Part shown: positions 1 through 37,256 of the stretch, piece after piece | Position numbering within the stretch: position 1 is the first letter of the stretch | How the letters are laid out: each line of letters opens with the position of its first letter | Virus record (IMG/VR): IMGVR_UViG_3300023223_000105 | Location: 1 to 37,256 of that record | DNA length: 37,256 nt | DNA from: a virus | Strand: one strand, 5' to 3' | Made by a program: the position numbers and the translations under genes | Notes under the pieces: generated by a model | What the model saw: the letters and a program-made list of their open reading frames with translations, nothing else | Database searches by the model: none | Told to the model about the DNA's origin: nothing

Positions 1-144
1 ATGCCTCGCCGTCAAGACGAGGGGCTTCCTTTTGTGGAAACTGCACTTTGTTATTCTGGTATTTCTTACGCTTCTGTGTAAGAATACTCTCTTTGTTAGC
101 TTGGTAATACTCACGCTGCCGTGCAAGAGCCCTCTCTCTATTTT
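1..144. repeat. Terminal direct repeat, copy 1 (identical to 37113-37256). The contig closes on itself; unique genome length is 37,112 bp.
   Basis: Direct reading: the first 144 nt (atgcctcgccgtcaagacgagg...gagccctctctctatttt) recur exactly as the last 144 nt of the window. Confidence 0.95.
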
Positions 145-235
145 CTTTGTACCATTTGGTACGAAGTTTATAGAGCCGTTCTTTATTTTCTTGATACCAC
201 CTAGCTTTATATTCTTTGCGCTTATCTGTTGTCAT
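1..235 (-). CDS. 5' portion (78 codons) of a 117-aa basic tandem-repeat protein. The ORF crosses the contig junction and stops at 36994.
   Basis: The ATG is the complement of cat at 233-235. The ORF is missing from the track because the window edge cuts it. Translation MTTDKRKEYKARWYQENKERLYKLRTKWYKENRERALARQREYYQANKESILTQKRKKYQNNKVQFPQKEAPRLDGEA continues in frame into 37112->36994. There is a ~16-aa periodicity (K/R..Y....Y..N.E). Confidence 0.6.
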   Translation of the reverse strand, partial: MTTDKRKEYKARWYQENKERLYKLRTKWYKENRERALARQREYYQANKESILTQKRKKYQNNKVQFPQKEAPRLDGEA

Positions 236-258
236 TACTTCCCATCCATTCTTTTAAT

Positions 259-345
259 TGGCGGCGGGGAGGGATTCGAACCCTACTAGCCGCGTCTCTA
301 GCTACTTTTAGAATAGCATCCTGTACCCACACAGGCAGCCCCACC
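259..345 (-). tRNA. Type II tRNA (long variable arm), best read as tRNA-Leu(UAA). It is atypical: C at position 33 and only a 4-bp T stem.
   Basis: Reverse complement: GGTGGGGCTGCCTGTGTGGGTACAGGATGCTATTCTAAAAGTAGCTAGAGACGCGGCTAGTAGGGTTCGAATCCCTCCCCGCCGCCA. Acceptor stem GGTGGGG/CCCCGCC (one U-G pair), with discriminator G and encoded CCA. D stem CCTGT/ACAGG. Anticodon stem GCTAT/GTAGC with loop TCTAAAA. T loop GGTTCGAATCC. Variable region is about 15 nt. Confidence 0.6.
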
Positions 346-381
346 TTAAATTATCACCACCTTAATACCGTACTCAACCTC

Positions 382-798
382 CTAAACAATAGTTATTTTT
401 ATGCCATACTCTGCTTCTGTATGACGAATTTTCCATTTAGACAAGGAGGTAATAATCCAGTCGCCTTTACCCTTCTTGGCCTTCTTATCCCACGCCTTAA
501 CGTCTTCGTATACCCACAGTTGAGTTCTGTTATTTACATACTTAAAGTCCGCAATATATTTGCCAATCTTACCCTCTCCCGGCTCTTTTCTGCATGATAA
601 TGCAGCGTGTAATTCAAAGGCTGGATGTGGTTCGAGATAAAGTATCTCCCCCCCTTTCTCCAGCAGCCTCAACTCCCCATAACGCTTTGCTTCGACCTTG
701 CTGGCAAAGGTAATCCCGTCAACTACTGTTTTCTTTGCGTTGTATTTATTCTTCCTGAATCCTGCCATAAAATCTGGTGGTTGGGGTAGCTCTGACAT
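382..798 (-). CDS. DUF1064-family protein (PD-(D/E)XK-like nuclease, putative Holliday-junction resolvase), 138 aa.
   Basis: Track ORF 382..819. The motif NKYNAKKTVVDGITFASKVEAKRYGELRLLEKGGEI...YIADFKY is typical of DUF1064. The preferred start is ATG 798 (MSELPQ..), which overlaps the upstream stop as TAATG and has AAGGA 7 nt upstream. Confidence 0.8.
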   Translation of the reverse strand: MSELPQPPDFMAGFRKNKYNAKKTVVDGITFASKVEAKRYGELRLLEKGGEILYLEPHPAFELHAALSCRKEPGEGKIGKYIADFKYVNNRTQLWVYEDVKAWDKKAKKGKGDWIITSLSKWKIRHTEAEYGIKITIV

Positions 799-1010
799 TA
801 CACATCCTTTACCAGCCAACCACCTGCTGGAATGGCTCCGTTGCTTACTCGGTCAAAATCAACCTTTAGCTTGTCACTGGGGTTTGATTTTCCTGTCACA
901 ATATTAGATATGTGCTCAGGGGTTTTTTTCACCTGCAATGCAAGCTGCTTCTGGTATCCCCAGGGGTGGATGTCTATGTATTTCTTGAGGTCTCTTCTTC
1001 CTAGTGTCAT
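798..1010 (-). CDS. Small helix-turn-helix DNA-binding protein (Cro/YdaS-like), 70 aa.
   Basis: GYQKQLALQVKKTPEHISNIVTGK resembles an HTH. ATGA overlap with the upstream ORF. Confidence 0.6.
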   Translation of the reverse strand: MTLGRRDLKKYIDIHPWGYQKQLALQVKKTPEHISNIVTGKSNPSDKLKVDFDRVSNGAIPAGGWLVKDV

Positions 1011-1366
1011 TTGTCTTGTTCCATTGCTTCGCGTAATTGTAACATTAACAGCCTCTTCCCGTCACTCCTCTTCCCGTCCTTTAGGTCTTCAGCTAATTCT
1101 TTTGCAGCTTCCTTCAAAACATCATCCACAGCTATCAGAGCTTGTGCCATTTGGGGGGCTAGGGCTATAAACTTGGCATCAGCCTCACTTATATCATCAA
1201 TCAGGATATCAAACTCAACCTCATCACTATCGTCACGTTGAACGCTAAATCCCACGGACTCATACGAGGCTTGCCAGTCACTTTGTGATAATGAATACTC
1301 GGCTTCAAATGAGGTTAGTGTTGTACGCTTCTTATCCAGCTCCTTGACTTTATCTATTAGACTCAT
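1007..1366 (-). CDS. Hypothetical acidic protein, 119 aa.
   Basis: Track ORF, tightly packed in the leftward operon. No recognisable motif. Confidence 0.65.
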   Translation of the reverse strand: MSLIDKVKELDKKRTTLTSFEAEYSLSQSDWQASYESVGFSVQRDDSDEVEFDILIDDISEADAKFIALAPQMAQALIAVDDVLKEAAKELAEDLKDGKRSDGKRLLMLQLREAMEQDK

Positions 1367-1369
1367 ATC

Positions 1370-1660
1370 TCACTCCTTGTCTTGTTTATCTAGTTCTTTT
1401 AGTGTGGTTTTTGCTGTTTTAATCATGCTGACTTTATCGCCTGTAACTATGATAGTTTTTAGTCCAGCAACAAGCTTTGCTTCTCGTGCGGTGAGTTCTT
1501 CAATTGCTTTGCAATACTCTTTTTCTGCATTTTTAATAGCATAAGCAATACTTTCCTTTGCATTCTCAGACCAGGAGCCTTCTCCTATAAATTCAGCAAT
1601 CTTGAACTCTTGGATACATGCGTAAACGTATTTCTTAGCCCTCTGCTTTATATCCGGCAT
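1370..1660 (-). CDS. Hypothetical protein, 96 aa.
   Basis: Track ORF, 3 nt from the next gene. No recognisable motif. Confidence 0.65.
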   Translation of the reverse strand: MPDIKQRAKKYVYACIQEFKIAEFIGEGSWSENAKESIAYAIKNAEKEYCKAIEELTAREAKLVAGLKTIIVTGDKVSMIKTAKTTLKELDKQDKE

Positions 1661-1672
1661 ATCTCACTCCTG

Positions 1673-1855
1673 TTAATGTTTAAAGAGTCTCATCATGAGC
1701 TTATAATATATAAACCCACAACCCAACATGAACAAACCTAAACTAAAGAACCCACCCGTGATTTGAAGCGTACAAAGGTCTGCATACACATGACTTATCG
1801 ACTCCGCATTTAGTAGTCGAGTACACAGCTCGCTTTCTTTGGTGTAAATAATCAT
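1673..1855 (-). CDS. Small membrane protein, 60 aa; first gene of the leftward operon.
   Basis: Hydrophobic segment GGFFSLGLFMLGCGFIYYKLMM. SD-like GAGGAAGGA lies immediately upstream of the ATG at 1855. Confidence 0.6.
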   Translation of the reverse strand: MIIYTKESELCTRLLNAESISHVYADLCTLQITGGFFSLGLFMLGCGFIYYKLMMRLFKH

Positions 1856-1880
1856 ATCCTTCCTCGGTTAATGTTATACA

Positions 1881-2013
1881 TAGGGTGGTGGTCAGGGTTC
1901 TAAGTACCTGCTTGCGACGGGGTATTAACGCACTTTACCCTCCGACTTACGCGCCACACTTAATGCGTGTCATAACGCGCCTATGTATTTCCCGATACAT
2001 TCGCACCACCCTA
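1881..2013 (-). promoter_or_regulatory. Structured core of the ~210-nt 5' leader of the leftward operon (possible cis-regulatory RNA).
   Basis: A 10-bp long-range helix pairs tagggtggtg (1881-1890) with caccacccta (2004-2013). It encloses local hairpins, e.g. atgtat-ttcccg-atacat (1983-2000), and a direct repeat acgcgcc x2. Confidence 0.4.
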
Positions 2014-2073
2014 CTACTTTATGAGTGGTCTAGAAATAATCCGCCTGTCACAACGGATACCACCCATACATAA

Positions 2074-2102
2074 TATATACGCTCTTATAGGAATGGTGTC
2101 AA
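2074..2102 (-). promoter_or_regulatory. Leftward sigma70-type promoter TTGACA-17 nt-TATATA.
   Basis: Minus strand reads TTGACA(2102-2097) CCATTCCTATAAGAGCG TATATA(2079-2074). Confidence 0.6.
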
Positions 2103-2135
2103 TATGTTTAATGAATAAATAGTTTATTAAAGTGG

Positions 2136-2164
2136 TTGACATTAATGAACTGGCGGTTTATCAT
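2136..2164 (+). promoter_or_regulatory. Rightward sigma70-type promoter TTGACA-17 nt-TATCAT.
   Basis: Plus strand reads TTGACA(2136-2141) ttaatgaactggcggtt TATCAT(2159-2164). It is followed by AAGGAG and the ATG at 2189. Confidence 0.6.
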
Positions 2165-2188
2165 TGGGGCATAACCAAGGAGCGGTTA

Positions 2189-2386
2189 ATGGCAATCATC
2201 CACCGTAGTCACGTACATAAGGTTCTGATAAATAACGAGTGGGAATGGCCTGGGGTTGAGTACGACTTTGACGATATGGAGCAGGAAGTAACCGAGCTTG
2301 TTATTGAGGGCTTTGCGGAATTAGATGGTAAGATGATACAAGACGTAACTGAAACTATAATTGAAACGGGAGCATGTTATGGGTGA
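2189..2386 (+). CDS. Hypothetical acidic protein, 65 aa; first gene of the rightward operon.
   Basis: Track ORF 2132..2386 begins at a GTG inside the promoter. ATG 2189 (MAIIHRSH..) lies 6 nt after AAGGAG. Confidence 0.6.
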   Translation: MAIIHRSHVHKVLINNEWEWPGVEYDFDDMEQEVTELVIEGFAELDGKMIQDVTETIIETGACYG

Positions 2387-2582
2387 GTTAAGAAGTTATA
2401 CGGTTAGACTAGAGGCGGCAAAACTGGAGCGGGACAGGACTAATGAGGCTCTAAACCGTTGCCCGGAATGGAAGGCGTTCTACGCAGCGGGGAATACTCT
2501 GTGTGACCTACAAAGGGAGGCAAAGGAAGGGTACGAGGCCTACATGAAGCAACAAGGGGAGAAAGCCGATGCCGAGGATTAG
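2379..2582 (+). CDS. Hypothetical protein, 67 aa.
   Basis: Track ORF 2361..2582. ATG 2379 (MGELRSY..) is preceded by GGGAG and overlaps the upstream gene end (ATGGGTGA). Confidence 0.6.
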   Translation: MGELRSYTVRLEAAKLERDRTNEALNRCPEWKAFYAAGNTLCDLQREAKEGYEAYMKQQGEKADAED

Positions 2583-2586
2583 AATA

Positions 2587-2736
2587 ATGTATGACGGACT
2601 TACGATTGGGGCGGATCTAGAGCCGGGCGTAACGTTAGCAGATGGTTTGCGTGAGATAGCCAAAACCCAAGACCAACTCAACGCCGGTGATTATGATATT
2701 TTAACAGATGGAGATATGGAGAAAGCCGATGAATAA
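2587..2736 (+). CDS. Small acidic protein, 49 aa (below the ORF-track cutoff).
   Basis: My translation is MYDGLTIGADLEPGVTLADGLREIAKTQDQLNAGDYDILTDGDMEKADE. GAGGA lies 9 nt upstream, and it fills the gap between flanking genes. Confidence 0.4.
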   Translation: MYDGLTIGADLEPGVTLADGLREIAKTQDQLNAGDYDILTDGDMEKADE

Positions 2737-2944
2737 CATAATACACATACCAGGTGCAGAGCAGATAAATAACGCTATAGCAATGAACCGGAAATACTGG
2801 CCTCTTCGTGGATATTGCGGGGATTGCGGGCTAAAGATGCACCTTGATGTCGTAACCCCCGACACGCTTAATAGCGGGGAAAGAGATCTGGTGTGCACTA
2901 ATCCGGGGTGTGGTTCTTGTTATGGAGGTGAGGATGCCAGATGA
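2729..2944 (+). CDS. Zinc-ribbon protein, 71 aa.
   Basis: CGDCG ... CTNPGCGSC cysteine pairs. ATG 2729 overlaps the upstream stop (ATGAATAA). Track ORF is 2708..2944. Confidence 0.6.
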   Translation: MNNIIHIPGAEQINNAIAMNRKYWPLRGYCGDCGLKMHLDVVTPDTLNSGERDLVCTNPGCGSCYGGEDAR

Positions 2945-3015
2945 ACCCGATGATGAATACATAGCTAATATGGATGAACAACAGAGATATGATAACTGGT
3001 TAATGGAGGATGATA

Positions 3016-3669
3016 ATGACGATACACGAAGTGCTACACACAATACAACAGGAGCTTAAGGCTCCCAAAGATAAATACAGCACCTATGGTGAATACAACT
3101 ACCGCTCCCTTGAGGGTATTGTAGAGGCCGTAAAACCACTACTGCCTGAAGGGGTTACTTTAACTTTCTCAGACAAGCTTGTTGAGATAGCTAGTGTGGT
3201 CTTTGTGGAAGGAATAGGGACTCTTGCAAGTGCCGAGGGCTCAATATCTGTTAGTGGCTTTGCTCGCCACGATAGAGAAAGAAAGAAGATGCAATCTGAG
3301 CAGCTAACGGGGTCAGCCTCTTCTTATGCTCGTAAGTATGCAGCTAACGGTCTGTTCGCCATTGATGACACAAAAGATACTGACACCGACGAAAGCCACA
3401 AAGAGAGGCAAGCGGCGGAAACTGCCATGAAGAAAGAGAATGCAATAAGGGCTGGGGAAATATTTGATGACCACAATAATAAACTTATGGGCTTTGAGTC
3501 TACCGAAGGTGATGAATTTAAGGAGTGGTGGGCTTCCAAGAAGGACGAGCGCCAGGAATTGCATAAATTAGATACACATAAGGCAGTCACTCTTGTGGCA
3601 AATATGAAGATTAAGTGTAAGGAGTTCCTGGAAAAAGCACCATGTGAAGTGCTTATAGGGGGTGAGTGA
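3016..3669 (+). CDS. erf: Erf-family single-strand annealing recombinase.
   Basis: YNYRSLEGIVEAVKPLLPEG ... GSASSYARKYAANGLFAIDD matches the conserved ERF pattern. Track start is 3010. ATG 3016 has better spacing from GGAGG. Confidence 0.8.
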   Translation: MTIHEVLHTIQQELKAPKDKYSTYGEYNYRSLEGIVEAVKPLLPEGVTLTFSDKLVEIASVVFVEGIGTLASAEGSISVSGFARHDRERKKMQSEQLTGSASSYARKYAANGLFAIDDTKDTDTDESHKERQAAETAMKKENAIRAGEIFDDHNNKLMGFESTEGDEFKEWWASKKDERQELHKLDTHKAVTLVANMKIKCKEFLEKAPCEVLIGGE

Positions 3670-3881
3670 TGGAGTGGAAAAAGATAGATGAGGATACCCC
3701 CGAAGATGTGCCATTGATTGTTTACGTGCCTGAGTTTAAAAGGGCTTGCATAGGGACTAATATAACTTATAGAGCAAGGACGGGGTGGGTTCTGCGGCAG
3801 ACTCCAGTAGGACAGGTGCGTAGAGATTATCAGCCAACTCACTGGATGCCACTACCTAAACCACCAATGGATATAACATAA
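3669..3881 (+). CDS. DUF551 domain protein, 70 aa.
   Basis: N-terminal W..I and C-terminal PTHWMPLPKPP are characteristic of DUF551. TGATG overlap with erf. Confidence 0.7.
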   Translation: MEWKKIDEDTPEDVPLIVYVPEFKRACIGTNITYRARTGWVLRQTPVGQVRRDYQPTHWMPLPKPPMDIT

Positions 3882-3970
3882 TGCTTAAATACACAGACTC
3901 CCTAGGCATAGAACGTGGTATATCCGTAACGGCAAGTTAATAATTTTTTAATCTAAATATGGAGTTAATT

Positions 3971-4714
3971 ATGAACGAAAGAACTGCAATTGGGGGCAAC
4001 AATCCTCCGTCTGAAATTGAAATCCTGAAAGAAAGGCTAGGGAGTCATGTCGAAGAGGATAAGTTGATAAATGACCTCGTATCCCGCCCGATTACTACAG
4101 AGGTGAAGGATGATGAAGAGGCTGGAGGGGTTGCTGATTATATTAAGTGCCTGACATCTGCCCGCTCTAATGTGGAAAAGATATTTAAAGCCGAGAAAAA
4201 GCCATTCTTTGAAGCTTGCAAGGTAGCTGACCAGTGGAAAAACACTAGGTGGAAAAAGATAGACGATTGTGTGGTGACCGCTAAAAAGCCTCTTGTTGTC
4301 TGGAATAGAAAGAAGGAGGATGAGGAAAGGGCAAGGCAGTTAGAGTTAGCACGTAAAGCGCAGGAAGAGGCGGAACGTTTGGCGAAGGAGGCAGAAGAGC
4401 ATTCAAGTGCTGGTATTGAGGATACGGCAGAAGATTTAATGGAGGCGGCAATTGAGGAGGAGAAAAAGTCATCCGTCCTAACCGACGGTGCAGATAATGT
4501 GCGCTCAAGGTCAACCGGAGCGTTCTCAACAGCATCAAACAGAAAGGTGTGGGTTGGTGTTGTTAATAGCATGGCTACTTTAGATGCAAACGCACTCAAG
4601 CAATACTTTACCCAGGATAGCATAGATAAGGCGATAAGAGCGGCTATCAAGGATGGTGTGCGTGAGATTCGTGGGGTTAGGATATTCCAAGAGGATAAAA
4701 TCACTATCAGGTAA
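3971..4714 (+). CDS. Hypothetical coiled-coil protein with N-terminal GGNNPP motif, 247 aa.
   Basis: Track ORF 3959..4714. ATG 3971 lies 6 nt after GGAG. The central region is charged and helical (EERARQLELARKAQEEAERLAKEAEE). Confidence 0.7.
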   Translation: MNERTAIGGNNPPSEIEILKERLGSHVEEDKLINDLVSRPITTEVKDDEEAGGVADYIKCLTSARSNVEKIFKAEKKPFFEACKVADQWKNTRWKKIDDCVVTAKKPLVVWNRKKEDEERARQLELARKAQEEAERLAKEAEEHSSAGIEDTAEDLMEAAIEEEKKSSVLTDGADNVRSRSTGAFSTASNRKVWVGVVNSMATLDANALKQYFTQDSIDKAIRAAIKDGVREIRGVRIFQEDKITIR

Positions 4715-4766
4715 AAGCAGAACTTGTAGAAATGATTAACAATATAGAGGAGAAGTAACAGTTTAT

Positions 4767-4842
4767 GGCTCCGTAGTGTAACGGTTAGCACGTCAGGTTT
4801 TCAGTCTGAAGATGCAGGGTTCGATTCCCGCCGGAGCTACCA
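4767..4842 (+). tRNA. tRNA-Glu(UUC)-like, 76 nt with encoded CCA; weak T stem.
   Basis: GGCTCCGTAGTGTAACGGTTAGCACGTCAGGTTTTCAGTCTGAAGATGCAGGGTTCGATTCCCGCCGGAGCTACCA. Acceptor GGCTCCG/CGGAGCT (G1-U72). D stem GTGT/GCAC. Anticodon stem TCAGG/TCTGA with loop TTTTCAG. T loop TTCGATT, but only 3 clean T-stem pairs. Confidence 0.65.
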
Positions 4843-4892
4843 AGATATTAACAGGGGTGGCTTAGGCTGCGTCACCTCGATAGGGAGGGTTT

Positions 4893-5060
4893 ATGGATAG
4901 GATGATTGGACATATGTGGTTGATAGCGTCTATCTTTTATGCGCTATTATCAGGTAGCGGCATACAATATACCGCAGTTAGTGTGCTAATGGCACTCAGC
5001 GGGTGCCTTATCCTGGGAGTGGTGGCTTATGAAGAAACGACCAAACAAAGCAACCCGTGA
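4893..5060 (+). CDS. Small membrane protein, 55 aa (not in the track).
   Basis: The ATG is preceded by GGGAGGG. Translation MDRMIGHMWLIASIFYALLSGSGIQYTAVSVLMALSGCLILGVVAYEETTKQSNP has two hydrophobic segments. It overlaps the next ORF by 32 nt, so it is uncertain. Confidence 0.4.
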   Translation: MDRMIGHMWLIASIFYALLSGSGIQYTAVSVLMALSGCLILGVVAYEETTKQSNP

Positions 5061-5304
5061 ATTAGAGGCGCGCATGAGAGAGTTTGGCTGTATAATATGC
5101 AAGAGACCCGCTGTTATACATCACATTACAGGTGCGGGTATGGGGTTAAAGTCTGAGAAGTTCTTTCCTCTTTGTCCGACCCATCATACAGATGGGGGAT
5201 TCGGTAACGCCGTCCACTCTGGAACGGAAACCTGGGAAGCTATATTTGGTACGCAAGAGGAATTGTTTAATAGGACTATGGAGAGACTAAATGGAAGGCT
5301 TTAA
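5029..5304 (+). CDS. Ref-like RecA-dependent HNH nuclease (recombination enhancement family), 91 aa.
   Basis: The pattern GCIICKRPAVIHHITGAGMGLKSEKFFPLCPTHHTDGGFGNAVHSG matches the C..C/HH/PLC..HH signature I associate with the Ref / RecA-dependent nuclease family. Confidence 0.6.
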   Translation: MKKRPNKATRELEARMREFGCIICKRPAVIHHITGAGMGLKSEKFFPLCPTHHTDGGFGNAVHSGTETWEAIFGTQEELFNRTMERLNGRL

Positions 5305-5542
5305 ATTAGATAAGGGCGTGGCTATATTGCCTTACGGCACCAGTTCAGGGCGGGCATCTAATAAATATCACTTTGACAGGTATGAGCTGGAAGATAGTTG
5401 CTTTTATCCACTTACTTTCGCTGAGAGAGATCAAATAAGCACCAGTGCGTGTTCTTATGGAAGGGGGCACAAGAGGAAGTTTGTTACGCGGGGAACGACA
5501 GAAGGAGGTGTAGAAGGCACAAGAGTATGGCGAATAAGTTAA
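5291..5542 (+). CDS. Hypothetical protein, 83 aa.
   Basis: Track ORF overlapping the upstream gene end. No confident motif. Confidence 0.6.
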   Translation: MEGFKLDKGVAILPYGTSSGRASNKYHFDRYELEDSCFYPLTFAERDQISTSACSYGRGHKRKFVTRGTTEGGVEGTRVWRIS

Positions 5543-5561
5543 CTATGGAGAGGTTAGGATT

Positions 5562-5660
5562 ATGACGGAACAAGAAATGTTTTTCTATGGTCAGATATTT
5601 ATGGCTATGTCAGTTGCTATAGTTATAGGGCTGATGGTTTTTGTTGGTAATGATGATTAA
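5562..5660 (+). CDS. Small hydrophobic peptide, 32 aa (not in the track).
   Basis: GGAGAGG SD. Translation MTEQEMFFYGQIFMAMSVAIVIGLMVFVGNDD. Confidence 0.3.
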   Translation: MTEQEMFFYGQIFMAMSVAIVIGLMVFVGNDD

Positions 5661-5734
5661 TGTGGAGTTGGGATTATGACTAAGTTGTTTTATGAGGCAA
5701 GCAGTTCTTTATGCCTATGTCAGAGGAGTAGAGT

Positions 5735-5857
5735 ATGAAGCTTTTTTACACTCATTACCACTATTGGATTCCATTGGAAAGTCATACAACGGGGCTTATT
5801 AAGCATCAGTGTCAGGAATGTGGAGAAGTAATCCACTTTAAATACAGAAACCCATAG
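5735..5857 (+). CDS. Small Cys/His-containing protein, 40 aa (not in the track).
   Basis: GAGGAG SD 6 nt upstream. Translation MKLFYTHYHYWIPLESHTTGLIKHQCQECGEVIHFKYRNP. Confidence 0.3.
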   Translation: MKLFYTHYHYWIPLESHTTGLIKHQCQECGEVIHFKYRNP

Positions 5858-5883
5858 AGTATAAACTATTAACGCTAAAGGAG

Positions 5884-6261
5884 ATGGTGGTGAGTGAATT
5901 TAAAGCGGGCGATAAGGTCATACGCACAGTTGTTACAAAAACTGAGTATACGGTAGTCAAAGCAACAAAAGAGAATGTTTGGTTAGAGACTTGTTATGGT
6001 GGAATACCAATCTCGGAAACAGAACATAAGGGACAAAAAACGACCGACAATTACCAATGTGATGCCATGTATTACGAAAAGTGCTTGAGGGATTTGAGGG
6101 ATGTTTTTACCCAAACACTGGTATATGTCAAGAAAGTTGGCGACCAACAAATGATTGCTGTCTGTAACATAAAGATCACCGAGATCACGGAAATACTGGA
6201 ACACAAATACGAACTTGACGGCGTAGATTTAGATAAACCTAACTATGGGATGTTTGAGTGA
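5884..6261 (+). CDS. Hypothetical protein, 125 aa.
   Basis: Track ORF with AAAGGAG immediately upstream. The exact start is uncertain (ATG 5884 or GTG 5887/5890). Confidence 0.7.
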   Translation: MVVSEFKAGDKVIRTVVTKTEYTVVKATKENVWLETCYGGIPISETEHKGQKTTDNYQCDAMYYEKCLRDLRDVFTQTLVYVKKVGDQQMIAVCNIKITEITEILEHKYELDGVDLDKPNYGMFE

Positions 6262-6626
6262 TGAAGGAAACAGCCAAGCAACGCTCAATACGCCAGAACA
6301 ACTACCGCTGGGGTGTTGTGGTTAAAACTGTTATGGACGCTATGAATCTGGAGCTTAAAGCAAGGGGTTGTGAATATCGCCTCAAGTCCGAAGATGTAGA
6401 CCTGTTTATCAAAGACCACGCACTTGGTATAGTACATAGGATAAAAACCTCGATCGGTGAGTTCATTATAGTGGGGAAATTAAAGACCAGATCTCCAGGT
6501 GACTTTGAAGAAGCTATGGAGCAGATTAGGGCGCATTTTGCACAACTTGAAACCAACCCTATATATATTGCCTTACCGAATGAACCTACTTACGATGATT
6601 TAAAGGATAACCTAGATAGGGAGTAA
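6261..6626 (+). CDS. NinB/Orf-like recombination mediator (tentative), 121 aa.
   Basis: N-terminal RSIRQNNYRWGVV resembles the RS.DQN..LW motif of lambda NinB. It lies in a recombination gene context and has a TGATG overlap with the upstream gene. Confidence 0.5.
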   Translation: MKETAKQRSIRQNNYRWGVVVKTVMDAMNLELKARGCEYRLKSEDVDLFIKDHALGIVHRIKTSIGEFIIVGKLKTRSPGDFEEAMEQIRAHFAQLETNPIYIALPNEPTYDDLKDNLDRE

Positions 6627-6798
6627 TCACATGGCGCGCACATGAGAAGGCTATAATGACCACCCCCTTCAACGCAAATCAGGGAAGATGAGCACATGAA
6701 ACGCTACTGCATGTATTTTCTAGCAATCTTGGCTATCGGCCTAATGGTGCTGATTACAGGAGCTTCTATATATGGAATGAACGTTTATATCTTGGGGG

Positions 6799-7164
6799 CT
6801 ACTTCTTCCACTCCTTTATTCCCTTTTCAACTGACCGCCCAACTACATAACCTCCGAGACCTACCTTAATAATATCCAGCAATGCAATTTCTATTGACTC
6901 TGTGACACCAGGGGCAGTGAACCCCATCCACTTGGCAACAATCAGTCCCACGAATGTCATCATAGTGAGGGGGCGCCAGTTGCGTTGTAGCCAGCTATCT
7001 CCGTTTATCTCCCCTAGAACAACCTTCATGGATGAATGTATTTCCCTAAGGTTGCCGGATTGCTCTTGCTTCATAAGCTCCAATTTTGCTGCAGCCCGCT
7101 GTTCTGGGTCTGGTATGATTTTATCTATTAAACCTAGTCCCAGTTTTATAACATCAAATATCAT
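6799..7164 (-). CDS. Holin, GTA-type 3-TM family.
   Basis: LIDKIIPDPEQRAAAKLELMK ... SWLQRNWRPLTMMTFVGLIV fits the 'holin of 3TMs, for gene-transfer release' pattern. It is the last gene of the long leftward unit. Confidence 0.65.
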   Translation of the reverse strand: MIFDVIKLGLGLIDKIIPDPEQRAAAKLELMKQEQSGNLREIHSSMKVVLGEINGDSWLQRNWRPLTMMTFVGLIVAKWMGFTAPGVTESIEIALLDIIKVGLGGYVVGRSVEKGIKEWKK

Positions 7165-7565
7165 GGCTCTAACCTCTTGATTTCAAGTGTGAATGGTTGG
7201 TGTTTTATTATCTTGCGTAGCTCCTTCATGGCATCCCCCGAATGTAGTACCATAGGGTCATAAAAGGCGGGATCAACTCCTGTTCCTGGGAGTATACAGC
7301 CACTGGTGTTACGTTCGTAGTTTCCTTTATGGAATAGTATTCCGGATCTGGCGGGAACGTCATGAACCTTATAAACATCTACGTATTTCATACTACTGTA
7401 GGAGGAGCAATCATATCTCCCCTCTGGGATACAGGATACATTGCGCCTATTGTCCTTCCAGGGGTTCTCCAGGGTGAAGATAGGCCAGTGGTCTATGCCC
7501 TTGATATTCAGCATACCAAAGGTTACAGCGTCATTCAGGAAGAATCTTGTGAGGGTTATTTCCAT
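7161..7565 (-). CDS. DUF5675-family protein; candidate endolysin by position only.
   Basis: TLENPW..N...SCIPEGRY ... VPARSGILFHKGN....TSGCILPG matches the DUF5675 signature. ATGA overlap with the holin. Confidence 0.6.
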   Translation of the reverse strand: MEITLTRFFLNDAVTFGMLNIKGIDHWPIFTLENPWKDNRRNVSCIPEGRYDCSSYSSMKYVDVYKVHDVPARSGILFHKGNYERNTSGCILPGTGVDPAFYDPMVLHSGDAMKELRKIIKHQPFTLEIKRLEP

Positions 7566-7567
7566 AT

Positions 7568-7963
7568 CTATCCCATGAAATGGTTACCTAGGTAACCAAA
7601 TGCGGAAGCTAGGCATACAATCAAAACATATTTTGCTCCACTGTTCCATAACATTTCCTTTCTAGCCTCCCCCCGGGCTTTGTCTTTTTCTACATAATCA
7701 ATAGTGACCTGATGCTCGTTCAACCGACCCATCACATCCGAATGTGCCGTTTGGAACTCATCAAAACCATGAGACATCTGTAGAGAGAGTGCATCTATGG
7801 ACTCTTTGGTCATCTTCTGTCCTGCGTTCAGATCATCTGTGTGGCGATCTTGACGCTTGTTAGAGGCAACTTGCCCCCCCTTTATCTCTATAATCTCTCC
7901 ATGGTCAGAGTTTACTTTATCCTCTACCCTCTGAACCCAAGCTTTTGTTTCTTTTAGTGTCAC
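7568..7963 (-). CDS. Coiled-coil protein with C-terminal membrane anchor, 131 aa (possible lysis accessory).
   Basis: C-terminal hydrophobic segment AKYVLIVCLASAFGYLG. It is adjacent to the lysis genes. Confidence 0.5.
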   Translation of the reverse strand: MTLKETKAWVQRVEDKVNSDHGEIIEIKGGQVASNKRQDRHTDDLNAGQKMTKESIDALSLQMSHGFDEFQTAHSDVMGRLNEHQVTIDYVEKDKARGEARKEMLWNSGAKYVLIVCLASAFGYLGNHFMG

Positions 7964-8226
7964 TCTTCCTCACTCGCCACCCAATCTTCCGGCCTTGCGT
8001 CATGCTCTGTAAAGCCGGGGATCAGCACCGCCTCAAGCTCTGCCAGTGTTTTACTATGTTTTTCTTCCGGCTTCGCAAATCCCCATTTGTCCTCCGTGAT
8101 AGATTTACTCACATCTGCCCAGGTGTTCATAGTATACCCATTCTGAATAGGGCAACCATAAACCACATTCACAGCAGCTAAAGACGTATCTGCGTCCGCC
8201 TGATTGTCCCATGTTAAAAATGCCAT
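7960..8226 (-). CDS. Hypothetical protein, 88 aa.
   Basis: Track ORF 7960..8256. ATG 8226 (MAFLTWDN..) lies 6 nt after AGGGG and does not overlap the upstream gene. Confidence 0.6.
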   Translation of the reverse strand: MAFLTWDNQADADTSLAAVNVVYGCPIQNGYTMNTWADVSKSITEDKWGFAKPEEKHSKTLAELEAVLIPGFTEHDARPEDWVASEEE

Positions 8227-8234
8227 AATTACCC

Positions 8235-9164
8235 CTATACTAAAGTTATTGCCCATTTATTAGATAAATAATTCTCGACTGCTGATATTTCTGCTGTTGA
8301 TAATGAGCGGTCATACAGGATTATTTCGGCACAATCCCCCGTGAAGAATAAATCTGCATCACGGAAAGAGAATAAGAACATTTCATCTATGCCGCTTTCG
8401 TCAGCTCCATTCGCATCTGTTGTTTCCGCACTTCCATTAACAGCTATAGCTTGCGTTGTTCCGCTCCTACGCCCCCGTATGATATTCCAATTGGTATTGG
8501 TATTACCTGTCTTTGCAACTGGAGAATTAGAAGTGCTACTAACAAAATTAAGAGTGCCGGCGGTGGCACTGTATTGTATATAGTACCTACTTCCAGCCCC
8601 CTCGCTGCCATTGAACAGCCTTTGTATTGCTGCCGTCTCTGAGGCTATTCTTGAGACTGTAAAGATGGTATTGGCTCCCATTGTAATATTATGCAATGCA
8701 CTTGGCATCTTTAAGGTGTCGCCGCCATCAGCGGTAATTACGTTCAGGAAATTTTTGGTAGTGGAACCCGTAGTTGGCTGCTTTGAGCCAGTGCTTTGTA
8801 CGTCCGTATTATTACCATTACTCGACTTATCAGCCCACTGGCTGACGCTACCACCAGATTGAACTATATTTGTAGCCGACGTGTCCGCAGCATCAAACCA
8901 CAACTGACACCCTTCCAGTATAATTGGCACACCCCCAACAGACTGCCAATTATGCGCACCCGCTAAATCTGCAAATTCCTGCTTAAGTCCATCGAGATTA
9001 GTTGAACTACTGCCCGTTCTATCTTGAAGCCATTGGATAAAAACACCATTAAACTCCCCGGTAAAACTCTCAGTGGCAGCGGCTGTTAGGAAGTCGGTAT
9101 TATAATCACTAGCACTACCCCCAATAGCCCTAAAGAACGCTTGCATGTCGCCTTGTTGTGTCAT
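8235..9164 (-). CDS. Tail fibre / receptor-binding protein with LamG (concanavalin-like lectin) domain, 309 aa.
   Basis: LWFDAADTS...VSQWADKSSNGNN ... GDCAEIILYDRSLSTAEISAVENYLSNKWAI is the typical Laminin_G_3 pattern. Confidence 0.7.
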   Translation of the reverse strand: MTQQGDMQAFFRAIGGSASDYNTDFLTAAATESFTGEFNGVFIQWLQDRTGSSSTNLDGLKQEFADLAGAHNWQSVGGVPIILEGCQLWFDAADTSATNIVQSGGSVSQWADKSSNGNNTDVQSTGSKQPTTGSTTKNFLNVITADGGDTLKMPSALHNITMGANTIFTVSRIASETAAIQRLFNGSEGAGSRYYIQYSATAGTLNFVSSTSNSPVAKTGNTNTNWNIIRGRRSGTTQAIAVNGSAETTDANGADESGIDEMFLFSFRDADLFFTGDCAEIILYDRSLSTAEISAVENYLSNKWAITLV

Positions 9165-9176
9165 TATTTTTCCTCT

Positions 9177-9440
9177 CTAAAGAGCGTTAACATCGTCAAT
9201 TATATCATCTATTTCTGTTGACCTTGCGTTGCATATGACAACATCAGCAGTATTATCAGTTATTTGCTGGTTCATACTAGTACTAGCTATTACTAGCTGC
9301 TCACTTTCTTTCGTCAATTTTTCTAAATAAGTAGATTCCAATTGTGTATAAGATGTGACAGTTTGCACACCACTAACCAAGTAATCCTCAACCACATCCA
9401 CATACGAAGGATCAACATTTAATGTTACTGTAGTTCCCAT
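9177..9440 (-). CDS. Hypothetical virion-module protein, 87 aa.
   Basis: Track ORF within the tail gene block. Confidence 0.6.
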   Translation of the reverse strand: MGTTVTLNVDPSYVDVVEDYLVSGVQTVTSYTQLESTYLEKLTKESEQLVIASTSMNQQITDNTADVVICNARSTEIDDIIDDVNAL

Positions 9441-9449
9441 AACTTTCTC

Positions 9450-10184
9450 CTATTGTGTCCATTTCTCTAGATATAATCTTCTGTAAAATAAATATGCCGT
9501 TTCATCCTCTGAACTTAATTGGAAATCTATGTCGTACGTCCCGATAGTCAAATCTACCAGAGTAAAATCTGCCGCAATCATTCGTAAATCGGTAGCATCA
9601 TCTGCACCACCCATGAATTGATACCCTCTAAGATCTGTGTTTTCTACAGCATTGATTCTGACTCTTGTTCTGTGTTGTTTATCTTTCTTCTCATGCCGCC
9701 ACTGATAAACAACTCCCAGTACATAAGTTGCGTCCTCTACAACAATAAAATCTTTCTGCAGAGCGTCGGAGAAAGTGGAAGATGATGTACTAATCTCATT
9801 ATTGGCTGTGACGAAGTCTCTTCTTAACTGGAGAGTAACATCTGTTACAATTATCCACTGATCATCTACTAATTCAAATATGATAATCTGATTGTCGACA
9901 TTTATTACATATTCATCTGCACCTTGTATCGTTGTCGAATCAGAGCCGTGGGGGATAACTGTAACATTATTGGTAGCTGCGTCACCCTGGTCAATAATCC
10001 ACACCTTCTTGCCATTTAATACATCCGTGCCAGAGCTATCTGGAAGCTCAATCTCCACTGCATTAGACGTAGTATCAACACCCACATACTCTATCAATGA
10101 CGTAAGTGTCTGGTCTGCAGTGTAAGTGGCCTGTATACGATCTTGCGCCCACCTGAAATAGAAATCACTCTGTACTTTAGCCAT
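9450..10184 (-). CDS. Hypothetical tail-associated protein, 244 aa.
   Basis: Track ORF, abutting the neighbouring tail genes. Confidence 0.65.
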   Translation of the reverse strand: MAKVQSDFYFRWAQDRIQATYTADQTLTSLIEYVGVDTTSNAVEIELPDSSGTDVLNGKKVWIIDQGDAATNNVTVIPHGSDSTTIQGADEYVINVDNQIIIFELVDDQWIIVTDVTLQLRRDFVTANNEISTSSSTFSDALQKDFIVVEDATYVLGVVYQWRHEKKDKQHRTRVRINAVENTDLRGYQFMGGADDATDLRMIAADFTLVDLTIGTYDIDFQLSSEDETAYLFYRRLYLEKWTQ

Positions 10185-11464
10185 TATCTTCTCTGCTTCG
10201 TTTTTGCGTCCGTGAATATCACATTAGTAGGATTGCTGATATTTCTTGCTCTTAATTCGTATGTGTCATCTTCTTCCAGCAAAACATTTTCCTTAGGATT
10301 AAAGTCAGGCGATGTCGGGGTTTGGAATACCGCACCCAATGTATGCTGCACCCGGCTATTTGCAACCTCAGCATCGTTTTTAAACAAAGCCACTTGTATA
10401 ATATCTGTTTCAATATCAGGTTTCATTAAAACTTTAGCTGATCCCACCAGATCGGTATATATGGCTTCCTTACCTTCGTACGTACTAACCCCATCCGCAT
10501 GCGATGCTCTTTCAGTATAACCATCAATATAAGTTCCCGCGATCTTTACCCATGTGGAGGTGTCGGCAAATACCGTCTCAGTGGTGCCACCAGTGAATCC
10601 GGTAGAACCCACCCAATAACTATCAAGAACATTAGCAACCCTGGATACCGTAATAAACGGACTGGTTTGGTCTAATCCTCCAGCCTTAAACATAGTGCCA
10701 CCGGCAGAATCATCCAATAATCCAGTATTTATCTGGAAAGTCTGAGCTGTGGTAGCTGAATCAATGTTGAATATAGAACCACCACTGATAGGTTTAACTT
10801 TTGTTACATCAAAGAAAGCACCTCCAATTGTACCAGAAACATCAAATACTACATCTGTAGTAGTCGGAGCAACCTCAATAGTATCACAGAATATACTTCC
10901 AGTAGTTCCTGAAATCTTGTAACCAATACCCTCACTTAATATGAAATTTTGTTCTGAAATCTGTAGTATAGAAGCGTCAACAATATCCCATCCGTCACCA
11001 TTGAGCACATAACCTATATTTTCCGTAGCTAAAGAGACTTGGTTAAGATTGCCTACAGCATCAAATCCCTGGATTCTACATTTCTCTATAACCAAAAGAG
11101 GGAAAACATTTGGAGCGTCAGTAAGGTCGAAACATTTACCACCATTTGCAGATACTAGATCAACTCCTTCAAACGCAACCCTTGATAATTCTCCTGAGAA
11201 CAAAGTGCGACCTGGTAATATTTCGGTATTAATCCCATTGGCTACTGTATTTGTAGTCATGAATGTTATTCTGGCGGTAGGATCAAGTACAAATTCCACA
11301 TCCTCCCACGAGAATCCATTTGTAATGTTATAGCCAATATCCCCAACCAAGGTGATTATATTCCCGACACGGATGGAGTCAAAAACATTTAAGGATGTCA
11401 CATTAACAGTTTTACTTGCTAATATTGATGACGTATCAGTACTAAACTGTTCTTGATGTCCCAT
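10184..11464 (-). CDS. Tail spike/fibre-like protein, 426 aa (beta-rich, possibly beta-helix).
   Basis: Gly/Thr/Asn/Val-rich repetitive beta-type sequence. Located in the tail block. Confidence 0.6.
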   Translation of the reverse strand: MGHQEQFSTDTSSILASKTVNVTSLNVFDSIRVGNIITLVGDIGYNITNGFSWEDVEFVLDPTARITFMTTNTVANGINTEILPGRTLFSGELSRVAFEGVDLVSANGGKCFDLTDAPNVFPLLVIEKCRIQGFDAVGNLNQVSLATENIGYVLNGDGWDIVDASILQISEQNFILSEGIGYKISGTTGSIFCDTIEVAPTTTDVVFDVSGTIGGAFFDVTKVKPISGGSIFNIDSATTAQTFQINTGLLDDSAGGTMFKAGGLDQTSPFITVSRVANVLDSYWVGSTGFTGGTTETVFADTSTWVKIAGTYIDGYTERASHADGVSTYEGKEAIYTDLVGSAKVLMKPDIETDIIQVALFKNDAEVANSRVQHTLGAVFQTPTSPDFNPKENVLLEEDDTYELRARNISNPTNVIFTDAKTKQRR

Positions 11465-11931
11465 TATCGTCTACGCCACTGCAAGGTTCCGCCCACTAAT
11501 CGGTCAGTATTAAATTGAGTTGATATATCTCTCTCCGATACATCGTCAATATTAAACCCGTCACCCCTATAAGTTAATTTATCATTCAGTGACGAATCAG
11601 TCTTTTTGATACTTATTTCATCAAACTTGACTAACGGATATAAAATTATAATTGGTAATCCAGCACTACAATCCACATCTAATATCGTTTTTCCGTTACC
11701 AGGTCTTATAATGGTAAAAGGACTATCGGTAAAATCAATCTCTACAAGATTAGGGGTAAGTGGGCCTATAACTACCCATTCCGTCCCGCTCCACCTTTCG
11801 ATAAAAGAACCTGTATCCCGTAACGAACCAACCTCTACCTCTCCAGCAACGGCATTATCTAAATCGAGGTTCTTACCAAGTCGGATAGTTCGACTAAATT
11901 TAATATCAGTATTTACATGTTTAACTCCCAC
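11464..11931 (-). CDS. Hypothetical tail-associated protein, 155 aa.
   Basis: Track ORF; 1-nt overlap with the downstream gene. Confidence 0.6.
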   Translation of the reverse strand: MGVKHVNTDIKFSRTIRLGKNLDLDNAVAGEVEVGSLRDTGSFIERWSGTEWVVIGPLTPNLVEIDFTDSPFTIIRPGNGKTILDVDCSAGLPIIILYPLVKFDEISIKKTDSSLNDKLTYRGDGFNIDDVSERDISTQFNTDRLVGGTLQWRRR

Positions 11932-11940
11932 CGCATCCTC

Positions 11941-12264
11941 TTATTTTGGGTGCTTTGATTTAATTGCATCGTCACGCTGTTTCAAAGCGTCATATCCGTT
12001 GTCTATGAGATATTCCATTTGTTCTTGCCAGGAACCACGCTCTTTGTTGCGTGCCACCATAATCCTTTCCCGCTCACGTTTGGGGGCTTCAGCCATGTAT
12101 TTATCTTGTTCCGCTGTGTATGTAGCAAGCTCATCTCCTTGCAATAGATACACTCCATGACCATCCAAACGTTTACCACCTTTATCTAAACGCGGATATT
12201 TACCTGCGTTACTTCCGCATATAGCGTCATCAACTACTTCAGTGCCGTCGTGCAATGTTTTCAT
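11941..12264 (-). CDS. Hypothetical protein, 107 aa.
   Basis: Track ORF between tail fibre genes. Confidence 0.6.
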   Translation of the reverse strand: MKTLHDGTEVVDDAICGSNAGKYPRLDKGGKRLDGHGVYLLQGDELATYTAEQDKYMAEAPKRERERIMVARNKERGSWQEQMEYLIDNGYDALKQRDDAIKSKHPK

Positions 12265-12265
12265 G

Positions 12266-13669
12266 CTAGCTATTCCTAATTCCTATTAACGTAAATGTTC
12301 CTGTAATTGTACCAGCAGTTAATGACAACTCTAATCCTGTTATAGCTCCAGTGTCAGTCTTATAGAATCCTACAGTAGTTCCTTGTCGTACTACAGTTGC
12401 CGATCCCAGCACATCAAAATCAAATCTAATAGGCTTAAAAGATGCTGTATCGCTAGGATTGGGTAATGTTATTAATAATGCGCTTCCTGCTGTTGTGCTT
12501 GCATTGGCGGCATTTAAAATGGAGCTATCACCCGTCGAGCCTGTACCATTCGCTGTTGTCGAATCGCTGGAATTATTAAGGGTACAATACACATAATCAG
12601 TTGCCCCGGATTTTATCGCAGCAGCCACCTCCACCCGGACGCGCATATCCCCACCACCACTCTGATCTATATCAGCCCCTCTCAACTCATAGTAATCAAA
12701 TGTACTATCAATGCCTGTATTGAATGTCACCGTACTGGCTGCGCTAGGAGTCTGAGTCTCAATAACGCTGGTAGCACCCGCTACAACTGCAGTGCCATCA
12801 GCCTTAGCAATATTTGTAACTATAACAGTGTTAGCTGCTATTGATTGGCATTCCAGCACATCCCCTGCCGCTGTAGTGAAGTTAGCACCACCAGGCAGTA
12901 TAATCGAGGCACCGTTTGTTAAGGTTAGTATCCCATCAAATTGCAATGTGAACTTTCTGTTAGTCGCAACAGTCATAACACTAAAACCAGTGGTGCCAGT
13001 CACATCAAACATATTACCATCAGTATCCACCACTAAAGGCGAGGCAGAAGCTAGATCACCACCTTTATCCCAACCTATATAATTACTATTAGGGTCTAGG
13101 AACCCCCCCAATTGAGGGGTTGGGTCATCTACAACGGCGGTTATTCCAATTTCAGTTTGGAATACAGTGCCGTCATAAGTGATGGTAACAATCTGATCTA
13201 TAATAATATCATTGGCAATCAAATCGGTTGTATCTGCCGACTTTTTAATTGTCTTTGCACCCAAGCCATTAACATTAACCGTAGCTGCACCTGTATTAGC
13301 AAAATTAGCTTTAAACGTAAATGTCTGCCCCGAAACATATGCAGCGGGGACGGGTGTTAATGTCACAACATAAGCATTAGCTGAGCCTGTAGAGGTGACA
13401 TGGGTTTGTACTGCATTCTGAATATCACTCGCAATAGGAAAGTCACCCACAAGAGTAGCTGTTGCGCCATTCTTGAGCTTATTACCACCCATATCAAGGT
13501 CGGCAGTAGCTGAATTCTGACCGTCCTTGGTCATGCAGTTGTTTAAACCACTAGTGAAGTCATTGTCATTTTGATCGTGCCTATCAGCACGGATTTTAAT
13601 GCCGTTGATTTGATCTTGTACCCAGCTGTGGGTTTTTTCGAATAGACCACTTCCATTCCAACCTGCCAT
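12266..13669 (-). CDS. Tail fibre protein, 467 aa.
   Basis: The N-terminus (SWVQDQINGIKIRADRHDQNDNDFTSGLNNCMTKDGQNSATADLDMGGNKLKNG) matches the conserved tail-fibre N-terminal pattern (D...GL..C...DG....A.L.MGG..I.N). Confidence 0.7.
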   Translation of the reverse strand: MAGWNGSGLFEKTHSWVQDQINGIKIRADRHDQNDNDFTSGLNNCMTKDGQNSATADLDMGGNKLKNGATATLVGDFPIASDIQNAVQTHVTSTGSANAYVVTLTPVPAAYVSGQTFTFKANFANTGAATVNVNGLGAKTIKKSADTTDLIANDIIIDQIVTITYDGTVFQTEIGITAVVDDPTPQLGGFLDPNSNYIGWDKGGDLASASPLVVDTDGNMFDVTGTTGFSVMTVATNRKFTLQFDGILTLTNGASIILPGGANFTTAAGDVLECQSIAANTVIVTNIAKADGTAVVAGATSVIETQTPSAASTVTFNTGIDSTFDYYELRGADIDQSGGGDMRVRVEVAAAIKSGATDYVYCTLNNSSDSTTANGTGSTGDSSILNAANASTTAGSALLITLPNPSDTASFKPIRFDFDVLGSATVVRQGTTVGFYKTDTGAITGLELSLTAGTITGTFTLIGIRNS

Positions 13670-15663
13670 TATTGTAACTCCTTCACTGCATCTTGTAGGA
13701 TTAATTTCTGATCTTTTGCTGCGTTTTTAATCAATCGCTCTAATGCCTCTATTCCGGCATCTCTATCCGTTAGTATCTTTGCAAGCTTTGTTGCGTTTTG
13801 GGAGTTCAATCCTGTCCAGCGTCTCTTTGCTGCACCTGCTATGCTCTCGACTGCTTTCTCTATGGACGTTCTTATCAGACCCTGCCTTGTCGCCTGACTT
13901 GCTGCGTCTATAAATTCAACGTCATTTGCAATATTTATATCTGTACGACTTCCACCAAGAACCCTGAATTTTGTCTTAGCAGCCCGTATTTCCTCAGTCA
14001 TCCTCTTGGTAAACTCGTTAATTTGTTTACCTTCACCAAATACAGCTTTTATTTGATCACGCTTGAATTGGTTGCCAAAAACACGTTTAGCAGGATCGGC
14101 CTGATCTGCGGTTGTAGAAACAATCTTTTGTAGATTCTCCCTAACGCCTATTTTGAAGGCCTCCTTCTGTGTATTATCTAATTCCCTTAGAAATATTTTT
14201 AATTGTTCTGGTCTGTGTTTGGTAAAGTCTAAACCAGCCTGTTGTGCATCTTCTAAAGATTTAAAATCACTGAATACCTTACGTGCTCTTTTATACGCTC
14301 CTCCTTCTGGCTTAAAAGAGCGGGGGCCAGCACGAGCGGTTATATCTGCTTTATCTAATTCTCTAACCAAACCTTTCTTCATACCTGACAATATCCTAAC
14401 ATTATCAGCTTCTCCGGTTCTGATTGCCACCCCTATCTGATCATCAAGTGATCTTTTAACGTAATCCAAAGAACGCAAATTTAATCCCCTACCAATTGCA
14501 CCCGTACCCTCTATTCCAGCTAAACGTATTTGTTCTCCTAGTTCTTTATCTGGCACAGCTAACAGAGACCTATCATTCTGCATCTTTACCACCGCTTGTT
14601 GTAAAGCCCTTCTACCGGCGGGAGTTTCAAGAATCCTATCAACTTCCTTCGAAACAATGACTTTATTTGCTTTGAAGGCTTCCTTGTATAAAGGAGTTGC
14701 GATTGTAGCGCGCGCTTTTGCTAAGTCATCTAAGTTACCAAAATAGCTTTCTACATTAGATATATTCTTAGACAATGCAGTTGATACACGCCCCACAGCT
14801 TCCTCCGAACGACCCTCCAGGGCAGACGACACTATATTCCTTGCGCCACCCGACACCTTACCAACGGCTCTCGTAAATCCTTGAATCTCATCACCCGCAA
14901 CATCAGCCAATACAGAGATTTCGCCACTCTTTAATTCTTGTAACGCTTGCGTTGCATCCGTCGCGCTTATTCGATTAGCTAAAATACTATCAGCATCGAC
15001 ACCCCTTGCAAGTCGCGCTCCCACCTCTCCAGCTTTTGCAACTCCTTCTCCAGCAGCTTCCGCACCCCTGGCTACACCACCAACCACACTAGGCACTACA
15101 GAACCAAACGCTTCCGCACCTCTTTCTACGCCCTTTCTAGCCAACGTTGCGCCACTCACTCCCTTTATTGGGGTAGCAAATAAGGCCACATTAACAACGC
15201 TCTTAATATTTCTAGCCGCTCTTGGATTGTTCTTTTCAAATTCCGCAAATGCTTCGGTGCCGGATTGTAACGCTTGTATTCCAGCTTGACCGACAGAGCT
15301 TTGTAAGAACTCAGTTCCCAGCTTACTCAAGCCCTGCTGTGCCTCTTCCGGCAATGCTGCAAACCCCGCTCTTGCGGTTTCTGCAATGGCTTGCCCAGCA
15401 ATATCACCAGCAGCACCTATTTCTGTCCCGGCTACCTGTAACAGCGTCTCAGGCAAAGTTTGTTCAGCAGCTCCCTCACCTGTAAATACATCAGCTAATT
15501 GTGCTCCACGTGCTTCTTGTGCTTCTGTGAACCTGGTAAGGAACCCTTCTTCGGGGCGTGATGTCTGCGTGATAAATGCTTGCGCTTGCTCAGGGGTAGT
15601 GCCTTCGGGGACTTCAAAGCGTCCTATTCTACCATCTTCAAACTGTACCCGTGCTACTGGCAT
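13669..15663 (-). CDS. Large internal virion / ejection protein, 664 aa.
   Basis: Ala/Gly/Gln/Glu-rich and largely helical. Its position between the nozzle and tail fibre genes is typical of podovirus core proteins. Confidence 0.6.
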   Translation of the reverse strand: MPVARVQFEDGRIGRFEVPEGTTPEQAQAFITQTSRPEEGFLTRFTEAQEARGAQLADVFTGEGAAEQTLPETLLQVAGTEIGAAGDIAGQAIAETARAGFAALPEEAQQGLSKLGTEFLQSSVGQAGIQALQSGTEAFAEFEKNNPRAARNIKSVVNVALFATPIKGVSGATLARKGVERGAEAFGSVVPSVVGGVARGAEAAGEGVAKAGEVGARLARGVDADSILANRISATDATQALQELKSGEISVLADVAGDEIQGFTRAVGKVSGGARNIVSSALEGRSEEAVGRVSTALSKNISNVESYFGNLDDLAKARATIATPLYKEAFKANKVIVSKEVDRILETPAGRRALQQAVVKMQNDRSLLAVPDKELGEQIRLAGIEGTGAIGRGLNLRSLDYVKRSLDDQIGVAIRTGEADNVRILSGMKKGLVRELDKADITARAGPRSFKPEGGAYKRARKVFSDFKSLEDAQQAGLDFTKHRPEQLKIFLRELDNTQKEAFKIGVRENLQKIVSTTADQADPAKRVFGNQFKRDQIKAVFGEGKQINEFTKRMTEEIRAAKTKFRVLGGSRTDINIANDVEFIDAASQATRQGLIRTSIEKAVESIAGAAKRRWTGLNSQNATKLAKILTDRDAGIEALERLIKNAAKDQKLILQDAVKELQ

Positions 15664-16730
15664 TATTCAAACCCCAAGAATTTAATTCCACCACCAGGTG
15701 CGGAAGATTGTTGCGGGATCTCACGCAGCGTTATACCTTTGGCTTTCGCTTGTGCGGCTGCGCGCCTCTTGCCGGTATCTATTATACCCCTAAGATCACC
15801 TACAGCAGTTTTAAATTCCTTCTCACTTTGGCTTAAACTCATTCTCGAAATAGCACTTTCTGCTTTTCTTCCTTCTGCCTCGGTTATAGTACCGCCGCCT
15901 TTTAACCTGTTAAATCCTTGCAAGAACGTCTCACTTTTAATTTGATTAAATCTTGCTTGGAAATCGGCTGCGTCAGACCCTTGTGCAAATTCAGGCTGCC
16001 CTAAATCATCAGTTCTAAATGGAATCAACTTTTGCGCTCCGAAACCAACAGCAGCATTAAGCCCAGGGTGTGCTAATAAATCATCTATCAAATTAATACT
16101 AGTTTCAGCCGCTGCGTCTTTTTCAGTAAATGTAAACTCCTGGTCAATCTTCTTCTGCTCTTTAACAGCCTGCGCCTGAGTGACCTTCTGAGTTGCTGCA
16201 TCTTCTGATAACCTAATTCTGCGCTCATCAAGGCCAGCTTTCCTTGTTCGTTCGGTTTGCGCTATGGCATCCTGCGTAACTTGACGATCTCTATTGAACA
16301 AGTTTAATTCTTGCTTGGCCTCTAGCCCTTGTCGTTTCAATACAAGCTCTTCTTCAGCCCTTACATTCTCAATCTCCCGCTGCTGCGCCGCCGCTTCTGC
16401 TGCTGCTGCCTTTTCTTCTTTTGCAACTCGCCTTTCTTCTCCAGCACGTTCCCGCTCTTTCCCTAATTCTCTAGCCCCTAAGAATCCAGCTATACCACGT
16501 ATAATAGGATTGCCGAGCCTGTCTTGACTCACACCAAGTAACTCACTTGCCAATGATGCACCTTGTGGTGTTGCAAACTCCCTTTGTGGAGCTTGCTGTT
16601 GTTGTAACGCTTGTGCTATAGCTGCCTGATCAGGCCTTAATTGAGGTTGAGGAACAACACCAGTAGTAGGGGCTACTTGCGCTCTTTGACCTTGGAACAA
16701 TGCTTGTGCTATCTCTGTAGGGCTAACCAT
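15663..16730 (-). CDS. Internal virion protein, 355 aa.
   Basis: Gln/Ala-rich coiled-coil composition. 1-nt overlap with the downstream gene. Confidence 0.55.
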   Translation of the reverse strand: MVSPTEIAQALFQGQRAQVAPTTGVVPQPQLRPDQAAIAQALQQQQAPQREFATPQGASLASELLGVSQDRLGNPIIRGIAGFLGARELGKERERAGEERRVAKEEKAAAAEAAAQQREIENVRAEEELVLKRQGLEAKQELNLFNRDRQVTQDAIAQTERTRKAGLDERRIRLSEDAATQKVTQAQAVKEQKKIDQEFTFTEKDAAAETSINLIDDLLAHPGLNAAVGFGAQKLIPFRTDDLGQPEFAQGSDAADFQARFNQIKSETFLQGFNRLKGGGTITEAEGRKAESAISRMSLSQSEKEFKTAVGDLRGIIDTGKRRAAAQAKAKGITLREIPQQSSAPGGGIKFLGFE

Positions 16731-16733
16731 GTC

Positions 16734-17639
16734 TTACCCCCTTCCTGGGAATTGAAATCCAGATGCAGCACCAAGTAATGTTCCCGCGCCACCCAAGACA
16801 CTTCCAAATGCACTAGTTTGTTGCGAACGTGCCTTATTTTGCGCTTCTACACTTGAGAGTTGATTCTGGAAGCCTTGATTAATAATACCCGCAGCGTCAA
16901 CACCAGGTGCGCTAATCTGAGTAAACGGCGTTGCAAAACCACCAATAGAGCCAACTTCACCAAATTGCTGCGCTCTTATTTGTCGCTCTAGTGCAGATAG
17001 TCCTGTTTGTTCACCGAATTGTTGCGCCCTGAGTCCAGAAGCAAGAGCCTGTAGTCTTGATTGCTCCTGCCTTCCTGCTGAAACCGCATCCAATGAAAGC
17101 CTTGTTAATTGCTCGCCTTGGCCTTCTGTTAAATCACCTAGCGCAGTCCTGAACGCTTCGCCACCCCTCGGTAGCCCTTGATCCACCAGGCGTTGTTCCA
17201 ACCTTTCTCTTTCCTGTTCAAAACGAGGCTCTAGCAATGCCTTGCCACGCTCAAATGTAGCCTGTTCAAGTTGTTCCCCTTGAGCCTCTAAATCAGTTAT
17301 CTGTGGGGTTAAACCTTCCTGGATACTTTGTGCGCTTATGCTAAAAGGATCAAGTTGACCTGAGAATTGAGGTAAAAAGCCCAAGGCCAATTCCTCTGCG
17401 CCACCACGTAATTGACGTTGAAAGTCCGTTTCCTCTACCTGTAAAGCTCTGGGGGCATTTACATCAAATGGCTGGCCTGGTCGATCTGGATCAAACCCAC
17501 CGCCCTCACCGAGCGTTCCGAAGCGTAAATTACCCGTCGGTGTAAATTGTGTGATTTGTTGCTGCCTAGCTTGCGCCGCGATCGTTTCCGCCGGATCGGG
17601 TGCTGCTGGTGGTGCAGCTATTTGTGTACTTCCTACCAC
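16734..17639 (-). CDS. Internal virion protein, 301 aa (GTG start).
   Basis: AGGAGG lies 5 nt upstream of the GTG at 17639. Gln/Gly/Ala/Leu-rich. Confidence 0.55.
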   Translation of the reverse strand: MVGSTQIAAPPAAPDPAETIAAQARQQQITQFTPTGNLRFGTLGEGGGFDPDRPGQPFDVNAPRALQVEETDFQRQLRGGAEELALGFLPQFSGQLDPFSISAQSIQEGLTPQITDLEAQGEQLEQATFERGKALLEPRFEQERERLEQRLVDQGLPRGGEAFRTALGDLTEGQGEQLTRLSLDAVSAGRQEQSRLQALASGLRAQQFGEQTGLSALERQIRAQQFGEVGSIGGFATPFTQISAPGVDAAGIINQGFQNQLSSVEAQNKARSQQTSAFGSVLGGAGTLLGAASGFQFPGRG

Positions 17640-17738
17640 TCAAACCTCCTAAATAACAGACTAACCTTTCAGTTAACCTTGCTTATTCAGAAGAAATAAG
17701 GGGTTATCTAATAATTTAATGTTTTTTATCGTAAATGT

Positions 17739-18164
17739 CTAGTGTTGTTTTTCCCACTTCTTTTGATACTCTTCTCTTAATATACTGAATATCAACTTAT
17801 CATTACTCTTGTCTGACCTACGAATCCTACCTTCTTCAGTAAACCCCGAAATCTTAGCCAACCTAATTGCCTTTTTATTCTGTGGTGAAATGATTGCCGT
17901 TAGTCTTTCGTTCCTCTCGTAAGAGGAGAAGAACCCCTCTAAAGATGCACGTATCATATTTCTGGTACACTGCCCGGAAGAACGCAACACTGTTATTTCC
18001 GCCTGAAATGCGTGATACATCTCACCATCACATTCACGATAAGAATGAATAGCCCAGATGAAGTCATTTATCCTATAACAATGCCAATCTCTAAAGTCTA
18101 CCACACCCCCAAAATATTCATTTAACTCGTTACCATATCCGATATTGTCTTTAAAAACATCCAT
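17739..18164 (-). CDS. GNAT-family N-acetyltransferase, 141 aa.
   Basis: VLRSSGQCTRNMIRASLEGFF (R..G.. acetyl-CoA motif region) and SPQNKKAIRLAKISGFTEEGRIR (the N..A..L..K.GF..EG motif of RimJ/RimL-like GNATs). Confidence 0.7.
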   Translation of the reverse strand: MDVFKDNIGYGNELNEYFGGVVDFRDWHCYRINDFIWAIHSYRECDGEMYHAFQAEITVLRSSGQCTRNMIRASLEGFFSSYERNERLTAIISPQNKKAIRLAKISGFTEEGRIRRSDKSNDKLIFSILREEYQKKWEKQH

Positions 18165-18165
18165 A

Positions 18166-19719
18166 TCAAAACGTATTGCTTACTGTAAAGTTGTACAACT
18201 GGTTGTACAAAAAGACTTCTTGTCCTGATACATCAATACTTACAAGTGGCGAAACTGTTACACCCTCACCCCCGGTACCGAAATTCACCAACCTTGAAAT
18301 ATTAGTACCCGCCCACTCAGCGGTGTCCCATGAAGCATCATCCCAAGTTGCGCCGCTCACTTGGCTCTGGGAAGTGGCAGGAAAAGATGGAGTACCGTAG
18401 TCAAAAGCAAAGCTAACACCTATATTTAGCGTTCCTTCTGATCGTACAAATAGCTTATATCCTGTAAAATTCTTTTTATGACCATCCTGGAAGTCATTAA
18501 ATGCCTGTTGCTCTCTTAATTGAATATCCGACCCATTATCGTCTAAGCCACTGTCTGCCTGGAATATATTAACTGATTGCCCGAAATACAACCTATTGTT
18601 AAATACAGCAAACACTTGAGCATCCCAACCTATGAATTTAGTGGCCGCCCCTGTTGTAGTAGAAACTACCCATTGGTGGTAAGTTGAATTGGTTGTTTCT
18701 GGAATATTAATCAGAATCCAGCCGGCAGACCCATACAACTGTATTTCAAAACCATAGTTTGTACCGAACACTGCGAAATCATCTTGTATACCACCTGACA
18801 TCTTTGAAGGATTAAGATTGAAGCCCTGGCCACCCTCCTGGCCACCACCGGACTTAATAACATTTCCAACGGACAACACATCATTTCTGGTTATGACAAC
18901 TATATCGCCGGCAAAGCGGGCTGCTGAACGTATTGATACTGGAGGTGACATAAAGTACTTACCTATCAGTGACCAGTTCGTTGCGTCACCAGGATTGCTC
19001 CCCTGATACATAATAACCTCACCAGTGGTTAATATGAATACTGCAAAATCATCCATACCATCGCCAGCATCACGTGACAGGGTTTCCATAATTAATAAAT
19101 TACCACCTGACGTTGCTACAGTTCCTAATTGGAACTTGGTAAAGTCTCCAGACACCGCGCTTGTATCTCCATAATAGAAATCGCTGGTATCGCTATCCCA
19201 CATGTAGATGCGATCTTTAAAACTATGCGCACCATCCATCGTCTCTTCACCTGTTGTTGCTAAATCTCCGGTAAAGGTAGGCGTTGTAACTGTAGTGCCG
19301 TCGAAATTGAGGGGGGCATCAACACCATTAACGAATAGCATATTCTGTCCCAATTGTGCAGATTGCCACCTGGCATTGGTAAGGCTCGTCTGTATTGATG
19401 TTCCTGCCCCGCCACCGGTTCCTGTTTTATACATAACTGTACCAGCGAATGATATTAACTGCTGTACAGCGGCATATTCATATGGAATCAACGTCTCAAC
19501 ATCGCCAGTAGCAACGGTACCGAATGTAGTATAACCACTTCTGGATCGCACTCCATTGGACTCAGGTATCCAATTCTCCATTGTGATGGCATCCCTTATG
19601 TCCATATCTGAACGGGAATCACGTGTATTTACCCCGCCCGTGGGTGCGGGCACAGCAATCTGATTCGCTTTGGGAGTGAAGGCTATTTGCTGTTTCTGTC
19701 TGCGCGGTATAATAGGCAT
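18166..19719 (-). CDS. Tail tubular / nozzle-like protein, 517 aa (function tentative).
   Basis: Large beta-rich protein directly downstream of the adaptor-like gene. Position-based call. Confidence 0.5.
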   Translation of the reverse strand: MPIIPRRQKQQIAFTPKANQIAVPAPTGGVNTRDSRSDMDIRDAITMENWIPESNGVRSRSGYTTFGTVATGDVETLIPYEYAAVQQLISFAGTVMYKTGTGGGAGTSIQTSLTNARWQSAQLGQNMLFVNGVDAPLNFDGTTVTTPTFTGDLATTGEETMDGAHSFKDRIYMWDSDTSDFYYGDTSAVSGDFTKFQLGTVATSGGNLLIMETLSRDAGDGMDDFAVFILTTGEVIMYQGSNPGDATNWSLIGKYFMSPPVSIRSAARFAGDIVVITRNDVLSVGNVIKSGGGQEGGQGFNLNPSKMSGGIQDDFAVFGTNYGFEIQLYGSAGWILINIPETTNSTYHQWVVSTTTGAATKFIGWDAQVFAVFNNRLYFGQSVNIFQADSGLDDNGSDIQLREQQAFNDFQDGHKKNFTGYKLFVRSEGTLNIGVSFAFDYGTPSFPATSQSQVSGATWDDASWDTAEWAGTNISRLVNFGTGGEGVTVSPLVSIDVSGQEVFLYNQLYNFTVSNTF

Positions 19720-20423
19720 TATGAACCAAATCCCGTTTGGGGTATATTAATGACGAAGTTGTTTAAAGATCGAGCACCTAACGTTTCCAAAGGCATTTCA
19801 CCACCGATTAGCCTCTCTCTTTCTCTCTCAAAAGCATCCATGTCAGAAGCCCACGGTAATCCCTTCTTCTGTAGAATTTTCATTGTCAGACCCAGCTCCA
19901 GCAAATGTTCAGGATACAAAGCGGTATCGGTATCAACCGTAAACGCAGCTTTAGCAGTTCCACCGGTAGATTCCACCCAGAAGTTAGATAGATATTCAAA
20001 TGCAAGAGTGTCTCCACTGGCATCTGGTGACATGATTAAATCCTTTCCTCTTGTCCTCGCGAATCTCTGGACACCAGCACTTGAGATAACTCCGCTTACT
20101 AATGTCTGCCATTGCCTTGCGTTGAGGATTTCTACACGGGTTGTGTTTGATCTATCCCACATAGTATCAGACGTGAAATGTTCAAAGTCACCATCTGTAA
20201 CAATATCAGTCCCAATTATATACGAGCCCGTACCATCAGTAACAAAGGTATCTTCTTTAGTGAGTTCACGCCAGTTATGCAGCCCCAACAGCTCCAAGCC
20301 CACCTTTGTCAGCAGGGGCAGGGCTTGCTTTGTGAACGGATCTGCGTTTCCGATTACCGTTGACGGCTCTTGAGCTAGCTGTGTCTCGTTCGCTACATTC
20401 TGGATCATTGTTAGTAAGGTCAC
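19719..20423 (-). CDS. Head-tail adaptor / tail tubular A-like protein, 234 aa (function tentative).
   Basis: The GTG at 20423 lies 7 nt after AAGGAG. Position-based call. Confidence 0.45.
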   Translation of the reverse strand: MTLLTMIQNVANETQLAQEPSTVIGNADPFTKQALPLLTKVGLELLGLHNWRELTKEDTFVTDGTGSYIIGTDIVTDGDFEHFTSDTMWDRSNTTRVEILNARQWQTLVSGVISSAGVQRFARTRGKDLIMSPDASGDTLAFEYLSNFWVESTGGTAKAAFTVDTDTALYPEHLLELGLTMKILQKKGLPWASDMDAFERERERLIGGEMPLETLGARSLNNFVINIPQTGFGS

Positions 20424-20919
20424 GAATCCTCTCCTTTAGTTCTTGGTTTTCATCCTGAAGTTTCTTATTCTCAATCTTAATATCGTCAACCTCTTTCTGC
20501 ATTTCTGCAGCAGCATTTGATCCCTGTAAATACTTCTTGGCATCAAGTATAAATTCTCTTGCTTTATCCCCTAGATTTCTTACACCCTCTTCATCAACAT
20601 TTACTAATTGCTCTATTGTGAAGATATGAAGACCTTTGCATAATTCTATTTTACGTTCATCAATTCCTGGTAAAACCTCTAGTCTCGTTCCCTCTTGGAT
20701 TTGCTCTTCCTTCTTCTTCCAAGCATCGTATATTTTACCCCATCTTTCGATATCAAGAGGCTTAACTTTGCGATCCGTTATGTCCTTACTATTACCCGGC
20801 TTCATGATGCTTATAAATTCGCACGTCTTGAAGATTGGCTTGCCTTGTTTCTTGCTTTCAAAGTTCTGCTTTATATCTCTGTAGTAGAATTTTACTGGGA
20901 CATTCCTGTAATCGCTCAT
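20275..20919 (-). CDS. Hypothetical virion-module protein, 214 aa; its last 149 nt overlap the next gene out of frame.
   Basis: Track ORF with AAGGAGATGG SD region upstream. Coiled-coil C-terminal part (KIENKKLQDENQELKERIRDL). Confidence 0.6.
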   Translation of the reverse strand: MSDYRNVPVKFYYRDIKQNFESKKQGKPIFKTCEFISIMKPGNSKDITDRKVKPLDIERWGKIYDAWKKKEEQIQEGTRLEVLPGIDERKIELCKGLHIFTIEQLVNVDEEGVRNLGDKAREFILDAKKYLQGSNAAAEMQKEVDDIKIENKKLQDENQELKERIRDLTNNDPECSERDTASSRAVNGNRKRRSVHKASPAPADKGGLGAVGAA

Positions 20920-20940
20920 ACCATCTCCTTAAATTAAATT

Positions 20941-20998
20941 GGTAGGACTTTGGTAGGAAGATTTCTTCATACTAAAATCTTCCTACCAAAGTCCTACC
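20941..20998 (-). terminator. 24-bp perfect hairpin downstream of the capsid/decoration genes (probable attenuating terminator or RNA-stabilising stem).
   Basis: ggtaggactttggtaggaagattt (20941-20964), a 10-nt loop, then aaatcttcctaccaaagtcctacc (20975-20998). On the transcribed strand it is followed by AATTTAATTT. Confidence 0.55.
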
Positions 20999-21059
20999 AC
21001 CTAAATATCCTTGTATTGCTAGTGTTGAGGGGCAGCAAATAAGCCACCCCCCAGTGTCG

Positions 21060-21527
21060 TTAATGTACAAAGTCGCACATTATGATAAATGCAGACGCAT
21101 CCATAGCTCTTGCGCAAATATCAGTATTTGCAGCAGTAGCCACGTTAACATCCAGAGTACCATCACCAGCACCAGTCGGTGTTAGCGCATTACCGTCAAC
21201 ACCCGCAGTCAGAGCAATAGAAAGGGTCGCAAGACCACTTACTTGTATCCAACCAAAAGCACCGTCAGTTAATGCAGCTTGCAATACACCGGCACCTACT
21301 TCATCACTATCTGACAAGTCAGAAGTAACGATAGTACCAGTGGCATCACCAACGGCAACAGTTGCATAGTAAGCAACCTCACCAGCAACACCAGCAACAG
21401 CAGCAGCTCCGTTTTCGTACTGAATGTACTTATAAACCTTGCCATTACTGTCTTGACCTATTTCGCCCAACGTAAATAGGGCGGTAGTATCTATCCTATC
21501 GAGCTCCATACCCATAATATAAGACAT
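21060..21527 (-). CDS. Head decoration protein-like (DUF2190-like), 155 aa.
   Basis: Ala/Gly/Val/Thr-rich small protein immediately after the major capsid gene. AGGAGAAAG SD. Confidence 0.5.
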   Translation of the reverse strand: MSYIMGMELDRIDTTALFTLGEIGQDSNGKVYKYIQYENGAAAVAGVAGEVAYYATVAVGDATGTIVTSDLSDSDEVGAGVLQAALTDGAFGWIQVSGLATLSIALTAGVDGNALTPTGAGDGTLDVNVATAANTDICARAMDASAFIIMCDFVH

Positions 21528-21547
21528 AAACTTTCTCCTATTTAACG

Positions 21548-22519
21548 TTAGTCAGTTAAGACACCTTGACGCTCTCTATTAGAACATGTCAAGTTGCCCA
21601 TGAAAATAACCGGAACCAGAGTAGCATCCTGATTGAACGACTCTTTACCGCCTTTAGGAGTAAAGTGTGCATCCTCGTGAACATCCAAAGATAGGAATTC
21701 AGTGTTCAGGAAATACATATGGTCGGTTGGTATACCAGAACCGTCATCCAGGATAACAGGTGCGCTTGCATACATAAGCTCAACAAAGCCACCATCAGCA
21801 CCGCCTTTGGCGTTGTCGTTAGTGAAGCGTTGTTGTGATTGCAATGCATCCTGATAGAACCCGAAGTAATTCAGGTCTGCTGGGATTAGGTCTGGCTTAT
21901 CAGTACCACGTATAACCGTATTATAAACAGTGTTCATATATCCGATTATATTGGTAGCTGATGCAGCAGCACCACCATCTGTAGTAGCGTCAAAGCTGAA
22001 GTTTCTCCAGAAGGCGAAGTTTGCAGCGTTGATTCCACCAACAGTACCAGTAGCAGGAGAGTCAGCCACAATTGCTTGTAGGCCGTCAATCTGTTTTCCA
22101 CTTGTACCCGTACCATCAGAATAAACACCGTCTGAGATGTTATTCGCCATAGTACGCATGGCGTTTTTAATACGGCTTTCCAAAAGGTCAAGGACAGCAG
22201 CTTCGCCACTATTCTGTCTTTCTTCAAGGCCGTTAATTAGTACAGAAACACTAGCTTGTCTCCAGCTGTACTCAGCTGCGCTAAGTACATCAGAAGCATC
22301 AGTGTTAAGCACTTCGTATCCGCTATAGTATTGGAAAGTGCTGTTTTCAGCATAATCCAACTCTCTAACGATAGTCCGACCACCACTTAGAATACGGATG
22401 TTGCCACGCTCATTAAGCTTGCGCAAAAGCGCATTCTTTTCAGTAACGTTATCAGCAAACATCTGCGCTCTATCTCGCAGGGTGGTGGTTATGATTTCAC
22501 TCAGATTCGGTGAAGCCAT
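21548..22519 (-). CDS. Major capsid protein, 323 aa.
   Basis: ITTTLRDRAQMFADNVTEKNALLRKL ... YSGYEVL ... DGTGTSGKQIDGL is a pattern typical of phage major capsid proteins. It follows the scaffold gene. ATG 22519 lies 5 nt after GGAGG (track start 22531). Confidence 0.8.
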   Translation of the reverse strand: MASPNLSEIITTTLRDRAQMFADNVTEKNALLRKLNERGNIRILSGGRTIVRELDYAENSTFQYYSGYEVLNTDASDVLSAAEYSWRQASVSVLINGLEERQNSGEAAVLDLLESRIKNAMRTMANNISDGVYSDGTGTSGKQIDGLQAIVADSPATGTVGGINAANFAFWRNFSFDATTDGGAAASATNIIGYMNTVYNTVIRGTDKPDLIPADLNYFGFYQDALQSQQRFTNDNAKGGADGGFVELMYASAPVILDDGSGIPTDHMYFLNTEFLSLDVHEDAHFTPKGGKESFNQDATLVPVIFMGNLTCSNRERQGVLTD

Positions 22520-22566
22520 GATAACCTCCATTATAACATGTTAAAGATACACGTTACGCATTTAGG

Positions 22567-23646
22567 CTACTGTTGTGCTCGCATATTTCTTTGCAGCGTC
22601 TCTCTCATACTAAGCCCCACATGGGAGTTGTTAGTTGTTCCTGAGCGAGTCTTGACTGTCTTGCCAGCTCTCTTTGCTTTTGCCGCTTCTTCCCTGGCTT
22701 TCTTCAGGGCAGCCTTGGTATCTTCTGGGCTTGTAACAACCTCTAAGGCTTTAGCACGAACAGTAGGGCTTTTCTCGTAAGCCTCCTGCATAGTACGAGC
22801 CTTTCCAGTTTGCATCAGTATACCCATTTCGTCACGAACCTCACCATAAAGAGGGTGTGTCAGATTACCTTTACCATCCAATTCACCCTTAAATGCAACA
22901 AGCTCATCTTGAACAGACTGATTTTTCTGTTGGACGTTCGCATTTTCAAAGCTATCTAAACGACTTCGCAAATCATCAATAGTAGTTTCTAATTTTGTAA
23001 CTTTCGGATCATTCTCACCATGAAAAGAATCCTCATCTTCCGATTGCTCCGTTTTAATACCGAGGTCGGTTGCGGACACTTTATAAGCGCCCATTAATTC
23101 CTTGATTACCGCTGTAGGATTTTGCTGCAGCCTGTGCACATCTTTTAGGATTGTTCCTATCCATTGCTGCCGCTCCATCCCTGCCGCTGTTAATTGCGGC
23201 TGATACGGGTCAAGTAATGTATTCCATTCTTCGGTGCCTTTCTTGGCATCGGAGGCTTCTCTAGCTTTCTCATTAAAAGCCTTGAGTAGCCCTTCGTTCC
23301 TAGTTAATACCACATCTTTCATTGCTTTTAAAGATATTGCGGTACCGTCCTGTGTTATTATCTCATCCGGTATATCCTCAAATGCCTTGCGCTCTTCCTC
23401 GTTCCAGTTATTAGGAACGTCCGCGACCTCTTCGGACTTTACCTCTTCCTTAGTCTCTACCTTTTCGGTGACTTCCTCTGAGACTTCCTTGCTGCCCTCC
23501 TCGCCGCCTTCCTCGGTGACCTCTTCTGATCCTGTGACATCTTCAGTTACCTCCTGTGATTGTGCATCCAATTGTTTAGATAATTCTTCTCTTAAAGACA
23601 AGGGCTGTTCAGCTTGCGTGTCCTCTTGGTTTGAATCTTCACTCAT
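22567..23646 (-). CDS. Scaffolding protein, 359 aa.
   Basis: Very acidic N-terminus, long helical/coiled regions and a basic C-terminus. Located between the portal and capsid genes. Confidence 0.65.
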   Translation of the reverse strand: MSEDSNQEDTQAEQPLSLREELSKQLDAQSQEVTEDVTGSEEVTEEGGEEGSKEVSEEVTEKVETKEEVKSEEVADVPNNWNEEERKAFEDIPDEIITQDGTAISLKAMKDVVLTRNEGLLKAFNEKAREASDAKKGTEEWNTLLDPYQPQLTAAGMERQQWIGTILKDVHRLQQNPTAVIKELMGAYKVSATDLGIKTEQSEDEDSFHGENDPKVTKLETTIDDLRSRLDSFENANVQQKNQSVQDELVAFKGELDGKGNLTHPLYGEVRDEMGILMQTGKARTMQEAYEKSPTVRAKALEVVTSPEDTKAALKKAREEAAKAKRAGKTVKTRSGTTNNSHVGLSMRETLQRNMRAQQ

Positions 23647-23873
23647 AATTTAGTCCTTATTGCTAGTGTTATCATTTCGGAAACATATTCGCGAGTCAAT
23701 CTTGATAGGGCTTTCATGGCCGGTTCAATTTGCATATTAGGCTGCTGATAATCATCCTCAAACGTGCTTAGATATTTTTTCTTATACCAAGCATCAAAAT
23801 CATCTTGCAAGCCTACTGGCTCCCAAGCACCAACCACTTCCTGTTCTGTTCCATTCTTCATATTTATTGCCAT
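23643..23873 (-). CDS. Hypothetical head-module protein, 76 aa.
   Basis: Track ORF; ATGA overlap with the scaffold gene. Confidence 0.6.
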   Translation of the reverse strand: MAINMKNGTEQEVVGAWEPVGLQDDFDAWYKKKYLSTFEDDYQQPNMQIEPAMKALSRLTREYVSEMITLAIRTKL

Positions 23874-24187
23874 TGAAAGTTATCAGTTGATCGCATTCCG
23901 TTCTTTTCCGCTTCACGTACCTTCTGACCCATGTCAGATTTTAATTGCCGCTGCTCTTCACGCTTATCGTTTACTACCCCAACATACTCATTACCCACCT
24001 GGATCACGTTATGCGCTCTTTCGTGCGCCCTTAAATCTGCAGCAGATGATATTACCGAACCATCTATAGGGCTTACAAATGACTCACGAACGAAACCCAT
24101 AATAGTTTTACCAGGGGTTATCCCCACCTTAGGAGCCGCATCCCATTCCTCTTTTGTAACAAGCTTGCCGTTTATTCTATATGTCAT
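23864..24187 (-). CDS. Hypothetical head-module protein, 107 aa.
   Basis: Track ORF overlapping its neighbours by 4-10 nt. Confidence 0.6.
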   Translation of the reverse strand: MTYRINGKLVTKEEWDAAPKVGITPGKTIMGFVRESFVSPIDGSVISSAADLRAHERAHNVIQVGNEYVGVVNDKREEQRQLKSDMGQKVREAEKNGMRSTDNFQWQ

Positions 24188-24444
24188 GCCCCATCCTCAT
24201 CAAATTCAATAAATCTACTTGGAACATCTTTAAGTTCGCCAGCTTCAGCCTGCTTGAAGCTACGTTCAATTCCATCTATGGCCTCTTTATTCCCCCACAG
24301 CCACATTTCCCGCCTTGGTATATCTGCTTCAGCCACCACATTAAGCTCTTCATAACCATCATAACGCTTGAAGGTCTCTTCTTTAGCTTTAGTTTTCTTG
24401 GCATGTACGTCGTTTGCCTGTTGTACAATTGTAGGTGCAGCCAT
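24184..24444 (-). CDS. Hypothetical head-module protein, 86 aa.
   Basis: Track ORF 24184..24480. ATG 24444 (MAAPTIVQQ..) lies 8 nt after AAGGA and avoids overlap with the portal gene. Confidence 0.6.
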   Translation of the reverse strand: MAAPTIVQQANDVHAKKTKAKEETFKRYDGYEELNVVAEADIPRREMWLWGNKEAIDGIERSFKQAEAGELKDVPSRFIEFDEDGA

Positions 24445-24460
24445 AGTATTATCCTTTTTA

Positions 24461-26506
24461 TTAAACTCCCACCACCACATTTACATCAGGGTTTTGGGCT
24501 TCTACTTTAAACTTCTCTTCATCCAACGTAGCCTTCTGCAGATCAATAGCAGTATTAAGCGCACCTATATCAACTTTCTGCTGCTCTATGTCATTCTTAA
24601 GCCCTAACTCGGCCTTCTTAATCTCTAGTTCTTCTTGCTTGAGCTGAAGCTTGCCAACTTCAAGTTGGTTCTCAATATTATCCTGTTGGGCTTTTTGCGC
24701 TAATTCTTGCTGCTTCATTTGGAGATCAAGCTGCTCAGGTGAAGGAGTTTGTGCCTCCTCAGCCTCACGCTGCTTGATTTCGTCAATCTGATCCAGGATA
24801 GCCTGCTCTACATTTCTACCCATTTTAAACCTTCGTACCAAAGACAGAAGCATTTCAGCCGTTGCATCGGTGCCAACAACCTGTCTCAATAATGGAGCAT
24901 TACTGGCAAACTCAGTCAGAGCAGTGTTAAACTTGAGTATATCTTCCTTCTCGGCAATATCATCCTTAGTAATAGTAGAGTCGGTCTCTACATCAATTAT
25001 AACAGCTGGAGGTTCTTGATTCCTTAATTTATCCAGCAAGTCATTAACACCAAACGTAGTGACCATTCCTTCCTTGTCCACCTCGGTTTCCAGTGGAATC
25101 CCTGTTATGGTCGAAATAGCAGTGGCAGTAAACGTGTTGATTATGATTTCAGACTGTAACCGCAACATGTCACGTATAAACCTTTGCACCTCACGCTGAA
25201 CCCTGGATATCCTAAGCGTTCCATATCTAGCCTTGATACGCTGCGCACTTGCCGTCTCTCTTGGGTCTGTAACCGCCCTTTGGATATCGGAGATACCAAC
25301 AATCTGGAATATAATATTTAATATTTCATTTCTCTGGTTGTATAAGCCGGTCAACACCTGAACAAATGGTGTCAAATCCTCACTTATGAACACCCCACCA
25401 AGACCACCCTTATCCTGCAATCTAGCTATGTCTTTAATAGGAATAAATTCATTGTCCTTCGCATGAGCAAGTCTGTTAAGCTCCTTCATTGCTGCATCAT
25501 AAACACCACGCCTTCTCAATTGATCGATAAGGGCGGTAATTCTCTCAGTAATAATATCCAGTTCATCAGCCTGGTCTTGGTATTGCATGAAGAATGCAAC
25601 TGGTAGTATTGTGTCGTTAGTAGTGATGCTCAGCAATGGACGTGGAGTTGGGAAGAAATTCTGTAGCTTTAATGGGTCCTCGTTGATCTCTATGGGCTGC
25701 TTGATAGTTCCACCCTTGGGAATAAATAACTGCTCTTTCTTCTCCTTGTCCCATATCTCGTAAATGGTGGCTTTCTTAAATGCATTGCTCGTATCTTTAT
25801 TATCTACAGTATCCTTGCTCGTGTTTTTCTCTGAATCCTCCGTTGTGTACTCGAGACTGTCGGCGATCTCTTCGTCGAACATGTCGACTACTTCGTCATA
25901 CGTCGGTCGCCCTTTAAATCCCTCCCATGGCCTATCGTCCCAATCAGTGGTTTCAGGAACTATATAATCATCCCAGTTTACATACTCAGTAATTGCGCTT
26001 TGGATTGCTACCCTATCCTCTTCTTTGGCGTCTCCATTTTCATCCTCAACCTCCTCTTGCTTGAAGGAACTATCAAGCTTTACCCGGCAAGTTGCTAAGC
26101 CAGGCAATAGTAGATCCTTAACGGCTCGTTCCATCGTATGGTTGAAATCGTTCTGCTCTATGGAGTAAGTCAGTACCTTCTCTATCATCTCAGCAGCATG
26201 TCGGGCTGTCAGGTCTTTCCTGCTTACGGCTCTTACTTCAGGTCTTGGTATTTCCGAATACACAACAGGAAGCATTGTGTCTGTATTCGAATACAATACA
26301 CTGTAACGTGTTCTGTCACGATTCTGATTAGAGGAGCCAACAACGTCTGACGTTCTGTCTTTATCCCTGTATCTATCAATAATGCGATTGCCGCGAGATC
26401 GCCATGCACTAGACCATTTCTCGGCGGCTTCTATCTGGGCACGCCAGAAGAGCAAGGTTTTGTTATCTAGTTCATTGCTGGGACGTGCAGGCACGAATAT
26501 ACTCAA
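24461..26506 (-). CDS. Portal protein, 681 aa, with a long C-terminal coiled-coil (barrel-like).
   Basis: Size and position directly after the large terminase. The C-terminal ~90 aa is heptad-like (QLDLQMKQQELAQKAQQDNIENQLEVGKLQLKQEELEIKKAEL). The start is a TTG with no obvious SD, so the start is uncertain. Confidence 0.8.
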   Translation of the reverse strand: MSIFVPARPSNELDNKTLLFWRAQIEAAEKWSSAWRSRGNRIIDRYRDKDRTSDVVGSSNQNRDRTRYSVLYSNTDTMLPVVYSEIPRPEVRAVSRKDLTARHAAEMIEKVLTYSIEQNDFNHTMERAVKDLLLPGLATCRVKLDSSFKQEEVEDENGDAKEEDRVAIQSAITEYVNWDDYIVPETTDWDDRPWEGFKGRPTYDEVVDMFDEEIADSLEYTTEDSEKNTSKDTVDNKDTSNAFKKATIYEIWDKEKKEQLFIPKGGTIKQPIEINEDPLKLQNFFPTPRPLLSITTNDTILPVAFFMQYQDQADELDIITERITALIDQLRRRGVYDAAMKELNRLAHAKDNEFIPIKDIARLQDKGGLGGVFISEDLTPFVQVLTGLYNQRNEILNIIFQIVGISDIQRAVTDPRETASAQRIKARYGTLRISRVQREVQRFIRDMLRLQSEIIINTFTATAISTITGIPLETEVDKEGMVTTFGVNDLLDKLRNQEPPAVIIDVETDSTITKDDIAEKEDILKFNTALTEFASNAPLLRQVVGTDATAEMLLSLVRRFKMGRNVEQAILDQIDEIKQREAEEAQTPSPEQLDLQMKQQELAQKAQQDNIENQLEVGKLQLKQEELEIKKAELGLKNDIEQQKVDIGALNTAIDLQKATLDEEKFKVEAQNPDVNVVVGV

Positions 26507-26557
26507 TAAAATATTGAATTGATTTGATATTACTATAGTTATGGAAATATAGCAACA

Positions 26558-27883
26558 TCAAATTCTTGACCTCCCAGGGTTATGATATGACTTCTCCATC
26601 AATTGATTAAACGTCGGGAAGCCGCCTGGGTTTGATTCGTCTGGTAACTCCTCTCCCATATAATCTCGGTAGCCTACAGCCAGATACCTAAAAGCGTCTG
26701 CTGCGTGACTCGACCAGTCATGGTATGGGTTGTCTTCAAACTTATTCCTGTCTTCGTTCCATTTCTTGTGGTAACTCTTCAAGGCTTTCAGCCCATCCTC
26801 GCAGTTTTCCTTGTCAAATACACATCTGGGTATAAATGTACGGGCTGCATAAATATCAGCATTGACGTTGTGAGTCCTCTTGTGCGCTCTAAACTCCGCA
26901 CCCTTGTACATATCACCGAATTGATCATATATACTCTTCCCGTCTAGTGTGAATTGTTGATAGTTGGCATCGTGTGGGAGATTATGGATACCGTAGTTGT
27001 AATCCTTTTCCTTGAGCATCTTAACATAGAAGTCAGTACCTTTCCCGTTCATCTCGTAAAAGTCTATAACCCGCACCTCCCTGCCGATATACTGCACAAA
27101 CCATATAGACGTATAATCTGAGATGCCTATGTCCCACCATGTATGTACTTCGTGTGTGGGGTCGTATGGAACGCTGCATACTTGTCCCTTCTTTCTGATC
27201 TTGGCAAGCTCTTCAGCGTAATACGACCCCTCTAGAGCAGCCTTGAGCTTTCCATCCCATACGTGCTCATAGTCTTTGGGGTTGTGCTCAAGGTCATATA
27301 GTCTTTCTTCCTCAAGCTCCTTTGTAAACCACGGATTGTCATCCCAGTTGATATGGAGCACAACACTGCGTGCAGGGAGCGTGTTGATAACGAACCTCTG
27401 ATAAACCTCATCATCTTCATCTTCCGGGTTGAAGCTAAACCATATCTCGGAATCTTCTTTACGTATGGTGGGTATCAACAGCCGCATGGATTTACTGCTG
27501 ATCCTATGCGCCTCCTCTACCCAGCATATATCTATACCCTCGGTAGATTTAATCTCATCAGCATTATGCTTGAGTCCTTTGAAGATGAAGTCGGAGCCAT
27601 TGCTCTTGTGTCGTATGAAAGCGTCACCTATTTCAAACTCTCCACTAACACCGAGCCTCTCTATGGTATCTGATAAGAGCTTGTGGCTTGAGTCCTTGAT
27701 AGACTTCTGTAGTTCCCTAGCACAAAGTATGCGCCTCTTGGATTCTATAGCCTTGATGATAAGCATTTGGGAGAATGTCCACGACTTCGTAGAACCCCTG
27801 CCACCATAGGCTACTCTATAGCGGGCTGCTACATTAAAGAAGCCGTTAAACTTCTCAGGTATCTGTAGCTTTATCTGTGCCAA
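26558..27883 (-). CDS. terL: Terminase large subunit (PBSX/Terminase_3-like), 441 aa.
   Basis: Walker A YGGRGSTKSW, ICWVEEA (Walker B-like), and a C-terminal nuclease region with conserved acidic residues. Confidence 0.9.
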   Translation of the reverse strand: MAQIKLQIPEKFNGFFNVAARYRVAYGGRGSTKSWTFSQMLIIKAIESKRRILCARELQKSIKDSSHKLLSDTIERLGVSGEFEIGDAFIRHKSNGSDFIFKGLKHNADEIKSTEGIDICWVEEAHRISSKSMRLLIPTIRKEDSEIWFSFNPEDEDDEVYQRFVINTLPARSVVLHINWDDNPWFTKELEEERLYDLEHNPKDYEHVWDGKLKAALEGSYYAEELAKIRKKGQVCSVPYDPTHEVHTWWDIGISDYTSIWFVQYIGREVRVIDFYEMNGKGTDFYVKMLKEKDYNYGIHNLPHDANYQQFTLDGKSIYDQFGDMYKGAEFRAHKRTHNVNADIYAARTFIPRCVFDKENCEDGLKALKSYHKKWNEDRNKFEDNPYHDWSSHAADAFRYLAVGYRDYMGEELPDESNPGGFPTFNQLMEKSYHNPGRSRI

Positions 27884-28244
27884 CGTATGAGATCTCTATA
27901 GCGGTTATAGGCTTATTGTCGCTGGTGAAGTCTTTCTTATCTTTCCAGCCATATTTATTAGCCATAACCTTGCCAAACAGGTTGGTATTGAAGTCTTTAT
28001 TCTCTAGGTGTTTCGCGGGCTTACCCTTCCACCAAGCCTCTGAAAACTCTCTCGCACGTGTAACCGTTTCGAGAAACTCGTCCTCTTCTTGTAACAGTCT
28101 ATCCCACGTTTCGTGGGCTATATGCCCTAATGCACCAATGCGCATTTCAATATCCATAGCACCTTCTTTGCCCATTGCTATGATTTTTGCTTTCCAATCT
28201 GCGGGTAAGTCTTCCAATGTTTTCTTTGGCCTTCCATCTGGCAT
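27855..28244 (-). CDS. terS: Terminase small subunit, 129 aa.
   Basis: Position immediately upstream of and overlapping terL. The DLPADW...MGKEGAM..E....LG...ETW......EF......AR...E.WW pattern is common in small terminases. Track start 28259 is a TTG; ATG 28244 is preferred. Confidence 0.6.
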   Translation of the reverse strand: MPDGRPKKTLEDLPADWKAKIIAMGKEGAMDIEMRIGALGHIAHETWDRLLQEEDEFLETVTRAREFSEAWWKGKPAKHLENKDFNTNLFGKVMANKYGWKDKKDFTSDNKPITAIEISYVGTDKATDT

Positions 28245-28248
28245 AATA

Positions 28249-28407
28249 TCATTTCTCAATACACGTGGCTCTTATAAAGGACATTTTGTCTACCACAGAT
28301 TCAGCCTTCTTGCAGGATTCCATATCCTTAAACTCAACCGTTTGCATCTGTATGCCGACAGTCGACTTCATTAGTATTATAATCATAAATGCTGCTTTTG
28401 CAATCAT
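28249..28407 (-). CDS. Small secreted/membrane-anchored protein, 52 aa.
   Basis: Track ORF 28249..28506. ATG 28407 lies after AAGGAATAACAAT. The N-terminus MIAKAAFMIIILMKSTVG is signal-like. Confidence 0.5.
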   Translation of the reverse strand: MIAKAAFMIIILMKSTVGIQMQTVEFKDMESCKKAESVVDKMSFIRATCIEK

Positions 28408-28495
28408 ATTGTTATTCCTTGTTAAATTGGTGGCTACCCGGTTCATATTAAGAGCGTGACAAAAAATACAACAGGGTAGCCATAGGGTTAGTTCT

Positions 28496-28924
28496 TTATT
28501 TGACACCAGGGAAGCGTACCTTGCTAAGTATGCCGCTAAAAAGGCAAAAGAACTTATAAACTAATTTACGCGGGTAATACATAAGTAAACGCCTTCCTCC
28601 CCTCGTGCGGTTGCTATACTCCTGGCTGCGACAAGTGATTTTCACCTCTTTCCTATAGTCCCAATCCTCATAAAGTTCTCTTTCTCGCCAACCCCGAAGT
28701 TCGTTGAGCAGTTTATTCCTAAACAATAACCGCCCACCCTTAGCATGATTAACCCACGTAGGAGATAAATTGAAGTGACCAGTATGCACATCTCTATACC
28801 CCCACTCCTTATATGCAGCCCAGTGACCGCCTCCTACTTGCTCCTTTAACTCAGCCTGATAGTCCTCTTTAGTCCTCCACCGCTTCCCCCTCAACTCATC
28901 CCGCCATATTATATTGCCCATCAT
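28496..28924 (-). CDS. Hypothetical Trp/Arg-rich protein, 142 aa.
   Basis: Track ORF; its start overlaps the upstream stop (ATGATGG). Confidence 0.65.
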   Translation of the reverse strand: MMGNIIWRDELRGKRWRTKEDYQAELKEQVGGGHWAAYKEWGYRDVHTGHFNLSPTWVNHAKGGRLLFRNKLLNELRGWRERELYEDWDYRKEVKITCRSQEYSNRTRGGRRLLMYYPRKLVYKFFCLFSGILSKVRFPGVK

Positions 28925-29097
28925 CTACTCCATAGGGAGTAGTTCTTTGGTTCAAGTTTATCTAGTTCGTCTTTCCTGATCCATATATAGGGATTATCTT
29001 TCTGTCCTCTCTCCCACCACATACTAATCACACCGACAAGGGCGGTGACAGTTATCGCCCCTGTAAAGAGCCCTTCTATAAATCCTAATTCCATCAT
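28921..29097 (-). CDS. Small membrane protein, 58 aa (not in the track).
   Basis: My translation is MMELGFIEGLFTGAITVTALVGVISMWWERGQKDNPYIWIRKDELDKLEPKNYSLWSR. It starts directly after the upstream TAG and ends in a TGATG overlap with the next gene. Confidence 0.5.
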   Translation of the reverse strand: MMELGFIEGLFTGAITVTALVGVISMWWERGQKDNPYIWIRKDELDKLEPKNYSLWSR

Positions 29098-29334
29098 CTA
29101 TTCCTCAAATGGCACGTGTTTAGGTCTTTTAATTATATGCATCTGGTTTACAAAAGTAATCTTCCTGTTAGCCTCGGAGGGCTCCGTCTTGGGGGTGGGA
29201 GGTCTTACAACTTCTTTCCTGTAGTAGTCTCTAATTTCCTTCAGCTCCTCCAATGCGTCATCCATGGCAGCGGGGAATAAGTTTAGTTCCAGCAGTATAC
29301 GACACGCTTCGTAGTACTTTTTGTTATCTGGCAT
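29098..29334 (-). CDS. Hypothetical protein, 78 aa.
   Basis: Track ORF in the packed early array. Confidence 0.6.
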   Translation of the reverse strand: MPDNKKYYEACRILLELNLFPAAMDDALEELKEIRDYYRKEVVRPPTPKTEPSEANRKITFVNQMHIIKRPKHVPFEE

Positions 29335-29641
29335 CGTACCCCTTTATAATCTTAATTGCTGCTTGTGCCGCTATCTTAGCAAGCCTCGGCTCTTCCCCAA
29401 GCTCAAAGGAAATTTCTTCGGCTACTTCTGACAGCAACTCCTGACTCTCCAGCCTTTCCGTATACTCTTTCTGGGCGGCAGTGTAACCATAATGATACCT
29501 GTCCTTGGCTTTGTCCTTTGGTGTTTCGGTATACTCTTTGAGGTCTTTTAGGGCTTTCTTTGCCCATTTTGGGTTCATATCGTCAAATAGGCCACCCCTA
29601 GCGTAATACTCCAAAGCTTCCTGTACTCTCTGTAGACTCAT
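29324..29641 (-). CDS. Hypothetical helical protein, 105 aa.
   Basis: Track ORF; ATGA overlap with the upstream gene. Confidence 0.6.
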   Translation of the reverse strand: MSLQRVQEALEYYARGGLFDDMNPKWAKKALKDLKEYTETPKDKAKDRYHYGYTAAQKEYTERLESQELLSEVAEEISFELGEEPRLAKIAAQAAIKIIKGYDAR

Positions 29642-29883
29642 GGCTTCCTCCGTAGTTCTTCAATGGCGTAATTAAGCATTTCTGTGTACACCTCACCATC
29701 TTCTCTGTCTTTTGATCCCTCCAGATAATCCGCTATCTGTTCCCTGCTGGGTCTTAGGGAGGCTTTTAGGGCTTTGTATTGGCGCATCTCCCTTAGATTT
29801 ACCTTGCAACCCTGGTCATAATATGCCTCACGTTCTAATAGCTCTATCAACGCCTCGGCTTTCTCTCGTATATCTTTAGTCAT
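29638..29883 (-). CDS. Hypothetical helical protein, 81 aa.
   Basis: Track ORF 29638..29931. ATG 29883 (MTKDIREK..) lies after AAGGAAAAGCC. Confidence 0.6.
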   Translation of the reverse strand: MTKDIREKAEALIELLEREAYYDQGCKVNLREMRQYKALKASLRPSREQIADYLEGSKDREDGEVYTEMLNYAIEELRRKP

Positions 29884-29903
29884 GGCTTTTCCTTTAGTTA
29901 ACG

Positions 29904-30248
29904 TTAACCTTGCCTCGGTCTCGATCCCCAAGGTCGTCTTTTGGGTGGTAGGTCTGGCAATTTGTCGCTATCTGCAAAAAATTCTGCATTTACAGGCAAC
30001 AACCCCCGCAGCCTCTTGATTTCTTCCTGAGCTTCTTTAAGTTCCTTAACTGCGTTGGAGTTGGTGAGGGCTGCTTTTAAAGCGGGGCGTAAATACTGTT
30101 TTATGAACTCAAACGGTGGACAATACTCAAGCTCTTCTTTTACTGTTCCGTCTGTGTAGGCTGTGCACTTTTTTTCGGTGATAGCTGGCATATGTTCTAA
30201 CGCCGCCATCATCACCTTCTCCACATCCTTATCAATGTCGTATGTCAT
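29904..30248 (-). CDS. Hypothetical protein, 114 aa.
   Basis: Track ORF 29904..30314. ATG 30248 (MTYDIDKD..) lies after AGAGGGG. Confidence 0.55.
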   Translation of the reverse strand: MTYDIDKDVEKVMMAALEHMPAITEKKCTAYTDGTVKEELEYCPPFEFIKQYLRPALKAALTNSNAVKELKEAQEEIKRLRGLLPVNAEFFADSDKLPDLPPKRRPWGSRPRQG

Positions 30249-30353
30249 GCTGCAACCCCTCTTATCAGATTGTAAATTATCACAACACCCCAAAGTATCA
30301 TCAGTAAGGCACACCCCCGGATATTTTCCTCCTGCCGCCTCTTTAGATGCTTC

Positions 30354-30482
30354 TCAGTTTCGGGTGTCACGCCTTCCCTCTTTCCTACGCATTTCCAGTA
30401 TCTTGGCTATCCTCCTGCTACAGAGATACCCCCCAATGATACAAAGAATTGTATAACAAATTATAAACGATGCTACGGTCAT
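30354..30482 (-). CDS. Small membrane protein, 42 aa (not in the track).
   Basis: My translation is MTVASFIICYTILCIIGGYLCSRRIAKILEMRRKEGRRDTRN. ATGA overlap with the upstream gene. Confidence 0.45.
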   Translation of the reverse strand: MTVASFIICYTILCIIGGYLCSRRIAKILEMRRKEGRRDTRN

Positions 30483-30649
30483 GATTCCTCCGGGTAATTC
30501 ATTTCAGTAAGCTCTTGAAGCTTCTTTAAGTCAGTGGCCTTGCGTATGTTGTTTACTAGGCTTTGAAGGTCGTACTCAACGCCCGCATAATCCCAACCCA
30601 GATTATCTAATTCATTCTGTAACGCTGCAATACCCTCTTTATCGGTCAT
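30479..30649 (-). CDS. Hypothetical acidic protein, 56 aa.
   Basis: Track ORF 30479..30673. ATG 30649 lies after GGAGGAGG and overlaps the upstream stop (ATGA). Confidence 0.6.
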   Translation of the reverse strand: MTDKEGIAALQNELDNLGWDYAGVEYDLQSLVNNIRKATDLKKLQELTEMNYPEES

Positions 30650-30990
30650 GATTTCCTCCTCCTGGCATCCCACTCCTTAACCTGCGCCTTGTTGACCATC
30701 TTAGCGCATCGAACGTGGTACTTGCGGTTGTAGTGAGGGTTTACCATCAGGTCAAAACAACCCTCCCGTTGGCAAGCCCTATATGTTGCTCGCGGTACCT
30801 CAAACTTAACCTCTGGGGCTTCTATTTCGTCTATTGGTAGGGGCTGTGATTTACGCTCCGGCTGATGCTCTGGATATAAATTTGTAAGTATAACCGTCGG
30901 CAACGCCTTCTTCAGTTTGTCGTGATAGGTTGGTTTTGGCTTGTCGTGTTTCCAGAAGTTCGCTAGGCGATTGAGTAGTTTACTGAACAT
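30646..30990 (-). CDS. Hypothetical basic protein with a Cys/His cluster, 114 aa.
   Basis: CQREGC...HYNRKYHVRC suggests metal binding. Its start lies inside junction repeat J3. Confidence 0.6.
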   Translation of the reverse strand: MFSKLLNRLANFWKHDKPKPTYHDKLKKALPTVILTNLYPEHQPERKSQPLPIDEIEAPEVKFEVPRATYRACQREGCFDLMVNPHYNRKYHVRCAKMVNKAQVKEWDARRRKS

Positions 30991-31258
30991 GGTCTTTCTC
31001 CTCTTTGAGATTTATAGTGTCATCGCAATACTTACATACCTTTGCTGGGCGGTATTTATCATAGTGCGTCCAACTACTTCCAAATTCACCCCAACGCGTA
31101 ACGCCTTCTCCCACACCTACATTCTTTAATTCATATTCGTGCTTGCCTTTCTGGCAGTTCAACTGCGATTGTAATTTATCACACCTATAGGCTAAATTCT
31201 TATTTGTGACAGACAAATAAACCTCCAAGTCTTTTAGTCTTTTATTCCACCCGAACAT
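30980..31258 (-). CDS. Hypothetical Cys-containing protein, 92 aa.
   Basis: Track ORF 30980..31369. ATG 31258 (MFGWNK..) lies inside the J3 repeat after GAGGAGAAAG. Cysteine pattern C-x9-C ... CKYC. Confidence 0.55.
   Translation of the reverse strand: MFGWNKRLKDLEVYLSVTNKNLAYRCDKLQSQLNCQKGKHEYELKNVGVGEGVTRWGEFGSSWTHYDKYRPAKVCKYCDDTINLKEEKDHVQ
30985..31004 (-). repeat. Junction repeat J3, copy a (gaacatggtctttctcctct).
   Basis: 19/20 identical to 31253-31272. On the coding strand it reads AGAGGAGAAAGNCCATGTTC, which is the upstream gene tail plus SD plus start codon. Confidence 0.85.
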
Positions 31259-31556
31259 GGCCTTTCTCCTCTGTTTGTAGGGCTTGTTCAGATAATTTAT
31301 CCACTTTATTCCAATCTGGACATTCCTCAATTTGGGGGTCAGCGTTACGACATACCTCTCTAAACGCAACTTCGCTCTCCAACGCCTCCCGTAGCTTCTC
31401 CTCTTGCTTGGTGGTGGCTTCTGCTCTCACCTTCTCGGCAGCTTCAAGGGCGGCTCTGCCAAATCTTTCGGCACTATATGAACATGAGTCTTCAGCTCTA
31501 AATGTGCATTTCATTACAGCTAAACGAGCAGCTTTTATTTCCTTCTCTGTTGGCAT
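31242..31556 (-). CDS. Hypothetical protein, 104 aa.
   Basis: Track ORF. Its C-terminal EEKGHV tail is encoded inside J3 copy b. Confidence 0.6.
   Translation of the reverse strand: MPTEKEIKAARLAVMKCTFRAEDSCSYSAERFGRAALEAAEKVRAEATTKQEEKLREALESEVAFREVCRNADPQIEECPDWNKVDKLSEQALQTEEKGHVRVE
31253..31272 (-). repeat. Junction repeat J3, copy b (gaacatggcctttctcctct).
   Basis: 19/20 identical to 30985-31004. Confidence 0.85.
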
Positions 31557-31558
31557 AA

Positions 31559-31885
31559 TCAGGACTCCTTCTTGGGTGGGGTGGGTAGGGGTTGCCAGCG
31601 AGTTGCATCGACCTTTGTATTAGAGGTGCGCTTCCAGCATGGTTTTCTTATCCATATATCCCAAAGCCCGTGGTACGACTCTTTGTAAATATCACTCCAA
31701 AGAATCATTATAGTCCCATCCTTCGGTGCCGTCTCAATCGGTTGCCACTCCCTCTCTTTCACCAGGGCGGATAGCTCTGCTATTAGCTGCTTATGCTCAC
31801 TGCTGATAACTTGCAAATCCTTATGTCCGTGCTCTTTTTCCACTTCGTCAGCCGCCTTGAGTAGTTTTTCTGTGGTTCTGGGCAT
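31559..31885 (-). CDS. DUF551-like protein, 108 aa (second copy in the genome).
   Basis: REWQPIETAPKDGT ... ATRWQPLPTPP matches the DUF551 signature. ATG 31885 lies 7 nt after GGAGAG in junction repeat J2. Confidence 0.65.
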   Translation of the reverse strand: MPRTTEKLLKAADEVEKEHGHKDLQVISSEHKQLIAELSALVKEREWQPIETAPKDGTIMILWSDIYKESYHGLWDIWIRKPCWKRTSNTKVDATRWQPLPTPPKKES

Positions 31886-31915
31886 CAATCACTCTCCTTT
31901 TTGCAGTTGGTTGAT
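31886..31915 (-). repeat. Junction repeat J2, copy a (caatcactctcctttttgcagttggttgat).
   Basis: 29/30 identical to 32779-32808. The coding strand reads ATCAACCAACTGCAAAAAGGAGAGTGATTG, i.e. INQLQKGE-stop plus SD. Confidence 0.9.
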
Positions 31916-32779
31916 GTATCCCTTAAATTCCTGTATCCACTCATAAGATAACTTACTGAATTGGTTGTTCTCTGGCGTATCTCCTGCCGAAATTCCGAGG
32001 AAAAACCTTTCAATCGGACGTGAACCATCCCTCATATCACATTTCCCCTCAAATCTTTTAGATTTTTCAATCGTCCCACATAAACACGCACACTCACCTT
32101 CGTAAGTTGTTCCCTCAATCTTACCCCCAAGGATGGCTTTCTCAAGTAACGGTATCTCTGGGATAGCACGGAGTAGAACATCAAACATATCCCTCTTTAT
32201 CGGATCAAGGTTTGCGCCACGGAGGTTTGCGCCACGGAAGTTTGCGCCACGGAGGTTTACGTCACCGAGGTTTACGCCACCGAGGTCTGCGTCACGGAGG
32301 TTTACGTAACTGAGGTTTGCGTAACTGAGGTCTGCGTAACTGAGGTCTGCGCCACGGAGGTTTACGCCACCGAGGTCTGCGTCACGGAGGTTTGCGTAAC
32401 TGAGGTTTGCGTAACTGAGGTCTGCGTAACTGAGGTCTGCGCCACGGAGGTTTACGCCACCGAGGTCTGCGTCACGGAGGTTTGCGTAACTGAGGTTTAC
32501 GTAACTGAGGTTTGCGCCACCGAGGTCTGCGTCACCGAGGTTTACGCCACGGAGGTTTGCGTAACTGAGGTTTACGTAACTGAGGTTTGCGCCACCGAGG
32601 TCTGCGTCACCGAGGTTTACGCCACGGAGGTTTGCGTAACTGAGGTCTGCGCCACCACTAACCGCTTTCTTTATCGCTTCTCCTTTTTTCAAGGCATCAC
32701 TTTTAACTTCAAAACTTGCATCAATATCACAGGTGAACACGACCTTACCGGAAAACCTATCGTTAATCTCAAACTTCAC
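31889..32779 (-). CDS. Pentapeptide-repeat protein, 296 aa (N-terminal ~42 aa, ~30 pentapeptides, ~105-aa Cys-containing C-terminal domain).
   Basis: GADLSYANLRGVNLGDADLGGANLSYVNLSYANLRG... is a canonical A(D/N)LxX repeat. The GTG at 32779 occupies the position of the ATG in the paralogous J2 junction (track start 32785). Confidence 0.85.
   Translation of the reverse strand: MKFEINDRFSGKVVFTCDIDASFEVKSDALKKGEAIKKAVSGGADLSYANLRGVNLGDADLGGANLSYVNLSYANLRGVNLGDADLGGANLSYVNLSYANLRDADLGGVNLRGADLSYADLSYANLSYANLRDADLGGVNLRGADLSYADLSYANLSYVNLRDADLGGVNLGDVNLRGANFRGANLRGANLDPIKRDMFDVLLRAIPEIPLLEKAILGGKIEGTTYEGECACLCGTIEKSKRFEGKCDMRDGSRPIERFFLGISAGDTPENNQFSKLSYEWIQEFKGYINQLQKGE
32207..32656 (-). repeat. 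Tandem 15-bp periodic coding repeat organised in 75- and 90-bp higher-order units.
   Basis: 32281-32370 vs 32371-32460 are 89/90 identical. 32511-32570 vs 32586-32645 are 60/60 identical. Confidence 0.9.
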
Positions 32780-32808
32780 AATCACTCTCCTTTTTGTAGT
32801 TGGTTGAT
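32779..32808 (-). repeat. Junction repeat J2, copy b (caatcactctcctttttgtagttggttgat).
   Basis: 29/30 identical to 31886-31915. A degenerate third copy (aagttggttgat, 32966-32977) lies in the next spacer. Confidence 0.9.
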
Positions 32809-32949
32809 AAATTCAGCAACCGCTTTAGCCTTCTCGATTGAAAGCTTTGTTACATTTCTATCAATCTCTTCCCCCTTGCTATCAAGAAAGATGCCAGTAA
32901 TCCTAACTATCTCATCATCACCTACTGAACACTCGTATTTTATTTTCAT
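32782..32949 (-). CDS. Small protein, 55 aa (not in the track), ending in the same FINQLQKGE tail as the pentapeptide protein.
   Basis: My translation is MKIKYECSVGDDEIVRITGIFLDSKGEEIDRNVTKLSIEKAKAVAEFINQLQKGE. AAGGAAAAGCC lies upstream of the ATG. Confidence 0.5.
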   Translation of the reverse strand: MKIKYECSVGDDEIVRITGIFLDSKGEEIDRNVTKLSIEKAKAVAEFINQLQKGE

Positions 32950-33000
32950 GGCTTTTCCTTACTAAGTTGGTTGATATATGCTTTTACCTTGGTAATCCAG

Positions 33001-33168
33001 TCAGGCCTTAGCCATTACCCGTAATGCCATTAATACACTTTCGGGTATCGGGTGTTCACCTTTAGACCACCTTCCAACCGTCCTGCGGTTGACCTTGAAG
33101 GTTCTGGCTAGCTTTGATTGCCAGCCGTCACCAAATACTTCTTGCCCTAGTTGGTTAAATTCTTTCAT
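33001..33168 (-). CDS. Small HTH DNA-binding protein, 55 aa.
   Basis: GWQSKLARTFKVNRRTVGRWSKGEHPIP is HTH-like. ATG 33168 lies 2 nt after the upstream stop (track start 33186). Confidence 0.6.
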   Translation of the reverse strand: MKEFNQLGQEVFGDGWQSKLARTFKVNRRTVGRWSKGEHPIPESVLMALRVMAKA

Positions 33169-33170
33169 TA

Positions 33171-33428
33171 TTATGTTACAGCCCATAATTGAGTTTTCTT
33201 ACCCGTCACTTCCTCGTATTGATTGCGCCAATCAATAGCGTCAGCAACACACTCGCCTTTATTGTCATATAAATGATTAGGAACGTCACCAGACGGGGAT
33301 CCAGGTAAAAGAGAGGCAATGTAACCACCATGAAAATCATTATAAGTTACATGAATCACCGCTTCAAAACCGTTGCGCTCAGCGGCGTTAAGTACATCAA
33401 CTGCGGTGTGTTTATTTTCTTTAGACAT
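33171..33428 (-). CDS. Hypothetical acidic protein, 85 aa.
   Basis: Track ORF with AAAGGAG SD. About 12 acidic vs 7 basic residues. Confidence 0.65.
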   Translation of the reverse strand: MSKENKHTAVDVLNAAERNGFEAVIHVTYNDFHGGYIASLLPGSPSGDVPNHLYDNKGECVADAIDWRNQYEEVTGKKTQLWAVT

Positions 33429-33463
33429 AATCGAACTCCTTTCCGATACTTTGCAGCAAATGC

Positions 33464-33607
33464 CTAGTGCCTTTGCCTGATACCTTTATATACTGGGTGG
33501 GACATTGTGTCAAGGGCTTCTTTCACTTTTCTGCAAATAAACCTCATACCCACATAAGCCCATATAAGCAGCGTACAGGTGAAGAGGATTACTGGTAGGG
33601 CGTGCAT
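33464..33607 (-). CDS. Small membrane protein, 47 aa.
   Basis: Track ORF 33464..33667. ATG 33607 (MHALPVILFTCTLLIWAYVG..) lies in junction repeat J1 after AAAGGAG. Confidence 0.55.
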   Translation of the reverse strand: MHALPVILFTCTLLIWAYVGMRFICRKVKEALDTMSHPVYKGIRQRH

Positions 33608-33622
33608 CGTAATTACTCCTTT
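33605..33622 (-). repeat. Junction repeat J1, copy a (catcgtaattactccttt).
   Basis: 18/18 identical to the start of copies b and c. The coding strand reads AAAGGAGTAATTACGATG, with the upstream stop TAA inside the SD-start spacer. Weaker similarity extends about 30 nt further. Confidence 0.85.
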
Positions 33623-33831
33623 CGTTTCTCTAAGGTGGGTTTCTGCTCGATTACGGATGTAGTCCACCCTATTTTTAAAACCTGTGCATAAGGCTGGTTA
33701 TTTTCCGCATAATCTATCGCCTCTTGCTTGTCTACGAAAACAGGCATCACCCCATACAGTCCATCGGTTGATAAATCGACCATCCCCGCGTTTGTTGTCA
33801 ATCTCGTCCACATCCGTGTTACTAAGTACAT
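33613..33831 (-). CDS. Hypothetical protein, 72 aa.
   Basis: Track ORF. Its start lies in J1 copy b and its stop in J1 copy a. Confidence 0.6.
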   Translation of the reverse strand: MYLVTRMWTRLTTNAGMVDLSTDGLYGVMPVFVDKQEAIDYAENNQPYAQVLKIGWTTSVIEQKPTLEKRKE

Positions 33832-33994
33832 CGTAATTACTCCTTTGGTTGCTTAGGGGGCTTTCTGTTCGATTAAACCTAGGCTCAAGCGCGAATGGAC
33901 TCTCCTCAAGCTCACGAATCCGCTCCTTATGCCACGCTATTAACTCATTTCTTTCCTGGGTATCTAGTTCGTCTTTATCTGCGGTCCACTTCAT
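33698..33994 (-). CDS. Hypothetical protein, 98 aa as read. The last ~44 codons overlap the next gene out of frame, so the stop may have been lost.
   Basis: Track ORF. It starts in J1 copy c and reads through J1 copy b in a frame that misses the TAA used by the paralogous junctions. Confidence 0.45.
   Translation of the reverse strand: MKWTADKDELDTQERNELIAWHKERIRELEESPFALEPRFNRTESPLSNQRSNYDVLSNTDVDEIDNKRGDGRFINRWTVWGDACFRRQARGDRLCGK
33829..33861 (-). repeat. Junction repeat J1, copy b (catcgtaattactcctttggttgcttagggggc).
   Basis: 33/33 identical to 33992-34024. Confidence 0.9.
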
Positions 33995-34024
33995 CGTAAT
34001 TACTCCTTTGGTTGCTTAGGGGGC
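33992..34024 (-). repeat. Junction repeat J1, copy c.
   Basis: 33/33 identical to 33829-33861. Confidence 0.9.
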
Positions 34025-34161
34025 GTCCCTGTGGGTTTGGTGGTGGGTTTCTCCTCCTCCTCGACAGTCGCATCAATGAAAGTTACGCCCTGCGATTCAA
34101 AGAACTTCATAAACGCATTGGTTCTTGCGTCTAATTTTGATTTATCAATTGGTTTAGGCAT
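34000..34161 (-). CDS. Small protein, 53 aa (not in the track).
   Basis: My translation is MPKPIDKSKLDARTNAFMKFFESQGVTFIDATVEEEEKPTTKPTGTPPKQPKE. AGGAGAACGACC lies upstream, and the stop is the TAA inside J1 copy c. Confidence 0.5.
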   Translation of the reverse strand: MPKPIDKSKLDARTNAFMKFFESQGVTFIDATVEEEEKPTTKPTGTPPKQPKE

Positions 34162-34180
34162 GGTCGTTCTCCTGGTTACA

Positions 34181-34202
34181 GTCTCAAGTCGTAAGTTATC
34201 GC
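34181..34202 (-). repeat. Intergenic repeat J4, copy a (gtctcaagtcgtaagttatcgc).
   Basis: 22/22 identical to 34408-34429. It lies 20 nt upstream of a start codon, and the flanks are also similar. Confidence 0.9.
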
Positions 34203-34205
34203 CGC

Positions 34206-34388
34206 TCAGCCTCCCGCCTTCGAATCCTCCATTGCTTCCTTTAAAATATCCAGTTTGGCTATTTCTAGCACCCCCACTATTCCCGACACTGGCAAGCCCT
34301 CCCCTCTGTCGTATAGTAAATCTTTTATAGCATCCACTAGGGTTTCAAAACGTTGGTCACATTCATGTAATTGAGCTACTTTATTCAT
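34206..34388 (-). CDS. Hypothetical protein, 60 aa.
   Basis: Track ORF with AAGGAGACGATT upstream of the ATG. Confidence 0.6.
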   Translation of the reverse strand: MNKVAQLHECDQRFETLVDAIKDLLYDRGEGLPVSGIVGVLEIAKLDILKEAMEDSKAGG

Positions 34389-34407
34389 AATCGTCTCCTT
34401 GGGTTAG

Positions 34408-34429
34408 GTCTCAAGTCGTAAGTTATCGC
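34408..34429 (-). repeat. Intergenic repeat J4, copy b.
   Basis: 22/22 identical to 34181-34202. It lies 19 nt upstream of the start codon at 34388. Confidence 0.9.
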
Positions 34430-34442
34430 TATGCACGTCATG

Positions 34443-34646
34443 CTAATTAATCCAGCCTCGTGCGTTTCGTTTTCGGTATTTATCCCAATGTGGGAGTTTA
34501 GCCTTTTTGGAATCTTTCTTGTCAACGAAAGGGGATTCAATAAGCCACGGCTTGTGCCAAGTCGCACGGCATGGGTACGCATATGTGTCCAAACAAGTGC
34601 AGTCCCATTCCTCAGTCCCAGTACCGGTGCCTTTAATTAGAGTCAT
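34443..34646 (-). CDS. Hypothetical Trp/Cys-containing protein, 67 aa.
   Basis: Track ORF. The competing ORF 34385..34582 looks like a shadow. Confidence 0.6.
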   Translation of the reverse strand: MTLIKGTGTGTEEWDCTCLDTYAYPCRATWHKPWLIESPFVDKKDSKKAKLPHWDKYRKRNARGWIN

Positions 34647-34664
34647 TATTAATCAATCCAGTAT
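34646..34664 (-). repeat. Junction repeat J5, copy a (ttattaatcaatccagtat).
   Basis: 19/19 identical to 34986-35004. Here it is noncoding and sits directly upstream of the ATG at 34646. Confidence 0.9.
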
Positions 34665-34710
34665 CTTTTCAAGTTGTAGTGAGGGGCTATGCACGTAGTG
34701 ATATTGTTAC

Positions 34711-34965
34711 TCAAGGCGTTTGTTCCGCTTCTTCTGGCGTTTCCGCCGCTGTATCTTCTTCATCAGGGCTATTTGCCAGTAGTAAATCCCATCCATCACT
34801 GTAAGCTTTGTCTATCACTTCCTGATTTTCGGCGTTTATCTTTTGGTACTCATCCTCCCCACCTTCGATTGCATCAGCGTTAAAATCTCCCGTATACTTC
34901 TGGTTAGCTAAACATGCCAGCAAGTGTTCCAAGAAATTCTCTTCAATTGTTATTGTTTTGGTCAT
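34711..34965 (-). CDS. Hypothetical acidic protein, 84 aa.
   Basis: Track ORF with ACGGAGAATTATT upstream of the ATG. Confidence 0.65.
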   Translation of the reverse strand: MTKTITIEENFLEHLLACLANQKYTGDFNADAIEGGEDEYQKINAENQEVIDKAYSDGWDLLLANSPDEEDTAAETPEEAEQTP

Positions 34966-34985
34966 AATAATTCTCCGTTTAGTTG

Positions 34986-35004
34986 TTATTAATCAATCCA
35001 GTAT
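34986..35004 (-). repeat. Junction repeat J5, copy b.
   Basis: 19/19 identical to 34646-34664. Here it encodes the C-terminal YWID-stop of the upstream gene. Confidence 0.9.
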
Positions 35005-35543
35005 TTGGCGTTATCCCCATCAGCCTGCCTTATTGCATCCTCAATTAGCAGCCGTTCATCCGGTGAGGTTGTGGTCTTGGCAGCAACAAAGTCTTCCACG
35101 TATTGATCCTCTGCCCTGGTAGTAAATACATTCTCACGTTTCTTGCGCTTGATTTCCAGAAACGTTACTTTGCACCACTCTATCGGTTCAACTGGTGGCT
35201 CTATGATTTTCACAATATCCGCTGGCTTTGGCATCACTGTCTTGGTTTCCATGTAAGTCCTGAATGCAGACTCAACGTCCTCAATCGTGAACCTGCCAAG
35301 CACTAGCTGAAAAGCCCCCTCCAGATTCTTTAGCTGCTCCGGCTCCTTCCCGTATGTATCCAGCGTGTCAAAGCATATTAGCAGGAGTGACATCAATCGG
35401 GACTTGTGGCTCTCGTTCTGGTTTATCGAGTCCGAGTGCGATTCTGGCTCTTTGGTGTTTGCTGAGTTTTCCTCCTCCTTGGGTTTTCGGTTGGCATCGA
35501 TCCCAGTCAAAAGCGTTTTTGTATGCTGCGATAAAGTTTTCAT
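34989..35543 (-). CDS. Possible replisome-organiser / helicase-loader-like protein; start unresolved (GTG 35579, ATG 35543 or ATG 35393).
   Basis: Track ORF 34989..35579. The C-terminal two thirds look globular (RFTIEDVESAFRTYMETKTVMPKPADIVKII). The N-terminal ~60 codons are low-complexity and overlap the DUF1376 gene. Confidence 0.55.
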   Translation of the reverse strand: MKTLSQHTKTLLTGIDANRKPKEEENSANTKEPESHSDSINQNESHKSRLMSLLLICFDTLDTYGKEPEQLKNLEGAFQLVLGRFTIEDVESAFRTYMETKTVMPKPADIVKIIEPPVEPIEWCKVTFLEIKRKKRENVFTTRAEDQYVEDFVAAKTTTSPDERLLIEDAIRQADGDNAKYWID

Positions 35544-36204
35544 ATCTTGGCTTTCCTCCTTCTTTGGTTTTAGATTCACAATAGTTCTTAAAAGTTTCTA
35601 TTATGGCCTGCTCGTCATGGTGGAGATACTTTCCCTCAATACGTTTTTTGGCCAACCACTCCTGGACGTGATTTACTGACAACTCTTCTAAGGTAACTTG
35701 CTTCTTTTTTACCAAAGGTTTTTTTCTTTTAGGAGTAGGAGTAGGAGTAGGAGTAGGGGAGGCATCGCCCCGGCTATGCCCGGCGGATGCCGTTGCATGA
35801 GCTGAATCCTTAGTTTTCAACCACCTAGCCTTTGCTTTACGACTCTGGTTTTGTGATAGTAACTTCACTGCCGTGAGTTCGTCTTTTAATCTTAGCTGCA
35901 CCCATGTGGAATCCTGAACCAAAAAGAACGGCTCAATAATCGGTCGCATTCTCTTCCAGTGATTCAATCTAAGCTTGCTATATCTGGCCAGCATAATGTC
36001 ATCATCAGGCAAGGCTCCGTCCTTGGATCGCCACGCAACTATTAGCAAAAGCAGATACGCACCATGCTCTATAGTGGTAAGGTGTGTGGTGTCGCCTAAA
36101 TAAGCGTCAGTCCACAAGGGAAAAGCTGGAAATTGTGCCACGACTACCTCAACGTCAAAGGTTACGTCTTTTGTACAAGCGGGGGGAGACGTTGATCCCC
36201 CCAT
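35368..36204 (-). CDS. DUF1376 (YdaU-like) replication-associated protein with a (PT)n linker and C-terminal domain, 278 aa.
   Basis: FPLWTDAYLGDTTHLTTIEHGAYLLLLIVAWRSKDGALPDDDIMLARYSKL..W is the DUF1376 signature. The start is uncertain (ATG 36204 has no SD; GTG 36141 follows GAGG). Confidence 0.75.
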   Translation of the reverse strand: MGGSTSPPACTKDVTFDVEVVVAQFPAFPLWTDAYLGDTTHLTTIEHGAYLLLLIVAWRSKDGALPDDDIMLARYSKLRLNHWKRMRPIIEPFFLVQDSTWVQLRLKDELTAVKLLSQNQSRKAKARWLKTKDSAHATASAGHSRGDASPTPTPTPTPKRKKPLVKKKQVTLEELSVNHVQEWLAKKRIEGKYLHHDEQAIIETFKNYCESKTKEGGKPRYENFIAAYKNAFDWDRCQPKTQGGGKLSKHQRARIALGLDKPEREPQVPIDVTPANML

Positions 36205-36273
36205 GTGTCACCCGGAAGCAAACCCGGATCAAGCCATTGGTAATATACTCCCCTTATCTCAGGGTTACAAGAT

Positions 36274-36639
36274 TTATTCACTCGCCAATGTGGCGACTAG
36301 TTTATTGACTGCGGTCTGGTGCTCTGGGTTCTTTATCCGCAGGAAGTTACGGGACAACTCGATACACATTCGTAGGTGTTGGGTGGGTAGCGGTTGGTGG
36401 CCATCTTCCATACCTTCAAAGAAGAAAGACGTAGGCACTTTTAACGCCTTAGCAGCAAGGTGTAGCCTGCTAGACGCTATGCGGTCACGGCCTTGTTCGT
36501 ACTTTCGTATCTGTTGGTGGGTCACCCCGATTGCTGTTGCAAGCTGTTGGCTGGACAGCCCACTTGAAACACGCAATTCATTCATCTTCGTACCAATAAT
36601 TTTATCAAGCCTTTGTGTCTCTTCGTTTCCACGTCTCAT
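36274..36639 (-). CDS. XRE-family HTH transcriptional regulator, 121 aa.
   Basis: LRVSSGLSSQQLATAIGVTHQQIRKYEQGRDRIASSRL is a classic XRE HTH. ATG 36639 lies 9 nt after GGAG (track start is GTG 36642). Confidence 0.8.
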   Translation of the reverse strand: MRRGNEETQRLDKIIGTKMNELRVSSGLSSQQLATAIGVTHQQIRKYEQGRDRIASSRLHLAAKALKVPTSFFFEGMEDGHQPLPTQHLRMCIELSRNFLRIKNPEHQTAVNKLVATLASE

Positions 36640-36668
36640 CACATTAACTCCTATAGGTTGAAAACTCT

Positions 36669-36697
36669 ATAGTACCAAACAACTACACCAGTGTCAA
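36669..36697 (-). promoter_or_regulatory. Sigma70-type promoter TTGACA-17 nt-TACTAT driving the XRE gene.
   Basis: Minus strand reads TTGACA(36697-36692) CTGGTGTAGTTGTTTGG TACTAT(36674-36669), about 30 nt upstream of the start codon. Confidence 0.6.
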
Positions 36698-36708
36698 CTA
36701 CTAGTTGA
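36694..36708. promoter_or_regulatory. Candidate operator: palindrome TCAACTA-C-TAGTTGA overlapping the -35 box, plus an extra half-site CAACTAC at 36680-36686.
   Basis: Read directly; 7-bp perfect arms. Confidence 0.45.
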
Positions 36709-36757
36709 AGATAAACTTTAGGTTGTGTATAAAGCGGGGGATAAATGGGTGTATAAA

Positions 36758-36783
36758 CCATATTGCCGACGTCGGCAATATGG
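36758..36783 (-). terminator. 26-bp perfect palindrome CCATATTGCCGACGTCGGCAATATGG. Likely the intrinsic terminator of the leftward operon; alternatively a protein-binding site.
   Basis: On the minus-strand transcript the hairpin is followed by UUUAUA. It lies between the end of the wrapped ORF (36994) and the XRE promoter (36697). Confidence 0.5.
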
Positions 36784-36993
36784 TGCAGGAATGTGACAGG
36801 TTTTAATTAGGGCGAATTCGCCACAATTAGAAATAGTAAGTTTATGGGGTTATAGCGGAATGTTGCTATAACTAGAATGGTGGCCTCACTTCCGTCTTCC
36901 GTCATCCTCGCTTGGAGATGCAGTTGTCGGTAACAAGGCCATAAAGGCAACTGTTCCAATTATTCGAGTAGTTCGAATTTATCGAATAACTCC

Positions 36994-37256
36994 CTAGTAA
37001 GGCCAGTGGAATATACGATCCCATAGGGACATGGATTCTATTTTATCAAGACGCTCTGCTTGGAGGTTGTTAACGAGTTGCATCGATTCCATCAACGTGA
37101 TTAGATAGTCTAATGCCTCGCCGTCAAGACGAGGGGCTTCCTTTTGTGGAAACTGCACTTTGTTATTCTGGTATTTCTTACGCTTCTGTGTAAGAATACT
37201 CTCTTTGTTAGCTTGGTAATACTCACGCTGCCGTGCAAGAGCCCTCTCTCTATTTT
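36994..37256 (-). CDS. 3' portion of the 117-aa basic repeat protein (see 1..235). 37113-37256 duplicates 1-144.
   Basis: The frame continues ...RLDGEALDYLITLMESMQLVNNLQAERLDKIESMSLWDRIFHWPY to a stop (TAG, complement of cta at 36994-36996). Confidence 0.6.
   Translation of the reverse strand, partial: NRERALARQREYYQANKESILTQKRKKYQNNKVQFPQKEAPRLDGEALDYLITLMESMQLVNNLQAERLDKIESMSLWDRIFHWPY
37113..37256. repeat. Terminal direct repeat, copy 2 (identical to 1-144).
   Basis: Direct reading. Confidence 0.95.

Follow-up and report, generated by a model that had tools for sequence, protein, structure and literature searches.

The window analyzed here is the whole of a 37,256 nt stretch of viral DNA, a single contig from a metagenome assembly that was taken as assembled; the genome is circular with a length of 37,112 bp, and the contig ends overlap by 144 nt. 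An array of 24 open reading frames (g4–g27), coding for 42–296 amino acid residues and all on the minus strand, was described in an initial annotation as having almost no recognizable functions, and our searches agree, since only the pentapeptide-repeat protein has a Pfam match above the curated cut-off and only g12, g14, and g27 have PHROG matches. The phage also encodes an ERF-family single-strand annealing recombinase (3010–3669, plus strand; PF04404, E = 1.4e-31), a candidate for catalyzing recombination between short homologies, and a Ref/DUF968 nuclease; there is no integrase or transposase among the ORFs scanned.

Five families of direct repeats were reported within the array, and all are present: J1 (33605, 33829 and 33992), J2 (31886/32779), J3 (30985/31253), J4 (34181/34408) and J5 (34646/34986). 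Every copy sits on a gene junction, where it covers the tail of the upstream gene, the stop codon, the Shine-Dalgarno sequence (SD) and the next start codon, and in J1, J2 and J3 the identity has a sharp 3′ edge that falls at, or no more than 3 nt from, the start codon. To these we add three further pairs (34428/34686, 1364/1658 and 2558/2718) and a partial third copy of J2, which brings the total for this 37-kb genome to at least eight pairs, with five of them inside 1.4 kb. If a coding microsatellite and the internal repeats of the pentapeptide gene are set aside, all exact direct repeats of at least 18 nt are located between 31886 and 35004 (with lengths of 33, 22, 19, 18 and 18 nt), and none is present in the structural module of about 20 kb. 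As the initial annotation proposed, these are not chance matches; when the genome was shuffled 200 times, the longest exact repeat had a mean length of 14.7 nt and was never above 18 nt. The similarity is also strictly local, with at least 11 nt in common in 7 of 28 adjacent junction pairs compared to 3 of 378 non-adjacent pairs (permutation p < 5e-5), and two of these three are members of the same families. This restriction to neighboring junctions rejects a general ribosome binding site (RBS) or promoter motif.

All of the features of the array are given as minus strand coordinates. J1c (33992–34024) contains the end of g7 (..PPKQPKE and stop), the SD AAGGAG and the ATG of g8, and its 33 nt are identical to those of J1b. 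J1b (33826–33875) is the junction upstream of g9, lies inside the g8 ORF, where it is read in another frame, and is a hybrid, with its 3′ 33 nt identical to J1c and a 5′ part (TAATCGAACAGAAA) that resembles J1a. J1a (33602–33653) includes the end of g9 (..VIEQKPTLEKRKE and stop), an SD and the ATG of g10, and shares 18 nt exactly with both other copies, or about 85% identity with J1b over 50 nt with two indels. Gene 9 (72 aa; 33613–33831) is located between J1b and J1a; its family core comprises residues 1–55, over which the homologues align and beyond which they carry different tails, and the repeat-encoded tail of g9 falls outside this core. In all, repeats flank eight of the 24 genes in the array. 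The suggestion that each pair brackets exactly one gene describes g9, g14, g17, g6 and g4 well, with the exception of the MKWTAD ORF g8 (98 aa; 33698–33994), of which only the initial 44 codons are enclosed by J1c and J1b; it continues through J1b in a different frame and has a 134-nt out-of-frame overlap with g9.

The pentapeptide-repeat gene g14 (296 aa; 31889–32779) lies between J2b (32779–32808), which consists of the end of g13 (..INQLQKGE and stop), an SD and the g14 GTG start, and J2a (31886–31915), in which the end of g14 (likewise ..INQLQKGE and stop) is followed by an SD and the start of g15. The two copies match at 29 of 30 positions (one mismatch; 18 nt exact), and we note that the relatives of g14 stop at ..YI(N/K)(Q/N) and J2 runs five codons further. 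The partial third copy, J2c (32949–33003, with its core at 32965–32979), is a non-coding remnant of the end of a g14-type gene (DWITKVKAYINQL..) and lies immediately upstream of g13, such that g13 (55 aa; 32782–32949) is also flanked, by J2c and J2b; g13 is not detected by an HMM of the g14 family. The J3 copies flank g17 (92 aa; 30980–31258) and match at 19 of 20 positions (one mismatch), with J3b (31253–31272) containing the tail of g16 (EEKGHV), an embedded SD and codons 1 and 2 of g17 (ATG TTC), and J3a (30985–31004) the tail of g17 (EEKDHV), an embedded SD and the same two opening codons for g18.

J4a (34153–34202) is in the g6/g7 spacer (GCGATAACTTACGACTTGAGAC, SD, ATG), and J4b is in the g5/g6 spacer together with one copy of a second repeat, D12 (34380–34445; ACGTGCATAGC, then GCGATAACTTACGACTTGAGAC, SD, ATG); they share 22 nt exactly, or 76% identity over 50 nt, and flank g6 (60 aa; 34206–34388). 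The D12 pair (34428/34686) flanks g5 (67 aa; 34443–34646), a gene with a weak coding signal and a tail (..NARGWIN and stop) similar to that of g3. The g4/g5 spacer (34641–34710) is composite, with a D12 copy (34686–34703), a diverged J4-like piece (TACAACTTGA) and J5a (34641–34664), a non-coding relic reading ..RYWID and a stop codon. J5a shares 19 nt exactly with J5b (34981–35004), the end of g3 (..KYWID and stop) upstream of g4, and the ORFan g4 (84 aa; 34711–34965) lies between them. J4 and the D12 pair form a single element of about 40 nt in three consecutive spacers, and J4 and J5 are therefore not fully independent, although all five families had been claimed to be unrelated.

Two further pairs lie outside the interval originally described. 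J6a (1364–1388) and J6b (1658–1682), both on the minus strand, are 84% identical over 25 nt (14 nt exact) and flank a 96-aa gene at 1370–1660. On the plus strand, the 14-mer GGAGAAAGCCGATG occurs as J7a (2558–2571; tail ..GEKAD with an embedded start) and J7b (2718–2731; tail ..MEKAD with an embedded start), flanking a 55-aa gene at 2569–2736.

The repeats do not reflect paralogous genes. The bodies of the bracketed genes are unrelated (Smith-Waterman z ≤ 1.1 after tail trimming), and the conservation is thus at the nucleotide rather than the protein level, as the initial annotation held. Its description of the array as hyperplastic is also borne out by comparison with other genomes. The closest relatives, with terL genes 82–87% identical, share no array DNA, and genomes with 70–87% nucleotide identity in the structural genes have only 3–4 array proteins in common with it and, again, none of the DNA. 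The closest complete relative, L227, contains three analogous pairs of 18–23 nt around one or two genes, different in sequence from those described here. Homologues of g6 are present in three genomes, including L227 and L235, with unrelated neighbors in each, and no flanking repeats in L235. Of 96 arrays surveyed in more distant terL relatives 77 have no such repeats, and the process is therefore not general.

Similar arrangements have been described in mycobacteriophages. In Island3, an inserted ORFan (gene 68) ends in 18 residues (about 50 bp) that duplicate the C-terminus of the gene upstream, and in LRRHood genes 43–46, the inserted DNA lies between 29-bp direct repeats, one at the very 3′ end of a gene and the other ahead of the next gene; the authors attributed both cases to recombination between short repeats (Pope et al. 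2011, PMC3029335). The architecture is the same as that of J1, J2 and J3, and this kind of phenomenon has been seen before, although such density is rarely seen. The Island3 and LRRHood cases are single events, each spotted against a close relative with one repeat copy, whereas the present genome has at least eight pairs, with hybrid and relic copies, and the indels are presumed from this genome alone.

Recombination at the junctions is indicated by the hybrid nature of J1b, by J2c and J5a as remnants of gene tails, and by the composite make-up of the g4/g5 spacer, and this part of the initial proposal survives. We consider it probable that the repeats are scars of out-of-register recombination at gene junctions, either between related phage genomes or between a phage and a prophage, and we read them as by-products of recombination that can serve later as substrates, not as parts of a dedicated cassette system. 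The moving unit in this phage group would be the core of one small early gene, with the joining stretch of approximately 20–50 nt, which runs from the final, SD-encoding codons of the upstream gene through its stop codon to the start codon of the following gene, being kept with the downstream block. Given two parental genomes with a common junction J and different genes ahead of it, a crossover one gene out of register, within J or at SD/ATG microhomology, would generate U-J-X-J-V, in which one gene is gained and J is present on either side. Later recombination between the two J copies, possibly catalyzed by the phage ERF protein or alternatively proceeding via a circular intermediate, could delete X cleanly or pass it on, and repeated rounds would leave stacked gene-tail relics and hybrid junctions. 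The families would differ because each stems from a different local junction.

The enzymology would be supplied by Erf-type proteins (Rad52-like, as are Red-beta and Sak), which during lytic growth efficiently recombine homologies that are short and diverged; phage genomes are usually devoid of repeats (De Paepe et al. 2014, PMC3945230; Martinsohn et al. 2008, PMC2327257); these studies concern in-register exchange of homologous segments, however, and not out-of-register events that leave direct repeats. We count in favor of junction scars the significance, clustering, locality and sharp 3′ edges of the repeats, the hybrid and relic copies, the unrelated gene bodies, the repeat-encoded tails beyond the family cores of g9 and g14, the single-gene mobility of g6, the same type of repeat in L227, the presence of ERF together with Ref/DUF968, and the mycobacteriophage precedent. 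Against them we count the metagenomic origin of the contig, the repeat-free flanks of g6 in L235, the many distant arrays with no such repeats, and the need for J-sharing parental phages, none of which is in the databases. A search for presence/absence variants found no genome close enough to show a single-J allele, and the crossovers are therefore inferred, as are the involvement of ERF and any ongoing instability. Direct repeats beside an active annealing recombinase should be unstable, and their persistence therefore needs either recent origin or selection.

The initial annotation essentially favored a different version of events, in which boundary sequences are conserved across a phage group such that any gene can be swapped by homologous recombination. 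This reading corresponds to the modular model of Susskind and Botstein and of Clark. It would yield seamless joints from repeats placed exactly at gene boundaries, and accommodates both the L227 repeats and the variable, SD-encoding tails of the g9 homologues. But the J motifs are absent from 237 related loci (3.0 Mb) with mismatches allowed, an IMG/VR scan of J1, J2, J4 and J5 yielded only two chance matches (both to J5) and no related copy, each family is limited to two or three neighboring junctions of one genome, and the L227 repeats differ in sequence. Short homologies at gene or module boundaries have been proposed as exchange sites in lambdoid phages (refs 21 and 22, as cited in PMC3029335); those linkers are defined by conservation between phages at equivalent boundaries, whereas here it is seen only between neighboring boundaries within one genome. 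Linkers shared between phages thus seem unlikely.

A slightly less likely explanation is that the repeats are kept, or gene-converted, as optimized translation-initiation or coupling regions or, for J4/D12, as regulator binding sites, and would be uninformative about gene flux. An SD with a start or stop codon is present in every repeat, the J4/D12 element is upstream of the SD in true spacers, three in a row, and weak sigma-70-like matches overlap J4b, J5a and J5b. However, identities of 19–33 nt with sharp edges far exceed the needs of an RBS, most other junctions share nothing despite good SDs, and the copies include non-coding relics and sequences read in a different frame. There is no enrichment of promoter-like sites (18, compared to 14.2 ± 3.8 in shuffles), RNA structure at the junctions is not significant (z from −0.56 to +1.63), and there is no Rfam match.

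It is improbable that the array is an assembly chimera, in which strain variants living side by side were merged into one consensus and their alternative genes were joined at short sequences common to them. The 144-nt terminal overlap of this metagenome contig is typical of de Bruijn graph assembly, and g8 is an odd, frame-disrupted ORF, but the overlap suggests a k-mer far larger than the repeats, which at 18–33 nt are much shorter than it and should therefore not cause graph ambiguity. Moreover, allelic variants appear in such a graph as bubbles whose left and right anchors differ, and they cannot concatenate in tandem; nearly all joints preserve reading frame and RBS, and L227, an independent assembly from another sample, has the same kind of repeats.

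Integron cassettes, which recombine through attC and attI, form arrays of single promoterless genes with a repeat at each boundary. The array resembles these in its single genes and boundary repeats, but integron attC sites are rejected here, there being no integrase among the ORFs scanned, no imperfect-palindrome structure and no common site consensus. PeSL cassettes of T4-type phages are also found at ORFan boundaries in hyperplastic early regions (PMC2839356; PMC4122927), and recombination between neighboring copies deletes, inserts or circularizes single genes (Arbiol et al. 2010; Comeau et al. 2014). The likeness extends to the span from stop codon to SD and start codon, but PeSL elements are one genome-wide family with a strong sigma-70 promoter and a terminator stem-loop, and are rejected here in view of several unrelated local families with no stem-loop or promoter enrichment, mostly in overlapping or abutting genes. 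Although each unit is one gene between direct repeats, and the families vary by site as target-site duplications would, any dedicated site-specific or transposition-like machinery (integron attC, PeSL-type or long target-site duplications) is very hard to credit, as the ORFs scanned include no integrase or transposase, local inverted repeats and stem-loops are absent, the inserts have no common end motif, several pairs are diverged with indels or are hybrid, and the in-frame reuse of tails in J2 and J3 is improbable for a target-site duplication.

Finally, the proposal that anti-defense genes accumulate in such regions is upheld by the arrays of the relatives, which contain Acb2/Tad1-like and Tad2-like genes.

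The first 144 bases of the window (1–144) recur unchanged as its last 144 (37113–37256), and the assembly is therefore complete, either circular or with redundant ends, at 37,112 bp. A run of minus-strand genes extends from about 36640 to 6800 and is numbered here in that order. The first, g1, encodes an HTH regulator, g2 (36204–35368) encodes a DUF1376 replication protein and g3 comes next, followed by an array of 24 small ORFs of 42–296 aa (g4–g27, 34965–28249) and then by terS, terL (27883–26558) and the structural and lysis genes, all transcribed leftwards. The similarity of g3 to its relatives begins at an ATG at 35543; with this start g3 would share about 175 nt with the 3′ part of g2, read in a different frame, and the candidate g3 starts are 35543 and 35393. 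A plus-strand operon at 2100–6630 includes a gene for an ERF-family single-strand annealing protein (3010–3669; PF04404, E = 1.4e-31) and, as the second member of its recombination toolkit, one for a Ref/DUF968-type HNH nuclease (5029–5304); a DUF1064 protein encoded on the minus strand (382–819) is counted with the same toolkit, and no integrase is present among the ORFs of at least 100 aa scanned. A tRNA-Glu(TTC) is predicted on the plus strand at 4767–4842, with an Rfam match of 55.8 bits, and ARAGORN alone reports a possible tRNA-Leu(TAA) on the minus strand at 259–345. Within the array, g14 alone has a Pfam match above the curated cut-off (pentapeptide repeats, PF00805) and only g12, g14 and g27 match PHROGs, in keeping with the original description of about 24 ORFs with few recognisable functions. 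Codon-usage log-odds favor the annotated frame in most of these ORFs, with a weak signal in g5, g10, g18 and g20.

Direct repeats lie at many of the array gene boundaries, and all five families proposed in the initial annotation were recovered. J1 (CCCCCTAAGCAACCAAAGGAGTAATTACGATG) occurs at 33605, 33829 and 33992 (copies J1a, J1b and J1c) and encodes a protein tail ending ..PPKQPKE-stop; J2 (ATCAACCAACTRCAAAAAGGAGAGTGATTG; 31886 and 32779) encodes ..INQLQKGE-stop; J3 (AGAGGAGAAAGRCCATGTTC; 30985 and 31253) has the next start codon within the upstream tail EEK(D/G)HV; J4 (GCGATAACTTACGACTTGAGAC; 34181 and 34408) is a spacer element followed by a ribosome-binding site (SD); and J5 (ATACTGGATTGATTAATAA; 34646 and 34986) encodes ..YWID-stop. 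As had been claimed, the copies sit on gene boundaries, each reading on the coding strand as the last codons of the upstream gene, a stop codon, an SD and the next start codon. Most of the junctions lack any spacer, and in J1, J2 and J3 the identity stops at the start codon or no more than 3 nt from it. Several further copies extend the pattern. First, a partial third copy of J2 (J2c) is present at 32965–32979, and g13 is therefore bracketed too. Secondly, a pair consisting of ACGTGCATAGC with flanks, at 34428 and 34686 (D12), brackets g5, and together with J4 constitutes an element of about 40 nt that occupies three consecutive spacers (g4/g5, g5/g6 and g6/g7) in variously decayed form. Thirdly, two pairs of the same design are found in the other early operons: J6 (1364 and 1658; 25 nt, 84%) encloses a 96-aa gene, and J7 (GGAGAAAGCCGATG; 2558 and 2718) encloses one of 55 aa. 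Within the array, repeats bracket eight of the 24 genes (g4, g5, g6, g8, g9, g13, g14 and g17), and the genome contains at least eight repeat pairs of 14–33 nt exact identity, reaching about 50 nt with diverged flanks, that belong to at least seven mutually unrelated families with 2–3 neighboring copies each.

After setting aside the 15-nt periodicity internal to g14 and the (TP)n hexanucleotide run of g2, the five longest exact direct repeats in the whole genome (33, 22, 19, 18 and 18 nt) all fall within 31886–35004, and the 11-kb structural stretch downstream of terL contains no short-range repeat of at least 16 nt. Across 200 shuffles of the genome the longest repeat had a mean length of 14.7 nt and was at no time longer than 18 nt, which bears out the earlier assertion that such matches are not expected by chance. 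The excluded run in g2 is a (TAGGAG)n microsatellite, as read on the plus strand at 35730–35757, and encodes a (TP)n linker.

The statement that each adjacent pair brackets exactly one gene stands in general and fails for g8 (33698–33994, 98 aa), the ORF beginning MKWTAD, which runs through J1b in a different frame and overlaps g9 (33613–33831, 72 aa; both on the minus strand) by 134 nt. The extension of g8 looks like read-through following a recent event at the junction; within the overlap, codon statistics give no clear answer, and the gene caller of the source record retained g8 and omitted g9.

Several features inside the array point to recombination. J1b is a hybrid whose 3′ 33 nt are identical to J1c and whose 5′ part (TAATCGAACAGAAAG) matches J1a; across 50 nt, in which there are two indels, J1b and J1a are about 85% identical. 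Two copies are remnants of gene ends that lie outside coding sequence: J5a, reading ..RYWID-stop in the 64-nt spacer after g4, resembles the g3 tail ..KYWID-stop, and J2c (DWITKVKAYINQL..) resembles the g14 tail (EWIQEFKGYINQL). The g5 tail, ..NARGWIN-stop, likewise resembles that of g3, and the g4/g5 spacer is itself composite, with pieces that recur at the g5/g6 and g3/g4 junctions. The tails encoded by the repeats fall outside the conserved cores of their families, as seen for g9 and g14. Homologues of g9 (57–65 aa, 44–55% identity) align with its residues 1–55 and then continue into unrelated short tails; because they stop short of it, the repeat-encoded tail can be rejected as a native part of the family. 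Relatives of g14 end in ..EFxxYI(N/K)(Q/N), and J2 begins at the last three codons of this motif and extends five codons further. A g9 homologue in another genome (P0275) has a tail, ..EINKQLKEGE-stop, resembling the J2 tail ..YINQLQKGE-stop; this likeness may lie only in codons that encode the SD (AAGGAG giving K-E or G-E), or could be left over from a common type of junction.

One alternative is that the repeats are expression signals, and this may hold for the spacer element common to J4 and D12. The initial annotation had itself raised ordinary ribosome-binding or promoter motifs present at most genes. When the 48 nt at each start codon were compared for the 29 genes from g1 to terL, exact matches of at least 11 nt were found in 7 of 28 adjacent junction pairs versus 3 of 378 non-adjacent ones, and two of these three are next-nearest neighbors within J1 and J2; 20,000 permutations of gene order never reproduced the similarity of adjacent junctions. 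A common RBS or promoter motif is ruled out by this confinement to neighboring junctions. Neither promoter-like sites (18, versus 14.2 ± 3.8 in shuffles) nor terminator-like sites (11, versus 8.9 ± 3.3) are enriched, the junctions fold no better as RNA than shuffled sequence (z from −0.56 to +1.63) and contain no local inverted repeats, and the sole Rfam match in the genome is the tRNA, none being at a junction. Site counts, folding and Rfam thus give no support to promoters, terminators, structured RNAs or Rfam families, and expression signals cannot account for either the 19–33-nt identities confined to neighbors or the existence of relics.

Tandem duplication and divergence of the bracketed genes is rejected. 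All-against-all BLASTP of the array proteins returns a single pair, g13 and g14 (E = 3e-4), and this match rests on an identical 9-residue tail; with tails trimmed, Smith-Waterman scores of every neighboring pair are at the level of shuffled controls (z ≤ 1.1). An alignment of g13 with g14 is suggestive by eye of a degenerate paralogue, but without the shared 9-residue tail z is 0.02, and an HMM built from 18 g14 relatives does not detect g13 (−1.2 bits). Only the tail is common to the two genes, plus possibly the J2c relic.

A megablast search of 50,697 phage records yielded no match, and the best terL identities were 54% in IMG/VR, 46% in GTDB genomes and 47% in JGI metagenomes. In a large protein database there are terL relatives at 82–87% identity (L227–L231), and the nearest replication protein is 77% identical in amino acid sequence (L232–L234). 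In nucleotide sequence the structural genes of the terL relatives are 70–87% identical to those of the window, and this similarity ends in terS; the array DNA of both groups of relatives has no nucleotide similarity to that of the window, and the only proteins common to the window and the arrays of the terL relatives are g1, g6 and parts of g15, g16, g22 and g23. With no common DNA and few common proteins, the array is extremely plastic. Of ten array proteins sought in the collection, seven are present there, and six of the seven lack cluster-mates at 90% identity. No sequence close enough to serve as a presence/absence allele was present among the phage records, IMG/VR, GTDB and JGI metagenomes searched. 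Homologues of g6 in two other phage contigs (56% identity in L227 and 55% in L235) have neighbors unrelated to one another and to those in the window, and the unit of mosaicism is therefore the single gene. It is not always repeat-flanked, being so in the window and L227 and not in L235. Two of the related contigs, L236 and L237, are the same phage. Another terL relative, P0005 (757 aa), is 72% identical to the window terL and contains intein-type domains (PF14890 and PF13403); it appears to be an intein-containing terL of this clade.

The closest complete relative, L227, is a 37-kb contig from a different sample, and has three analogous repeat pairs whose sequences are unlike those of the window. 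The first (AAGGAGGATTAATTATGG; 632 and 808; tails ..KED-stop) lies around one gene, the second (AAMAGGAGATAAAGAAAATGA; 4165 and 4432) lies around the g6 homologue and a 36-aa ORF, its second copy being a decapitated start, and the third is a 23-nt spacer element around one gene (6894 and 7217). This third element (6894–6916 and 7217–7239) lies in a true spacer and holds a small hairpin, GGCTC-ACACAA-GAGCC; in contrast to the window junctions, it might be regulatory or terminator-like. Among 186 non-redundant loci with more distant terL relatives there are 96 arrays of at least 5 kb, and 77 of these have no short-range repeat of at least 16 nt, compared with six such pairs in the window; loci with more pairs mostly look, as judged on repeat spacing only, like tandem paralogues or larger repeated elements. 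The pattern is therefore unusually dense in the window and is not universal. On the same counts, the idea that arrays preceding this kind of terminase generally carry junction repeats is rejected, although such repeats may be typical of the window's small clade.

These comparisons bear on two further alternatives. Conserved linkers that mark gene boundaries throughout a phage population are possible, all available relatives being distant, but are not supported: the J motifs are absent from 237 related loci (3.0 Mb), and of the four motifs scanned against IMG/VR (J1, J2, J4 and J5), three are absent and J5 has two chance matches. An assembly artefact is unlikely because none of the repeats comes near the terminal overlap of 144 nt in length and because the pattern recurs in the independent assembly of L227.

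The repeats share their architecture with recombination scars in mycobacteriophages. The Island3 ORFan gp68 ends in 18 residues (about 50 bp) that repeat the C-terminus of gp67, encoded upstream. In LRRHood, 1.35 kb of extra DNA lies between 29-bp direct repeats, one of them at the 3′ end of a gene and the other in front of the following gene. Both cases were ascribed to recombination between the repeats (PMC3029335). J1–J5, D12, J6 and J7 all fit this kind of layout, in which two copies of a sequence of about 20–50 bp lie at the 3′ ends of the upstream and inserted genes, or just after the latter, with unrelated DNA between. They also work like the promoter-early stem-loop (PeSL) cassettes of T4-type phages (PMC2839356); however, each PeSL repeat carries a sigma-70 consensus promoter and a stable terminator or attenuator stem-loop, both of which the window repeats lack, and PeSLs are one family over many junctions rather than at least seven local ones. 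Dedicated cassette machinery is unsupported, with enzymes, inverted repeats and common ends all missing among the ORFs and junctions examined; integron cassettes are rejected for want of attC-like inverted repeats, structure or an integrase among the ORFs scanned, and a transposon or MITE with target-site duplication for want of inverted repeats and because the repeats are 14–50 nt long with diverged, hybrid or indel-bearing copies. With the Island3/LRRHood architecture matching and the PeSL, attC and target-site-duplication tests failing, we regard the repeats as an unusually dense case of a known kind of recombination scar, and neither a new system nor a new mechanism. The original observation is confirmed and extended, and its interpretation as gene gain, loss or duplication through recombination at junctions is supported only in part.

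The simplest account of the repeats is out-of-register recombination between related genomes. If two phages had a common junction J and downstream block with different upstream genes, and if the end of J in one phage crossed over with the SD/ATG region before the alternative gene in the other, the product would be U-J-X-J-V, with one gene gained and J doubled. This single step would explain why repeats bracket one gene, why the start codon is their 3′ edge, why the added gene inherits a tail, either in frame (g14 and g17) or out of frame (g8), and why the families are local and mutually different; repeated rounds would explain the hybrids and the stacked relics of tails. The ERF protein of the window is a plausible catalyst. 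Erf-type Rad52-like recombinases act efficiently on short, diverged homologies in lytic growth (PMC3945230). Because each J comprises tail, stop, SD and start, a later exchange between its copies would remove a single gene or pass it on, with every neighbor still translatable, as the sequence alone implies. The out-of-register event, a part for ERF in it and present-day instability are all inferred.

We think it improbable that the junction repeats are working parts of a homology-addressed cassette exchange and not passive scars. ERF would then keep releasing individual early genes, in the form of small circles, by recombination between their flanking J copies, and the circles would be re-inserted at matching junctions of co-infecting relatives. 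If so, this would be an integrase-free, integron-like shuffling of anti-defence and host-takeover ORFans, in which the tail-SD-ATG design would keep every gene translatable after each gain or loss.

How small early-region ORFans are gained and lost in phages is debated, one view favoring random illegitimate recombination followed by selection, and another favoring exchange that is directed by homology between short sequences and carried out by phage recombinases. Each of the at least eight pairs is placed such that recombination between its J copies would remove one gene seamlessly, in a genome that also encodes an ERF protein, and the window provides a clear natural set of substrates for distinguishing homology-guided from illegitimate acquisition. 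From the placement of the pairs, particular deletion alleles and circles are predicted for the source population, and neighboring junctions with at least 16 nt in common offer a simple search image for recently gained phage genes.

Many anti-defence genes sit in phage early regions. Precomputed Pfam hits in the equivalent arrays of relatives, at L227 1360–1569 and 2465–3061 and at L232 272–529, correspond to an Acb2/Tad1-hairpin gene, a NUMOD4/HNH homing-type endonuclease gene and a Tad2-like gene. The first and last show that known anti-defence genes occur in such arrays, as the initial annotation had expected. In the window, g14 (31889–32779, minus strand) has a 15-nt periodicity at 32103–32741, and 18 proteins of 96–184 aa from metagenomes and MAGs have in common with it the motif MKFEINDRFSG at the N-terminus and a Cys-rich domain at the C-terminus (GECACLCGT..RPIERFF..DTPENNQFSKL). 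Since DNA mimicry is possible for proteins of the pentapeptide type, g14 is a candidate for a role in host takeover or anti-defence. We also note that g15 (31559–31885, minus strand; 108 aa) falls into a 90%-identity cluster together with eight proteins from other contigs that are only 62–67 aa long. It would consist of a conserved small domain (motif WQPIETAPKDG) with about 45 extra N-terminal residues, and this addition is possibly another fusion made at a junction.

Follow-up and report, generated by a model that had tools for sequence, protein, structure and literature searches.

Among the pentapeptide-repeat proteins, the topoisomerase-protecting Qnr, MfpA, McbG and AlbG serve as points of comparison; Qnr and MfpA bind DNA gyrase and protect it from inhibition or modulate that inhibition. 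The β-helix of Qnr is broken by loops A and B and ends in a C-terminal dimerisation helix with nothing further, and one MfpA monomer has a size of about 7.5 coils. In the type III effectors NleL and SopA, a pentapeptide β-helix is combined with a catalytic Cys domain, which provides a precedent for the use of such a rod as a scaffold or targeting part. Ocr and ArdA are DNA mimics that block DNA-binding defence enzymes. Phage genes of the pentapeptide-repeat type are, as a rule, annotated and given no further attention, or they are loosely labelled as 'Qnr-like' or quinolone-resistance genes, and our literature search found no functional study of any phage pentapeptide-repeat protein.

One such gene was analysed in a stretch of viral DNA of 37,256 nt (IMG/VR record IMGVR_UViG_3300023223_000105), which is called the window below. 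The gene is on the minus strand at 31889-32785 in the ORF list, with its stop codon at 31889-31891, and encodes 298 aa if translation begins at the first GTG. A start at the second GTG (32779) would give a product of 296 aa and is likelier, because the product then begins with MKFEIN (read from the sequence), as in the homologues (MKFEI), and because an AAGGAG ribosome-binding site lies 7 nt upstream. The protein consists of a 44-aa N-terminal cap, 30 unbroken pentapeptides and a 104-aa C-terminal domain. In the AlphaFold2 (AF2) model, the N-cap (aa 1-44; 32654-32785, minus strand) contains a β-hairpin with strands at residues 2-8 and 15-22 and a helix at residues 30-43, and both the model and an alignment with homologues fit the family type MKFEIxNRxxGxVxF followed by a helix. 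This is a genuine phage gene for a rod-shaped pentapeptide-repeat protein. The original prediction, made from the letters alone, had described the reading frame, the array, its repeats, a Cys cluster and the flanking repeats, and each of these descriptions held.

The array covers aa 45-194 (32204-32653, minus strand) and comprises 30 units, or about 7.5 predicted β-helix coils, according to the unit table, Tandem Repeats Finder and the AF2 model. Tandem Repeats Finder reported a period of 15 with 29.9 copies on the gene, as well as periods of 75 and 90. The match to PF00805 had an E value of 1.8e-60 and a score of 200.4 bits against a cutoff of 20.2, which places the protein in this Pfam family. 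Structure prediction had been suggested as a check, and the AF2 model returned a β-helix with one strand per 5 residues across aa 51-192. The pLDDT of the array was 78-91 in its C-terminal half and 43-67 in its N-terminal half. The best Foldseek matches of the model in the PDB were pentapeptide-repeat solenoids, with E values down to 1e-12; MfpA and Qnr were also matched, but more weakly than generic or synthetic solenoids. The array is thus predicted by modelling to be a right-handed quadrilateral β-helix.

Although the window protein resembles Qnr, MfpA, McbG and AlbG in its predicted helix length and net acidity, it scored far below the thresholds of these families. The scores were 51.7 bits with the Qnr model NF033086 (cutoff 240), at most 55 bits with the Qnr subfamily models (cutoffs 425-500) and 52.7 bits with the MfpA model NF000349 (cutoff 360). 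Its 30 units are not interrupted by loops as in Qnr, and a conserved multi-helix domain takes the place of the dimerisation helix. Membership of the Qnr or MfpA family was rejected on these scores and on the missing loops and helix. The earlier label 'DNA-mimic type', together with gyrase or a defence enzyme as the target, is an analogy. NleL and SopA match the window model by fold in their β-helix part. However, the C-terminal domain of the window protein has merely 104 aa, showed no fold match to HECT-like lobes, and belongs to a phage protein rather than a secreted effector. An NleL/SopA-type effector was rejected as well, with 31.9 bits for NF011904 (cutoff 500) and a best PDB fold match of the C-terminal domain at E = 3.3.

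The model of the C-terminal domain (aa 195-298; 31892-32203, minus strand) is mainly α-helical, with a pLDDT of 89.6 and a pTM of 0.82. The predicted Cys cluster is present and lies in the motif Y-E-G-E-C-A-C-L-C-G-T (aa 228-238; 32072-32104, minus strand), in which Y228, G230, C232, C234, L235, G237 and T238 are family-invariant. Across 264 diverse members, invariance is at least 97% at D199, E210, G221, G225, Y228, C232, C234, T238, E259, F262 and W283, and the window protein carries every invariant column of the domain (D, E, G, G, Y, G, C-x-C-L-x-G-T, E, F, W). No match to the domain was found in Pfam, NCBIfam or PHROGs, and sequence and profile searches of the PDB did not rise above chance level (best E = 0.64). 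Foldseek searches with its model gave no fold match in the PDB, as stated above, and no match in BFVD. A PADLOC search with the protein, the domain and both neighbouring ORFs returned no family at E ≤ 0.01, and a scan of atypically long family members for domain fusions (n = 10) found only pentapeptide repeats. Since the domain has no relative of known function in these searches, it is the invariant polar residues that suggest a catalytic or ligand-binding role. The C-terminal domain had originally been treated as an appendage of the repeats. It is in fact the most conserved part and the defining module of the family, and it can stand alone.

A profile search with the C-terminal domain retrieved 1741 clusters at 90% identity and at least 1190 clusters at 50% identity, from many phyla, with E values of 1e-35 to 1e-46. 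Among the best 150 matches, the domain was at or near the C-terminus in nearly all, and its partner was either pentapeptide repeats or none; the domain stands alone in P0002, P0008, P0100 and P0120. The gene belongs to a large, widespread and uncharacterised family of phage and prophage accessory proteins. The family has three parts, namely a short N-cap, an unbroken and usually acidic β-helix, and a C-terminal domain of about 105 aa with the signature Y-x-G-x-C-x-C-L-x-G-T, and the window protein has the same architecture. Members that can be named are gp49 of Bordetella phage vB_BaM-IFTN6 (UOK17382.1), the IMG/VR locus L084, and P0023, P0029 and P0041. The closest members have both end domains in common with the window protein, with 79-83% identity in the C-terminal domain and 45-65% in the N-cap, and they share its invariant residues, its DNA-level repeat behaviour and its kind of neighbourhood. 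With 30 units, the window array is in the upper tail of the family: at least 30 units were counted in 12 of 310 members. The apparent shortness of the relatives is a bias of short metagenomic contigs; IMG/VR copies have up to 57 units, with at least 30 in 8 of 58. A megablast of 30500-34500 against the phage collection found no close DNA relative. For the phage that carries the gene, the searched collections likewise gave no close relative (the best IMG/VR TerL match is 54% identical), and an identical protein is not on record.

At the DNA level, the array contains two higher-order repeats. The 90-nt repeat of six units (32281-32498) is made up of two copies, 32281-32370 and 32371-32460, which are identical at 89 of 90 positions, and a 38-nt partial third copy that matches at 38/38; the exact run at this offset is 104 nt (32305-32408 = 32395-32498). 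For the 75-nt repeat of five units (32473-32646), the original prediction had given a 60/60 match, which understated an exact run of 99 nt (32473-32571 = 32548-32646). In the control gene qnrB1, the longest in-frame exact shift match was 8 nt, in contrast to 104 nt in the window gene. The duplicated blocks do not contain any synonymous difference, and the array uses nearly one codon only per amino acid. Because of these two observations the expansion is regarded as recent, in agreement with the earlier proposal. In this phage the repeat block was doubled recently, and blocks of five and six units are recent additions to its array. The 15-nt unit is polymorphic chiefly at positions 1, 2, 5, 7 and 13, all of these differences being non-synonymous; they affect four of the five positions in the pentapeptide, of which three are exposed and one is inward, and the central Leu is never altered. 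Unit types of the window array such as YANLS, YVNLS and DADLG are absent from the closest relatives.

The predicted length variation was assessed in other family members, as the phage itself is without close relatives, and was found there. The number of units ranges from about 2 to 57 across the family. L113 and L139, two IMG/VR contigs with adjacent dataset numbers, have 100% identical flanks and 12 versus 23 units. More generally, the unit number differs among genes whose DNA is 96.6-100% identical in the C-domain and 99-100% identical in the N-cap; eight orthologues have about 16-34 units and one copy, L151, has about 2. No whole-coil periodicity of array length was detected (p = 0.38, n = 46). 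Of 76 family genes, 72 contain exact in-frame shift repeats that are 30 nt or longer, and in 32 such repeats reach 60 nt or more. These data show that the arrays turn over fast, the long exact DNA repeats being the substrate of unequal recombination or of slippage.

A similar behaviour is seen in another accessory protein of phages, in which pentapeptide repeats are likewise followed by a non-repeat C-terminal domain; it is encoded by orf19 of ST104 and orf232 of phages L and ST64T. The genomes of L and ST64T are more than 99.9% identical, and this analogous orf232 differs between them by one 15-bp unit (bioRxiv 10.1101/2020.10.05.325894). In the ST104-type gene, the exact DNA repeats reach 84 nt, the within-array pN is 0.18 against a pS of 0.02, and the gene adjoins ral in a P22-like early-left operon. 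However, its N-terminal segment and C-terminal domain are unrelated to those of the window protein, and the C-x-C motif is absent. Judged by these sequences, the ST104-type gene is an analogous family and not the family of the window gene.

The same long repeats raise the question of assembly. The unit number in the window could be an artefact of collapse or spurious expansion, the gene being real regardless, because exact repeats of 99-104 nt are near short-read length. In IMG/VR, 20 of 75 family genes end at a contig edge before the C-terminal domain, mostly inside the array, which indicates that assemblers struggle with these arrays, and the gap of 11 units between L113 and L139 may be real variation or collapse. 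On the other hand, the reading frame of the window gene is intact, its block structure is coherent with single distinguishing substitutions, and arrays of equal or greater length occur in IMG/VR contigs that, judged by their identifiers, seem to be from isolate genomes. We therefore consider an artefactual unit number improbable.

The charge of the array bears on the proposed DNA mimicry, in which the protein would imitate DNA for gyrase or topoisomerase IV in the manner of Qnr and MfpA, or would block defence enzymes like Ocr and ArdA, with the helix length tuning the mimicry. The window array has a net charge of -7 over 150 residues and a pI of 4.27, and 151 of 180 family arrays (84%) are net negative; per 5 residues, the family arrays are more acidic than QnrB1. 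Together with the β-helix model, its fold matches to MfpA and Qnr and a length close to one MfpA monomer, this acidity would be in line with DNA mimicry. The gene position is typical for counter-defence genes (the unrelated ST104 gene adjoins ral), and the spread over many phyla would suit a universal target. The likeness to Ocr and ArdA is that of an acidic, elongated phage or mobile-element protein from an accessory-gene region; the fold of these proteins differs, however, no sequence similarity to them was detected, and the charge density of the window array is modest. Acidity is also not universal in the family, as 12 of 180 arrays are net positive, and a fixed docking geometry is hard to square with a family in which the unit number runs from about 2 to 57 and whole coils are not favoured. 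The Qnr and MfpA scores far below cutoff, the better matches to generic solenoids, the missing loops and dimerisation helix, and the fact that the helix is not the most conserved part of the protein also argue against a mimic. Moreover, McbG and QnrB did not inhibit BREX (PMC7261183), which indicates that DNA mimicry alone is insufficient for an anti-defence protein. DNA mimicry thus seems a poor candidate for the function of this protein, with a low probability in our judgement.

The three parts of the protein differ in constraint. Among the eight orthologues, pN/pS was 0.05 for the C-terminal domain and 0.07 for the N-cap, at a pS of about 0.4, showing that both end domains are under strong purifying selection. 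Within the arrays, pN/pS exceeded 1 in 66 of 70 cases, with a median of 2.4 and a value of 7.5 in the window, but this between-unit ratio is a non-standard test and no proof of diversifying selection, since the units are paralogous and open to gene conversion. The array could be a passive, near-neutral spacer, with all function in the C-terminal domain and repeat gain and loss as a by-product of recombination. Such a spacer would account for an array that is much less constrained than the end domains, for unit numbers without coil periodicity, and for the stand-alone C-terminal domains and the intact L151 gene with about 2 units, which show that the rod can be dispensed with. It fits less well with the conservation of frame and pentapeptide consensus, including 30 unbroken units in the window, with the reading of all complete IMG/VR family copies through the array into the C-terminal domain, and with the consistent acidic bias. 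The differences between window units are mostly non-synonymous, fall at four of the five positions of the unit and spare the central Leu, and purifying selection is strong on the N-cap, whose sole role is that of a helix cap. For these reasons a purely passive array is considered rather unlikely.

The gene is located between the replication genes and the terminase gene, within a run of small ORFs. It is bounded by a repeat of our family D4, called J2 in the original prediction, whose two copies at 31886-31915 and 32779-32808 are genuine and identical at 29 of 30 positions, consistent with the cassette-like arrangement that had been described. The downstream copy reads, on the minus strand, ...INQLQKGE, stop, AAGGAG and the start of the next gene, and the upstream copy contains the 3' end of a 55-aa ORF together with the ribosome-binding site and start of the pentapeptide-repeat gene. 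The 55-aa ORF (32782-32949, minus strand) has the tail INQLQKGE, a stop that overlaps the pentapeptide-repeat gene start, and a weak PHROG match (E = 0.0075). On the other side, a 109-aa ORF of unknown function (31559-31888, minus strand) has a start that abuts the stop of the pentapeptide-repeat gene. Early expression had been proposed and is suggested by gene order; the counts of promoters and terminators were no different from those in shuffled sequence.

The relatives are surrounded by phage and prophage genes for immunity, recombination and replication, for example in Bordetella phage IFTN6, in L084 and in a B. bronchiseptica prophage, where the gene is between the repressor and Erf/YqaJ/SSB genes. 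All-against-all ORF clustering of 83 loci identified no conserved partner gene at a fixed position, the largest non-family ORF cluster being present at 19 of the 83 loci and at varying distances. This setting would also be compatible with a prophage-encoded moron that benefits the lysogen rather than the infecting phage, through superinfection exclusion, through defence or by protecting a host enzyme. Many prophage copies are near the immunity region, a stand-alone C-domain gene is beside a CD-NTase and patatin pair in a Devosia integrative element, and the ST104-type gene is near sieB and gene 17. Yet there were no PADLOC defence-model matches, the window gene runs in the same direction as lytic-cycle replication and accessory genes, which it abuts, and neither an integrase nor a repressor was identified in the window in a non-exhaustive search. 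A benefit to the lysogen is, in our opinion, very unlikely to be the main role.

Our best guess is that the protein is an accessory factor for interaction with the host, with a conserved domain of effector or ligand-binding type borne on an acidic rod that evolves fast. We propose that the C-terminal domain would be the core functional module and would house either a small catalytic site or a site that binds a ligand or a metal. The rod may offer an acidic, rapidly changing surface for docking on a host protein, possibly one that binds nucleic acids, and the length and exposed residues of the rod would be tuned through an arms race. The protein would act in host takeover or counter-defence in the pre-late phase of infection, a timing suggested by gene order. 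In phage populations, heterogeneity of unit number would be expected in steps of 75 and 90 nt, aided by the phage's own Erf-type annealing protein; an Erf-family protein is encoded in the window at 3010-3669. Taken as a whole, a three-part accessory family with a fast-turnover acidic rod, a conserved C-domain core and a role in host takeover or counter-defence is the best explanation of the data, although we put forward this combination tentatively and at somewhat less than even probability. A more specific proposal is a 'contingency' protein of phages from many bacterial phyla, in which an orphan C-x-C domain, a new small enzyme or a new ligand- or metal-binding module, would sit on a rod whose length and exposed residues are reshuffled again and again by repeat recombination under diversifying selection; the phage could thereby track or escape a host factor, for instance a defence or repair enzyme that binds DNA. 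This is an unlikely but not far-fetched possibility; if true, it would be a new class of host-interaction proteins and a protein-level analogue of phase-variable repeat loci.

The analysis reveals a large group of phage pentapeptide-repeat proteins that is defined not by its repeats but by a C-terminal domain, hitherto undescribed and strictly conserved, which probably contains an active or binding site; the repeat rod beneath this domain evolves via rapid gain and loss of units. It also speaks against scoring such phage genes as antibiotic-resistance determinants. If the protein is a counter-defence or host-takeover factor, its genes would be a warning of hot spots of assembly error and population heterogeneity, and the family would provide a new, widespread and easily recognised marker, as well as a natural length series for relating β-helix length to function.

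The pentapeptide-repeat ORF lies on the minus strand at 31889-32785 and encodes 298 aa counted from the first GTG. Since a second GTG two codons in, at 32779, gives a protein beginning MKFEIN... that matches the start of the homologues, with an AAGGAG ribosome-binding site 7 nt upstream, the actual product is probably 296 aa and starts at 32779. The protein was matched by Pfam PF00805 (E = 1.8e-60) and consists of an N-terminal segment (N-cap) of 44 aa, an uninterrupted array of 30 pentapeptides (aa 45-194, nt 32204-32653) and a C-terminal domain (C-domain) of 104 aa that includes YEGECACLCGT. Tandem Repeats Finder gave periods of 15, 75 and 90 across 32208-32655. The 90-bp repeat of the original prediction was confirmed: 32281-32370 and 32371-32460 are identical at 89 of 90 positions, a partial third copy matches at 38/38, and the longest exact run at this offset is 104 nt (32305-32408 = 32395-32498). 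The predicted 75-bp repeat was, if anything, slightly understated, with an exact run of 99 nt (32473-32571 = 32548-32646). In the protein, a block of 5 units (2-6) recurs unchanged as units 7-11, and a block of 6 units (13-18) recurs almost unchanged as units 19-24. ORFs on the opposite strand or in other frames inside 32200-32650, for example 32133-32309 on the plus strand (RFAPRRFAPRK...), are artefacts of the repeat periodicity and not genes.

Within the array, nearly a single codon is used for each amino acid (Ala GCA 21/21, Leu CTC 28/29), with Gly encoded by GGC at the first unit position and GGT at the last. For Asp, the array (32204-32653) has GAC in 16 of 17 cases and the remaining gene GAT in 9 of 9, and the codon usage of the array is not yet equilibrated with that remainder. 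Most variation of the 15-nt unit falls at five positions, and all changes at these are non-synonymous. Given these long exact repeats, near-single codons and exclusively non-synonymous unit changes, compared with a qnrB1 control in which the exact in-frame shift match never exceeded 8 nt, the array is evolutionarily young or continually homogenised.

Array dynamics were considered in 79 IMG/VR loci. Of 76 family genes, 72 contained an exact in-frame shift repeat of 30 nt or more, 32 one of 60 nt or more and 10 one of 90 nt or more, with a maximum of 269 nt; the shift can be any number of whole units and is not confined to multiples of four. Array turnover is a property common to the whole family. 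Members have between about 2 and 57 units, the median being 10 (at least 30 units in 12 of 310), and no preference for whole coils was found in array length (p = 0.38). Length variation, which had been predicted for the window gene, was observed between family genes with near-identical flanks. The loci L113 and L139 share 100% of their N-cap and C-domain DNA and have 12 and 23 units, respectively; between L145 and L147 (flank DNA 98.9% and 99.7%) the difference is 3 units; L136, L138 and L159 (N-cap DNA 99-100%, C-domain DNA 96.6-96.9%) have arrays of 71, 131 and 96 aa; and L151, with an N-cap and C-domain of the same type, has about 2 units.

Twenty of 75 IMG/VR family genes end at a contig edge before the C-domain, mostly inside the array (L086, L087, L090, L092, L098, L101, L104, L110, L112, L120, L121, L124, L129, L131, L133, L135, L137, L143, L146 and L156). 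Because this far exceeds the array's share of roughly 1% of a 40-kb genome, the arrays are favoured break points in short-read assembly, and hence unit counts in the databases, possibly including that of the window, need caution. That the window's unit number is itself a mis-assembly is nevertheless improbable in our estimate, and it would leave the identity of the gene unaffected.

In eight orthologues with near-identical flanks, pN/pS was 0.05 for the C-domain and 0.07 for the N-cap, at a pS of ~0.4. Between units, pN/pS exceeded 1 in 66 of 70 arrays (median 2.4, window 7.5), a pattern that fits exposed residues diversifying while the underlying DNA is homogenised; as units are paralogous and undergo gene conversion, the comparison is no formal test of this. 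The arrays were net negative in 151 of 180 cases, with a median of -0.27 per unit versus -0.14 per 5 aa in QnrB1. An array acting as a passive spacer draws support from the C-domains that exist alone and from the copy of about 2 units, but is made less likely by a reading frame and consensus that are kept intact, by the acidic bias, by the non-synonymous excess and by the constrained N-cap, and we consider it rather unlikely.

A query with the C-domain only retrieved proteins of identical build. A profile search gave 1741 clusters at 90% identity, and an exhaustive search 1190 clusters at 50% identity out of 1.84 billion representatives. In nearly all of the 150 best hits the domain is at or near the C-terminus, and the 0-200 aa preceding it are pentapeptide repeats only; the members P0002, P0008, P0100 and P0120 consist of the C-domain alone, and ten atypically long members contained no further Pfam domain. 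Over 264 diverse members, D199, L204, E210, G221, G225, Y228, G230, C232, C234, L235, G237, T238, E259, F262, I265, G268, P271 and W283 each show an invariance of 95% or more. The seven polar residues kept strictly within ~100 aa look more like a putative binding or active site than a packing or dimerisation surface. The nearest relatives (L084, P0023, P0029 and P0041) are 79-83% identical to the window protein in the C-domain and 45-65% in the N-cap, and their arrays of 11-29 units have unit types entirely unlike those of the window. In GTDB the family occurs in Bacteroidota, Alpha- and Betaproteobacteria, Verrucomicrobiota, Planctomycetota, Acidobacteriota, Cyanobacteria, Bacillota, Actinomycetota and Gemmatimonadota.

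The full-length AlphaFold2 model (mean pLDDT 76.6) contained an N-terminal β-hairpin and helix, one strand per five residues in the array, and a helical C-domain. Its Foldseek matches in the PDB were pentapeptide solenoids, in line with the expected β-helix: synthetic beta1 and Np275/276 at E ~1e-12, and MfpA and QnrB1 at ~1e-7. The C-domain alone was modelled confidently from a 55-sequence alignment (pLDDT 89.6, pTM 0.82), and Foldseek found nothing of similar fold to this model in the PDB (best E = 3.3) or BFVD; the domain likewise had no match in the PDB by sequence or profile, or in Pfam, NCBIfam or PHROGs. The original prediction of a Qnr/MfpA-like DNA mimic acting on gyrase or defence keeps some backing from the β-helix fold, the acidity and the size of roughly 7.5 coils. 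However, the protein scored far below the family thresholds (51.7 versus 240 bits for Qnr, 52.7 versus 360 for MfpA) and has neither loops nor a dimerisation helix; helix length is unconstrained in the family, the helix being its least conserved part; and the bona fide pentapeptide ‘mimics’ McbG and QnrB gave no inhibition of BREX (PMC7261183). We therefore regard such a mimic as unlikely: the sequence observations behind the prediction were solid, whereas its functional reading, a reasonable hypothesis, was supported by none of the tests run.

The window is the whole or most of a podovirus-like phage genome, encoding a terminase, a portal protein, lysis genes and a major capsid protein that shares ~50% identity with its counterparts in Bradyrhizobium and Mx8-like phages; no close relative was present in the collections searched. 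Small ORFs, all in the same direction, form a long run between the terminase gene and a DUF1376 replication-type gene (35368-36204, minus); the pentapeptide gene is one of them, and a small helix-turn-helix gene lies two ORFs upstream of it. Other genes encode an Erf-family annealing protein (3010-3669, plus), a DUF1064 protein (382-819, minus) and a DUF968/RecA-dependent-nuclease-like protein (5029-5304, plus). No integrase or CI-type repressor was found among the ORFs scanned, and a scan for promoters and terminators gave counts no different from those of shuffled sequence. The family gene of Bordetella phage IFTN6 follows the repressor and is co-directional with genes of the Ea22-like, HNH and exonuclease VIII types; that of a B. 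bronchiseptica prophage stands between an S24 repressor and HNH/Erf/YqaJ/SSB genes; and in L084 the gene has, just downstream, a 215-aa ORF that lacks annotation and an SSB-like one. Genes for host takeover and counter-defence are typically found in such places, and the location of the family gene is consistent with such a role, as context and not as proof. That the gene benefits the lysogen, for example by exclusion or defence, seems very unlikely, and no PADLOC match was found. No neighbour gene was conserved across the family loci compared, and therefore the gene behaves as a single-gene accessory module. The Devosia sp. CN2-171 chromosome (L164) carries a C-domain-only gene without repeats (6001-6327, 108 aa) in an integrative element, with a CD-NTase and patatin (CBASS-like) pair ~1 kb away at 7366-9182 and a serine recombinase nearby.

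Two copies of a 30-nt direct repeat flank the window gene (31886-31915 and 32779-32808, 29/30 identical), each encoding ...INQLQKGE, a stop, a ribosome-binding site and the next start on the coding strand. Recombination between them would excise the gene precisely. Further direct repeats of 20-50 nt occur in the small-ORF region, at 30985-31004/31253-31272, 33605-33637/33829-33861/33992-34024, 34153-34202/34380-34429 and 34641-34664/34981-35004, and may be recombination joints for gene-cassette swapping. The 33/33 identical pair 33829-33861 and 33992-34024 covers an ORF's final codons, stop, ribosome-binding site and next start, like the pair flanking the pentapeptide gene. In the spacer between the helix-turn-helix ORF and a 55-aa ORF (32950-33000, minus), one frame reads W-I-T-K-V-K-A-Y-I-N-Q-L-S-K-E-K-P-stop; it is weakly similar to the family C-terminal tail (EWIQEFKGYINQLQKGE), with the common 11-nt core ATCAACCAACT, and may be left over from an older cassette joint or from a gene copy since lost.

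The pentapeptide-repeat gene orf19 of phage ST104 (L002, NC_005841.1, 3938-4582), located directly after ral in the early-left operon, is unrelated to the window family in its N- and C-terminal parts but resembles it in DNA behaviour, with an exact repeat of 84 nt and a pN of 0.18 versus a pS of 0.02. An independent published case of unit variation in an analogous gene comes from phages L and ST64T, which are >99.9% identical with two differences only, one being a 15-bp deletion of one pentapeptide in the early-left-operon orf232 (bioRxiv 10.1101/2020.10.05.325894). This gene may be the counterpart of orf19, and its two ends would then likewise be unrelated to the window family. The P22-like gene would represent a second, analogous family of a repeat rod plus a C-terminal domain.

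The window protein thus has a three-part architecture with both ends extremely conserved and an in-frame, consensus-keeping, mostly acidic array of fast turnover. We tentatively propose, at somewhat less than even confidence for the whole, that the C-domain is the putative core module, because it is found alone and carries the invariant polar residues, and that the rod would offer a surface for interaction, tuned or diversified in its length and exposed residues. Units would be gained and lost by unequal recombination or slippage between the exact repeats of 75-104 nt, possibly favoured by the phage's Erf-type protein, and the gene would act for the phage in host interaction ahead of late gene expression. 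The literature searched contained no work on the function of a phage pentapeptide-repeat protein, and the gene is a further member of a family annotated in databases only as ‘pentapeptide repeat-containing protein’. It is distinct from Qnr, MfpA, McbG and AlbG, as well as from the cyanobacterial Rfr proteins, NleL and SopA, in its undescribed conserved C-x-C domain and hypervariable rod. A phage pentapeptide-repeat gene with repetitive DNA would not surprise a specialist, but the family-wide pattern and the orphan domain merit experiment.
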